DNA of 64,000 bases, taken from contig NW_025766225.1 of assembly GCF_003918875.1 (NCBI RefSeq), positions 124,001-188,000 of the forward strand, given 5' to 3'. The stretch's first letter is position 1, and each line of letters begins with the position of its first letter. Below are positions 1 to 64,000 of the stretch, in pieces. The notes below the pieces were generated by a model that was given only the letters and a program-made list of their open reading frames with translations, was not told the DNA's origin and did not search any database. This DNA is from Haliotis rubra. Lineage: Eukaryota. The translations under genes were made by a program, and so were the position numbers.

Positions 1-15
1 TGGCATTGAAATGAA

Positions 16-60
16 CGCTTCTTTTGAGAGAGATGGATGGCCCTGAAAAGGGCCGTTTTT
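16..60 (-). terminator. Histone-type 3' processing signal: stem-loop (54-39) plus purine-rich downstream element
   Basis: Minus strand reads AAAAAC-GGCCCT-TTTC-AGGGCC-ATCCA-TCTCTCT-CAAAAGAAG. This is the canonical 6-bp stem/4-nt loop bound by SLBP, with an ACCCA-like cleavage context and an HDE-like purine run about 13 nt downstream. Confidence 0.88.
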
Positions 61-71
61 TAGAGTGCACC

Positions 72-386
72 TCACTCCAGGGACCACAGTTGACATCTAC
101 ATTGGCAGGGATGGATGGTCATCTTTGTTTTCACGGGGCACTTGCTCCCATGAGTTAAACGCCTGATATAAGTGTCCTTCAAGACAGTGCCACAGTAGAC
201 ACATTGAAAGGTGGCATTGTACTCGATGGTGCCATTGGCGTAGACGGGCAGGCAGCCATAACATCGTTGGCACTGCCATGCCGGTAAGGGTGGTGATGCT
301 GTCTCCAAGGACATGAGTTCCAGATCCCAGTTTTCTCCAGACATGATTGCTGGTTGTAACACTGCTTCCGCCACCCCTCTCATCAT
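72..386 (-). CDS. Small intronless Cys/His zinc-finger protein A (non-histone) with a histone-type 3' end; probable true start is the ATG at 344 (90 aa, MSGENWDLELM...)
   Basis: Pattern CQRC-x19-CVYCG-x12-HGSKCP-x9-CQC, shared with the ORF at 604-1062. A TATATAT at 391-385 overlaps the first ATG, so Met15 (344) fits a TATA-defined start better. A histone stem-loop lies 17 nt after the stop. Confidence 0.72.
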   Translation of the reverse strand: MMRGVAEAVLQPAIMSGENWDLELMSLETASPPLPAWQCQRCYGCLPVYANGTIEYNATFQCVYCGTVLKDTYIRRLTHGSKCPVKTKMTIHPCQCRCQLWSLE

Positions 387-570
387 ATATAGTGAGAGCT
401 CACGATCATGACGTCACTGGTGCCACGTCATTACCCTCACGCGCGATCATGACGTCATCGATACCACGTCATTACCCTCACGCGCGACCATGACGTCATC
501 GATACCACGTCATCGATACCACGTCATCGACGACACGTCATCGCTGTCTCGTCGCCCATATATAAACTCC
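385..570. promoter_or_regulatory. Bidirectional promoter with opposed TATA boxes and a 41-bp-periodic array of CRE/ATF-type sites
   Basis: TATATAT at 391-385 (minus) and TATATAAA at 559-566 (plus). TGACGTCA at 409, 450 and 491; CCACGTCA at 423, 464, 505 and 519; ACACGTCA at 533. Confidence 0.7.
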
Positions 571-603
571 AGCATGGGTCAGTGAGGGCTATCTTCATGC
601 AAC

Positions 604-1062
604 ATGGATACAAGAAAAGTGGAAGTCATGCGACCGACGCCTTACAGGAAAAATTGCGGTAGACGGCAATGCTTGCGGTGCAGCCCTACCTTACAAGGGA
701 AGGCTGACATCAAAATGGAAGAGGCAGCAACAACACCTACAGAACCGATACCCACAACGGTAACAGCAGCGGCAGCCCCACCACCACCACCACCACCTAC
801 GACAGGAGACACGGTAGCGCCACCACCACCAACAACAACAACAACAACATTACCGAGATGGTCATCCAAATGGCGACTGATTATCTGCCCTACCTGTTTT
901 AAAGCCTATCCATCGAATCGCTTTGATGTCGTCCCAGGAGCTGACTTCTACATATGCCTCTACTGTGGGGAAGGCATCATCAAGAGAGGGCAACAGCAAC
1001 ACGATGATGTGTGCCCCGGAAAATTTATTTTTCGGGGTCTCCAACTCCTCTGTGAATGCTAA
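604..1062 (+). CDS. Intronless Cys/His zinc-finger protein B (152 aa, non-histone) with a Pro/Thr-rich linker and a histone-type 3' end
   Basis: TATA box 38 nt upstream. N-terminal MRPTPYR...CGRRQCLRC, a poly-P/T linker, then CPTC-x19-CLYCG-x10-HDDVCP-x11-CEC. The CxxC-x11-H-x3-CP part has TRAF-type C2HC spacing. A histone stem-loop lies 22 nt after the stop. Confidence 0.75.
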   Translation: MDTRKVEVMRPTPYRKNCGRRQCLRCSPTLQGKADIKMEEAATTPTEPIPTTVTAAAAPPPPPPPTTGDTVAPPPPTTTTTTLPRWSSKWRLIICPTCFKAYPSNRFDVVPGADFYICLYCGEGIIKRGQQQHDDVCPGKFIFRGLQLLCEC

Positions 1063-1080
1063 CCTGGCTGGTTCACATAC

Positions 1081-1122
1081 CAACGGCCCTTTTCAGGGCC
1101 ACCCACCTCGCTCGAAAGAAGG
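1081..1122 (+). terminator. Histone-type 3' processing signal: stem-loop (1085-1100), ACCCA and purine-rich downstream element
   Basis: CAAC-GGCCCT-TTTC-AGGGCC-ACCCA-CCTCGCTC-GAAAGAAGG matches the metazoan histone stem-loop consensus, with an HDE-like GAAAGA 14 nt after the stem. Confidence 0.92.
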
Positions 1123-1269
1123 CTACATCCAATGTTTTTAATCACACACACACACACACTTGTCTAGCCACGCAATCGTCCGCCTCACCCCTCTCCCTCC
1201 TTCCCTCCTTTCCTCTCCTTTCCTCATCTTCCCTTCCCTCTCCGTCCCGTCCCGTCCGCCGCTCGTCCG

Positions 1270-1556
1270 TTCCGCCATCTTGAAATGCGTCTACGCTCGC
1301 GAGATCCCGCGAGAGTCCACGAGATCCCGCGAGATCTCACGCGATCCCACCGGATGGGACGCCATCTTGAACCGCGTCCGCCATCTTGGCTCGGAAGTGA
1401 CGTCATCGTCATGCGCGCGAACCCACCGGAACCGGACGTGACGTCATCGCTATGCGTACGCACCCACCGGAACCGCAACCCGAGTGATCTCCCCTGATGG
1501 CGGCACATGGATCAAGATGGCGACGCCCATGGGGACCGGATGTGCCGCCATCTTGA
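1270..1556. promoter_or_regulatory. CpG-rich cluster of YY1, ETS-CRE and CGCG-box-like motifs
   Basis: CGCCATCTTG at 1273, 1360, 1379 and 1546, plus its reverse complement at 1513. CGGAAGTGACGTCA at 1392, TGACGTCA at 1439, and CTCGCGAGA/TCCCGCGAGA at 1296, 1305 and 1325. Confidence 0.55.
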
Positions 1557-1699
1557 AAAAAGACGCTAGGGTAACGCTGTTCACTACTAACGCCTACGAC
1601 ATCTGCGACCTTTGGCTGACAAGGCGACATGTAACTGCAATACAAGCAGCGTTAAACCTCATTTACTCGTCTAACCTCACTCACTCACTCGTTCATCAC

Positions 1700-3309
1700 T
1701 CCTGTAATCTCACTCACTCACTCACTCGCTTGTCCATCACTCCTCTAACCTCTCTCCCTCTCTCACTCGCTCATTCATCACTCGTCTAAAATCACTCACT
1801 CACCCAAACACCCATCTTCCACTCATACATGTCGTTTTAGTCAAGTTCACATGGTCAAATATTAAGCGGCAACAACTAACAACTTTTCTATTTCACTGTA
1901 ACAAAGGAATTAGGGGAAAATTATATACGAAATGATAAACTGTAGATCTACTTAACATTGAGTGAGTTAAAATGTTACGTCATATCAGCAATAATTCAGC
2001 CATATCGTCTACTTAACACAAAGTTGCAGTTTTATAGATTTCTCGGGCACGTTTACATCTGATTAAAAGTCATTCATTTTCCGACATGTTTGGCACAGAT
2101 TTTACAAGGGACTGATGAAAATTATAAGCAGTCACGTGAAGCGTGGGTCTGTACTAATGCCTATGAACGTAGGATATACATGGGAGTATTGTTTAATGCC
2201 GCTTTAGCACAATCAAGGCGGGGCCACAAAGTTTGGGCTTGAAACGTCGCATCCATGTGAGGTATCAAAACCTCTCAAGCAACATGACGACGAACACTTT
2301 AACCACAAGGCCCACCTGGCAATGGGGTGTCACTGTGCACAGCGCACCCTGAGAAACCAGGTGATATTGTATATAACGGACCCTATAGAAACGGGTGGCA
2401 ATGTACTTACCAGACCCTGACTTACGAAGTGACATTGTATGATACGGAACCTGACAAAACGGGTGGAACTGAACTTAGCACACCCTGACAAACGAAGTGA
2501 CATTGTATATAACGGAGCCTGACAAAGAGTCGTCACTGTACATAGCGGACCCTGAAAAACGAAGTGACATTGCATATAACTGAACCTGACAAAACGGGTG
2601 TCACTGTACATAGCGGACCCTGACAAACGAAGTGATATTGTATACGACTGAACCTGACACAAGAGATGTCACTTTTCTTAGTGGGCCCTGTCAAACGAGG
2701 TCTGATTGTATACAACGCAACCTGGTGAAACGGGGTCACCGCACTTAACGGACCCTCACAAACGAGGTGACATTGCATGTAATGGAAGTTGACAAAACGG
2801 GTGACACTGTACATAGCGGACCCTGACAAGCAAGGTGACATTGTACATAACAGAACCTGACAAAACGGGTGTCACTGTATATAGCGGACAATAACAAACG
2901 AAGTCACGGTGAATATAACGGATCCTGACAGAGGGTCGCCACTGTACATAGCGGAAACTGACAAACGAGGTGACATTTTATGTAACGGAACCTGACAAAT
3001 CGGGTGACACTGTGCATAGCGGACCCTGACTCACGAGGTCTGGTTGTATATAACGGAACCTGAGAAAACGAAGGTTACTGTACATAGCGGACGATCACAA
3101 ACGTGTTGACATTGTATATAACGGAACCTGACAAAACGGGTGACACTGGATATATCGGACCCTGAGAAACAAGGTGGCATTGTATATAACAGAACCTGAC
3201 AAAACGGATGTCACTGTACACAACGGACCGTGACAAACAAGTGTGTGACATTTCGTGACGAGAACAAATTAGACGTTTATAAACAATATGTACAGATTAT
3301 AAAACCTGT
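1700..3309 (+). repeat. Left arm of a long inverted repeat (pairs with 4157-5606)
   Basis: 3241-3309 is the reverse complement of 4157-4225, 1830-2320 mirrors about 4940-5435, and the outer end TCCTGTAATCTCACT (1700) mirrors AGTGAGATTACAGGA (5606). Confidence 0.9.
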
Positions 3310-3490
3310 ACAAACCTGTACAAACTGTGGCAAACAAGGTGACATTGTATATAACGGAACCTGACAAAACGAGTGTCACTGTACACAGCGGACCCTGCCA
3401 AACGAGATGGTATTGTATTATAACGGAACCTGACAAAACGGGTGCCACTGTACTTAACGGACCCTGCCAAACGAGATGGCATTGTACATA
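2325..3490 (+). repeat. Minisatellite with a 34-bp monomer arranged as a 68-bp dimer
   Basis: Alternating units GTGACATTGTATATAACGGAACCTGACAAAACGG and GTGTCACTGTACATAGCGGACCCTGACAAACGAG; interrupted at about 3241-3330. Confidence 0.85.
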
Positions 3491-4156
3491 ATGGAAAGAG
3501 TACGATTGATGCAGATGTGCTCACTGCGTTGAAAAACAACAACAATATATTCTCACATTGTTCTTCAGTAAATTAATGAGTATATTTCATCTGTCGAAAT
3601 ATCCTTATCTGTCACCTCGTGACGTGACAAACGGAACATATGACGTCTATCACGTCACGAGATGGCAGATACACCATACTTCACGTAAACCATTCTATTG
3701 TTGTAATTTTGATCAACTAAATTTAAAGAATATTAATCAGAGAAACCTAGATCAAGTATATCCAAATTCTCCAAACTGTAAACTAAAGACTCAAAGGGGG
3801 TTGAAGTAGGCCTACTGTAAAATCATTGTCCTCCTGAGAGGATAAATGCCCAAATCATTCTAGGTAAATTAAGTTCTTCCAAACTTTTAATCGTAGTATA
3901 TTTGTTCTTTTTGATAATGGCTAAAACACAATCGCCAGCAGCTGAAGGGATGGTGTAAATCCAGCTAGGGTCCATGCAGGTAGCAAAAGAGCTGTAAGTC
4001 CCCATGGACCCTTGTATGGTGACCTACTGTCAGTTGTTAGCGGCCTATAGCCTGTTTATATATTATGTATTGTCCATGTGGTGCTATTAGTTTTAATTTT
4101 ACATTCTAGTTTTAATTCTACCAGTGATAGTTTAGTTGTTTTACTGTAATTGGAGG

Positions 4157-5606
4157 ACAGGTTTTATAATCTGTACATATTGTTTATAAACGTCTAATTT
4201 GTTCTCGTCACGAAATGTCACACACTCGTTTGTCAGGGTCCGTTGTGTACAGTGACATCCGTTTTGTCAGGTTCCGTTATATACAATGTCAACACGTTTG
4301 TGATCGTCCGCTATGTAAAGTTACCTCTGTTTTGTCAGGTTCCGTTATATACAATCAGACCTCGTGAGTCAGGGTCCGCTATGCACAGTGGCGACCCTCT
4401 GTCAGGATCCGTTATATTCACCGTGACTTCGTTTGTTATTGTCCGCTATATACAGTGACACCCGTTTTGTCAGGTTCTGTTATGTACAATGTCACCTCGC
4501 TTGTCAGGGTCCGCTATATACAGTGTCACCCGTTTTGTCAACTTCCATTACATGCAATGTCACCTCGTTTGTGAGGGTCCGTTAAGTGCGGTGACCCCCG
4601 TTTCGTCAGGTTCCGTTGTATACAATCAGACCTCGTTTGACAGGGCCCACTAAGTAAAGTTACATCTCTTGTGTCAGGTTCAGGTGTATACAATATCACT
4701 TCGTTTGTCAGGGTCCGCTATGTACAGTGACGACTCTTCGTCAGGTTCCGTTATATACAATGTCATCTCGTTTGTCAGGGTGTGCTAAGTTCAGTTCCAC
4801 CCGTTTTGTCAGGTTCCGTATTATACAATGTCACTTCGTAAGTCAGGGTCCGGTAAGTACATTGCCACCCGTTTCTACAGGGTCCGTTATATACAATATC
4901 ACCTGGTTTCTCAGGGTGCGCGGTACACACTGACACCCCATTGCCAGGTTGGGCCTTGTGGTTAAAGTGTTCGTCGTCATGTTGCATGAGAGGTTTTGAT
5001 ACTCCACATGGATGCAACGTTTTAAGCCCAAACTTTGTGGCCCCGCCTTGATTGTGCTAAAGCGGCATTAAACAATACTCCCATGTATATCCTACGTTCA
5101 TAGGCATTAGTACAGGCACACGCTTCACGTGACTGCTTATAATTTTCATCAGTCCCTTGTAAAATCTGTGCCAAACTTGTCGGTAAATGAATGACTTTTA
5201 ATCAGATGTAAACGTACTCGAGGAAATCTATAAAACTGCAACTTTGTGTTAAGTAGACGATATGGCTTAATTATTGCTGATATGACGTAACATTTTAACT
5301 CACTCAATGTTTAGTAGATCTACAGTTTATTATTTCGTATATAATTTTTCCATAATTCCTTTGTTACAGTGAAATAGAAAAGTTGTTAGTTGTTGCCGCT
5401 TAATATTTGACCATGTGAACTTGACTAAAACGACATGTGAGTGAGTGAGTGAGTGAGTGAGTGAGAGGGAGGAAGCAAGCGAACAGGAAGATGGGTGTTT
5501 GGGTGAGTGAGTGATTTTAGACGAGTGATGAACGAATGAGTGAGAGAGTGAGAGAGGTTAGGGGAGTGATGGACAAGCGAGTGAGTGAACAAGTGAGATT
5601 ACAGGA
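4157..5606 (-). repeat. Right arm of the long inverted repeat (pairs with 1700-3309)
   Basis: High-identity reverse complement of the left arm, with fewer satellite units. Confidence 0.9.
4225..4935 (-). repeat. Same 34/68-bp minisatellite in inverted orientation
   Basis: Reverse-complement units such as CCGTTTTGTCAGGTTCCGTTATATACAATGTCAC. Confidence 0.85.
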
Positions 5607-5726
5607 TCTCAGTCAAATGATAGCTCAGGTATTTCTAAACATAGACACGATGACATCCACTCACTCATTGTGATGTGGCCTCGATGTCCGCAGTGTTCTT
5701 TGGTAACAAGAACTAAGTTCTGATTT

Positions 5727-5887
5727 GAGTGAGTTTAGTTTTACGCCGCTTTTAGCTATATTCCAGCAATATCACGGCGGGGAACACCAGAAATGGGCTT
5801 TACTCACTAAAACTATTAAGGGAATCGAACTCGGGTGTTTGACGTGACGAGCTAACGCACTAGCCACTAGACTACCCCACCGCCCCC
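5727..5887 (-). mobile_element. tRNA-derived SINE (family 1) with an (ACTC)n tail
   Basis: Minus strand GGGGCGGTGGGGTAGTCTAGTGG (A box) ... GAGTTCGATTCCC (B box) ... GCCCATTTCTGGTGTTCCCCGCCGTGATATTGCTGG ... AAACTCACTC. Related copies lie at about 2195-2320, 4943-5070, 9078, 56150, 58236, 59851, 60439 and 62915. Confidence 0.8.
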
Positions 5888-6343
5888 AAGTTCCGATTTG
5901 AATGAGACTGGATCCGCATGTCTGGGATGGGATAAAGTCTCGCAAGTGTGCGCAAGAAACGTTGGCGTCTAAGACGACTCGGCCACGTTTCCTGGTCACA
6001 CGATCATATTGATCTGTTACATGAGGATTATGATAACATTCACATGGATCATGAACCTAGCGTCAGCAGATCCTGGTTTCACCAAGGAACACAGCTCTTA
6101 CACAGGCGAAAGAACCGTTTGGCATCTACTGTCCAATCGAACCTGTTAGGTGTTTTTCGTCAATGAGGACGAAACGTGAAAACTACGTGACATTAAATAC
6201 ACGACGTACAGCTGATATGTCGCTGCCTCTGCGGCGACGTGTTTGCTAAAGGGTAACATGTATATATAATAACAACTAGAGTAATTTTAACTGCTGTTTA
6301 TTATTATGTCATCAGTAATACGCATACAAGATTTACGATGCTA

Positions 6344-6637
6344 CTATTTTTCACAAAGGATGAATTTGTGTGTGTGATCGTAGAAATACGACCACATCCG
6401 TCTCAGAGTGTTGGTCCTGTAGGGCAGCTTTGTGCAAGGCTTCGTCCCGATGTTAAACTTCCAGTCCATGTCGTTGAAGCCGGGGACGTACCACCCAGAC
6501 CATGCTCCATTGAACCACTGGATCTTGTATGCGATTACCCGACCTCCATTCTCGGCCAGCTGGTCAGCAAAGAGGTTGAGTCCGGCCGCCCAAACACAGT
6601 CACGAGTTGGCCTTCTTGTCACCTCCTTACATTTAGC
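6344..6637 (-). CDS. Exon 2 of a 129-aa secreted Trp/Cys-containing protein (AKCKEV...YKIQWFNGAWSGWYVPGFNDMDWKFN...RRMWSYFYDHTHKFILCEK)
   Basis: Acceptor TTTTTATTTACAG|GCT at 6638/6637, phase 0, in frame with exon 1. AATAAA lies at 6302-6297, 42 nt after the stop. Confidence 0.8.
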   Translation of the reverse strand, partial: AKCKEVTRRPTRDCVWAAGLNLFADQLAENGGRVIAYKIQWFNGAWSGWYVPGFNDMDWKFNIGTKPCTKLPYRTNTLRRMWSYFYDHTHKFILCEK

Positions 6638-7308
6638 CTGTAAATAAAAATGACAATAAATACAAGAGTCATCAGAAGATACAAATCTTTCCCCGATCGT
6701 AGGATATCCGCACTGCCATCCCTTGATCACCGTGCGGCCTCCGTCCGGTGCCTGTGAAATCGTATGGACATTATGCAAGCCTTCCCACCGCAGCCGCATA
6801 TATGGGGTGAAGGGTTCTGGGAGACAACCTGATGGCCGAGCGGCAGCCTTGCGATGGACCAGTCATTTTTACCATGGGTATATACATTAGCAATCCAAAG
6901 CAGTTCTATCATGTGTCCCAGTTCATGAGAGAGATCCAAGACAACAACATGTACAAGGTAAACCGACTTCCGCTCTGCCTTCGCACGGACGTCGCACTGT
7001 CTCCCTGCAGTAGCTGTGAAGTCCGCACGGAAACTGCACGATTTCTGTGCAGCCTCCATGCAGGTTTGACTCGGCCTGTCCCCAAGGAAATCGCACGATG
7101 GTCGTAGACAATATGGACACAAAAGTCGTAGCCCGCAGTCACCCATGATGCGCAAACAATCGTACGGAAAATCGTAGACTACTTTATCGTACGGCGCCCG
7201 TGGCAAATGTGATCCAGGTCAAAACAAAACCCAAGTATCATCACATTTCTCCATATATCGGTAAGAAATATAACCTTTACACATCAAAATAAAAACAGTA
7301 ATTTTACA

Positions 7309-7633
7309 GCCTCCATGTCCCCATGCCTCCAAGCCCCCAAGTCTCCAAACCTCCAAGCCACAAGTCTCCAAGCCTCTAAGTCCCCATGCCTCCAACCTTG
7401 CAAGTCTCCAAGCATCCAAGTACACATGCCTCCAAGTCTCCATGTCCCCATGGCTCCAAGCCTCCAAACCTCCATGTCCCCATGGCTCCACGCCTCCAAG
7501 CCTCCATGTCCCCATGCTTCGAAGCCTCCACGTTCGCATGCCTCTAAGCTTCTAAGCCTCCATGTCCCCATGCCTCCAAGCCTCCAAGTCCCAATGCCTC
7601 CATGCCTCCATGCCTCCAAGTCTTCATGCCTCC
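7309..7633 (-). repeat. GGAGGC(A/T)T satellite, inverted orientation (intronic)
   Basis: CCTCCAAG/CCTCCATG/GTCCCCAT units. Confidence 0.9.
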
Positions 7634-8402
7634 AATCGCTCACCTCCACTCAACTCAGCTTCATTGCACTATTCTCCGCTCACGTACACTCAACTTCAAC
7701 TCAGGTCCAATACTCTATTCTCCGCTCACCTCCACTCAACAGAGTTCCAATGCACTAAACCCCGCTCAACTCCACCCAAGTCAGCTCCAATACACTATGC
7801 TCCGCTCACCCCACTCAACTCAATTCCAATGCGCTATACTCCGCTCACCTCCACTCAACTCAACTCCAATGAACCATACTCCGGACACCTCCATTCAACG
7901 GAACTCAAATGCACTATACTCCGCTCACCTCCACTCAACTGAATTGCACTGTACACCGCTCAGCTCCATTCAACTCACCTCGCCTCCAATGCACTATACT
8001 TCGCTCACCTCCACTCAACTCATCTGCAATGTACGATACTTCGATCACCTCCATTCAACTAAACGCACATGCACTATACACCGCTCATCTCCAGAGGTGT
8101 CCGGAGTATAGTGCATTGGAGTTGAGTTGAGTGAAGGAGAGCAGAGTTTTGTGGATTGGAGTTGAGTTTAGTGGAGGTGAGCGGAGTATATTGCATTGGA
8201 GCTGAGTTAAAGATGAATTGAATTGAGCGGAGTATAGTGCATTGCGGTGGAGTAGAGTGAAGGTGAGCGAAGTACAGTGCATCGGAGTTGAGTTGAGTGA
8301 AGGTGAGCGGAATGTAGTGCATTTCAGTTGAGTGGAGGTGAGCATTGTTTAGTTCATTGGAGCTGAGTTGAATGGAGGTGACCGAAGCATAGTGCATTGC
8401 GG
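7634..8402. repeat. 40-bp minisatellite that switches orientation at about 8091-8100
   Basis: Unit CCGCTCACCTCCACTCAACTCAACTCCAATGCACTATACT up to about 8090, then its reverse complement. Confidence 0.85.
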
Positions 8403-9077
8403 TGCTTCATCAATAAACTCGCTATTGGAACTTTATCTACTTGTTTTGTGATCCTTCAGCATTCGCCAGTTTCGACATTCACTATCTGTTAGGTCCCTGT
8501 GATATATTTTCACTAAACCTCGTCTCCGAGCTCTGGTATTCATTTTGTCACATTTTGTGACTGGTGGCAGCATCCATAATATTTGTGTAGTTTGTCTACT
8601 AGTATCGACTAGTCCTTGGCCGTTCCGTTACAGTCCCATAGTGTCCTATGACCGGGGATAGTAATGTACGTAGCGCCGTGAGCAGGCAATGTGCCTGGAT
8701 ATTCATGAGCGCCATATAAGCGGACTGTTACTATTACTTTTACTATTCTTTTACTGATGTGTTGCCCTTTGGTGGTTCATACAATCACAACAATAGTTAT
8801 TGGAGAACTGTGTGACAGTTAGATTGGTGACCATACTTTGGTAGACACATGCCATCGTGATCACTTGTTCAAAATCACTCTATGACACGTTTTAGTGTGT
8901 GATAGTGGCTGGTTGGTTTTACACTAACTTCTTTTGTGTCAAAATTCCAGCCTTGTTTACTTTTTCAATTTGCAAACCCAAATATAACAATGTCGATCTA
9001 ATTCAAGGCATTAAACTGCAAATTCGCTAAATAAAACGTCCGTCTAATGCTCTAAATATATGTCCTGAATATATGTA

Positions 9078-9158
9078 AAGCCCATCTCTGTTGTTCCCCG
9101 CCGTGATAGTGCTGGAACATTACTAAAAGCGGCGTAAACTTAACCTCACTCACTCACT
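9078..9158 (+). mobile_element. 3' fragment of a family 1 SINE
   Basis: AAGCCCATCTCTGTTGTTCCCCGCCGTGATAGTGCTGGAACATTACTAAAAGCGGCGTAAAC...CTCACTCACTCACT. Confidence 0.7.
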
Positions 9159-9338
9159 AATTGAATGTCAGTGTTAGCCGGGTATAGGTGTCGGGGGATA
9201 CAACATTGGAACCCTGTCACAGAAGACCTGCACTGATGGCAGTTCGAGAGGTTAGACACAGGTGTTCCCTGTTTTACGAAATATATGCCCGATTGACAAA
9301 AAAGTTCTATCTTCTTCGCTTAATAAACATCAGCTTAC

Positions 9339-9434
9339 CTGGGTGTTGATGTCGTAAACGACAAGATCGGACGCGCCGACCAAAGACGTTACAGTCAGCG
9401 CAATCAGAAGCAACGGCAGCATCATGGACATCAT
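9339..9434 (-). CDS. Exon 1 (signal peptide) of the 129-aa secreted protein: MMSMMLPLLLIALTVTSLVGASDLVVYDINTQ
   Basis: Hydrophobic signal peptide with a VGA|SD-like cleavage site, followed by the donor CAG|GTAAGC at 9339/9338. The 96 nt join exon 2 in phase 0. Too short for the ORF track. Confidence 0.78.
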
Positions 9435-9840
9435 GATGATATGAACTACGCCGACGAAGGCGCCTCATTTATTGTTGCAACTATGCACAATAAAAACTAA
9501 ATAAATAAAAAACAGAAATTATAAAACAAATCCAAATGCAATAAAGCCCAGTGAGCTCAATTCGATTATTGGGTAGCTGTCTAAGTCGTTATCGAACGTA
9601 GTGATGTATAATATAAAAATAATATTTCGGGATTATTTAGCAGTTTTGTGCCGACTTGTTAATTAAACTCATGATTTATGACTGTCACACCTGTCCAGAT
9701 GATTGAATGCACGTTGCAGGTTTCAGATTGATTTTTGCAAATTGCATGTCTCCAGCTCTAAACAGTTAATTTTCGTATATGTTAATATTTCGTTGTTTTC
9801 TACCGAAACTAAAATTGTCATTCAATGCACTCAATACCGG

Positions 9841-12800
9841 GGAGGCATGGAGGTTTGGAGGCATGGGGACTTTGAGCCATGGGGACTTGGAGGCTGAGGC
9901 ATGGAACATGGACACTTGGAGGTTTGGAAGATTGGAGACGAGGCATGGGGACTTGGAGGCTTGGAGACTTTGAGGCCTGTGGATATGGAGGCGTGGAGGC
10001 TTGGGGGCATGGGGACTTGGAGGCATGGGGACTTGGAGGCTTGGAGGCATGGGTATTTGGAGGCATGGGTGCTTGGAGGCATGGGGACATGGAGGCATGG
10101 GGACTGGAGGCTTGGAGGTTTGGGGGGCACGGGGACATGGGGATATGGAGGTATGTAGACATGGGGACTTGGAGGTTTGGAGGCATGAGGACATGGAGGC
10201 TTGGAGACTGCCAGGCTTCCAGACATGGAGGCTTGGAGGCATGGATACTTGGAGGCTAGGAGGCATCGGGACATGGAGTGTTGAAGACTTGGAGGCTTGG
10301 AGACTTGGAGACTTGGAGGCGTGGAGGCGTGGAGGCGTGGAGGCGTGGAGGCTTGGAAACTTGGTTGCTTGGATGCTTAGAGGCTTGAAAGCATGGAGAC
10401 TTAGAGGCATGGGGACATGGAGACTTGGAGGCATGTTGATATGGAGGCGTGGAAGCTTGGGGGCATGGGGACTTGAAGGCATGGGGATTTGAAGGCTTGG
10501 AGGCATGGAGACTTGGAGGCATGGGGATTTGGAGGCTTGGAGGCTTGGAGGAATAGGGACTTGGGGGCTTGGAGGCATGGGGACGTGGAGGATTGGGGAC
10601 ATGGAGGTTTGGAGGCATCGGGACAAGGCTTGGAGCCATGGGGACTTGGATGCTTGGAGGCATGGGTATTTTGAGGCATGGGTGCTTGGAGGCATGGGGA
10701 CATGGAGGCATGGGGACTGGAGGTTTGGGGGCGTGGGGACATGGGGATATGGAGGTATGTAGACATGGGGACATGGAGGCTAGGAGGCATGCGGACATCG
10801 AGGCTTGGAGGCATGGGGACATGGGGACATGGAGGCTTGGACGCTTGGAGGCTTGTATTCGTGCTGACATGGAGGCTTAGAGGCTTGCAGGCATGGGGGC
10901 ATCGGGATTTGGAGGCATGGAGAATTAGCGGCATGGACTTGGAGGCTTGGAGGTTTGGAAGCATGCAAACATGGAGGCTTGAAGGAATGGGGACATTGAG
11001 GCTTGGAGGTATGGGGACATGGAGGCTCTGAGGCTTGGAGGCATGGGGACATTGAGACTTTGAGGCTTGGACTCGTGGGGACATGGAGGCTTGGAGGCTT
11101 GGAGCCATGGGGACTTCGAAGCTTGGAGGCATGGGGAATTGAAGGCATGGGGACTGGAGGCTTGGAGGCTTGGAGGCTTGGAGGCTTGGAGGCTTGGGGG
11201 CATGGGGCCATGGAGGAATGGAGAAATGGGGCCATGGAGGAATGGAGACATAGGGACTTGGAGCTTTGGAGACATGATGACATGGAAGCTTGGAGACTTG
11301 GAGGATTGGAAACTTGGTTGCTTGGAGGCTTGGAGGCTTGAAGGCATGGAGACGTGGAGGCATGGGGTCATGGAGGCTTGAAGGCAAGGGGACTTGGAGG
11401 CTTGTAGACTTGGATGCATTGGGACTTGGATGCTTGGAGGCATAGGGACATGGAAGCTTGGAGGCTTGGAGCAATGCGAACATGGAGGCTAGGAGGCATG
11501 GGGACATTGAGGCTTTGAGGCCACGGAGGCTTGGAGGCTTGGAAACTCGGTTGCTTGGAGGCTTGGAGGCTTGAAGGCATGGAGCCTTGGAGGCATGGAG
11601 ACATGGGGGCATGAGATCTTGGAGGCTTAGAAGCTTAGAGGCATAGGGACATGGAGTCTTGGAGGCTTGGAGCCATGGTGACTTGGAGGCTTGGAGACAT
11701 AGTGGCTTGGACGTTTGGAGGCATGGAGACATGGGGACATTGAGGCTTAGAGGCTTGGAGGCATCGGGACATGGAGGCTTCGAGACTTGGAGGCTTGGAG
11801 ACTTGGAGACTTGGAGGCGTGGAGGCGTGGAGGCTTGGAAACTTGGTTGCTTGGATGCTTAGAGGCTTGAAAGCATGGAGACTTAGAGGCATGGGGACAT
11901 GGAGACTTGGAGGCATGTTGATATGGAGGCGTGGAAGCTTGGGGGCATGGGGACTTGAAGGCATGGGGATTTGAAGGCTTGGAGGCATGGAGACTTGGAG
12001 GCATGGGGATTTGGAGGCTTGGAGGCTTGGAGGAATAGGGACTTGGGGGCTTGGAGGCATGGGGACGTGGAGGATTGGGGACATGGAGGTTTGGAGAGCA
12101 TCAGGACAAGGCTTGGAGCCATGGGGACTTGGATGCTTGGAGGCATGGGTATTTTGAGGCATGGGTGCTTGGAGGCATGGGGACATGGAGGCATGGGGAC
12201 TGGAGGTTTGGGGGCGTGGGGACATGGGGATATGGAGGTATGTAGACATGGGGACATGGAGGCTAGGAGGCATGCGGACATCGAGGCTTGGAGGCATGGG
12301 GACATGGGGACATGGAGGCTTGGACGCTTGGAGGCTTGTATTCGTGCTGACATGGAGGCTTAGAGGCTTGCAGGCATGGGGGCATCGGGATTTGGAGGCA
12401 TGGAGAATTAGCGGCATGGACTTGGAGGCTTGGAGGTTTGGAAGCATGCAAACATGGAGGCTTGAAGGAATGGGGACATTGAGGCTTGGAGGTATGGGGA
12501 CATGGAGGCTCTGAGGCTTGGAGGCATGGGGACATTGAGACTTTGAGGCTTGGACTCGTGGGGACATGGAGGCTTGGAGGCTTGGAGCCATGGGGACTTC
12601 GAAGCTTGGAGGCATGGGGAATTGAAGGCATGGGGACTGGAGGCTTGGAGGCTTGGAGGCTTGGAGGCTTGGAGGCTTGGGGGGCATGGGGCCATGGAGG
12701 AATGGAGAAATGGGGCCATGGAGGAATGGAGACATAGGGACTTGGAGCTTTGGAGACATGATGACATGGAAGCTTGGAGACTTGGAGGATTGGAAACTTG

Positions 12801-15800
12801 GTTGCTTGGAGGCTTGGAGGCTTGAAGGCATGGAGACGTGGAGGCATGGGGTCATGGAGGCTTGAAAGCAAGGGGACTTGGAGGCTTGTAGACTTGGATG
12901 CATTGGGACTTGGATGCTTGGAGGCATAGGGACATGGAAGCTTGGAGGCTTGGAGCAATGCGAACATGGAGGCTAGGAGGCATGGGGACATTGAGGCTTT
13001 GAGGCCACGGAGGCTTGGAGGCTTGGAAACTCGGTTGCTTGGAGGCTTGGAGGCTTGAAGGCATGGAGCCTTGGAGGCATGGAGACATGGGGGGCATGAG
13101 ATCTTGGAGGCTTAGAAGCTTAGAGGCATAGGGACATGGAGTCTTGGAGGCTTGGAGCCATGGTGACTTGGAGGCTTGGAGACATAGTGGCTTGGACGTT
13201 TGGAGGCATGGAGACATGGGGACATTGAGGCTTAGAGGCTTGGAGGCATCGGGACATGGAGGCTTCGAGACTTGGAGGCTTGGAGACTTGGAGACTTGGA
13301 GGCGTGGAGGCGTGGAGGCGTGGAGGCTTGGAAACTTGGTTGCTTGGATGCTTAGAGGCTTGAAAGCATGGAGACTTGGAGGCATGGGGACATGGAGACT
13401 TGGAGGCATGTGGATATGGAGGCGTGGAGGCTTGGGGGCATGGGGACTTGGAGGCATGGGGATTTGAAGGCTTGGAGGCATGGGGACGTGGATGCTTGGG
13501 GACATGGAGGCTTGGAGGCTTGGAGGCATCGGGACGAGGCTTGGAGGTTTGGAGCCATGGGGATTTGGAGCAATTGCGACTTGGAGACTTGGAGGCATGG
13601 GGACTTGGAGGCTTGGAGGCATGGGTATTTTGAGGCATGGGTGCTTGGAGGCATGGGGACATGGAGGCATGGGGACTGGAGGCTTGGAGGTTTGGGGGCA
13701 CGGGGACATGGGGATATGGAGGTATGTAGTCATGGGGACTTGGAGATTTGGAGGCATGAGGACATGGAGGCTTGGAGGTTTGGGGACATGGAGGCTTGGA
13801 GACTGCCAGGCTTCCAGACATGGAGGCTGGGAGGCATGGATACTTGGAGGCTAGGAGGCATCGGGACATGGAGGCTTGGAGACTTGGAGGCTTGGAGACT
13901 TGGAGACTTGGAGGCGTGGAGGCGTGGAGGCGTGGAGGCGTGGAGGCTTGGAGGCTTGGAGGCTTGGAGGCTTGGAAACTTGGTTGCTTGGATGCTTAGA
14001 GGCTTGAAAGCATGGAGACTTAGAGGCTTGGGGACATGGAGACTTGGAGGCATGTGGATATGGAGGCGTGGAGGCTTGGGGGCATGGGGACTTGGAGGCA
14101 TGGGGATTTGAAGGCTTGGAGGCATGGAGACTTGGAGGCATGGGGATTTGGGGGCTTGGAGGCTTGGAGGAATAGGGACTTGGGGGCTTGGAGGCATGGG
14201 GACGTGGAGGCTTGGGGACATGGAGGTTTGGAGGCATCGGGACAAGGCTTGGAGCCATGGGGACTTGGATGCTTGGAGGCATGGGTATTTTGAGGCATGG
14301 GTGCTTGGAGGCATGGGGACTTGGAGGCTTGCAGACTGCCAGGCTTGCAGACATGGAGGCTTGGAGGCATTGGGACATGGAGGCTTGGAGACTTGGAGAC
14401 TTGGAGGCAAGGGGACATGGAGGCTTGGAGGCATGGGGACTTGGAGGCTTGGAGATTTGGAGGCATGTATACATGGGGACATGGAAGCTTGGAGGCTTGG
14501 AGGCTTGGAGGCTTGGGGGCTTGGGGGCATGGGGACATGGAGAAATGGAGAAATGGGGCCATGGAGGAATGGAGACATGGGGACTTGGAGCTTTGGAGGC
14601 ATGAGGACATGGAAGCTTGGAGACTTGGAGGCTTGGAAACTTGGTTGCTTGGAGGCTTGGAGGCTTGAAGGCATGGAGACGTGGAGGCATGGGGTCATGG
14701 AGGCTTGAAGGCAAGGGGACTTGGAGGCTTGGAGACTTGGAGGCTTGGAGACGTGGAGGCATGGGGACATGGAGGCTTCGAAGCATGGGGACATGGAGGC
14801 TTGGAGGCTTGGAGCCATGGAGGCTTTGAGGTTTGGAGGCATGCGAACATGGAGGCTTGGAAGCATGGGGACATTGAGGCTTGGAGGTATGGAGACATGG
14901 AGGCTCTGAGGCTTGGAGGCATGGGGACTTGGAGGCTTCGAAATTTGGAGGCAAGGAGACTTGGAAGCTTGGAGACTTGCAAGGTTGGAGGCTTGGAGAC
15001 TTGGAGACTTGGAGGCATGGGAATTTGGAGGCTTCGAAGTTTGCAGGCATGGGGACTTGGAGGCCTGGAGACTTGTGGCTTGGAGGTTTGGAGGCATGGG
15101 GACTTGGAGGCTTACAGACTGCCAGGCTTGCAGACATGGAGTCTTGGAGGCATGGAGACTTGGAGGCTAGGAGGCATTAGGACATGGAGGCTTGGAGACT
15201 TGTGGGCTTGAAGGCTTGGATGCATGTAGACTTGGAGGCGTGGAGGCTTGGAAACTTGGTTGCTTTGAGGCTTGGAAGCTTGAAGGCATGGAGACTTGGA
15301 GGCATGGGGACATGGAGGCTTGGAAGCATGGAGACATGGAGGCTTGGAGGTATGGAGACATGGAGGCTCTGAGGCTTGGAGGCATGGGGACTTGGAGGCT
15401 TCGAGATTTGGAGGCAAGGAGACTTGGAAGCTTGGAGACTTGCAAGGTTGGAGGCTTGGAGACTTGGAGACTTGGAGGCATGGGAATTTGGAGGCTTCGA
15501 AGTTTGCAGGCATGGGGACTTGGAGGCCTGGAGACTTGTGGCTTGGAGGTTTGGAGGCATGGGGATTTGGAGGCTTACAGACTGACAGGCTTGCAGACAT
15601 GGAGTCTTGGAGGCATGGAGACTTGGAGGCTAGGAGGCATTAGGACATGGAGGCTTGGAGACTTGTGGGCTTGAAGGCTTGGATGCATGTAGACTTGGAG
15701 GCGTGGAGGCTTGGAAACTTGGTTGCTTTGAGGCTTGGAAGCTTGAAGGCATGGAGACTTGGAGGCATGGGGACATGGAGGCTTGGAAGCATGGGGACTT

Positions 15801-16220
15801 GGAGGCTTGGAGGCATGGAGACATGGAGGCTTGGAGACATGGAGGCATTGAGGCATTGGGACATTGAAGCTTTGAGGCCATGGAGGCTTGGAGGCTTGGA
15901 GCCATGGGGACTTCGAGGCTTGGGGGCATGGAGGCATGGGGACTTGGAGGCTTGGAGACTTAGGGGCTTGGAGGTTTGGAGGCATGGAGGCAAGGAGGCA
16001 TAGAGGCTTGGATACTTGGAGGCTTGGAGGCATGGAGACATGGAGGCTTGGAGACATGGGGACATGGAAGATTGGAGGCTTGGAGCCATTGGGACTTGGA
16101 GGCTAGGAGGCTTCGAAGCATGGGTACATGGAGGCTTGGAGGCATGGGGACATGGATGTTTGGAGGCATGGGGACTTGGAGGCTTGGAGACTTGGAGACT
16201 TGGAAACTTGGAAGCATGGG
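9841..16220 (+). repeat. G-rich 8-9-bp satellite (GGAGGCTT/GGAGGCAT/GGGGACAT) with higher-order duplications of about 1.48 kb and 463 bp
   Basis: Continuous degenerate octamer array. Diagnostic variants recur at an offset of about 1483 (e.g. CTTGTATTCGTGCTGAC near 10852 and 12335) and at an offset of 463 (TTACAGACTG near 15112 and 15575). Confidence 0.95.
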
Positions 16221-16568
16221 AGTAGTATATACACTGGGGGTACGAGATAAAGTTCAGCAAAAGCCTCTGTAAAGCTTCATTCACTAAATACAGCTTTTGT
16301 CAGGCCCTTATCTCTCTCCGCTATTTTATATACCAGGTTTGAACCCCCTGTTAACTTCCTGGTCACTATGACCGCGAACCAAAACTTTCCTGATCACGTG
16401 ACACTATGTCGTGTTGACCTCGAGGAAACAGTTGGTTACAGGATACTATTGGGATTACTCGACAAGGTAAGTGTTAAATATTTTGCTTGGGGGGTAACAT
16501 TGTGCTGTGATTCCTCTCTGGCGGCGGCTCGTGGCTGCCCTACATGATGTTGATCTCAGCAAAACAGT

Positions 16569-17189
16569 TTAACGTGAATCTCCTATGATTTCTTTGGTTT
16601 TCATAATTGAGGCTTGCTGGGCTTGTTGTATCCCCTGTTCTATGTACTTTTTTGGCTCGTCTTCGCTGACGGCAGTTTTACGAGACTTGTTTCGAATCTC
16701 TCGTTTCATTTCATGATATTTTGTGAGTTGGGAGAGGACCAAACGAAACTCTTCCTCTGAGATTTTATTGTCAGTGAGTGCGGTGGAAATATGGTCGTCT
16801 ATGGTGTTTAACTTCGCATCGGCTAGGATCCTGATCTCGTCGTGTTTCAATGCCTTACGATGCAGTCTGCGTGACACAAACTTAAACACCAATCCAGCCA
16901 ACCCTGACACCCCAGCTGTTATTTCGATGCCTAGCACTACGGGTGCGGCTACGATGGTGGTCAACAACCCCACACCTACTGCCCTTAACCCCATACTGGT
17001 AGCCATAAGGGTGGTATCAACCCCATCCACGACATTGAAAGCTCTATGGTACTTCTTGTACAATGCTGCCCGTGTGTCGCGGTCTTGTTCTAGTTGGCAT
17101 TTTACGTCCACATAACTGTTTCAATCGAAACCCGTCCTCACGGTTTCCAGTGTCTTAGCTACTACCTCTACGACTGGGTACAGCCCCAT
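16569..17189 (-). CDS. Polinton membrane-hairpin/coiled-coil protein (~205 aa in the A/B consensus), copy A
   Basis: MGLYP...FRLKQL...LYKKYHR, two hydrophobic segments, KHDEIRILADAKLNTI and an EF-hand-like DNKISEEEF. Frameshifts near 17110-17140 are absent from copy B. Confidence 0.7.
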
Positions 17190-17388
17190 CCTGTGCGTAT
17201 AATATATACTACAAGATATTTTTTAATTGGGCTTCATATAATAGTCGATCAATGTACTTGAGGCTTATAAGGCCTACGTGCCCATGTAGGTGAATAGTGG
17301 AACGGTCAATAGGTCACTCTTGTTCTATACTAACTATATGGTTGCTTATTAAGGGGGGCAGCAACCCCGGTGAGGGTTCCGAGCTCCG

Positions 17389-17957
17389 TCATATGACGAT
17401 ACGACAATGGCGGTCTGTAAATGGATATGAATGTGGCAATCTTATTTCCACCCCAGGTAAAAGGTGCCAGGGGGGAACCACCCCCTCATCAATATCGTCT
17501 CTGAAAAAGAATTCTATGATGAATGTGGAGCCTGGGGGCATAACCATAGAATATAATAGGCCAGCATATAATCGAAATGATAAACGTGTATAACTGGATG
17601 CATTTAACATGTAGCCCGGGCGATTTGGTGTTTGGGGAAACTCTTATACTCTGAAAGTTTGGGGGTGAAACGCCGAGCAAGATACCGTTGTTCTTAATTT
17701 CGGTGATATAACTAGTGATAGGACCATCCACCCTTGGGAAAGAAACGTAAGGTGTGGTGAGGGTCATGTTGATCAACCATTTGGGCTCTCTAAAGTCCCG
17801 AGTGTGATGTTGGGCCAATGATCGGGCATTGCGCCCGTCTATACGTTGTCTTTCAAGTGTAGGACGTTACAAAGTCTTCCTGCGCCGGGCAGATCGAACC
17901 CTTCCGTGTTTCCTAGGTGCGTTAAAGCGTGGCGTTGGGCCGATGATGATTGGACAT
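17389..17957 (-). pseudogene. Fibre/spike-like protein 2, copy A (frameshifted)
   Basis: Equivalent of 31555-32127. Confidence 0.5.
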
Positions 17958-17970
17958 TGCTATAATACTA

Positions 17971-18946
17971 TTACAAGATAGTTTCCAATTGTTTTCTGAT
18001 AACCTCTCAAGGGTGCACTTCAACACCATGAGGTGTATGTTGTCGGTAGGAAGATCTTGGTGAGGGATATCGTGTCTTCCACGGTCATGGTGACCCCTTG
18101 CAGACTGGTGTGGGAGTCGACACCCACCCGCTGCGTAAACAGTGTAAGCGTGATACTGGTGCTGTTTCACCCACGGTTTGATTCCCTTCACGACTTCGAC
18201 TTAGTCCTGCGATGGCAAGCGTGGAATTTGCTGGTAGACCTTCCAGGATTTTGACCACACCGGCGAATTCAGACACCAACTGCAATGTCACGGCTTGCAC
18301 TCCGGTTTACTTTCGATAGCATGTGGGCCGCCATACTTGAGAGTGGGCTGATGATTATGCTCGTCTCCAGCGACCGGGATGTAAGCCACGAGCATGGTTC
18401 CGTTGTTCACGACTTTGTTTAGGTAGTTGTCTTTGTTCTCGTGAACACGTATGGGGAGCCGAGACTAATGTTGAGAAACCAATCCACTCGAGAGGGTAAC
18501 AACACCCACTTGTCATAGTCGGTGAAGACGAGCGTATACTGCTTGTTTCGAGCAACGGTCGTGCTCTCAACATCTTCTAGGTCGAACAGTTTGCCTTCAA
18601 ACGATGGGTATACCGCCCATCTATCATCACCGATGCGGACTAGGTCGAACTGAGTGTTGAGGGCCGCTCCTGAGGTATCTACTATCTCACCTAGGGTTCT
18701 ACCGATGGAGGAGACTTCAACGCGTTTGTAAATACTGTTTTTAAGCTGCAAGGCGTAAAGTTTACCATCTACTCCGGGGTCGTCGAACCCGCGTGTGTCC
18801 CCAAGGTCGGAGATCCCCACATTGATGCATTTTTTCAACCTCATTCCAGGACCTTGTGCGCTAGTCATTTTATGTGCAGCGTTATGCTGAGGTATCCTAT
18901 ATTCACAGGATTCACCGCTCATTATTCCTGGAAGTGTTACGTACAT
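17971..18946 (-). pseudogene. Fibre/spike-like protein 1, copy A (frameshifted)
   Basis: Equivalent of 32141-33118; LxDLxD repeats. Confidence 0.5.
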
Positions 18947-18982
18947 GTTAGAGCATATATACCCATTATATAATACTTTAAA

Positions 18983-20601
18983 ATGTACAAACCGGGAGTG
19001 TTTTTACCCTAAAATGGACATAGATTTCCCTTTATGAAGATCATGGTCGTTGGCCGGCTGGGTTATATATCGGAGCCCAGTTCATAGATGTGTTCGACCG
19101 GTATAAGCTTTTTGTGACTAACGTCAAGGCAGTCCACGCCTGGTTCAACACCCTATGCTGTTCTGGCAGAATCAACTTAACTTAGCCGTCTGGTGTCGCG
19201 ACGACTGGGTGTGGCTTGACATTGACCGACACTCGTCGGGGACCGCTGAGTCAGTCTGTGTTCACGTTTCACGTGTACTACCAGGTCAGGCGTATCCTCA
19301 AAGAGATCAGCGCTCCGCTCCCACAGGACAAAGCATGGGGCGCAGTAAACAACCCGTGCGATAGAAGCGGGCCCTCGACTGACGCAGCGTTTGCAATGAA
19401 TTCGAACTAGACCCGAAGACGGATTGGCCTTTGTCGGGCCCGAACCACGGGTTGGGTATCCCCATCGTTCACAACATGCCCCTCGTGGAAGCCAGCGAAA
19501 AGATGAAAGAATGGGGGTACAAGTCGTATCATCACATCACAACAAACGAGTGGGATGACCGTTACATGGCTTTCAACAACAGCAAGGATTACTGAGTCTG
19601 GAGGTTCGAGCAGGGGCCCGCGGATGACTGGAAAAAGTTCATGCTGGACACGTAGAGAGGGTTCACTCGTGCCGGCACCGAACGCTTGAACGACTCGATT
19701 CGAACGTACGTGTGGGCGCTGTTGGGTGGGCAGACACAAACGCGTTCCAACATCCTCGGTTAGGGGACTGCTTACGACACTCAGAAACTGTTCGTTGCTA
19801 ATGTCGAGGATGCCATCGCCACCCCGGTCGACCTGCCGAGTGCCATCAAACACTACCAAAACGTATTGACCGCCTCCGTGGTGTAGTGGTTAGAGCGTCC
19901 GCCCGGAGAGCGGAAGGTCACGGGTTCGATCCCCGACCGCGTCATACCAAAAGACGTTAAAATATGGTACTTGTTGGTTCCTGCCTGGCGCTCGGCATTA
20001 ATGGGTACAACAAGGACTGGTCGGCTCGGAGTCAGTATAATGTGTCTGAGGGGGGTATTCATGCTTCACTGCGGCATCGTATCTCAGTGGGCTAGCACTA
20101 TAAAACCAGCTTAAGTCTGGGCTAGTACAAGCAGCCGCACACACACATACACACGCATGCCCGTCGTCATATGAGCGAAATATTCTCAAGCACGACGTTA
20201 AACCCAATTTCACCTCACCTCACCTCACCTCACCTCACCAAAACGTATTGGAATACGCCCAAAGTCTAAAAATCGACTCGTCTTCGACATGGGACTGTAT
20301 ACATGTCCCGACGATCACAACTGAGGAAGCAAAAGCAGGTGGGCTACAACAACGAAATAGTTATAGCCCGCGGCCGACCAAGTTGAATTGTCAATGCAGG
20401 CATCAACGTGGTCACGTCCCACCTCCCAGGGTGAAACGGTTATAGTCGTACCACCCCCGAAGCTCAGGAGTTCAACCCACACCAACACAGCCCCTGCCAC
20501 AACACCGGGTGGCTGAAAATAACGAACACATCGATCGTAAAACAGCGCTGGTGGTTGGCGGGATCGCTCGGTTTGGGTCTCATTGGTTAAAAATTCCTTA
20601 G
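18983..20601 (+). pseudogene. Conserved Polinton protein of unknown function with a C-terminal TM anchor, copy A; SINE-interrupted
   Basis: Equivalent of 33156-34764. Confidence 0.65.
19869..20236 (+). mobile_element. tRNA-derived SINE (family 2) with a (CACCT)n tail and a 14-bp TSD
   Basis: A box TGGTGTAGTGG, B box GGTTCGATCCC; TSD ACCAAAACGTATTG at 19855-19868 and 20237-20250. Confidence 0.92.
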
Positions 20602-20638
20602 TTGCCACTTACACCAGCCGACCCACGGCGGCTGATGG

Positions 20639-21650
20639 CTTCGACTGACGTTCAACCTCACGTTGACCTCCGCCAATCGACAAACGCGAGCTCGTGCGGA
20701 ACGTAGGTTGAGCCATCATCAAGAAAAACCACCATCAATATCAGCGACAGCGCAGGTGTTGAGCATCAACGACAGCGACATATTTTACTGCTTTCACGGG
20801 GACCTCTGGAAAGTGAGGGAGAATGCGTCAATGGCGTGTACCACGGTATCAGCAAATCGACTTCGGTTGCGCTGTTCTGCGTGCGCGCTCGACTTCAAAG
20901 CTGCTCACAGGGCGTGTGCGTTTTAACTGGCCGCGCTGGGTGATGAAGCGAATACGGAGCTCACGTATAACGACTACAGCAAAGTCGATAAATGCGCCAA
21001 ATGGTGATGAAGCCAGTTATGCCATGCGACAACAACTCTCTGGGGTTTGACATTGTCACTAGCCCGCGGCTGGCAAAGGCAGGTTCGAAACCAGTACTCG
21101 GGGAAGGTGGCCATCCTGTATGACCGCATACAGCGATCATACAGGATAAGAGAGACATGCTGTGGAACATCAACCCTAAACATGCGGCCCGATCAATGAA
21201 AGGTATCCTGATTGTCCCTCTTGGAGGATTAACGAGCCCTTCGAAGGGACAGCGAGAAGTTTTCAACCCGAGATTGAAAAGGTGGAAGTGTGACCATCGA
21301 GGGGCGTGCCCAACCAACTGTTCAGCGCCGGTATGAGGGCAACACCAGCAGTGGGATGAGATAACGAAGCTACCAACCCGACACCAACTTACGTGGTCAA
21401 GGACCTGGACCTAAGCTCCGTGCAGATCGGTGAATACCTGACCACCAGAAATGCAGCTATGGTTGGACATGCGATCCACGGACGATGATCAATTACATGG
21501 CAGCGGTCGCGCGCATCGACAACGGCAGCAGGGGATAACCATCCAGATTGCCAAGAGAGGCTCAACCGGGCAAGTTGAAATTATATCTATGCGTGATTAT
21601 GGACGCAACCTAATATAGAGAATGGAAATTTGTGCAAAGCCATCTATTGA
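20639..21650 (+). pseudogene. Polinton major capsid protein, copy A (many indels)
   Basis: Equivalent of 34801-35802. Confidence 0.7.
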
Positions 21651-21962
21651 TCTACCCTTTACACCGCGACTCCGCACTGCACGATTTCTGTGCAGCCTCC
21701 ATCACAGGTTTGACTCTGGCCTGTCCCCAAGCGAAATCGCACGATGGTCGTAGACAATATGGACACAAAGTCGTAGCCTCGCAGTCACCCATATGATGCG
21801 CAAACAATCGTTACGGAAAATCGTGTAGACTACTTTATCGTACGGCGCCTGTGGCAAATGTGATCCAGGTCAAAACAAAACCCAAGTATCATCATATTTT
21901 TCTATATATCGGTAAGAAATATAACCTTACTACATCGGCAAAATAAAATAGTAATTTTACAG

Positions 21963-23062
21963 CCTTTCATGTCCTCATGCCTCCAAGCCCCCCTGTCTCC
22001 AAACCTCCAAGCCATTAAAAGTCTCCAAAGCCTCTAAGTCCCCATGCCTCCAACCTTGCAAGTCTCCAAGCATCCAAGTACACATGCCTCCAAGTCTCCA
22101 TGTCCCATGGCTCCAAGTTTCCAAACCTACATGTCCCCATGGCTCCTACGCCTCCAAGTTTCCATGTCCCTGAGATGCTGAAGCCTCCACGTTCGCATGC
22201 CTCTGGCTTCTTGCCTCCATGTCCCCATGCCTCCAAGCTTCCAAGTCCCAAATGCCTCCATGCCTCCATGCCTCCAAGTCTTCATGCCTCCAATCGCTCA
22301 CCTCCACCTCAACTCAGCTTCATTGCACTATTCTCCGCTCACGTACACTCAACTTCAACTCAGGGTCCACATACTCTATTCTCCGCTCACCTCCACTCAA
22401 CAGAGTTCCAATGCACTAAACCCCGCTCAACTCCACCTTAAGTCAGTTTCCAATACATTATGCCCGCTCATTCTATCAATTCTCAACTCCAATGTGCTGC
22501 TACTCCGCTCACCTCCACTCAACTCAACTCAATGAACCATATCTCTGGACACCTCCATTCAACGGAACTCAATGCACTATATACTCCGCTCACTTCAACT
22601 CAACTGAATTGCATTGTACACTGCTCAGCTCCATTCAATTCACCACTACTCTAATGCACTATATTGTTTCACTTCCACCTCGGGACTCAACTCATCTGCA
22701 ATGTACGATACTTCGATCACCTCCATTCAACTAAACCTCCACATGCACTATACACCGCTCATTCCAGAGGTGTCCGGAGTATAGTGCATTGGAGTTGAGT
22801 TGAGTGAAGGAGAGCAGATTTTTGTGGATTGGAGTGGAGTTGAGTGGAGTATTGCATTGGAGCTGAGTTAAAGATGAATTGAATTGAGCGGAGTATAGTG
22901 CATTGCGGTGGAGCAGAGTGAAGGTGAGCGAAGTACAGCGCAATGGAGTTGAGTTGAGGAAGGTGAGCGGAATGTAGTGCATTTCAGTTGAGTGGAGGAG
23001 AGCATTGTTTAGTTCATTGGAGTTGAGATTGAATGGAGGTGACCGAAGCATAGTGCATTGCG
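21963..23062. repeat. Duplicated inverted GGAGGC satellite plus the 40-bp palindromic minisatellite
   Basis: Copy of 7309-8402. Confidence 0.85.
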
Positions 23063-24001
23063 GTGCTTCATCAATAAACTCGCTATTGGAACTTTTATCT
23101 ACTTGTTTTGTGATCCTCAGCATTCGCCAGTTTCGACATTCACTATCTGTTAGGTCCCTGTGATATATTTTCACTCAAACCTCGTCTCCGAGCTCTGGTA
23201 TTCATTTTGTCACATTTTGTGACTGGTGGCAGCATCCATAATATTTGTGTAGTTTGTCTACTAGTATCGACTAGTCCTTGGCCGTTCCGTTACAGTCCCA
23301 TAGTGTCCTATGACCGGGGATAGTAATGTACGTAGCGCCGTGAGCAGGCAATGTGCCTGGATATTCATGAGCGCCATATAAGCGGACTGTTACTATTACT
23401 TTTACTATTCTTTTACTGATGTGTTGCCCTTGGTGGTTCATACAATCACAACAATAGTTATTGGAGAACTGTGTGACAGTTAGATTGGTGACCATATTTT
23501 TGTAGACATATCATGCCATCGTGATCACTTGTTCAAAATCACTCTATGACACGTTTTAGTGTGTGATAGTGGCTGGTTGGTTTTACACTAACTTCTTTGT
23601 GTCAAAATTCCAGCCTTGTTTACTTTTTCAATTTGCAAACCCAAATATAACAATGTCGATCTAATTCAAGGCATTAAACTGCAAATTCAAGCAAATAAAA
23701 CGTCCGTCTAATGCTCTAAATATATGTCCTGAATATATGTAAAGCCCATCTCTGTTGTTCCCCGCCGTGATAGTGCTGGAACATTACTAAAAGCGGCGTA
23801 AACTTAACCTCACTCACTCACTAATTGAATGTCAGTGTTAGCCGGGTATAGGTGTCGGGGGATACAACATTGGAACCCTGTCACAGAAGACCTGCACTGA
23901 TGGCAGTTCGAGAGGTTAGACACAGGTGTTCCCTGTTTTACGAAATATATGCCCGATTGACAAAAAGTTCTATCTTCTTCGCTTAATAAACATCAGCTTA
24001 C

Positions 24002-24097
24002 TCTGGTGTTGATGTCGTAAACGACAAGATCGGACGCGCCGACCAAAGACGTTACAGTCAGCGCAATCAGCTGAAACGGCAGCATCATGGACATCAT
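24002..24097 (-). pseudogene. Duplicated exon 1 of the secreted-protein gene (no duplicated exon 2)
   Basis: Copy of 9339-9434 with small changes at the exon end and in the signal peptide. The duplication starts at 7033 and so excludes exon 2. Confidence 0.6.
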
Positions 24098-24499
24098 GAT
24101 GATATGAACTACGCCGACGAAGGCGCCTCATTTATTGTTGCAACTATGCACAATAAAAACCAAATAAATAAAACAGAAATTATAAACAAATCTAAATGCA
24201 ATAAAGCCCAGTGAGCAAATTCGATTATTGGGTAGCTGTCTAAGTCGTTATCGAACGTAGTGATGTATAATATAAAAATAATATTTCGATTATTTAGCAA
24301 AGTTTGTGCCGACTTGTTAATTAAACTCATGATTTATGACCGTCACACCTGTCCAGATGATTGAATGCACGTTGCAGGTTTCAGATTGATTTTTGCAAAT
24401 TGCATGTCTCCAGCTCTAAACAGTTAATTTTCGTATATGTTAATATTTCGTTGTTTTCACCGAACTAAAATTGTCATTCAATGCAACCCAATACCGGGG

Positions 24500-27400
24500 A
24501 GCATGGAGGTTTGGAGGCATGGGGACTTTGACCATGGGGACTTTGGAGGCTGAGGCACGGAAACATGGACACCTGGAGGTTTGGAAGATTGGAGACGAGG
24601 CATGGGGACTTGGAGGCTTGGAGATCCCTTGAGGCCTGTGGACATGGAGGCGTGGAGGCTTGGGGCATGGGGACCTGGAGGCATGGGGACCCTGGAGGCC
24701 TGGAGGCACGGGTATTTGGAGCGCATGGGCGCTTGGAGGCATGGGGACATGGAGGCATGGGGACTGGAGGCCTGGAGGTTTGGGGGGCACGGGGACATGG
24801 GGACATGGAGGCATGTAGACACGGGGACCCTGGAGGTTTGGAGGCACGAGGACATGGAGGCTTGGAGACTGCCAGGCTCCAGACATGGAGGCCTGGAGGC
24901 ATGGGATACCCCTGGAGGCTAGGAGGCATCGGGACATGGAGCATGAAGACACCCGGGAGGCAGGAGACGGAGACTTGGAGGCATGGAGGCGTGGAGGCGT
25001 GGAGGCGTGGAGGCTTGGAACCTTGTTTAGCTTGGATGCTTAGGGAGGCTTGAGCATGGAGACTTAGAGGCATGGGGACATGGGGACTTGGAGGCATGCT
25101 GATATGGAGGTGCGGAAGGGGGGGCATGGGGACCTTGAAGGCATGGGGATTTGAAGGCATGGAGGCATGGAGACCTGGAGGCATGGGGTTTGGAGGCTTG
25201 GAGGCTTGGAGGAACAGGACCAGGGGCCTTGGAGGCATGGGGACGTGGAGGATTGGGGACATGGAGGTTTGGAGGCATCGGGACAAGGCTTGGAGCCATG
25301 GGGACCGGATGCTTTGGAGGCATGGGGTATTTTGAGGCATGGGTGCTTGGAGGCATGGGGACATGGAGGCATGGGGACCGGAGGTTTGGGGGGCGTGGGG
25401 ACATGGGGATGGAGGTATGTAGACATGGGGACATGGAGGCTAGGAGGCATGCTGGACATCGAGGCTTGGAGGCATGGGGACATGGGACATGGAGGCTTGG
25501 ACCTTGGAAAACTGTATCTGATGCTGACATGGAGGCTTAGGAGGCTTGCAGGCATGTGGGCATCAGGATTTGGAGGCATGGGAGGAGTAGGCATGGACGG
25601 AGGCTTGGAGGTTTGGAAGCATGCAAACATGGAGGCTTGAAGGAATGGGGACATTGAGGCTTGGAGGCATGGGGACATGGAGGCCCCTGGAGGCCTGGAG
25701 GCATGGGGACAATGAGACTTTGAGGCTTTGGACCGTGGGGACATGGAGGCTTGGAGGCTTGGAGCCATGGGGACCCCGGAAGCCTGGGAGGCATGGGAAC
25801 TGGAAGGCACGGGGACCGGAGGCTTGGAGGCTTGGAGGCTTGGAGGCCTTGGAGGCTTGGGGCATGCTGGGCCATGGAGGAATGGAGAAAATGGGGCCAT
25901 GGAGGAACGGGAACATAGGCACTTGAGCTTTGGAGACATGATGACATGGAAGCTTGGAGACTTGGAGGATTGGAAACTTGGTTGCTTGGAGGCTTGGAGG
26001 CTTGAAGGCATGGAGACGTGGGAGGCATGGGGTCATGGAGGCTTGAAGGCAAAGGGACTGGGAGGCTTGTAGACTTGGATGCATTGGGACTTGGGATGCT
26101 TGGAGGCATAGGGACATGGAAGCTTGGAGGCTTGGAGCAATGCGAACATGGAGGCCAGGAGGCATGGGGACATTGAGGCTTTGAGGCCACGGAGGCTTGG
26201 AGTGCTTGGAGGCCGGCTGCTTGGAGGCTTGGAGCCGAAGGCATGGAGCCTTGGAGGCATGGAGACATGGGGCACGAGATCTTGGAGGCTTAGAAGCCAG
26301 AGGCATAGGGACATGGAGTCCTGGAGGCTTGGAGCCATGGTGACTTGGAGGCCCTGGAGACATAGTGGCTTGGACGTTTGGAGGCATGGAGACATGGGGA
26401 CATTGAGGCTTAGGAGGCTTGGAGGCATCGGGACATGGAGGCCCAAGAGACTTGGAGGCTTGGGAGACTTGGAGGACTTGGAGGCGTGGAGGCGGAGGCT
26501 TGGAAACTTGGTTGCATGCTTAGAGGCCGGAAAGCATGGAGACCTAGAGGCATGGGGACATAAGGAGACTTGGAGGCATGTTGATATGGAGGCATGGAAG
26601 CACTTGGGGGCACGGGGACTCAGAAGGCATGGGGATTTGAAGGCCTGGAGGCATGGAGACCCTGGAGGCATGGGGATCGGGAGGCTTGGAGGCCGGGAGG
26701 AATAGGGACTTGGGGGCTTGGAGGCATGGGGACGTGGAGGACTGGGGACATAAGGAGCCTTGGAGGCAATCGGGACAAGGCCTTGGAGACCCATGGGGAC
26801 TTGGATGCTTGCTGGCATGGCATGGAGGCACGGGTGCCAAGGCATGGGACACGGAGGCACGGGGACTGGAGGTCTTGAGGGGCGTGGGGACATGGACATG
26901 GAGGTATGACATGGGACATGGAGGCACGGACATCGAGGCTTGGAGGCATGGGGACATGGGACACGGAGGCCGGAGGCCAGGATTCGTGCCGACATGGAGG
27001 CTTAGAGGCCTTGCAGGCATGGGGGCATCGGATTTGGAGGCATGGAGAATTAGCAGCATGGACTTGGAGGCCAGAGGTTTGGAAGCAGGCGCAAACACGG
27101 AGGCCGGAAGGAACGGGACACTGAGGCCTGGAGGCATGGGGACACGGAGGCTCTGAGGCTTGGAGGCATGGGGACATGAGAGAGGCTTGGACTCGTGAGG
27201 ACACGGAGGCTTGGAGGCCTGGAGCCATGGGGACCCCAAGCTTGGAGGCATGGGGAATTGAAGGCATGGGGACTGGAGGCCGGGAGGCTTGGAGGCTTGG
27301 AGGCTTGGAGGCTTGGGGGCATGGGGCCATGGAGGAATGGAGAAATGGGGCCATGGAGGAATGGAGACATAGGGACTTGGAGCTTTGGAGACATGGATGA

Positions 27401-30389
27401 CATGGAAGCTTGAGACTTGGAGGATTGGAAACTTGGTTGCTTGGAGGCTTGGAGGCCTTGAAGGCATGGAGACGTGGAGGCATGGGGTCATGGAGGCTTG
27501 AAAGCAAGGGGACTTGGAGGCTTCAGGTAGACTTGGATGCATTGGGACTTGGATGCTTGGAGGCATAGGACATGGAAGCTTGGAGGCTTGGAGCAATGCG
27601 AACATGGAGGCTAGGAGGCATGGACACATGAGGCTTTGAGGCCACGGAGGCCACGGAGGCCTGGAACCTGGGTTGCTTGGAGGCTTGGAGGCTTGAAGGC
27701 ATGGAGCCCTTGGAGCATGGAGACATGGGGGCATGAGATCCTTGGAGGCTTAGAAGCCAGAGGCATAGGGACATGGAGTCCTGGAGGCCTGGAGCCATGG
27801 TGACCTGGAGGCCGGAGACATAGTGGCCGGACGCCGCCTGGAGGCATGGAGACATGGGGACATTGAGGCCAGGAGGCCCGGAGGCACCGGGACATGGAGG
27901 CCGGAGACCTGGAGGCCTGGAGACCCCTGGAGACCTTGGAGGCGTGGAGGCGGAGGCGGAGGCTTGGAAACTTGGCCAAGCTTGGATGCTTAGGAGGCGA
28001 AAGCATGGAGACCCCGGAGGCATGGGGACATGGAGACCCCTGGAGGCATGTGACATGGAGGCGTGGAGGGCATGGGGACTTGGAGGCATGGACGAAGGCC
28101 GGAGGCATGGGGGACGTGGATGCTTGAGGGACATGGAGGAGGCTTGGAGGCATCGGGACGAGGCTTGGAGGTTTGGAGCCATGGATTTGGAGCACCATGA
28201 CTTGGAGACTTGGAGGCATGGGGACCTGGAGGCTTGGAGGCATGGGTATTTTGAGGCATGGGTGCTTGGAGGCATGGGGACATGGAGGCATGGACCGGAG
28301 GCTTGGAGGTTTGGGGCACGGGACATGGGGATATGGAGGTATGTAGTCATGGGGACTTGGAGACGGGAGGCATGAGGACATGGAGGCCTGGAGGTTTGGG
28401 GACATGGAGGCTTGGAGACCGGCCAGGCCTGGTGACATGGAGGCTGGGGAGGCATGGATACCTGGAGGCCAGGAGGCACGGGACATGGAGGCCGGAGACT
28501 TGGGAGGCTCGGAGACCTGGAGACTTGGAGGCGTGGAGGCGTGGAGGCGTGGGGAGGCGTGGAGGCCGGAGGCCTGGAGGCCTGGAGGCTTGGAAACTTG
28601 GTTGCTTGGATGCTTAGGAGAGGCTTGAAAGCATGGAGACCCTAGAGGCTTGGGGACATGGAGACTTGGAGGCATGTGGATATGGAGGCGTGGAGGCTTG
28701 GGGGGCATGGGGACCTTGGAGGCATGGGATTTGAAGGCTTGGAGGCATGGAGACTTGGAGGCATGGGGATTTGGGGAGGCTTGGAGGCCTTGGAGGAATA
28801 GGGGACTTGGGGGCTTGGAGGCATGGGGACGTGGAGGCTTGGGACATGGAGGTTTGGAGGCATCGGGACAAGGCTTGGAGCCATGGGGACCTGGATGCTT
28901 GGAGGGCATGGGTATTTTGAGGCATGGGTGCTTGGAGGCATGGGGACTTGGAGGCTTGCAGGACTGCCAGGCTTGCAGACATGGAGGCTTGGAGGCATTG
29001 GGGGACATGGAGGCCTTGGAGACTTGGAGACTTGGAGGCAAGGGGACATGGAGGCTTGGAGGCATGGGGACTTGGAGGCTTGGAGATTTGGAGGCATGTA
29101 TACATGGGGACATGGAAGCTTGAGGCTTGGAGGCTTGGAGGCTTGGGGGCTTGGGGCATGGGGACATGGAGAAATGGAGAAATGGACCATGTGGAGGAAT
29201 GGAGACATGGGGACTTGGAGCTGGAGGCATGAGGACATGGAAGCTGGAGACTTGGAGGCTTGGAAACTTGCTTGGAGGCTTGGAGGCTTGAAGGCATGGA
29301 GACGTGGAGGCATGGAGGTCATGGAGACTTGGAGGCAAGGGGACTTGGAGGCTTGGAGACTTGGAGGCTTGGAGACGTGGAGGCATGGGGTACATGGAGG
29401 CTTCAAGCATGGGGACATGGAGGCTTGGAGGCTTGGAGCCATGGAGGCTTTGAGGTTTGGAGGCATGCGAACATGGAGGCTTGGAAGCATGGGGACATTG
29501 GAGGCTTGGAGGAGGTATGGAGACATGGAGGCTCTGAGGCTTGGAGGCATGGGGACTTGGAGGCTTCGAAATTTGGAGGCAAAAAGGAGACTTGGAAGCT
29601 TGGAGACCTGCAAGGCTGGAGGCTTGGAGACTTGGGACCTGGAGGCATGGGAATTTGGAGGCCTCGAAGTTTGCAGGCATGGGGACTTGGAGGCCTGGGA
29701 GACTTGTGGCTTGGAGGTTTGGAGGCATGGGGACTTGAGGCTTACAGACTGCCAGGCTTGCAGACATGGAGTCTTGGAGGCATGGAGACTTGGAGGCTAG
29801 GAGGCATTAGGACATGGAGGCTTGGAGACTTGTGGGCTTGAAGGCTTGGATGCATGTAGACTTGGAGGCGTGGAGGCTTGGAAACTTGGTTGCTTTGAGG
29901 CTTGGAAGCTTGAAGGCATGGAGACTTGGAGGCATGGGGACATGGAGGCTTGGAAGCATGGGGACTTGGAGGCTTGGAGGCATGGAGACATGGAGGCTTG
30001 GAGACATGGAGGCATTGAGGCATTGGGACATTGAAGCTTTGAGGCCATGGAGGCTTGGAGGCTTGGAGCCATGGGGACTTCGAGGCTTGGGGGCATGGAG
30101 GCATGGGGACTTGGAGGCTTGGAGACTTAGGGGGCTTGGAGGTTTGGAGGCATGGAGGCAAGGAGGCATAGAGGCTTGGATACTTGGAGGCTTGGAGGCA
30201 TGGAGACATGGAGGCTTGGAGACATGGGGACATGGAAGATTGGAGGCTTGGAGCCATTGGGACTTGGAGGCTAGGAGGCTTCGAAGCATGGGTACATGGA
30301 GGCTTGGAGGCATGGGGACATGGATGTTTGGAGGCATGGGGACTTGGAGGCTTGGAGACTTGGAGACTTGGAAACTTGGAAGCATGGGG
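24500..30389 (+). repeat. GGAGGC(A/T)T satellite, copy B (indel-rich; lacks one 463-bp unit)
   Basis: Same order of diagnostic variants as 9841-16220, but only one TTACAGACTG block (29742). Confidence 0.93.
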
Positions 30390-30738
30390 AGTAGTATATA
30401 CACACTGGGGTACGAGATAAAGTTCAGCAAAAGCCTCTGTAAAGCTTCATTCACTAAATACAGCTTTTGTCAGGCCCTTATCTCTCTCCGCTATTTTATA
30501 TACCAGGTTTGAACCCCCTGTTAACTTCCTGGTCACTATGACCGCGAACCAAAACTTTCCTGATCACGTGACACTATGTCGTGTTGACCTCGAGGAAACA
30601 GTTGGTTACAGGATACTATTGGGATTACTCGACAAGGTAAGTGTTAAATATTTTGCTTGGGGGGTAACATTGTGCTGTGATTCCTCTCTGGCGGCGGCTC
30701 GTGGCTGCCCTACATGATGTTGATCTCAGCAAAACAGT

Positions 30739-31355
30739 TTAACGTGAATCTCCTATGATTTCTTTGGTTTTCATAATTGAGGCTTGCTGGGCTTGTTGTA
30801 TCCCCTGTTCTATGTACTTTTTTTGGCTCGCTCGCTGACGGCAGTTTTACGAGACTTGTTTCGAATCTCTCGTTTCATTTCATGATATTTTGTGAGTTGG
30901 GAGAGGACCAAACGAAACTCTTCCTCTGAGATTTTATTGTCAGTGAGTGCGGTGGAAATATGGTCGTCTATGGTGTTTAACTTCGCATCGGCTAGGATCC
31001 TGATCTCGTCGTGTTTCAATGCCTTACGATGCAGTCTGCGTGACACAAACTTAAACACCAATCCAGCCAACCCTGACACCCCAGCTGTTATTTCGATGCC
31101 TAGCACTACGGGTGCGGCTACGATGGTGGTCAACAACCCCACACCTACTGCCCTTAACCCCATACTGGTAGCCATAAGGGTGGTATCAACCCCATCCACG
31201 ACATTGAAAGCTCTATGGTACTTCTTGTACAATGCTGCCCGTGTGTCGCGGTCTTGTTCTAGTTGGCATTTTACGTCACATAACTGTTTCAATCGAAACC
31301 CGTCTACGGTTTCCAGTGTCTTCGCTACTACCTCTACGACTGGGTACAGCCCCAT
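30739..31355 (-). CDS. Polinton membrane-hairpin/coiled-coil protein, copy B
   Basis: ORF 30810-31355 plus a frameshifted tail whose frame is intact in copy A. Confidence 0.7.
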
Positions 31356-31554
31356 CCTGTGCGTATAATATATACTACAAGATATTTTTTAATTGGGCTT
31401 CATATAATAGTCGATCAATGTACTTGAGGCTTATAAGGCCTACGTGCCCATGTAGGTGAATAGTGGAACGGTCAATAGGTCACTCTTGTTCTATACTAAC
31501 TATATGGTTGCTTATTAAGGGGGGCAGCAACCCCGGTGAGGGGTCCGAGCTCCG

Positions 31555-32127
31555 TCATATGACGATACGACAATGGCGGTCTGTAAATGGATATGAATGT
31601 GGCAATCTTATTTCCACCCCAGGTAAAAGGTGCCAGGGGGGAACCACCCCCTCATCAATATCGTCTCTGAAAAAGAATTCTATGATGAATGTGGAGCCTG
31701 GGGGCATAACCATAGAATATAATAGGCCAGCATATAATCGAAATGATAAACGTGTATAACTGGATGCATTTAACATGTAGCCCGGGCGATTTGGTGTTTG
31801 GGAAACTCTTATACTCTGAAAGTTTGGGGGGGTGAAACGCCCGAGCAAGATACCGTTGTTCTTAATTTCGGTGATATAACTAGTGATAGGACCATCCACC
31901 CTTGGGAAAGAAACGTAAGGTGTGGTGAGGGTCATGTTGATCAACCATTTGGGCTCTCTAAAGTCCCCGAGTGTGATGTTGGGCCAATGATCGGGCATTG
32001 CCGCCCGTCTATACACGTTGTCTTTCAAGTGTAGGACGTACAAGGCGTCTTCCTCGCCGGGCAGATCGAACCCTTCCGTGTTTCCTAGGTCGTTAAGCGT
32101 GGCGTTGGGCCGATGATGATTGGACAT
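31555..32127 (-). CDS. Fibre/spike-like protein 2 (MSNHHRPNATLNDLGNTEGFDLPG...); probably extended to about 31370 before gaining stops
   Basis: Paralogous to the 32141-33118 product, with a beta-rich aromatic C-terminal region. Function is inferred, not proven. Confidence 0.5.
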   Translation of the reverse strand: MSNHHRPNATLNDLGNTEGFDLPGEEDALYVLHLKDNVYRRAAMPDHWPNITLGDFREPKWLINMTLTTPYVSFPRVDGPITSYITEIKNNGILLGRFTPPNFQSIRVSQTPNRPGYMLNASSYTRLSFRLYAGLLYSMVMPPGSTFIIEFFFRDDIDEGVVPPWHLLPGVEIRLPHSYPFTDRHCRIVI

Positions 32128-32140
32128 TGCTATAATACTA

Positions 32141-33118
32141 TTACAAGATAGTTTCCAATTGTTTTTCTGATAACCTCTCAAGGGTGCACTTCAACACCAT
32201 GAGGTGTATGTTGTCGGGTAGGAAGATCTTGGTGAGGGATATCGTGTCTTCCACGGTCATGGTGACCCCCTGCAGACTGGTGTGGGAGTCGACACCCACC
32301 CGCACGTAAACAGTGTAAACGTGATACTGGTGCTGTTTCACCCACCGGAGTTTGATTCCCTTCACGACTTCGACTTCGTCCTGCGATGGCAAACGTGGAA
32401 TTTGCTGGTAGACCTTCCAGGATTTTGACCACACCGGCGAATTCAGACACCAACTGCAATGTCACGGCTTGCACTCCCGGTTTACTCGATAGCATGTGGG
32501 CCGCCATACTTGAGAGTGGGCTGATGATTATGCTACGTCTCCGCACCGGGATGTAAGCCACGAGCATGGTTCCGTTGTTCACGACTTTGTTTAGGTAGTT
32601 GTCTTTGTTCTCGTGAACACGTATGGGGAGCCGAGACTAATGTTGAGAAACCAATCCACTCGAGAGGGTAACAACACCCACTTGTCATAGTCGGTGAAGA
32701 CGAGCGTATACTGCTTGTTTCGAGCAACGGTCGTGCTCTCAACATCTTCTAGGTCGAACAGTTTGCCTTCAAACGATGGGTATACCGCCCATCTATCATC
32801 ACCGATGCGGACTAGGTCGAACTGAGTGTTGAGGGCCGCTCCTGAGGTATCTACTATCTCACCTAGGGTTCTACCGATGGAGGAGACTTCAACGCGTTTG
32901 TAAATACTGTTTTTAAGCTGCAAGGCGTAAAGTTTACCATCTACTCCGGGGTCGTCGAACCCGCGTGTGTCCCCAAGGTCGGAGATCCCCACATTGATGC
33001 ATTTTTTCAACCTCATTCCAGGACCTTGTGCGCTAGTCATTTTATGTGCAGCGTTATGCTGAGGTATCCTATATTCACAGGATTCACCGCTCATTATTCC
33101 TGGAAGTGTTACGTACAT
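32141..33118 (-). pseudogene. Fibre/spike-like protein 1 with LxDLxD repeats, frameshifted
   Basis: ISDLGDT, LGEIVDT and LFDLEDV repeats, then WFLNISLGSPYVF / NNGTMLVAYIP, continuing through ORFs 32178-32582 and 32141-32434. Confidence 0.5.
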
Positions 33119-33155
33119 GTTAGAGCATATATACCCATTATATAATACTTTAAAA

Positions 33156-34764
33156 ATGTACAAACCGGGAGTGTTTTACCCTAAAATGGACATAGATTTC
33201 CCGCACATGAAGATCATGGTCGCGGGCTGGGTTGTATATCGGAGCCCAGTTCATAGATGTGTTCGACCGGTATAAGCTTTTTGTGACTAACGTCAAGGCA
33301 GTCCACGCCTGGTTCAACACCCCTATGCTGTTCTGGCAGAATCAACTTAACTTCGCCGTCTGGTGTGCGACGACTGGGTGTGGCTTGACATTGACCGACA
33401 CTCGTCGGGGACCGCTGAGTCAGTCTGTGTTCACGTTTCACGTGTACTACCAGGTCAGGCGTATCCTCAAAGAGATCAGCGCTCCGCTCCCACAGGACAA
33501 AGCATGGGACGCAGTAAACAACCCGTACGATAGACGGGCCTACGAACGCGTTTGCAATGAATTCGAACTAGACCCGAAGACGGATTGGCCTTTGTCGGGC
33601 CCGAACCACGGGTTGGGTATCCCCATCGTTCACAACATGCCCCTCGTGGAAGCCAGCGAAAAGATGAAAGAATGGGGGTACAAGTCGTATCATCACATCA
33701 CAACAAACGAGTGGGATGACCGTTACATGGCTTTCAACAACAGCAAGGATTACTGAGTCTGGAGGTTCGAGCAGGGGCCCGCGGATGACTGGAAAAAGTT
33801 CATGCTGGACACGTAGAGAGGGTTCACTCGTGCCGGCACCGAACGCTTGAACGACTCGATTCGAACGTACGTGTGGGCGCTGTTGGGTGGGCAGACACAA
33901 ACGCGTTCCAACATCCTCGGTTAGGGGACTGCTTACGACACTCAGAAACTGTTCGTTGCTAATGTCGAGGATGCCATCGCCACCCCGGTCGACCTGCCGA
34001 GTGCCATCAAACACTACCAAAACGTATTGACCGCCTCCGTGGTGTAGTGGTTAGAGCGTCCGCCCGGAGAGCGGAAGGTCACGGGTTCGATCCCCGACCG
34101 CGTCATACCAAAAGACGTTAAAATATGGTACTTGTTGGTTCCTGCCTGGCGCTCGGCATTAATGGGTACAACAAGGACTGGTCGGCTCGGAGTCAGTATA
34201 ATGTGTCTGAGGGGGGTATTCATGCTTCACTGCGGCATCGTATCTCAGTGGGCTAGCACTATAAAACCAGCTTAAGTCTGGGCTAGTACAAGCAGCCGCA
34301 CACACACATACACACGCATGCCCGTCGTCATATGAGCGAAATATTCTCAAGCACGACGTTAAACCCAATTTCACCTCACCTCACCTCACCTCACCTCACC
34401 AAAACGTATTGGAATACGCCCGGTCTAAAGTCGACTACGTCTTCGACATGGGACTGTACATGTCCCCGAGCGACATGCAACTGAGAGTAAAAAAAGCAGT
34501 GGGCTACAACAACGAAATAGTTATAGCCACGGCCGACCAGAGTTGGGTGTCAATGCAGGCATCAACGTGAGTCACGTCCCACCTCCCAGGGGTGAAACGG
34601 TTATAGTCGTACCACCCCCGAAGCTCAGGGTTCAACCCACACCAACACAGCCCCTGCCACAACACCGGGTGGCTGAAAATAACGAACACATCGATCGTAA
34701 AACAGCGCTGGTGGTTGGCGGGATCGCGTTCGGTTTGGGTCTCATTTGGTTAAAAATTCCTTAG
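33156..34764 (+). pseudogene. Conserved Polinton protein of unknown function with a C-terminal TM anchor; stops, frameshifts and a SINE insertion
   Basis: WQNQLNFAVWCATTGCG...FHVYYQVRRIL...AYERVCNEF...GFTRAGTERLNDSIRTYVWALLG...AIKHYQNVL[SINE]EYARSKVDYVFDMGLYMSPSDMQL...GYNNEIVIA...KTALVVGGIAFGLGLIWL. The frame resumes exactly across the TSD. Confidence 0.7.
34030..34397 (+). mobile_element. tRNA-derived SINE (family 2) with a (CACCT)n tail and a 14-bp TSD
   Basis: TSD ACCAAAACGTATTG at 34016-34029 and 34398-34411; same insertion as in copy A. Confidence 0.92.
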
Positions 34765-34800
34765 CGGCTACTTACACCAGCCCGGCCACGGCGCTGATGG

Positions 34801-35802
34801 CTTCGACTGACGTTCAACCTCACGTTGACCTCCGCCAACGACAAACGCGAGCTCGTGCGGAACGTAGGTTGAGCCATCATCAAGAAAACCACCATCAATA
34901 TCAGCGGCAACGAGGTGTTGAGCATCAACGACAGCGACATATTTTACTGCTACGGGGACCTCTGGAAAAGTGAGGGAGAATGCGTCAATGACGTGTACCA
35001 CGGTATCAGCAAATCGACTCGGTTGCGCTGTTCTGCGTGCCGCTCGACTTCAAGCTGCTCACAGGGCATGTGCCGTTTTAACTGGCCGCGCTGGGTGATA
35101 GGCTTGAATACGGGCTCACGTATAACGACTACAGCAAAGTCGTGCGTACGCCAAATGGTGATGAAGCCAGTTATGCCATCGACAACAACTCTCTGGGGTT
35201 TGACATTGTCACTAGCCCGGAGCTGGCAAGGCAGGTTCGAAACCAGTACTCGGGGAAGGTGGCCATCCTGTATGACCGCATACAGCGATCATACAGGATA
35301 AGAGAGACATGCTGTGGAACATCAACCTAAACATGCCGGCGCGATCAATGAAAGGTATCCTGATTGTCCCCTTGGAGGATTACGAGCCCTTCCGAAAAGG
35401 GACAGCGAGAAGTTTTTCAACCCCGAGATTGAAAAGGTGGAAGTGACCATCGAGGGCGTGCCCAACCAGCTGTTCAGCGCCGGTATGAGGGCACACCAGC
35501 AGTGGGATGAGATAACGAAGCTACCAACCCGACACCAACACGTCGTCAAGGACCTGGACCTAAGCTCCGTGCAGATCGGTGAATACCTGACCACCAAGTA
35601 CGCGCTATGGTTGGACATGCGATCCACGGACGATGATCAATTACATGGCAGCGGTCGCCGCATCGACAACGGCAGCAAGGGGATAACCATCCAGATTGCC
35701 AAGAAGGCTCAACCCGCGGGCAAGTTGAAATTATATCTGTACGTGATTATGGACGCGCAACCTAATATAGAGAATGGGAGATTTGTGCAAGCCATCTATT
35801 GA
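34801..35802 (+). pseudogene. Polinton double-jelly-roll major capsid protein (N-terminus missing; stops and frameshifts)
   Basis: LRLTFNLTL...RNVG*AIIKKTTINISGNEVLSINDSDIFYCYGDLWK...PLDFKLL...LGDRLEYGLTYNDY...PELARQVRNQY...FFNPEIEKVEVTIEGVPNQLF...YALWLDMRSTDDDQLHGSGRRI...YLYVIMDAQ. It lies directly upstream of the packaging ATPase. Recognised from motif familiarity, not from a database search. Confidence 0.78.
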
Positions 35803-36395
35803 TCTACCCCGCGACCCGCACTGCGCCATAGTGTGCGGGCAGACGGGCTGTGGGAAGACCGTTTTCGTGTTGGACATGCTGGAGGGGGTACTGCCAGGAT
35901 GTCTTCGACAATATCGTTATCATGTGCCCTACTTTGCCCATGAATAGAACGTACATGGAAAGACCTTGGGTGATGACGGACACGGACGTACACAGAGTCG
36001 ACCCGGGAACACGTCTGCAGGACTGGTTGAAGGCTTATTACAGGTAATTTAAAGGGGAGTCGACGCTGTTCATCCTGGACGACTGCAGTGCTAACAAGGA
36101 GATAACAAAAAAGAGAGACATGCTATCGTACCTGGCCTTCTCCGGCTGGCACGCAAAGCACAGCGTCTGGGTGCTTATGCAGAAGTTCAACTAGGTGTTG
36201 AAAGACCTCAGGGAGCAAACGCGATGGGTGGCCTTATTCCACTGCAAGGACAGGGATTCGTTCGAGGAGTGCTTGAGAGAGAACGATGTGATGAGCAAAC
36301 TAGAACGGGAACGGGTGAAGAGGCAGCTAGCCGAGACGAAGCATGTTAAGCTCGTGCTCAAGACCAACCAACCCGTGGACTATAGGGTATTTTAG
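35774..36395 (+). pseudogene. A32/FtsK-HerA-type genome-packaging ATPase
   Basis: MGDLCKPSIDLPRDPHCAIVC-GQTGCGKT (Walker A, 35837-35860) and Walker B TLFILDD. SGWH stands at the SGRH arginine-finger position, followed by VWVLMQK. There is one frameshift near 35887 and stops at 36045 and 36192. The gene overlaps the capsid stop by 29 nt. Confidence 0.88.
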
Positions 36396-36447
36396 CTCAG
36401 CAATGCTAAGCAAATGCTAAGCAATGCTAAGCAATGTCTTAGCAATT
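36396..36447. repeat. Short tandem array of the palindrome AGCAATGCT right after the ATPase stop
   Basis: CTCAGCAATGCTAAGCAAATGCTAAGCAATGCTAAGCAATGTCTTAGCAAT. Confidence 0.7.
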
Positions 36448-36464
36448 AAAAGTTACTATTCTAT

Positions 36465-37154
36465 ATGGCTTGTGAAGTGCTCACCGTGTGCAATTTAACC
36501 TTCATCTCGCTGTGTTTCGCCTGTATCGGTTATTATATCATTAGAGTTAAGAATCGCTTGTTACATTATAGGATGGATTGCAACGACCTGCTCGAACAAC
36601 TGTTGGTGGAGGGGTATAAGCGACCTGATGACTACAAGCAAGAGAAACTGGTAGCGCAGATCTACACTGGCATAGCATCGTACTTCCTCCCCATTCCCCC
36701 GGAATGCTGGCTTTACCTGTGGGAGGACCTCAAGAAGGACCCCTTTATCCAACACGCTTTGAGCGCCGTCAGCTGCCTGCTGTACCATAAATACGGTATG
36801 TTCTTAGCCCAGGTGACAGCGGCGATCATCACGGCGAAGCATTGTCAATTTAAATATGGGAATGATAATCATAATAGTATACAAGATGGATGCTGCCCAG
36901 ACAACCTGTTGTCAGAGGAGATATCACTAGTGACGATAGAGGAAACCCCGACCCCAGTACAAGTCACCAAGCAGAAGAACCCTAAAAGGGTCGCCGCCGG
37001 TAGAAAAGATGGTCTAGCCAAGCAACATAAGAGTAACTATATATGGATTGTAGGCACAACTGCTGCGGTTGCCGCGGTTTTCATGCTTTATAATAGGCCA
37101 CAAGCACCACCCCAACAACCACAATTAGAGGTCAACCCCCATATTATGTTATAA
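36465..37154 (+). CDS. Polinton hypothetical protein(s), 229 aa; possibly two or three ancestral small genes joined by deletion
   Basis: N-terminal TM segment, MDCNDLLEQL...DLKKDPFIQHAL...LYHKYGMFLA...TAKHCQF, then basic KNPKRVAAGRK and a C-terminal TM segment. Confidence 0.55.
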   Translation: MACEVLTVCNLTFISLCFACIGYYIIRVKNRLLHYRMDCNDLLEQLLVEGYKRPDDYKQEKLVAQIYTGIASYFLPIPPECWLYLWEDLKKDPFIQHALSAVSCLLYHKYGMFLAQVTAAIITAKHCQFKYGNDNHNSIQDGCCPDNLLSEEISLVTIEETPTPVQVTKQKNPKRVAAGRKDGLAKQHKSNYIWIVGTTAAVAAVFMLYNRPQAPPQQPQLEVNPHIML

Positions 37155-37180
37155 ATATATATTTCTATATCATATACATC

Positions 37181-37407
37181 ATGTCTGAGGGGAAAAGTTC
37201 GTTAACGAAGCATACCACGCCACTGTGGTCGCCGGCCTAGCCGTAGGGTACGCTCGGTTGACCAAGATGGTCCTCACACAACCGACTATAAAGTTCGACC
37301 TCGACCTGCAGGATATGGGCATGTTCATCATGAATTTGGGCATGGCTATGGCCACCAAGGATATCCTCATGAGGCAAGGTATCATACCGGGGAATATTTT
37401 GAAGTAA
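37181..37407 (+). pseudogene. Small two-helix hydrophobic Polinton protein (frameshift near the start)
   Basis: MSEGK/FVNEAYHATVVAGLAVGYARL...DMGMFIMNLGMAMATKDILMRQGIIPGNILK, with a TATATA-rich leader. Confidence 0.6.
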
Positions 37408-37416
37408 ATATATAGG

Positions 37417-37720
37417 ATGGATACGATCGCTATGATAGTCGACGGGGCTTTAGTCAATGCCCTGGCATTTTCTGGGAGAAATTACCTGTTCTCGAAATTA
37501 CGGAAGACTCCAGCGTGAGAACCATGCCGATAAAACGTTCCATGACATCGACGATGCAGCGAGAGAATACTACCTACCAACCGGCAAACAACTCTAACCA
37601 ATCGAGGAACCCACACTTGCTCAGTACTACACACCATCCCCGGGGCAAAAGGACCGAGAACTGACCTTCGTCGTGCTGGGTCTAGCAGCGACTGCGTTGA
37701 ATGTAAAGCAATTAAACTAG
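37417..37720 (+). pseudogene. Small Polinton membrane-associated protein, internally deleted
   Basis: MDTIAMIVDGALVNALAFSGRNYLFSKLR ... HADKTFHDIDDAAREYY ... EPTLAQYYTPSPGQKDRELTFVVLGLAATAL, spread across frames. Confidence 0.55.
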
Positions 37721-37728
37721 GTCCCCAT

Positions 37729-38091
37729 ATGAGTATACAAAAGATGAGACCTACCCCGTACCGATACCAGTACATACTTATGGGGAAGACCGAGACCTGC
37801 AGTAGGAGATGTAGGACTGAGGGGTACTGCTGTTTTCATAGGAGGTGTTTCGCGAACTACACCTGTTCCATGTGCGGTATTGGAGTGAAATGCCATTACT
37901 GTTTATGTAAAGCCCACGGGGCAAACGTAGTCAGGCACCAGCTTATCTACGAGAAGAAAAGGCATAATAATGCCTGCGTTCATACGAACTACTGTAACCC
38001 CGAAAGGTTACCTGAAAAGCTGGCGGATGAACAAAGCCGAAAGCATACCCGTCACCGCCATCGCTGGTATACTCAAAGAGGAACTGAATAG
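37729..38091 (+). CDS. Cys/His-rich basic protein (MRPTPYR...CSRRC...YCCFH...CSMCG...LCKAH)
   Basis: Several CxxC and CxxH pairs. The functional part probably ends near 37970, where the next ORF starts. Confidence 0.55.
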   Translation: MSIQKMRPTPYRYQYILMGKTETCSRRCRTEGYCCFHRRCFANYTCSMCGIGVKCHYCLCKAHGANVVRHQLIYEKKRHNNACVHTNYCNPERLPEKLADEQSRKHTRHRHRWYTQRGTE

Positions 38092-38344
38092 CCTGGGGCG
38101 CTTCAAATTTCGGTTCACATTGGAAATGACATGGGCTAAAGATGGCATCAGGTATACTTTCCCCATAACAGGTGGGCGGAAAATCGCGACTCAACCTGAG
38201 CTAGATAAGTACCTCAACACAATACGAAGTATCTACCCCAAGGGGTACGTGGCCAAAACGGTCTACCTAAGTATAGCGTATTATGACGCTAAAGTGGACC
38301 TACTGGCGCCAGGCCTCCACCTGCTCACATCAAAGTCCCATTAA
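37970..38344 (+). CDS. Stand-alone paralogue of the pPolB N-terminal (terminal-protein-like) domain, 124 aa
   Basis: FIRT..GYLKSWRM..ELNSLGRFKFRFTLEM..GIRYTFP..KTVYLSIAYY aligns with the pPolB segment FVRT..TYLRGWRM..ELNDLGSLKFQITAKM..GAIEYVQP..DKVYLDIANY. Confidence 0.65.
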   Translation: MPAFIRTTVTPKGYLKSWRMNKAESIPVTAIAGILKEELNSLGRFKFRFTLEMTWAKDGIRYTFPITGGRKIATQPELDKYLNTIRSIYPKGYVAKTVYLSIAYYDAKVDLLAPGLHLLTSKSH

Positions 38345-38408
38345 GGTTGGAGGAGTTACCTCCCTTGTTGGCGGACCAATTAGAGATTGTATACACCTGG
38401 GTATTACA

Positions 38409-39360
38409 ATGCCTACTGTCCGAGAGCTCAAGCAGATTGCGAGAGAACGAGGTGTAGTGGGTTACTCCCGAATGAGGAGACCCCAATTGTTTAGGTTACT
38501 CGACATACAACCCCCTCCCACGGTGAAACAACTCAAACGCCAAGCCAGAGAGCTGGGGTTGACTGGTTATTCCCGTATGAGGAAAGCCGGGCTTGTCGCA
38601 CTGTTGCACGACCCCATACGTCCCCACACTGTGAAACAACTCAAACGGGAAGCCCAAGAGCTGGGGTTAGTAGGTTATTCCGTATGAGGAAGCCTGAGCT
38701 CGTTGAACTGTTACATCAGCACAGAGTCGTTGATCTAGAGTTCGTGCGCACTGAACACGCTGTAGGTACCTATCTGAGAGGCTGGCGCATGCATGTGGAT
38801 AAGAACATAGACATCGGCGACATCAAGCCGCTGATCGCTGACAAAGTTAAGAACTGAACGATTTGGGAAGTCTAAAGTTTCAAATAACGGCAAAGATGTC
38901 GCTTGATAAACAACAGAATGGTGCCATTGAGTACGTTCAGCCTTACTTCCAGGGTAAACAAGAAGTCGTGACTCATGCCGAGACGATAGACGCGTCCATC
39001 GACACCAGTTTTCAGCAAATACGGGAATATTTGGAACACTTCACACACATGGGTTCTGGGTGGGCTGTGGATAAAATCGATAAGGTCTATCTAGACATAG
39101 CTAACTACGTACCGTTCAGAGGCGGATCGTACCTAGACTTGCCCCCCTACTACAAGAAAAAACAAGCAATGGTCAACATCAAGAACAGAGGGGGATGATT
39201 GCATGAGGTTAGCGATCAGGTCAGCCTTGTTTCCGGCCGACGTTAATTCGAACATGCCTTCTAGCTATCCCCAAAATGATGGGCTCAACTGGGCTGGTAT
39301 AGACGAACCCACCCCGCTATCCCAGGTCACCAAAATCGAGAAACAGAATGATATAGCCGT
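38409..39360 (+). pseudogene. N-terminal part of a protein-primed family B DNA polymerase (3 Rho_N/HeH-like repeats, terminal-protein-like domain, vOTU-like protease start); exonuclease and polymerase domains deleted
   Basis: TVxxLKxxAxExGxxGYSRMRK x3, then GSGW...YVPFRGGSYLDLP...AMVNIKNRG/DDCMRLAIRSALFP...LNWAGIDEPTPLSQVTKIEKQNDIAV, typical of Polinton pPolB N-termini. Three frameshifts. Confidence 0.82.
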
Positions 39361-39585
39361 CGTTGACGTTGCCAGCCGCTACAAGGAAGCCGAGCCCTTA
39401 ACCGCAAAAGATGCGGCCCAAGTAGCCCGCGGATTCGAGCGCATATACAAACGCAGTCCGCTGACATGGCCCACAGAGCTGCAAGTTGACCCCGGGCGGG
39501 AGTTCATGGGTGCCATGTCACAACTGCTAGCCCAGAACGACGTCCAAGTCAGGCGTGGCGCGGTGGTGTCGGCTATCAACACCAA
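39359..39585 (+). pseudogene. Retroviral-type (rve/c-integrase) core fragment fused in frame to pPolB
   Basis: VVDVASRYKEAEPLTAKDAAQVARGFERIYKRSPLTWPTELQVDPGREFMG...VRRG. Only the second catalytic Asp (QVDPGREF) is retained. Confidence 0.85.
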
Positions 39586-42500
39586 GGAGGCATGGGTGAC
39601 TTGGAGGCTTGGAGGCATGGAGACATGGAGGCTAGGAGGCATACGAACATGTGGACATTAAGGCTTGGAGGTATGGAGACATAGAGGCTCTGAGGCTTTA
39701 AGACTTGTGGCTGGGAGGCTTGGAGGCATGGAGACTTGAAGGCTTGGAGGCATGGGGACATGGGGACATGGAGACTTGGAATTTTGGAAGCTTGGAGGCA
39801 TGGGGACTTGCAGGCTTGGAGACATAGTGGCTTGGAGGTTGGGAGGCATGGGGACATGGAGGCTTAGAAGCTTGGAGCCATGGTGACATGGAGGCTTGGA
39901 GGCATGGTGACATTGAGGCTTGGAGGCATGGGTACTTGGAGGCTTGGATGTTTGCAGGCATGGGGACTTGGTGGCTTGGAGACTTGTGGCTAGGAGGCTT
40001 GGAGCCATGGATGCTTGGAGACTTGCAAGGTTGGAGGCTTGGAGAGTTGGAGGCATGGGGATTTGGAGCCTTCGAAGTTTGCAGGCATGGGGACTTGGAG
40101 GATTGGAGAGTTGTGGCTTGGAGGCTTGGAGGCATGGATACTTGGAGGCTAGAAGGCATGGGGACATGGTGGCTTGGAGACTTGGAGGCTTGGAGACTTG
40201 CAGGCTTGAAGGCTTGGAGATATGGAGCCTTGGAAGCTTGGAGGCTTGAAGGCGTGGAGGCTTGGAAACTTGGTTGCTTGGAGGCATGGTGGCTTGAAGG
40301 CATGGAGACTTCGAGGCTTGGAGGCATTGGGACTTGGAGGCTTGGAGACTTGGAGGCATGGGGACTTGGAGAATGGAGGCATAGGGACATTGAAGCTTAG
40401 ACCCTTGGACGCATGGGGACTTAGGCTTGGAGGCATGGGGACATTGAGGCTTTGAGGCATGGACGCATGAGGACATGGAGGCTTGGAGGCTTGGAGCCAT
40501 GGGGACTTCGAGGAGTGCAGGCTTCGAGGCATGGGGAATTTGGAGGCTTGGAGCCGTAGTGGCTTGGAGGTTTGGAGGCATGGAGGCATGGAGGCATAGA
40601 GGCTTGGAGACTTGGAGGCTTGGAGGCATGGAGACATGGAGACATGGGGACATTGAGGCTTAGAGACTTGGAGGCATAGGGACACAGAGGCTTGGAGGCA
40701 TGAGGACTTAGAGGCTTGGAGACTTGGAGGCATGGGTGACTTGGAGGCATGGAGGCATGGAGACATGGAGGCTTGGAGGCATGCGAACATGGAGGCTTGG
40801 AGGAATGGGGACATTGAGGCTTGGAGGTATGGAGACATGGAGGCTCTGAGGTTTGGAGGCATGGGGACTTGGAGGCTTACAGACTGCTAGGCTTGCAGAC
40901 ATGTAGTCTTGGAGGCATGGATACTTTGGAGGCTAGGAGGCATTAGGACATGGAGGCTTGGAGACTTTGAGGCTTGAAGGCTTGGAGGCATGTAGACTTG
41001 GAAGCTTGGAGACTTGGAGGCGTGGAGGCTTGGAAACTTGGTTGCTTGGAGGCTTGGAGGCTTGAAGGTATGGAGACTTGGAGGCATGGGGACATGGAGG
41101 CTTGGAGGCATAGGGACATGGAAGCTTAGAGGCTTGGAGCAATGCGAACATGGAGTCCAGGAGGCATGGGGACATTGAGGCTTTGAGCCATGGGGACTTC
41201 GAAGTTTGGAGGCTTGGAGGCATTGGGACTTGGAGGCTTGGAGGCATGGGAACATTGAGGCTTGGAGGCATGGGTACCTTGGAGGCCGGACGGATGTTTG
41301 CAGGCATGGAGGCCGGAGGCCATGGGAACATGGAGGCTTGGAGGCTTGGCCAGGGGACCTGGAGGCATGGACACCGAGGAGGCATGGCAGGGAGGCCGGA
41401 TGAGGCCTGGAGGCATGGAGACTTGACATGGAGGGAACATGGAGGCTTGGAGCCATGGGGACTTGGAGGCTTGGAGGCATGGGGACATTGAGGCTTGGAG
41501 GCATGGGTACTTGGAGGCTTGGATGTTTGCAGGCATGGCTACTTGGAGGCATGGAGACACCCTGGGAGGCTTGGAGCATGGAGAGCATGGAGGCCTGGAG
41601 GCCTGGATGTGGCACTTGGAGGCCAGCCGGAGCCACAGATCTACCGGAGGCACGGACATGGACCATTGGAGGCACTGGAGGCACAGGCCCTGGAGGCCTT
41701 GGTGGCACGGGACGGAGGCCGGACAGGGAGGCAGGCTTGGACTTGGAGGCACCAGGAGGCCGGATGGAGGCTTGGAGGCTTACCTTGGAGGCATGGGGCA
41801 CGGATCCCTGGAGGCCTGGGAGGCATGGGACTTGGAGGCCTGGTGATGCCCAGGCATGGAGGAGGCCTGGAGGCCTGGAGACCTGTGGCCTGGAGGCCTG
41901 GAGGCATGGAGATCCTGGACATGGAGCCATGGGACATGGAGGCCTGGAGCCATCATGCACTGAGGCTTGGAGGCATGGAGGCACTTGGAGGCCTGGGCCC
42001 ATGAGGCACTGAGACACCTGGTGGCCTGGAGGCATGGGAGCCTGGAGCCACACGGAGACCACTGGAGGCTATGGTGGCATTGGTACTTGGAGGCACGGAG
42101 CCATGGGACACTGAGGCCGAGGCATGGCATGGACCTGGAGGCTTGGAGGCATGGGGACATGGCCGGAGGCTTGGTGGCATGGGTGACCTTGGAGGCACGG
42201 AGGCATGGGGACTTGGAGGCCTGGAGGCATGGCGTGGAGGCTTGGAGGCCAGGAGGCATGGAGGCGGAGGCCTGGAGGCATGGAGACATGGAGGCTGGGA
42301 GGCTGGAGGCCGGAAGGCATGGACACGGAGGCTGGAGACCGCCAGGCCGGCATGGAGACAGGTACAGGCCTGGAGGCTTGGAGGCCGGAGGCACAGGGAC
42401 ATGGAGGCTTGGGGAGACCGGAGGCACGTGGATACTTGGACCGGAGGCCTGGAGGCATGGAGGCTTGGTGGACCCACTTGGAGGCCTGGAGGCCACGGGT

Positions 42501-45500
42501 ACACTGAGGCCCTGAGGCATGGAGGACGGAGGCTTGGAGACATAGGAGGCATGGAGACATGGAGGCCTGGAGGCAGACGCGAACATGGAGGCTTGGAGGC
42601 ATGGGGACACTGGAGGCCATGGAGGCCATGGAGGCCTGAGAGGGGACTGGGAGGCCTGGAGGCATGGGGACCCGGGAGGCTTGGAGAGGCATGGGGACTT
42701 GGAGAGGCTTGGAGGCCTGGAGGCATGGGCACCCCTTGGAGACTTGTAGGCAGGAGGCCTGGAGGCCTGGAGGCAGAGAGACCTGGAGGCACGGGACTGG
42801 AGACCTGGAACTTGCCGGTGGAGGCCGGGAGACCGGGAGGCATGGTGACGGAGGCCTGAGCCTGCAGGCATGGGAGGAGGCCTGGAGACCTGGAGGCCTG
42901 GGAGGCCTGGAGGCATGGGAGACATGGAGACCTGGAGGCATGGGGACACGGAGGCCTGGAGGCATGGGGACATGGAGGCCTGGAGGACACGGGAGGCATG
43001 GAGGACTGGAGGCATGGGAACTTGAGGCTTGGAGGCTTGGGAAAGACCTGGAGGCATGAGACCTGGAGGCCTGGAGGCATAGGAGACATGGAGGCTTGGA
43101 GGCAGGCCTGGAGGCATGCTGAGACATGGAGGCCAGAGAGCCTGGAGGCATGGGGGCTTGGAGAGCATTGGCCAGAGGCCTGGAGACTTGAGGCATGGGG
43201 ACATGGAGGCCTGGAGGCTTGGAGGCATGGAGGCCTTGGAGGCCTTGGAGGAGGGGAAGAGGCATGGAGACCTTGGAGGCATGGAGGCATGGGACATGGA
43301 GGCTTGGAGGCATGGGGACATGGAGGCTTGGAGGCCTGGAGGCCTTGGGAGGCTTGGACATGGGGACATGGAGGCCTTGGAGGCATGGGGACTTGGAGGC
43401 TTGGAGGACATTGGAGGCATGCATGGAGGCCTGGAGGCTTGGAGGCAGGGGACCGGGAGGCATGGGTACTTGGATGGAGGCTTGGACATGGGAGGTAGGA
43501 GGCCGGGGGAGGACTTGGGAGGCATTAGGACTTGGAGGCTTGCAGGCATGGACACTTGGAGGCTTGGAGACTTGAGGCTTGGAGGCTTAGGAGGCATGGA
43601 GACTTTGGAGGCATGGAGGCATGGAGACATGACAGAGGCTTGGAGAATGGAGGCATGGAGGCTTGGGAGGCATGGGGACTTGGAGGCTTGGAGGATTGGA
43701 GGCATGGGAACCGGAGACTTGGAGGCATGGAGGCATGGAGGCCGGAGGCTTGGAGGCATGGAGAGCATGGGAGGAATGGAGGCACTGGAGACAAAGGACA
43801 TGGAGGCATGGAGGCATGGATGGAGGCTTGGAGGCATGGGACCTGGAGGCTTGGAGGGACTTGGGAGGCTTGGACCCAGGCTTGGAGGCTTGAGACTTTG
43901 GAGGCAAGGAGGCATGGGGACATGGAGGCTTGGAGGAGGCATGGGACACTTGGGAGGCTTGAAGGCATGGAGACATTGGGCATGGAGGCTTGGAGGACCT
44001 TAGGTGGCATGGAGGCTTGGAGCTTGGAGGCAGGTGGAGGCTTGGAGGCATGGAGGCTTGGAGGCATGGGGACATGGAGGTTTGGAGGCATAGGGACAGG
44101 AGGCTGGAGGCTTGGAGGCATGGAGGCCGGAGGCTGGAACATGGAGGAGATTGGAGGCAGTGGACATGGAGGCCTTTGGAGGTCATGGAGGCCAGGCTTG
44201 GATGGGACTTCTGAGGCTTGGAGGCTTGGAGGCATGGGGACATGGAGGCTTGGAGGCATGGGGACTTGGAGGCTTGGAGGTTGTGGCTTGGCATGGAGGA
44301 CTTAAGAGGCTTGGAGACTTGGGGCACAGGAGGCTTGGAGGCTTGGAGGCAGGAGACTTGGAGGCATGGGATTGGAGGCTTGGAGGCTTGGAAGGCATGG
44401 AGGCTTGGATGGACTGGAGGCATGGAGATTTGGAGGCTTCAGTTTGCAGGCATGGGGACATGGAGGCTGGAGACTTGTGGCAGGGGGCTTAGGAGGCATG
44501 GAGACTTGGAGGCTTGGAGGCATGGAGGTGGAGGCCTTGGAGCCATGGGGACACTGGAGGCCTGGAGGCATGGGGACATGGAGGCTTGGAGCCATGGGGA
44601 CACGGAGGCTTGGTGGCATTGGAGGAGGCCGGAGGCTTGGAGACTTGGAGCCATGGGGACACCTGAGGCTTGGAGGCTATGGAGGCATGGAGGCTTGGGA
44701 GCCATGGGGACATTGAGGCCAGGCATGGGCATGGGGACTTGGAGGCCTGGAGCCATGGGACATGGAGGCTTGGAGGCATGGGGACACGGAGGCTTGGAGG
44801 CATGGGGACTCTGGAGGCTTGGAGGCAGGAGACTTTGGAGGCTTGGAGGCATGGGGACATGGAGGCCTTGGAGGCATGGGAGGCATGAGAGGCCTGGACA
44901 TTTGCAGGCATGGGGACCTGGAGGCCGGAGACCCTGAGGCTTGGAGGCCTGGAGGCCAGGAGACTTGAGGCATGGAGGCTTGGAGGCCTGGAGGCACGAG
45001 GACACGGAGGCTTGGAGGCATGGAGACTTGAGGCATGGAGACTTGGAGGCTTGGAGACCGGAGGCACGGAGGCATGGAGGCATGGAGGCATGGAGGCATG
45101 GGGCCATGGCCGGAGGCTTGGAGGCACGGGCACCCCTGGAGGCATGGAGGCACCCGGACCGGAGGCCGGGAGGCCTGGCATGGGGACATGGAGGCATGGA
45201 GGCATGGGGACTTGGAGGCCGGAGGCATGGGGACATTGGAGGCCGGAGGCTTGGAGGCATGAGGAGGCATGGAGGCCGGAGGCACGGACACGGAGGCATG
45301 GGAGGCATGGAACGGAGGCTTAGGAGGCATGGGACACCGAGAGGCTTGGAGGCATGGGGACATGGAGGCCGGAGGCATGGAGGAGGCATGGAGGCCGGAG
45401 GCAGGAGGGACTTGGAGGCAGGCATGGACCTGGAGGCCGGAGGCCACAAGGGCATGGAGGCCGGAGGCCTTGGAGGCACGGGGACATGGAGGCTTGGAGG

Positions 45501-46943
45501 CATGGAGGCATATGGGGACCATGGAGGCCTGGAGACCTGGAGGCCTGGAGGCCGGAGGCATGGAGGCAAGGAGGCTTGAGGGCATGGGACATGGGGACCG
45601 GAGGCCATGGGGAGGCATGGACCGAGCTTCGAGGCATGGGGACATGGAGGCCTGGAGGCTTGGAGGCATGGGCCTGGAGGCACATGAGGCCATGAGGAGC
45701 CGGAGGCCTTGGAGGCTTGGAGGCATGGAGGCATGGAGGCCTTGGAGGCATGGGACATGGAGGCCTGAGGCATGGGGCACACACGAGAGGCCGGAGGCAT
45801 GGGGAGATTGGAGGCCTTGGAGCCATGGACACGGAGGACACTGGAGGCATGAGGCTGGAGGCCAGGCATGGAGGCCCTGGAGGCTTGGAGACATGGGGGC
45901 TTGGAGGCATGGACACTGAGGCTTGGAGGCATGGGGACCTGGAGGCCTTCAGAGGCATGAGGCATGGGGACTTGGAGGCTTGGAGACTTGTGGCATGGAG
46001 GCTTGGAGGCATGGAGGCATGGAGACATGGAGGCATGGCATGGAGGCTTGGGGACATGGAGGCCTGGAAGACTTGGAGGCCGGGGAGACTTGGAGGCATG
46101 GAGACTTGGATGCTTGGAGGCTTGGAGGCACGGGAGGCTTGGAGGCTTGGAGGCATGGGGACATGGAGGCTTGGAGGCATTGGGGCATGGAGATTTGGAG
46201 GCTTGGAGGCATGGAGGCATGGAGGCTTGGAGGCATGGAGCCCTTGGGGCATGGAGACTTGGAGGCTTGGAGGCATGGGGACATGGGGGCTTGGAGGCCT
46301 TGGTGGCATGGAGACTTGGAGGCTTGGAGGCATGGGGACATGGAGGCTTGGAGGCATGGGGACTTGGGGACTTGGAGGCTTGGAGGCTTGGAAGGCATGG
46401 AGGCGAGACTTGAGGCTTGGAGATTTGTGGCCTGGAGGATTGGAGGCAGAGACTTGGAGGCATGGGGATTTGGAGGCTTGGAAGGCTTGGAGGCATGGAG
46501 GCTTGGGGGGCATGGAGACTTGGAGGCTTGGAGGCATGGACATGGAGGCTTGGAGGCTTGGTGGCATGGAGACTTGGAGGCTTGGAGGCATGGGGACATG
46601 GAGGCTTGGAGGCATGGGGACTTGAGGCTTGGAGACTTGTGGCTTGGAGGCATGGAGGACTTGGAGGCATGGGGAGACTTGAGGCTTGGAGACTTGTGGC
46701 TTGCAGGATTGGAGGCGAGACTTGGAGGCATGGGGACTTGGAGGCTTGGAGGCAAGGGGACATGGAGGAGAGGCTTGGAGGCATGGAACATGGGGGCTGG
46801 AGGCATGGGGACATGGAGGCTTGGAGGACTTGGAGGCATGGAGACTTGGAGATTTGGAGGCATTGGGAGACTTGGATGTCTTGGAGACTTAGTGGCTTGG
46901 AGGCATGGAGACTTGGAGAGACTTGTGGAGGCAAGTGGAGGCA
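39586..46943 (+). repeat. GGAGGC(A/T)T satellite, third array (very noisy at about 41.2-46.5 kb)
   Basis: Same octamer family and orientation as 9841-16220. Confidence 0.95.
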
Positions 46944-47064
46944 CCTAATCGCCAGTACACAAAAGTCAGCCACCTAACCCACTCAACCAACCATCACGAC
47001 TTCCACCGACAAATCATTACGGGACGTCATATCCGTCTCCATATAGCAATATTAAGATGACTCA

Positions 47065-50000
47065 TCTACATGGGCGCTATTTCGTCTCCACGCAAGCTGT
47101 AGCATCATCTGCTAGATGAGCGTAATATCGTCTTCACGCCGGGTGTAGTATCATCTCCTAGATGGGCGTAATTTCGTCTCCACGCCGAGTGTAGTACCAT
47201 CTGCCAGATGGGCATCTGTCTCCACGCCGGGTGTAGGCATCCGCTAGGTGGGGCGTCACGTCTCCACGCCGGTTGTAGTATCATCTGCTAGATGGGCGTA
47301 ATTTCGTCTCCACGCCGAGTGTAGTATCATCTGCTAGATGGGCGTAATATCGTCTCCACGCCGGGTGTAGTATCATCTGCTAGATGGGCGTAATTTCGTC
47401 TCCACGCCGGTTGTAGTATCATCTGCCAGATGGGCGTAAAATCCTCTCCACGCCGGGTGTAGTATCATCGGCAAATGGGCGTAATATCGTCTCCACGCCG
47501 GGTGTAGTAGCATCTGCTAGATGGGCTGTAATAATATCCACGCCGAGTGTAGTACCATCTCCTAGATGGTCATAATATCGTCTCCACGCCGGGTGTAGTA
47601 TCATCTGCTAGATGGGCGTAATATCGTCTCCACGCCGGATGTAGTATTATCTGCTAGATGGGCGTAATTTCGTCTCCACGCCGGGTGTAGTATCATCTGC
47701 TAGATTAGGCGTAATATCGTATCCACGCCGGGTGTAGTATCATCTGCTAGATGGGCGTAATATCGTCTCCACGCCGGGTGTAGTATCATCTGCTAGATGG
47801 GCGTAATATCGTCTGAACGCCGGGTGTAGTATCATCTGCTAGATGGGCGTAATATCATCTCCACGCTGGATGTAGTATCATCTGCTAGATGGGCGTAACA
47901 TCGTCTGCACGTCCGGGTGTAGTATCATCTGCTAGATGGGCGTAATATCGTCTCCACGCCTGATGTAGTATCATGTGCTAGATGGGCTAGATGGGCTTCA
48001 CTTCGTCTCCACGCCGGGTGTAGTATCATATGCTAGATGGGCGTAATGTCGTCTCCACGCCGAATGTAGCATCATCTGCTAGATGGGCGTAATATCGTCT
48101 CCACGCCGGGTGTAGTATCATCCGCTAGGTGGGCGTCACTCTCGTCTCCACGCCGGTTGTAGTATCATCTGCTAGAGGGGCGCCACCTCGTCTCCACGCC
48201 GAATGTAGCATCATCTGCTAGATGGGCGTAATATCGTCTCGACGCCGGGTGTAGTATCATCTGCAACATGGGTGTAATATCGTATCTACGCCGGTTGTAC
48301 CATCTGTATCGTAATCTCCGGCGGGGTAAAATCCTCTCCATGCCGAGCGTAGTATCATCGGCTAGCAGGGCGTAATATCGTCTCCACGCAGGGTGTAGTA
48401 TCATCTGCTAGATGGGCGTAATATATCGTCGCCGTGTAGTACCATCTCCTAGATGGTCGTAATATCGTCTCCACGCCGGGTGTAGTATCATCTGCTAGAT
48501 GGGCGTAATATCGTCTCCACGCCGGATGTAGTACCATCTGCTACGTGGGCGTAATTTCGTCTGCACGCCGGGTGTAATATCATCTGCTAGTTAGACGTAA
48601 TATCATATGCACGCCACGGTGCGGTATCATCAGCTGAGATGGGCGTAATATCGTCTCCACGCCGGGTGTAGTATCATCTGCTAGATGGGCGTAATATCGT
48701 CTGAACGCCGGGTGTAGTATCATCTGCTAGATGGGCGTAATATCGTCTCCACGCCGGATGTAGTATCATCTGCTAGATGGGCGTAATATCGTCTGCACGC
48801 CGGGTGTAGTATCATCTGCTAGATGGGCGTAATATCGTCTCCACGCCGGATGTAGTATCATCTGCTAGATGGGCATAATTTCGTCTGCACGCCGGGTGTA
48901 GTATCATCTGCTAGATGGGCGTAATATCGTCTCCACGCCGGGTGTAGTATCATCTGCTAGATGGGCGTAATATCGTCTGCACGCCGGGTGTAGTATTATC
49001 TGCTAGATGGGCGTAATATCGTCTCCACGCGTCGGGTGTAGTATCATCTGCTAGATGGGCGTAATTTCGTCTGCACGCCAGGTGTAGTATCATCTGCTAG
49101 ATGGGCGTAATATCGTCTACACGCCGGGTGTAGTACCATCTGCTAGATGGGCGTAATATCGTCTGCACGCCGGGTGTAGTATCATCTGCTAGATGGGCGT
49201 AATATCGTCTGCACGCCGAGTGTAGTACCATCTGCTAGATGGGCGTAATATCGTCTGCACGCCGGGTGTAGTATCATCTGCTAGATGGGCGTAATTTCGT
49301 CTCCACGCCGAGTGTAGCATCATCTGCTAGATGGGCGTAATATTCGTCTTCGCACGCCGGGTGTAGTATCATCTGCTAGATGGGCGTAATATCGTCTCCA
49401 CGCCGTGTGTAGTATCATCTGCTAGATGGGCGTAATATCGTCTCCACGGGCGGTGTAGTATCATCTGCTAGATGGGCGTAATATCGTCTGCACGCCGGGT
49501 TATCGTCTGTAGTATCATCTGCTAGATGGGCGTAATATCGTCTCCACGCCGGGTGTAGTATCATCTGCTAGATGGGCGTAATATCGTCTCCACGCCGAGT
49601 GTAGTATCATCTGCTAGATGGGCGTAATATCGTCTGCACGCCGAGTGTAGTACCATCTGCTAGATGGGCGTAATATCGTCTCCACGCCGGTGTAGTATCA
49701 TCTGCTAGATGGGCGTAATATCGTCTCCACGCCGGGTGTAGTATCATCTGCTAGATGGGCGTAATATCGTCTCCACGCCGGGTGTAGTATCATCTGCTAG
49801 ATGGGCGTAATATCGTCTCCACGCCGGGTGTAGTATCATCTGCTAGATGGGCGTAATATCGTCTCCACGCCGGGTGTAGTATCATCTGCTAGATGGGCGT
49901 AATATCGTCTCCACGCCGGGTGTAGTATCATCTGCTAGATGGGCGTAATATCGTCTCCACGCCGGGTGTAGTATCATCTGCTAGATGGGCGTAATATCGT

Positions 50001-53000
50001 CTCCACGCCGGGTGTAGTATCCTCTGCTAGTGGAATAATATCGTCTCCACGCCGGGTGTAGTATCATCTGCTAGATGGGCGTAATATCGTCTCCACGCCG
50101 GGTGTAGTATCATCTGCTAGATGGGCGTAATATCGTCTCCACGCCGGGTGTAGTATCATCTGCTAGATGGGCGTAATATCGTCTGCACGCCGGGTGTAGT
50201 ATCATCTGCTAGATGGGCGTAATATCGTCTCCACGCCGGGTGTAGTATCATCTGCTAGATGGGCGTAATATCGTCTCCACGCCGGATGTAGTATCATCTG
50301 CTAGATGGGGTGTAGTATCATCGTAATATCGTCTCCACGCCGGGTGTAGTATCATCTGCTAGATGGGCGTAATATCGTCTCCACGCCGGGTGTAGTATCA
50401 TCTGCTAGATGGGCGTAATATCGTCTGCACGCCGGGTGTAGTATCATCTGCTAGATGGGCGTAATATCGTCTCCACGCCGGGTGTAGTATCATCTGCTAG
50501 ATGGGCGTAATATCGTCTCCACGCCGAGTGTAGTATCATCTGCTAGATGGGCGTAATATCGTCTCCACGCCGGGTGTAGTATCATCTGCTAGATGGGCGT
50601 AATATCGTCTCCACGCCGGGTGTAGTATCATCTGCTAGATGGGCGTAATATCGTCTCCACGCCGGGTGTAGTATCATCTGCTAGATGGGCGTAATATCGT
50701 CTCGTAGTATCATCTGCTAGATGGGCATAATATCGTCCGGGTGTAGTATCATCTGCTAGATGGGCGTAATATCGTCTGTCTGGGTATATTTCTGGACGTG
50801 CACGCCGGGTGTAGTATCATCTGCTAGATGGGCGTAATATCGTCTGTAGTACCACGCTAGAGGCGTAATAGTATCATCTGCTAGATGGGCGTAATATCGT
50901 CTCACGCCGGGTGTAGTATCATCTGCTAGATGGGCGTAATATCGTCTGCACGCCCGGTGTAGTATCATCTGCTAGATGGGCGTAATATCGTCTCTGCACG
51001 CCGGGTGTAGTATCATCTGCCTAGATGGGCGTAATATCGTCTCCACGCCGGGTGTAGTATCATCTGCTAGATGGGCGTAATATCGTCTCCACGCCGGGTG
51101 TAGTATCATCTGCTAGATGGGCGTAATATCGTCTGCACGCCGAGTGTAGTACCATGGGCTGCTAGATGGGCGTAATATCGTCTGTAGCACGCCGGGTGTA
51201 GTACCATCTGCTAGATGGGCGTAATATCGTCTCTGCACGCCGGGTGTAGTACCATCTGCTAGATGGGCGTAATATCGTCTCCACGCCGGGTGTAGTATCA
51301 TCTGCTAGATGGGCGTAATATCGTCTCGCACGCCGGGTGTAGTATCATCTGCTAGATGGGCGTAATATCGTCTCCACGCCGGGTGTAGTTGGGCGTAATA
51401 TCATCTGCTAGTAAGGGCGTAATATCGTCTCTTCAGCACGCACGTGTAGTATCATCTGCTAGATGGGCGTAATATCGTCTGCACGCCGGGGTGTAGTATC
51501 ATCATCTGCTAGATGGGCGTAATATCGTCTCCACGTCCATCTGTTAGATGGGCGTGTAGTATCATCTGCTAGATGGGCGTAATGGGAGTAATATCGTCTG
51601 CACCCCGAGTGTAGTACCATCTCCAATTTCGTCCGGGTGTATCTGTATCGTCTCCACTTCGCGTGCTCCTTGATCATCTGCTAATATCGTCATAGTATCA
51701 TCTGCTGAATTGGCGTAATATCGTATCCACGTCGGTTGTAGTATTATCAGGGCGTAATATCGTCTCCACGCTGAGTGCAGTAGTATCATCAGCTAGATGG
51801 GCGTAATATCGTCTCAACGGCGTGTGTAGTATCATCAGCTAGCTGGACGTAATATCGTATGCACAGCTGATGTAGTATCATCTGCTAGATGGGCGTAATA
51901 TCGTCTCCACGCCGAGTGCAGTATCATCTGCTAGATGGGAGTAATATCGTCTCCACGACGGGTGTAGTATCATCTGCTAGATGGGCGTAATATCGTCTCC
52001 AAGGCGGTTGTAGTATCATCTGCTAGATGGGCGTAATATCGTCTACACGCCGGGTGTAGTATCATCTGCTAGATGGCCGTAATTTCGTCTCCTTTCCGGG
52101 TGTAGTATCGTCTGCTAAATGGGAGTAATATCGTCACCAGGCCGGGTGTAGTATCATCTGCTACATCGGCGTAATATCGTCTCCACGCCGGGTGTAGTAT
52201 CATCTGCTAGGTGAACGTAATATCGTCTGCACGCCGAGTGTACTTCCAAATGCTAGATCGGCGTAATTTCGTTTGCGCGCTATCTAGTACCATATGCTAG
52301 ATGGGTATAATGTCGTCTGCACGCCGGGTGTAGTATCATCTGCTAGATGGGAGTAATATCGTCTCCACGCAGGGTGTAGTATCATCAGCTAGACGGGCGT
52401 AATATAGTCTCCACCCGAGTGCAGTAGTATGTGCTAGATGGGCGAAATTTCGTCTCCGCGCCGAGGGTAGTATCATCTGCTAGCTTGACGTAATATCGTC
52501 TCCACGTCGGGTGTAGTATTATCAGCTAGATGGGCGTAATTGCGTCTCCACGTCGGGTGTTGTATCATCTGCTAGATGGGCGTAATATCGTCTCAACGGC
52601 GTGTGTAGTATCATCAGCTAGCTGGACGTAATATCGTATGCACAGCTAATGTAGTATCATCTGCTAAATGGGAGTAATATTGTCTCCACGACGGGTGTAG
52701 TATGATCTGCTAGATGGGCGTAATATCATGTTCACGACGGGTGTGTTCATCTGCTAGATGGCGTAATATCGTACGGCCGAGTGTAGTATCATCTGCTAGA
52801 CGTAATATCGTACGCCGGGTGTAGTATCATCGGCGAGTGTAATATCGTCCTCACCCCTGCTAGATGATGGGCATAATATCGTATCCACGCCGGGTGTAGT
52901 ATCATCTGCTAGATGGGCGTAATCGTCTGCACGCCGGGTGTAGTACCATCTGCTAGATGGGCGTAATGAGCGTAATATCATCTGCTAGACGGGCGTAATA

Positions 53001-54550
53001 GTACGCATTTGCTAGATGGATGGGCGTAATATCGTCTCCACCCCGGTGTAGTACCATCTGCTAGATGGGCGTAATATCGTCTGCACCAGCTAGATGAGCG
53101 TAATATCGTCTGCACGGCGAGTGTAGTACCATCTGCTAGATGGGCGTAAGATCGTCTGCACGGCGAGTGTAGTACCATCTGCTAGATGTGCGTAATATAG
53201 TCTGCACCCCGAGTGTAGTAGTATCTGCTAGATGAGCGTAATTTCGTCTCCACGACGGGTGTAGTATCATCTGCTAAACGGACGTAACATAGTCTGCATC
53301 CCGAGTTTAGTATCATCTGCTGGCTTGACGTAATATCGCCTCCACGTCGGGTGTAGTATCATCAGCTAGATGGACATAATTTCGTCTCCACGCCGGGTGT
53401 AGTATCATCTGCTAGATGGGAGTAATATCGTCTGCACCCCGAGTGTAGTACCATCTGCTAGATGGGCGTAATATCGTCTCCACGCCGGGTGTAGTATCAT
53501 CAGCTAGACGGGCGTAATATAGTCTGCACCCCGAGTGTAGTAGTATCTGCTAGATGAGCGTAATTTCGTCTCCACGACGGGTGTAGTATCATCTGCTAAA
53601 CGGACGTAATATAGTCTGCATCCCGAGTTTAGTATCATCTGCTGGCTTGACGTAATATCGCCTCCACGTCGGGTGTAGTATCATCAGCTAGATGGGCATA
53701 ATTTCGTCTCCACGCCGGGTGTAGTATCATCTGCTAGATGGGAGTAATATCGTCTGCACCCCGAGTGTAGTACCATCTGCTAGATGGGTGTAATATCGTC
53801 TGCACGCCGAGTGAAGTACCATCTGCTAGAGATGGGGGCAATATCGTCTGCACGCCAGGTCTAGTACCATCTTCTAGATGGGCGTAATTTCGTCTGCACG
53901 CCGGGTAGAGTATCATCTGCTAGATGGGAGTAATATCGTCTGCACCCTGGGTGTAGTACCATCTGCCTTATTGGCGTAATATCGTCTGCACGAAGGGTAT
54001 AGTATCATCTGTTAGATGGGAGTAATATCGTCTGCACCCCGCGTGTAATACCATCTGCTATATGGGCATAATATCGTCTGCACGCCGAGTCTAGTACCAT
54101 CTGCTAGATGGGCGTAATTTCGTCTGCACGCCAGACGTAGTATCAACTGCTAGCCGGGCCTAATATCGTCTCCACGCCGAGTGTAGTACCATCTGTTAGA
54201 TGGGCGTAATATCGTCTGCACGAAGGTTGTTGTACCATCAGCTAGCTAGGCGTAAAGTCGTCTGCATCCCGAGTGTAGTATCATCTGCTAAATGGGAGTA
54301 ATATCGTCTGCACCCCGAGTGTAGTACCATCTGCTAGATGGGCGTAATTTCGTCTGCACGCCGGGTGTAGTATCATCTGCTAGCCGGGCGTAATACCGTC
54401 TCCACGCCGGGTTAAGTATCATCCGCTGGCTAGGCGTAATATCGTCTGCACGAAGGTTGTTGTACCATCAGCTAGCTAGGCGTAAAATCGTCTGCACGAA
54501 TGGGGTAGTATCATCTGCTAATTGGGCGTAATATCGTCTGCACGAAGGGT
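47065..54550. repeat. 46-bp CpG-rich satellite (dimer of related 23-mers), roughly 160 units
   Basis: Unit GTAGTATCATCTGCTAGATGGGC + GTAATATCGTCTCCACGCCGGGT; homogeneous core at about 48.6-50.7 kb and diverged edges. Confidence 0.95.
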
Positions 54551-56149
54551 CAGTATCGTCCTCACGCTTGATGGAATACCGTCGAAAAGTATCTCCTTCT
54601 TCCAGGGTATACGATTGTCTTAGAATTCAGTTAGGCCAGAAGTTGCCCAAACTATTCCTACAACACATCACGTTACCAGGAAGAAGAATGATGACACCGA
54701 AGAATCAGCACTACCCTGAGGTGTGAATGAGTGAGTGATTGATTGGGTTCTTATTAAGACCAGAGATGGAAAATTATTACACACATACACTTTTGAGGTA
54801 ACGAGAACGGGGACAAATCACTTCTGATATAGTTGCAACTAAATCTGAAACGGTACAATATCAGACATATAATATATATATTTGCATATTAAAATTCTTG
54901 AAATAGAATCGGTTTTCTTTTCAAATGACACATTTTGACTTTTCTCCATTAATTAAAGGCAAGTTTGACTGGAATGGTTGTTTTACTGAGCCTGAGATAT
55001 CTCATTTCGAGCAGTGTCGCACGTATCTCGTGAAACTACTGTTTCGTGTTTACTGCATACATTCATTGTGAGAGAAATAAGGTCATACGGTCATGGGAGA
55101 GCTGGGCCAGGTGTTTCCAAGTGGGCGTGGCCGACCTTGAATGCTGGGTGTGGTTTGAGCCCGGATGATCGGATTCAGCTTGTAAACATGTTTTCTATTG
55201 TGTCACAGTATGTTCAGTGAAATGTTACAGTACGTGAAACCGCCATCAGATTCTGTTGTTTCAGCTGACTCAGTGTATCGGTAGAGTGCGTGCCTCCTGG
55301 TCATTAATAGCTATTGACAGGGATTTGGGGAATTTTGGATTTCCCGTGTTGAAATCGATTACAAAATGAACAACGGGGAAAGTTTTAAGGATATACAACA
55401 TCTTTATTATATTCATCCCACTGAATTCTAAATGCCACACAAACAATGCGACTACAAAATGTCGTCAAAAACACAATTCAGAAAACATAAATAGTGTTCC
55501 TCTTTACTTCAGAAAACAGTTGAAACACTGTTTAAACCATTATGGTGACTTTACATCATCGTTCTTGCCAGTAATTCGCTCTCCATCCGGAACACGCATT
55601 GAAAACAGCTGACGCAACTACAGGTCATTATGCAAAATTTTCCAGACTTTCAAACATATGGTTGTGGCAGAGAAATTGTCGTGTCTCATGACACTGATCA
55701 CTGCATTGTCTGGTCCTGGCACGATTGTTTACAGGCCAGGAGTGGACGCGATTACCGTTGTACGTTTGGCAACGATCGAAGGGTTGTCATAGGTCGACAT
55801 GTTTTTCTACAAGAGGGGCATGTGAAAATTAGTTCCTGTACTTTTATTTATTCCTTGTTTAAGAAAACTTCACGTAAGACTCATTTATGGGTTTTATCAA
55901 CGAGCGGTTGTCATGTCTTATAGGAGAGTGGCATGCGAAAATTCAGCATAGCTCCTGTACTTTTTTTTATTCCTTGTTTAAAGAAAATTTCATGTGAGAA
56001 CCATTTATACATTATAGCAATATTAAGACATTAAGAAAACCCTTATACCAGTTTTGTTCAGTTTGCTGTGAGAGTATCATAAATGAAATGACAAATACCA
56101 TGTTCTACTATATTGCGATCATTACAGTAATCTTAAAAGTAGGTATGGG

Positions 56150-56228
56150 CACAATGTGTGAAGCCCATTTCTGGTGTCCCCTGCCGATATATTGTTGGAA
56201 TAAGCGGCGTAAGCCATACTCACTCACT
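56150..56228 (+). mobile_element. 3' fragment of a family 1 SINE
   Basis: ACAATGTGTGAAGCCCATTTCTGGTGTCCCC...GCGGCGTAAGCCATACTCACTCACT. Confidence 0.7.
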
Positions 56229-56344
56229 TTATTAAGGAGCCACCCTCAAAACATAAATGTAACCACAGATTGCCAACTGTTAACCATACATTAATTGAAA
56301 ATATTCCTTTGTTCATTTGTCATGCTCTTATGAAGAGAAATCAT

Positions 56345-56451
56345 GGCCCCGTTCCTCAAAGCGATCGTAGCGCTACGACAGCCGTAACTCCCATACTTTA
56401 ACACAGACTTACGACGGTCGTAGCGCTACGATCGCTTTGAGGAACGGGGCC
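56345..56451. mobile_element. MITE with ~35-bp perfect TIRs, PIF/Harbinger-like
   Basis: GGCCCCGTTCCTCAAAGCGATCGTAGCGCTACGAC ... GTCGTAGCGCTACGATCGCTTTGAGGAACGGGGCC, flanked by CAT/CAG. A second copy lies at 57396. Confidence 0.85.
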
Positions 56452-56476
56452 CAGTTTTGAATAAAAAACCAACTAT

Positions 56477-56766
56477 AGTGTCGTCATATGTCGCTTTGTG
56501 TCCTCATATGTCGCTGTGTCGTCATATGTCGCTATGTGTCGTCATATGTCGCTATGTGTCGTCATGTGTCGCTATGTGTCGTCATGTGTCGCTGTGTCGT
56601 CATATGTCGCATTGTGTCGTTATATGTCGCTATGTGTCGTCATGTGTCGCTGTGTCGTCATATGTGGATATGTGTCGTCATGTTTCGCTAGGTGTCGTCA
56701 TGTGTCGCTATATGTCGTCATATGTCGCTGTGTCGTCATGTGTCGCCATGTGTCGTCATATGTCGT
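56477..56766. repeat. 10/20-bp microsatellite (TGTCGTCATA/TGTCGCTATG)
   Basis: Direct tandem units; these explain the Cys-rich spurious ORFs here. Confidence 0.9.
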
Positions 56767-56977
56767 GCGTGGGCATGACCTGGGACCACGCCCTTTCCTT
56801 TCTAAAGCTTCATATTATATAAGACAAAGGTTCAGAAACAAGTTTACAAACTGAAGTAATTTACTCCAAAATTGACGTTCATTCGGCAGCAGCTTATGCA
56901 AATACACGTCAGATCATAAACATGTATAGTTTACAATACGAAATATAGACCTAGTCTGCAGTTGTCATAGCGACAGA

Positions 56978-57252
56978 GACCCGTGAAGATCCGGGGTAGA
57001 ATAGGTCTTCAGCAACCCATGTGCTTGCCATAAAAAAGGCGACTATCTTGTCGTAAGAGGCGACTAACGGGATCGGGTGGTCAGTTTCGCTGACTTGGTT
57101 GACACATGTCATCGGTTCCCAATTGCGCAGATCGATGCTCATGCTGTTGATCACTGGATTGTCTGGTCCAGACTCGATTATTTACAGACCGCCGCCATAT
57201 AGCTGGAATATTGCTGAGTGCGGCGTAAAACTAAACTCACTCACTCACTCAC
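56978..57252 (+). mobile_element. SINE-like retroposon (family 3) without a tRNA head; (ACTC)n tail and 13-bp TSD
   Basis: TSD TCATAGCGACAGA at 56965-56977 and 57253-57265. Body GACCCGTGAAGATCC...GTCGTAAGAGGCGACTAACGGG...GATCACTGGATTGTCTGGTCCAGACTCG...; the 3' end resembles family 1. Confidence 0.85.
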
Positions 57253-57395
57253 TCATAGCGACAGATACTAGACGTTACATTGCCCATGTTGAAGGACGCT
57301 TTGACACGGCCTGGCTTTCAAGGACTTAACGTTGAAACTTCTGATCAGTTGTACTGCATTTGAACAAACACCTGAGTTTAACACGACTTTACCTG

Positions 57396-57502
57396 GGGCC
57401 CGTTTCACAAAGCGAGCGTAGCGCTACGACTGTCGTTAGTCTATGTTAAAGTATGGGAGTTACCATCACCTTAGCGCTACGATCGCTTTGTGAAATGGGG
57501 TC
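57396..57502. mobile_element. MITE of the same family as 56345-56451, opposite orientation, 3-bp TSD CTG
   Basis: CTG|GGGCCCGTTTCACAAAGCG...CGCTTTGTGAAATGGGGTC|CTG. Confidence 0.82.
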
Positions 57503-57524
57503 CTGGCTCGCATGGCAACATATA

Positions 57525-57687
57525 CTCATGGAAACGAATAAGGGAACACATGCAAGTACAAGTGTTCCTTTATTCTTTTTCCAGGTTTCTTCACAAGGTA
57601 TGTACATGTATTGCACTGTGGGTGAAATTCTGGAAATAAATAAGGAACACTTGTACTTTCATGTGTTCCCTTATTCGTTTCTATGAG
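57525..57687. mobile_element. Palindromic MITE with TA flanks (Tc1/mariner-like)
   Basis: TA|CTCATGGAAACGAATAAGGGAACACATG...CATGTGTTCCCTTATTCGTTTCTATGAG|TA. Confidence 0.8.
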
Positions 57688-57703
57688 TATATATACCGTT
57701 GAG

Positions 57704-58051
57704 GACCGCCTCCGTGGTGTAGTGGTTAGAGCGTCCGCCCGGAGTGCGGAAGGTCGAGGGTTCGATCCCCGACCGCGTCATACCAAAAGACGTTAAAATA
57801 TGGTACTTGTTGGTCCCTGCCTGGCGCTCGGCATTAATGGATACAACAAGGACTGGTCGGCTCGGAGTCAGTATAATGTGTCTGAGTGGGGTATTCATGC
57901 TTCACTGCGGCATGGTATCTCAGTGGGCTAGCACTATAAAACCAGCTTCAGTCTGGCCTAGTACAAGCAGCCGCATGCACGCATGCACGTCGTCATATGA
58001 GCGAAATATTCTCCAGCACGACGTTAAACCCAATTCCACCACCACCACCAC
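57704..58051 (+). mobile_element. tRNA-derived SINE (family 2) with a (CCA)n tail and a 15-bp TSD
   Basis: TSD ATATATACCGTTGAG at 57689-57703 and 58052-58066; body nearly identical to 34030-34397. Confidence 0.92.
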
Positions 58052-58235
58052 ATATATACCGTTGAGAATACCCTCCACATCCTGAAATAGATTACCTCAG
58101 AGATTATTGTATCACCTCGATCGTAGCGTGATTGAACCTTTATCTGGGCTGATCTCATCTCGTTCACAAAACATTTACAGCTTGGTGGGAACTTGACCTT
58201 ACGTCAGGGACCCAAGTGTCTGTTAATATATTTCC

Positions 58236-58490
58236 GGGCGGCGGGGTAGCCTCGTGGTTAAAGCGTTCGCTCGTCACGCTGAAGAGCAGGGTTCGATTCC
58301 CCACATGGGTACAAGGATACAATGTGTAAAGCCCATTTGCAGTTGCGTCCCAAAAGAAGCATCCCAGGTTCGCTGACCTGGCTTGTGGACACCCTGACGG
58401 CTTGGATCAATGCTCACCACTGGACCACCGGATTATCTGGTCCAGACTCGACTATTTACAGAATTGTACCTGAAATGTTGCCGAGTGCAC
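58236..58490 (+). mobile_element. Diverged SINE with a family 1 tRNA head joined to a family 3-like body
   Basis: GGGCGGCGGGGTAGCCTCGTGG...GGTTCGATTCCC...GCCCATTT, then ...CTGGTCCAGACTCGACTATTTACAGA. Confidence 0.7.
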
Positions 58491-59850
58491 CCGCTTTTTT
58501 GTTGGATGAGACTGGGGATCAGAAACACATAAAATATACATGGCCTAGATAGATTATTATTGAGTGAGATTATTATATTGTGTTAACTTACAAAGAAATA
58601 AATGCTAATCATTGGCTCTAGCTTCTGTAACAAGTACGCACTCACATGTGGCTGTTCGTCCGTGATCTTGGAATAATCGCTAAAGACGAATAATAAATTG
58701 ATGTCTACACTGGTTTTTTAACTTTAGACATCGAGACAAGGATTCAGATACATTATCCTTCAGTGAGTCATTGATTTTCCAACAAAACACGAACCACCAG
58801 TCCGTGTCCTAATCCCACGGAATAACAGGAAGGAAAAAATAAAAGTCAATGTGTGCACACTCTCAAGACATTGCAAATCGATTTAAAGATGATCTATATT
58901 TCCAAGGTTTTCTGGAAGAGCTAGACTTCGGTAGTTCGTAACATCTCCAAGGTTTGGATCGAACTGGATGACAAATGCCTGTGAGGGTTAAACACGCTGG
59001 ATTCATGTAGCATGTTACGTTTGTGGAAGTTACTGCAAAATCAATGCGTTACCACAAACTTGTAGATTTTCAAATTGTGATGTGAATCAGGTAGCATTTT
59101 ATTTATTGTTTTAAGCAAACAATTCAAGGTATCTGTGGACATGTTGACGGATGTAAGTTACATGAAGCATGACTGTTCGATCAACTGGGGTATTTCATCG
59201 TGGAAAGAAGACACGAACTTAACGTTACACAAAGCATTTTGTACATCTGAAGGTTCTTGAAGTCATTAAATTGAAGTGAAGTGGAATGTAGAGTAGCAAC
59301 CTTGATGGAAATTGTAATAATTTATTAGTTTTATCATGCCTGTGCGAGTGTGCGTGTGCGCGTACGTGCGTGCGTGCGTGTTTGAAGACACTTTTGTAGT
59401 GTGGTTTGTACTTACAATATATGTATTCTTTCACTGCTAGACTGATGGTACTGGTGGTAAGAGAACCCGGCGCCCAAACAAACCACTCCTGTTTCTGAGG
59501 GGATGGCTTCCACCTGTATTTCTCGTGTGTAGTGTTCCCTGTACATTTCACCCTGGATTATTCATTTGGATGTTGGACTTGATAATCCAGCAGCGGAAGA
59601 AACTGACACACGGGAAATGGGACTTATACGGGAAATGGGGGTTATACAGGTAATGGGGGGTTATACAGGTAAAATACAAAAACATCTTAACAGAATATTT
59701 GGCTGAAACTACATGACTTGAATACATAAAACATATAAGATACTGATTAACAAAAGTTAATAGGGAAGCTACTGATGTGCATTCAATACACATACCTGCT
59801 GATTTACCTTGCCAGGTTCAGGTAAATTTTCATTCAATTTATGAATACAG

Positions 59851-60008
59851 TGAGCGAGTGTGCTTGGGTTTAAACCGCTTTTAGCAATATTCCAGCAATA
59901 TCGGGAAGGGAACACCAGAAATGGGCTTCACACGTTGTACCTATAATAGGAATCAAACCCAGGCCTTCGGCGTGACGAGCAAACGCTTTAACCCTTAGGT
60001 TCCCCCGA
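59851..60008 (-). mobile_element. Family 1 SINE
   Basis: CCGCTTTTAGCAATATTCCAGCAATATC...CACCAGAAATGGGCTTCACAC...GGAATCAAACCC...GTGACGAGCAAACGC. Confidence 0.75.
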
Positions 60009-60438
60009 TGTCCGCTTTATGAATAAAAGGACCCTACTTTTACTTAACAAATTGTGTGAAAAATCCGACTCAAGATAGCCGCGAGTGGGTATTGGTTGTC
60101 CGGCGTTGATGTCTATTCATTCTGTACCCGGGTCCTACTTTCTTTTTCGTTCAGTTGACGCTCGGTACGGCTTTATAGATGTTAGAAACACCAGAGATAC
60201 TCAGGCCACTTGCCACAATACTAATCGCTGCGAATAGTTGCAACGGTCCTGACGCGGAGTTTAACTACATTCACCCACTACCACAATACTCAGTTTATAT
60301 ATGGAAATACTTAAGTTGGTCTATGTATAATTATCTAATTTTACTTACACATAGTACAACCTACGTATGTTAGAGAATACATCTGATAAGACGATGTGTT
60401 CTTGATCCCGTTATGGAGCCGTAGATGTGCGTCACATT

Positions 60439-60525
60439 GAGTGAGTGAGTGAGTTTGGGTATACGCCGCTTTTAGCAATATCCCAGTAATATAACGACGG
60501 GTGGACACCAGAAACGGGCTTCACA
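60439..60525 (-). mobile_element. 3' fragment of a family 1 SINE
   Basis: (GAGT)n followed by ACGCCGCTTTTAGCAATAT...CACCAGAAACGGGCTTCACA. Confidence 0.7.
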
Positions 60526-63500
60526 GCCTCACATTGAACATTATTGACCCCGACTCATACTAAATAAATAACATTACGAATAGTGTCGTGGAATGATTTC
60601 ACTTCCATACCTTACTTTGTGAGATGTTTTATCAATTGAGATGATTTTCTGCCGATGTTAATCATGCTTAATCCCTAAATTATTATTGTTTTGTTGTTGT
60701 CGGTGGTGGTTTTGTGGGAAGGAAGCAAGGGCACAGCAATATCGTCAATTGACTGGTCCAACTCTAGTTGCTAGTCAGTATTTATCTTATTTAATTATAT
60801 TTCTGCGGTATCTGTATAACTATTTTAACGTCCTTTGTTGATAACATTTGAGCATACTTAAAAATGTCAAATAAAACAGATGTCGTTGGGCGTAACAGGT
60901 AAAATAGCGCTGGAAAAATATGAATATGGATTACTGACAAGACACTGATGATACCAGGTGTTCGCGATGCCATATTAAGTTCTCGTCGCCATTGATCTGA
61001 CAAAATTGTATAATTGAGGTACAAAGCCCCAATCCTGTGTTTGATAAGAGCTAACTAACATTCAGGAAAAAACACAATCCTAAAATATGATCTGAACAAA
61101 TACCCATCCATACAAATATAATTACAATTTCCCGAGCCGGCCATTACACATAATTGCTGAATGTTTTATTTACTCTTTAAAACGAGCTGAAGAACGCATA
61201 CAATTCAGACAATTACAAGTCACTGACAGAGATCACGCTGTAGCAAATACACTCCTGTAAGGATACGTTGTAATTGGCAAATGTCTTTCTAACCCTGACC
61301 CTAACTATCTCTCTACTTGTTTGAACACATGCGACATCACTGACCAGACACTGTACAGAACCCCGGGGATCGAACCCAGTTGAATCTCCTCTAGATGGTC
61401 CTGTTCGTACAGTGAAAAGTGTGAGTCAGCATATGCAATTCCTTTTTAAAATATCAGAAAAAAACTTTAGTCAGCCTTGACGGTCCTTGATCTAAAAATG
61501 TCCAGTGTTTCTAGTTGTTGCTTAAGTCCTGAATGATTACAAAACAGAGTGTATGAAATCCGTCACCCTGGCATGAAATTCCTTTCAAAAGCTACTTTCA
61601 CGTTGGACTTTGTTACATAGGTGATTGGCAATACTTTCGACGTTGTTTAGGCTTACACCGGATGCCGTCAATCAATGGGACATAAACCTGACCGGACGTG
61701 ATGGTCAACAGGGCTCCTTGGCGTTATGCATTGTCCACACACAGGTCAGTACATTCTTCAAGAAAACAGGAACATAACGGAAAACAGAAATGTTCTACAA
61801 CGTGGCCCTACTTTGCAAAGTTAATGAACAGATCTACTCAAGCGTACTTTCAGTGCAAGTATTTCTCGGTTAACGTGTCAATGGTTCTTAAGTGCTTCAG
61901 TGGTCAGTTGAAGGGTCAAGGCAACTTCCTTCTCTTCACACTCACTCAGTATTTTCACAGTGGAGGTACAGTGGGACGACATACATTCCGAACATACGGC
62001 TTCAAACTGGATTATTCCACTGAAACCCTTTAAACTAACATTTATTTAAATAATTTTCTGAATTGCACCACATTCCAAGGATAAGTTTCATCGCCATCTG
62101 CCTTTCTGTGTATGAGTTCGCATTAGATAACTTTAAACGGTTCCCGTAGAAATACTTCGATTTTGGTTTGGTTTCTTCTCTAACGCCGCACTAAGCAATA
62201 TTCTATCTATATGGCGGCGGTCTGCAAACATCTTGGATTTCGAAACAAATATGTGTTTGTTAGAATTTAAACACATGCAAATATCAAAATTTTCATTGTA
62301 GTACTTTACGAAAGTGAAGCAAATCATGAGAAATATGTGCTATAATTCCAGCTACATAAGCATGTCGTTACTAATAACTGTAATTATGATAAAACCGCCA
62401 TGACCTGAAAGTGGAGAGCCTGCTGCCGGTCTTGATGTCACGCATATGTATAATGTGCCCAAATGACAAATGCAGCTTTGTAATAATCAAAATCTATCAC
62501 AATTCAATACTGATTCCTTCACGCACTTCCAACTGAAAAAAAATGTCATGTTTTCAACTGATTTTGAGCGTTTATAAGACCTTACATTCACATTTCAAAA
62601 TTTCCGCTTGAAACGTTCGTGCATATACGTCGGAGGAGCAGTTTGAAGAAGAAAGAAGATTTGTGGAAACTTTCCCAACATCCCACCAAATAGACGTATC
62701 TTGATACCCATGTCTGTAATAGGGATTAGCTTGTTGCGTTTACAAGAGACTGATACAAAAGTCAATAGTTGACACCAGAAATATTACTACTGTCCAGGTA
62801 TGAACGTCCTCAATCAGTTCCTTTATCTGTGATGATATTAATATCATGCCTGTACTTAACACTTAACAGGGGGCGCCGAGTTATTCAGGTAAATATGCAT
62901 TTATGCGAGCGCCTATTGTTTTAGATCGCTTTCAGCAAATATCACAGAATACAGCACCAGAAATGGGTGTCACACATTCAGCAATGTCGTAATAAAAGTA
63001 AACGCATGGTTATCGAAGGGTCTATTTTTATATCAGTGAATGATTTATCAAACGGAAACTTGAGCCCTAAGCCTCGTATGTGATATATACCAACGATAAA
63101 TTCTCTGCTACAGACTTGTCTGGTTACTGAACTGGTGTAATCTGCATTCAGTGACACTGTAGATTTACCAGGCAGCCTCACACAGCGATAATGATTGAAT
63201 GTCATCCATTTACATTGACACGCACGAGGAAGCATTGCAATCGCTATTGCCATAGTTGTCATATCATTGCTTCCTTCACCTATTTGCTTAGCGAACTGAC
63301 AAATGAAAATAACATGTCGTTAATAAGCACCTGTTTATCGAGTGGTACGGTTCAGTTCAACTACAACATTGCACGTGATGACTCATCGTTAATAAAATCC
63401 CACATCTTCTCATTTAAAAGTCCTAAATACGAAACTAATCTAGTTTACGTCCTCTTCTCACTGTCGCTAATGTCCGAACTAATTATCATATGCAATCAAA

Positions 63501-64000
63501 TTGAGCAAAAACGACAGCCCATTTTTTTTATACAAAAGCGAACAATGTCCTCGTAATGTCGCTTGTGCACCTGCGCATATTGCTTAAGAATTACCTCTGC
63601 GCTTGAAGGGTAGAATTAATGAATTATTGTATTTCTTGCTTGGATAAGATACGTCCCTTGTATAAACTAATTCCTCTTTACGGGCAATAATGAATGTACT
63701 TCTTGTAGCGGTGTCGTATTTTCATACGTTAATGCAGACGAAAGTGGTTAACTTAAACAATACTCTCTTTGGGCGTGTTTGGGACGAAGTATTCATATTA
63801 GTACACCGATATTAATAAAGAATGATTTACGCCAAAAAATTGAATGTATCTCTTGTATTCTTGGTAATAGCCTCAAACACTACTGGTATTTTTACAGGTT
63901 TGACATTATAGTCTGTGGGGTGAAAACGTCGCCTTGAAGATTATTACGCTTACACAGCGATCTTGTTTCACTTTATTATCACATTGTTATTAGAACCTTG

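Follow-up and report, generated by a model that had tools for sequence, protein, structure and literature searches.

The left end of the stretch of DNA analysed here (the window: 64 kb of Haliotis rubra contig NW_025766225.1, RefSeq assembly GCF_003918875.1, positions 124,001 to 188,000 of the forward strand) contains two small intronless genes that diverge from a shared, TATA-flanked promoter rich in ACGTCA (Table 1). The listed ORF of the left gene begins with an ATG that lies inside its TATA box; hence, the ATG at 344-342 (Table 1) is the likely start. In both genes the TATA box lies 38-41 nt before the ATG, so the 5' UTRs are very short. Each gene is followed in the sense orientation, 17 and 22 nt after its stop codon, by the same 16-mer hairpin, GGCCCTTTTCAGGGCC, which is succeeded by an AYCCA flank, 8 pyrimidine-rich bases and a purine run starting 13-14 nt after the stem. 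The features described in the original prediction were confirmed.

Table 1. Coordinates of the gene pair, its signals and related features. Window positions count from its first letter; L011 is a metagenome contig that carries the left-type relative.
Sequence	Feature	Position	Strand	Remarks
Window	Histone-type 3' end signal of the left gene	14..59	-	Match to Rfam RF00032
Window	Purine-rich downstream element, left gene	18-25	-	AAAAGAAG
Window	ATCCA flank, left gene	34-38	-	
Window	Hairpin, left gene	39-54	-	GGCCCTTTTCAGGGCC
Window	Left gene (L type)	72..344	-	90 aa plus stop; likely start at the ATG at 344-342; short acidic N-terminus followed by the presumed two-zinc domain
Window	Left ORF as listed	72-386	-	First ATG at 386-384
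Window	TATA box of the left gene	385..391	-	41 nt upstream of the ATG at 344
Window	Shared promoter core	403..548		Three 41-nt repeats followed by 14-nt repeats, holding 3 TGACGTCA and 5 CACGTCA
Window	TATA box of the right gene	559..566	+	38 nt upstream of the ATG at 604
Window	Right gene (R type)	604..1062	+	152 aa plus stop; Thr/Pro-rich, probably disordered N-terminal half followed by the presumed two-zinc domain at the very C-terminus
Window	Histone-type 3' end signal of the right gene	1080..1125	+	Match to Rfam RF00032
Window	Hairpin, right gene	1085-1100	+	GGCCCTTTTCAGGGCC
Window	ACCCA flank, right gene	1101-1105	+	
Window	Purine-rich downstream element, right gene	1114-1122	+	GAAAGAAGG
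Window	Short block ending in CAATG	1126..1136	+	Recurs at about the same distance after the purine element in the left gene (about 4-14 on the minus strand) and in L001/L011
Window	ORF sharing an MRPTPYR N-terminus with the right protein	37729-38091		
Window	Mobile-element debris	38-39.7 kb		
Window	rve fragment	39353-39514		Cut by a satellite
L011	Pox_A32-type ATPase	34-747		
L011	rve integrase	2211-3251		

The exact 16-mer occurs twice and only twice in the 64-kb window, even when 2 mismatches are allowed, against a chance expectation of 0.04, and none of 100 shuffles gave 2 matches. A scan with the Rfam Histone3 covariance model (RF00032) scored the left site at 34.0 bits, equal to the gathering score of 34, and the right site at 33.0 bits, 1 bit under it (E 3.5e-7 in the local scan). 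Each folds as a 6-bp stem with a 4-nt loop (-11.4 kcal/mol), with G-C at the second pair and U at loop positions 1 and 3. The hairpin of the right gene together with ACCC is identical to the mouse H4-12 RNA that binds human SLBP in vitro as a competitor (PMC1635294). The two 3' regions are 90% identical over 40 nt and 85% identical over 47 nt. Further, no AATAAA, ATTAAA, AGTAAA or TATAAA was found in the 438 nt after the right stop or in the 71 nt visible after the left stop. The short block that follows the purine element might be an extension of the 3' signal, but as it was seen in only four sequences the evidence for this is weak.

Examination of the promoter calls for one correction to the original prediction of a histone-mimic expression cassette, whose divergent layout was said to resemble H2A-H2B or H3-H4 pairs: the shared promoter shows no histone-type elements that we could recognize, and has no CCAAT box. 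It consists instead of the repeats listed in Table 1, and all five TGACGTCA of the window lie within its first 1.5 kb.

Searches with the Pfam models recovered neither a histone domain nor any other domain in either protein. Comparison of the two revealed that they are paralogs (28-30% amino-acid identity), which share eight invariant Cys/His ligands in a presumed two-zinc domain of roughly 60 residues. Word-indexed protein searches with each ORF alone, exact look-ups of both ORFs and of two neighboring ORFs of the window, scans of a viral contig collection with two profiles and with two neighbor proteins of the related locus L001 (see below), and a first metagenome scan all found nothing. A second metagenome scan returned three loci, each of which proved to be a 14-residue chance match inside a bacterial membrane protein. 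In contrast, a profile search of 1.84 billion protein representatives recovered four genuine relatives, the proteins P0001, P0002, P0003 and P0005, with e-values of 3e-11 to 3e-7, and P0006 was added by a further search; an additional hit, P0004, is a C2H2-repeat protein matched by five short stretches and was set aside. These define two subfamilies that correspond to the left and right genes, namely a short L type and an R type with a disordered N-terminal half. The left protein is 46-51% identical to P0001, P0003 and P0006, with all 8 ligands conserved, whereas the right protein is 39-43% identical in the domain to P0002 and P0005, which have the same architecture. Both subfamilies share the pattern C-x2-C-x4-P-x13/14-C-x-Y-C-x11/13-H-x3-C-x11/13-C-x-C. 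The window holds one gene of each subfamily, head to head. As this divergent layout is not seen in the relatives, its likeness to H2A-H2B pairs is probably a by-product of an inverted duplication and not a copied histone-locus design.

We next examined the selection acting on these genes. Codon positions 1+2 are 52-86% identical against 28-63% at position 3 in every pair, and comparison of the related loci L004 and L006 gave a dN/dS of 0.135/1.07 (about 0.13), indicating purifying selection. This bears on the possibility that the locus is a degraded histone gene pair whose coding sequences have drifted beyond recognition, for which only the divergent layout and the 3' signals speak. Given that there is no histone-like ORF in any frame, that the promoter lacks a CCAAT box, and that the two ORFs are homologous to each other and to a conserved non-histone family under purifying selection, this explanation is refuted. 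Alternatively, the pair might be a silent relic, a dead fragment of an integrated element whose ORFs and signals happen still to be intact. The satellite-rich surroundings, which hold other fragments of mobile elements such as the rve fragment cut by a satellite, and the absence of the exact proteins from any gene call or assembled transcript of the collection searched are in its favor. However, both ORFs are open with all eight ligands kept, and both TATA boxes, both perfect hairpins and both downstream elements persist despite the divergence of the two copies, which is hard to reconcile with neutral decay. We therefore regard this alternative as unlikely.

To determine whether the 3' signal is a general feature of the family we analyzed the DNA following the related genes. 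The closest relatives (46-50% amino-acid identity, with synonymous sites saturated) carry the same 16-mer, the same spacing and a similar purine element: Histone3 scores 33.9 bits 27 nt after the stop in L001, L002 and L010, and 30.0 bits in L011, loci that carry the L-type relative, and CAAAAGAGAG sits at the same distance from the stem in L001 and L011, the 12-nt distance from stem to CAAAAGA being the same as in the left gene. The 3' signals of the two window genes are far better conserved than their coding sequence. Among the R-type relatives, L005 has a 14/16 variant of the hairpin 24 nt after its stop, for which we estimate the probability of a chance occurrence within 60 nt at about 2e-5. 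On the other hand, L006, a left-type relative, has only a half relic, and L003 and L004 have no hairpin. Hence, of the six distinct relatives two lack the signal and two more have only a variant or a half relic, showing that it is not obligatory for the family.

The L-type relative sits on gene-dense marine metagenome contigs, on which L011 codes for an rve integrase (50.5 bits; cut-off 32.6) with a weak chromodomain match (E 9e-4, 19.6 bits, below the curated cut-off of 25.1), a Pox_A32 packaging ATPase (28.3 bits; cut-off 22.8) and a BIR protein (81 bits). A neighboring 167/168-aa protein gave no Pfam hit, but its L001 copy matches the CE-clan cysteine protease S273R in the PDB (E 1.3e-3), suggesting that it might be a CE-clan protease. 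The 455-aa and 316-aa ORFs upstream of it, which are the positional candidates for capsid proteins, have no Pfam hit; the 455-aa ORF, the only one of them searched against the PDB, has no sequence hit there, and the C-terminal fragment in L001 also gave nothing. This gene complement points to a Maverick/Polinton/adintovirus-like element, although the class is not fully established as the L010 and L011 contigs are incomplete (6.4 and 8.3 kb) and lack the DNA polymerase gene and the ends; three assemblies stop within about 35 nt of each other after the last ORF. Among the 13 genes of L011 and 9 of L010 only the zinc-finger gene is followed by the hairpin. The BIR gene has an AATAAA 27-28 nt after its stop and in L010 the last ORF has one at +142, while in L011 the contig ends at that ORF. 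Nevertheless, L010 and L011 also have an AATAAA about 117 nt after the stop of the zinc-finger gene, which could act as a back-up or as the real signal.

In the window itself no core gene of such an element adjoins the pair in the DNA that could be seen, which begins at position 1. Translated searches with L001-L006 and L010-L012 matched only the two zinc-finger genes and a distant rve fragment, 38 kb away, that is related to the L010/L011 integrase (e-value 3e-5), and the 37 kb to the right of the pair holds satellites and unrelated ORFs. The MRPTPYR N-terminus shared by the right protein and an ORF near the mobile-element debris is treated as chance, as profile comparison gave a probability of only 4%. 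Additionally, the CpG observed/expected ratio is 0.40 and 0.69 in the two coding regions against 1.0 in L010/L011. While the samples are small, this hints that the window copy is an old germline resident and not a recent integration.

These observations leave room for a rival scenario, in which a lineage-restricted cellular gene pair of the host acquired histone-type 3' ends for germline, embryonic or S-phase expression, and the virus-like elements captured one member, signal included, from a host. Consistent with this, the pair has no element genes next to it in the window, the CpG depletion is as expected for long germline residence, the R-type relatives L003 and L005 are on short contigs with no viral neighbor visible, and virus-like elements often pick up host genes such as BIR (PMC8502044). 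However, the family is absent from the 5.8-billion and 1.84-billion protein collections that we searched except for five metagenome or raw-assembly contigs, which is odd for a conserved animal gene. Moreover, the only copies with readable context are inside a virus-like element, L006 is also gene-dense with the next ATG following within about 50 nt, and the compact TATA-to-ATG geometry and missing introns are the style of the element's accessory genes. Accordingly, we consider this scenario unlikely, though less so than that of a silent relic.

We favor, with moderate confidence, the interpretation that the two genes belong to a small, previously unnamed family of zinc-finger accessory genes of Maverick/Polinton/adintovirus-like DNA elements of marine animals, which has replaced the usual poly(A) signal with the host's replication-dependent histone 3'-end signal. 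The suggestion in the original prediction that the cassette possibly came from a virus or mobile element is borne out, and every part of its interpretation that is amenable to sequence analysis held up, including that these are non-histone zinc-binding proteins with histone-type stem-loops. The window copy would be either the end of an integrated element that continues to the left, or an endogenised remnant that has kept intact ORFs and signals. We infer, in the absence of transcript data, that RNA polymerase II starts about 10-15 nt before each ATG, driven by the TATA boxes and the ACGTCA (CRE/ATF-like) repeats, that SLBP binds the hairpin, that U7 snRNP pairs with the purine element, and that CPSF73 cuts after the AYCCA flank; no U7 gene was found in the window. 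The resulting mRNA would lack poly(A) and would be made, translated and destroyed in step with histone mRNAs, that is in S phase, or be stored in oocytes and early embryos where SLBP is plentiful. For an element that must replicate or integrate in a dividing nucleus this would time a small zinc-finger regulator to host DNA synthesis. More tentatively, these might be the first non-histone and the first virus-associated mRNAs with histone-type ends, giving the element a ready-made switch that ties such a regulator to host S phase or to the maternal mRNA store, with a signal that would be ancestral to both subfamilies and therefore old. Histone mRNAs are described as the only known cellular mRNAs with this end (PMC4604434), a view on which transcriptome annotation and poly(A)-selected RNA-seq both build, and we found no precedent for non-histone or viral mRNAs with histone stem-loops in the literature that we could search. 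A conserved non-histone family with the full signal would break this rule and supply natural reporters for what the histone 3' end alone contributes to expression timing. It would also be a new case of a DNA element taking over a host RNA-processing pathway to couple its gene expression to host DNA replication, and may explain why such genes are missing from poly(A)-based gene catalogues.

With respect to known systems, the second half of the domain (F/Y-x-C-x2-C-x11/13-H-x3-C) has the spacing of classical beta-beta-alpha C2H2/C2HC zinc fingers. While structure prediction from the two-sequence alignment was uninformative (pLDDT 44), an AlphaFold model from seven sequences (mean pLDDT 64.8) places a hairpin (26-28, 35-37) and a helix (40-49) around C29, C32, H46 and C50. 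The best PDB profile hits are such fingers, including the dual zinc finger of a nairovirus Gn cytoplasmic tail (PDB: 2l7x), and Foldseek hits are mostly C2H2 fingers, but all are weak (E 0.06 or worse by sequence and above 0.3 by fold). The outer C-x2-C and C-x-C pairs, which presumably hold a second zinc, have no counterpart in those fingers. A relationship to RING fingers was not supported: the two-sequence profile gave only a weak hit to the RNF144A RING1 (E 0.015), the alignment of which leaves two RING ligands unmatched, and the hit disappeared with the six-sequence profile.

Adintoviruses are reported to carry IAP homologs and small paired-CXXC accessory proteins, the 'Oncoid' candidates (Starrett et al. 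2021, PMC8502044). Like the accessory genes of adintoviruses, Mavericks and Polintons, the L-type relative is a small intronless gene with its own TATA box and paired CXXC motifs, which lies beside a BIR/IAP gene at one arm of an element carrying an rve integrase, an A32-type ATPase and the possible CE-clan protease. The family differs from the 'Oncoid' candidates in that there is no conserved LXCXE motif; the left protein has none and the single one in the right protein (LYCGE) lies in the zinc knuckle and is not kept in P0002 or P0005. There is also no sequence match to any named family, and a histone-type 3' end is not mentioned for any adintovirus gene in that paper, where the one occurrence of 'histone' concerns a methyltransferase. 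With the replication-dependent histone genes of metazoans the pair shares the geometry of stem and loop, an A-rich 5' flank, the AYCCA 3' flank, the purine-rich element 13 nt after the stem, the position shortly after the stop codon, the lack of introns, a very short 5' UTR, a TATA promoter and no poly(A) signal nearby. It differs from them in that the products are zinc-finger proteins and not histones, that the promoter lacks recognizable histone elements, and that the stop-to-hairpin distances of 17 and 22 nt are at the short end of the usual range (median 30 nt; bioRxiv 10.64898/2026.10.14.759114).

To understand the organization of this locus we first examined the two intronless ORFs that point away from each other within the first 1.13 kb of the window (coordinates of these and other features are collected in the table below). 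The longest version of the left ORF begins with an ATG that lies inside its own TATA box; hence, a downstream ATG is the likely start, giving a protein of 90 aa. In both genes the TATA box is positioned 38-41 nt before the ATG, which implies 5' UTRs of roughly 10-15 nt. The region between the two genes is occupied by three 41-nt repeats and further 14-nt repeats, with 3 TGACGTCA and 5 CACGTCA motifs, and all five occurrences of TGACGTCA in the 64-kb window lie within its first 1.5 kb. A second promoter-like module, to which no ORF could be assigned, is found to the right of the right gene: it has two 41-nt repeats with TGACGTCA next to CCGGAAGTG, inverted relative to the repeats of the shared promoter, along with four 10-nt CGCGAGATCC-type repeats and all five GCCATCTTG/CAAGATGGC of the window.

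Coordinates of the features of the window and of the contigs carrying relatives of the two genes (positions refer to the window unless a contig is named)
Feature	Position	Strand	Remarks
Left ORF, as listed	72-386	minus	
Left gene, likely start codon	344-342	minus	coding region 72-344
TATA box of the left gene	391-385	minus	
Right gene	604-1062	plus	152 aa
TATA box of the right gene	559-566		
Hairpin of the left gene	39-54	minus	16-mer GGCCCTTTTCAGGGCC
Hairpin of the right gene	1085-1100	plus	16-mer GGCCCTTTTCAGGGCC
CAATG block, right gene	1126-1136		
CAATG block, left gene	about 4-14	minus	
CAATG block, contig L001	about 2090-2096		
CAATG block, contig L011	about 7768-7774		
Second promoter-like module	1270-1560		two 41-nt repeats at 1392-1473
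Two arrays of a 34/68-bp repeat	2314-3496 and 4225-4921		inverted orientation around about 700 bp of unique DNA
Three large arrays of an 8/16-bp satellite	9841-16219, 24976-30387, 39586-46918		strong GC skew
46-bp satellite	47066-54544		about 7.5 kb
Duplicated segment of several kb	16500-19950 and 30800-34110		near-identical ORFs
Identical tRNA-like sequence in the duplicated segment	19872-19944 and 34033-34105		tRNA model 31 bits
Cys-rich ORF	37729-38091		120 aa
Mobile-element debris	38283-39661		
ORF containing the rve fragment	39203-39661		runs into the 8/16-mer satellite
rve integrase fragment matched by tblastx	39353-39514		
Motif next to TATA boxes of accessory genes, contig L001	1700-1740, 2190-2215, 2660-2690		TAGATACCGT-like
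Tandem repeats after the zinc-finger gene, contig L003	1075-1374		about 100-110 nt
Tandem repeats after the zinc-finger gene, contig L004	425-637		about 100-110 nt
Contig ends	L001 2781, L010 6373, L011 8295		

Examination of the sequence following each gene revealed that the 16-mer GGCCCTTTTCAGGGCC occurs exactly twice in the window, even with two mismatches allowed, against 0.04 occurrences expected by chance. Each copy is in the sense of the gene it follows and starts 17 or 22 nt after the stop codon. The Histone3 model of Rfam scores them at 34.0 bits, which equals the gathering score, and 33.0 bits. After each stem come ATCCA or ACCCA, eight pyrimidine-rich bases and a purine run (AAAAGAAG or GAAAGAAGG), so the geometry is the same in both genes. 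Moreover, the hairpin plus ACCC equals the mouse H4-12 RNA that competes for human SLBP (PMC1635294), and no variant of the poly(A) signal occurs in the 438 nt after the right stop. The original prediction had described a divergent pair of non-histone zinc-finger genes that each end in a histone stem-loop followed by a downstream element; this observation is thus confirmed and is far beyond chance.

Searches with Pfam recovered no domain in either protein, and in particular no histone fold. The two proteins align with 28-30% identity over about 65 residues, and every cysteine of the domain is shared. Upon adding relatives to the alignment, ten columns are invariant, eight of which are possible zinc ligands, with the pattern C-x2-C-x4-P-x13/14-C-x-Y-C-x11/13-H-x3-C-x11/13-C-x-C. 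An AlphaFold model based on seven sequences (pLDDT 64.8) places a beta hairpin and a helix around the inner C-x2-C...H-x3-C, which is the shape of a classical zinc finger. The profile hits in the PDB are weak and are to such fingers (best e-value 0.06), while fold searches gave nothing significant. Zinc finger is a fair description, but the domain belongs to no named family. A Cys-rich ORF elsewhere in the window begins with MRPTPYR, like residues 9-15 of the right protein; however, profile comparison does not support homology between them (probability 4%).

While word-indexed protein searches found nothing, a profile of the two domains run against 1.84 billion representatives recovered four real relatives, and a later profile search added a fifth. 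Three of these proteins, namely P0001 (80 aa), P0003 (68 aa) and P0006, resemble the left gene with 46-51% identity (L type). The other two, P0002 (177 aa) and P0005 (158 aa), resemble the right gene with 39-43% identity in the domain and share its Ser/Thr/Pro-rich N-terminal half (R type). Thus, the window holds one member of each of two old subfamilies. In every pairwise comparison codon positions 1+2 are much better conserved than position 3, which is near saturation, and for the closest pair dN/dS is 0.135/1.07. These are real genes under purifying selection, and the alternative that the locus is a decayed histone locus is excluded. A silent relic is unlikely, given the intact ORFs, ligands, TATA boxes and signals in two copies that have diverged to under 30% identity.

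We then asked whether the relatives keep the signal, a test that had been put forward with the original prediction. The L-type P0001 gene, which is found on contigs from three samples (L001, L002 and L010), has the same 16-mer 27 nt after the stop (Histone3 33.9 bits), and a 94% identical variant from a fourth sample (contig L011) shows one loop change (30.0 bits). In these four intact cases the distance from the stem to CAAAAGA is 12 nt, the same as in the left gene of the window. The R-type contig L005 has, 24 nt after the stop, a hairpin differing at two positions, of which one keeps pairing as G-U and one is in the loop, followed by AATAAA; this hairpin falls below the reporting level of Rfam. 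The L-type contig L006 retains only the 5' half of the element, whereas L003 (R type) and L004 (L type) have none, with tandem repeats directly following the zinc-finger gene. The signal is present in both subfamilies and has been lost or eroded in some members. It is identical or nearly so between copies whose synonymous sites are saturated, which argues for selection on the signal itself. Additionally, a CAATG block recurs 17-19 nt after the start of the purine element in the two window genes, L001 and L011, although this is not a described part of the histone 3' signal.

Analysis of the gene context of the relatives showed that L011 (8.3 kb) encodes, on one strand and tightly packed, an A32-type packaging ATPase (28.3 bits, above the cut-off) and an rve integrase (50.5 bits, above the cut-off) with a weak chromodomain match below the cut-off. 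It further codes for ORFs of 316, 112 and 455 aa without matches, and for a 167-aa protein followed by a BIR protein, the zinc-finger gene with its hairpin, and a last ORF. The L001 copy of the 167-aa protein matches a CE-clan viral cysteine protease in the PDB (e-value 1.3e-3). This gene set is that of Maverick/Polinton/adintovirus-like elements, even though the class is not fully proven as the polymerase and the ends are not on the contigs. Adintoviruses are reported to carry IAP homologs and small paired-CXXC accessory proteins (PMC8502044). Of the 13 and 9 genes examined on L011 and L010 respectively, only the zinc-finger gene is followed by the hairpin. In contrast, the BIR gene has AATAAA 27-28 nt after its stop, and the last ORF has one at +142 in L010, while in L011 the contig ends at that ORF. 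Three assemblies from different samples (L001, L010 and L011) end within about 35 nt of one another after the last ORF, which hints that the zinc-finger gene lies near a terminus or a repeat boundary. A TAGATACCGT-like motif recurs next to the TATA boxes of the accessory genes of the element in L001, and the promoter repeats of the window contain GATACCACGT, but the likeness is slight.

In the window itself no core gene of such an element adjoins the pair on the right, the left side lying outside the window. A tblastx search of all the fetched contigs against the window matched only the two genes and a distant rve fragment. This fragment (25 bits, below the cut-off) is distantly similar to the integrase of L010/L011 and is part of a stretch of mobile-element debris, which also includes an ORF with repeated Rho_N/SAP-like motifs (61.5 bits). 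Beyond this, the window contains satellite arrays and a duplicated segment with a tRNA-like sequence that has several mismatched pairs and is perhaps a SINE head. The CpG observed/expected ratio is 0.40 and 0.69 in the two coding regions, as against 1.3-1.4 in the promoter and in 1131-1810, and 1.0 in L010/L011. Though these are small samples, they hint at long germline residence of the window copy. An alternative in which a host gene pair was later captured by the elements appears doubtful but remains possible.

Histone pre-mRNAs are processed with SLBP on the hairpin, the U7 snRNP on the downstream element, and CPSF73 cleavage between them (PMC1635294; bioRxiv 10.64898/2026.10.14.759114). 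By inference from this established system, both genes would give short, intronless mRNAs without poly(A), whose synthesis, translation and decay follow those of histone mRNAs. For an element that replicates or integrates in dividing nuclei, or passes through the germline, this would tie a small zinc-finger regulator to the S phase or to the maternal store. Its neighbor in the element is an apoptosis-inhibitor homolog, and its R-type partner carries a long, probably disordered region; we very tentatively guess that the protein is a nucleic-acid- or protein-binding regulator. In the literature searched we found no report of a non-histone or virus-associated gene with a histone-type 3' end, and the present case rests on sequence without transcript evidence. 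The processing machinery is known, and it is its use by this family that would be new.
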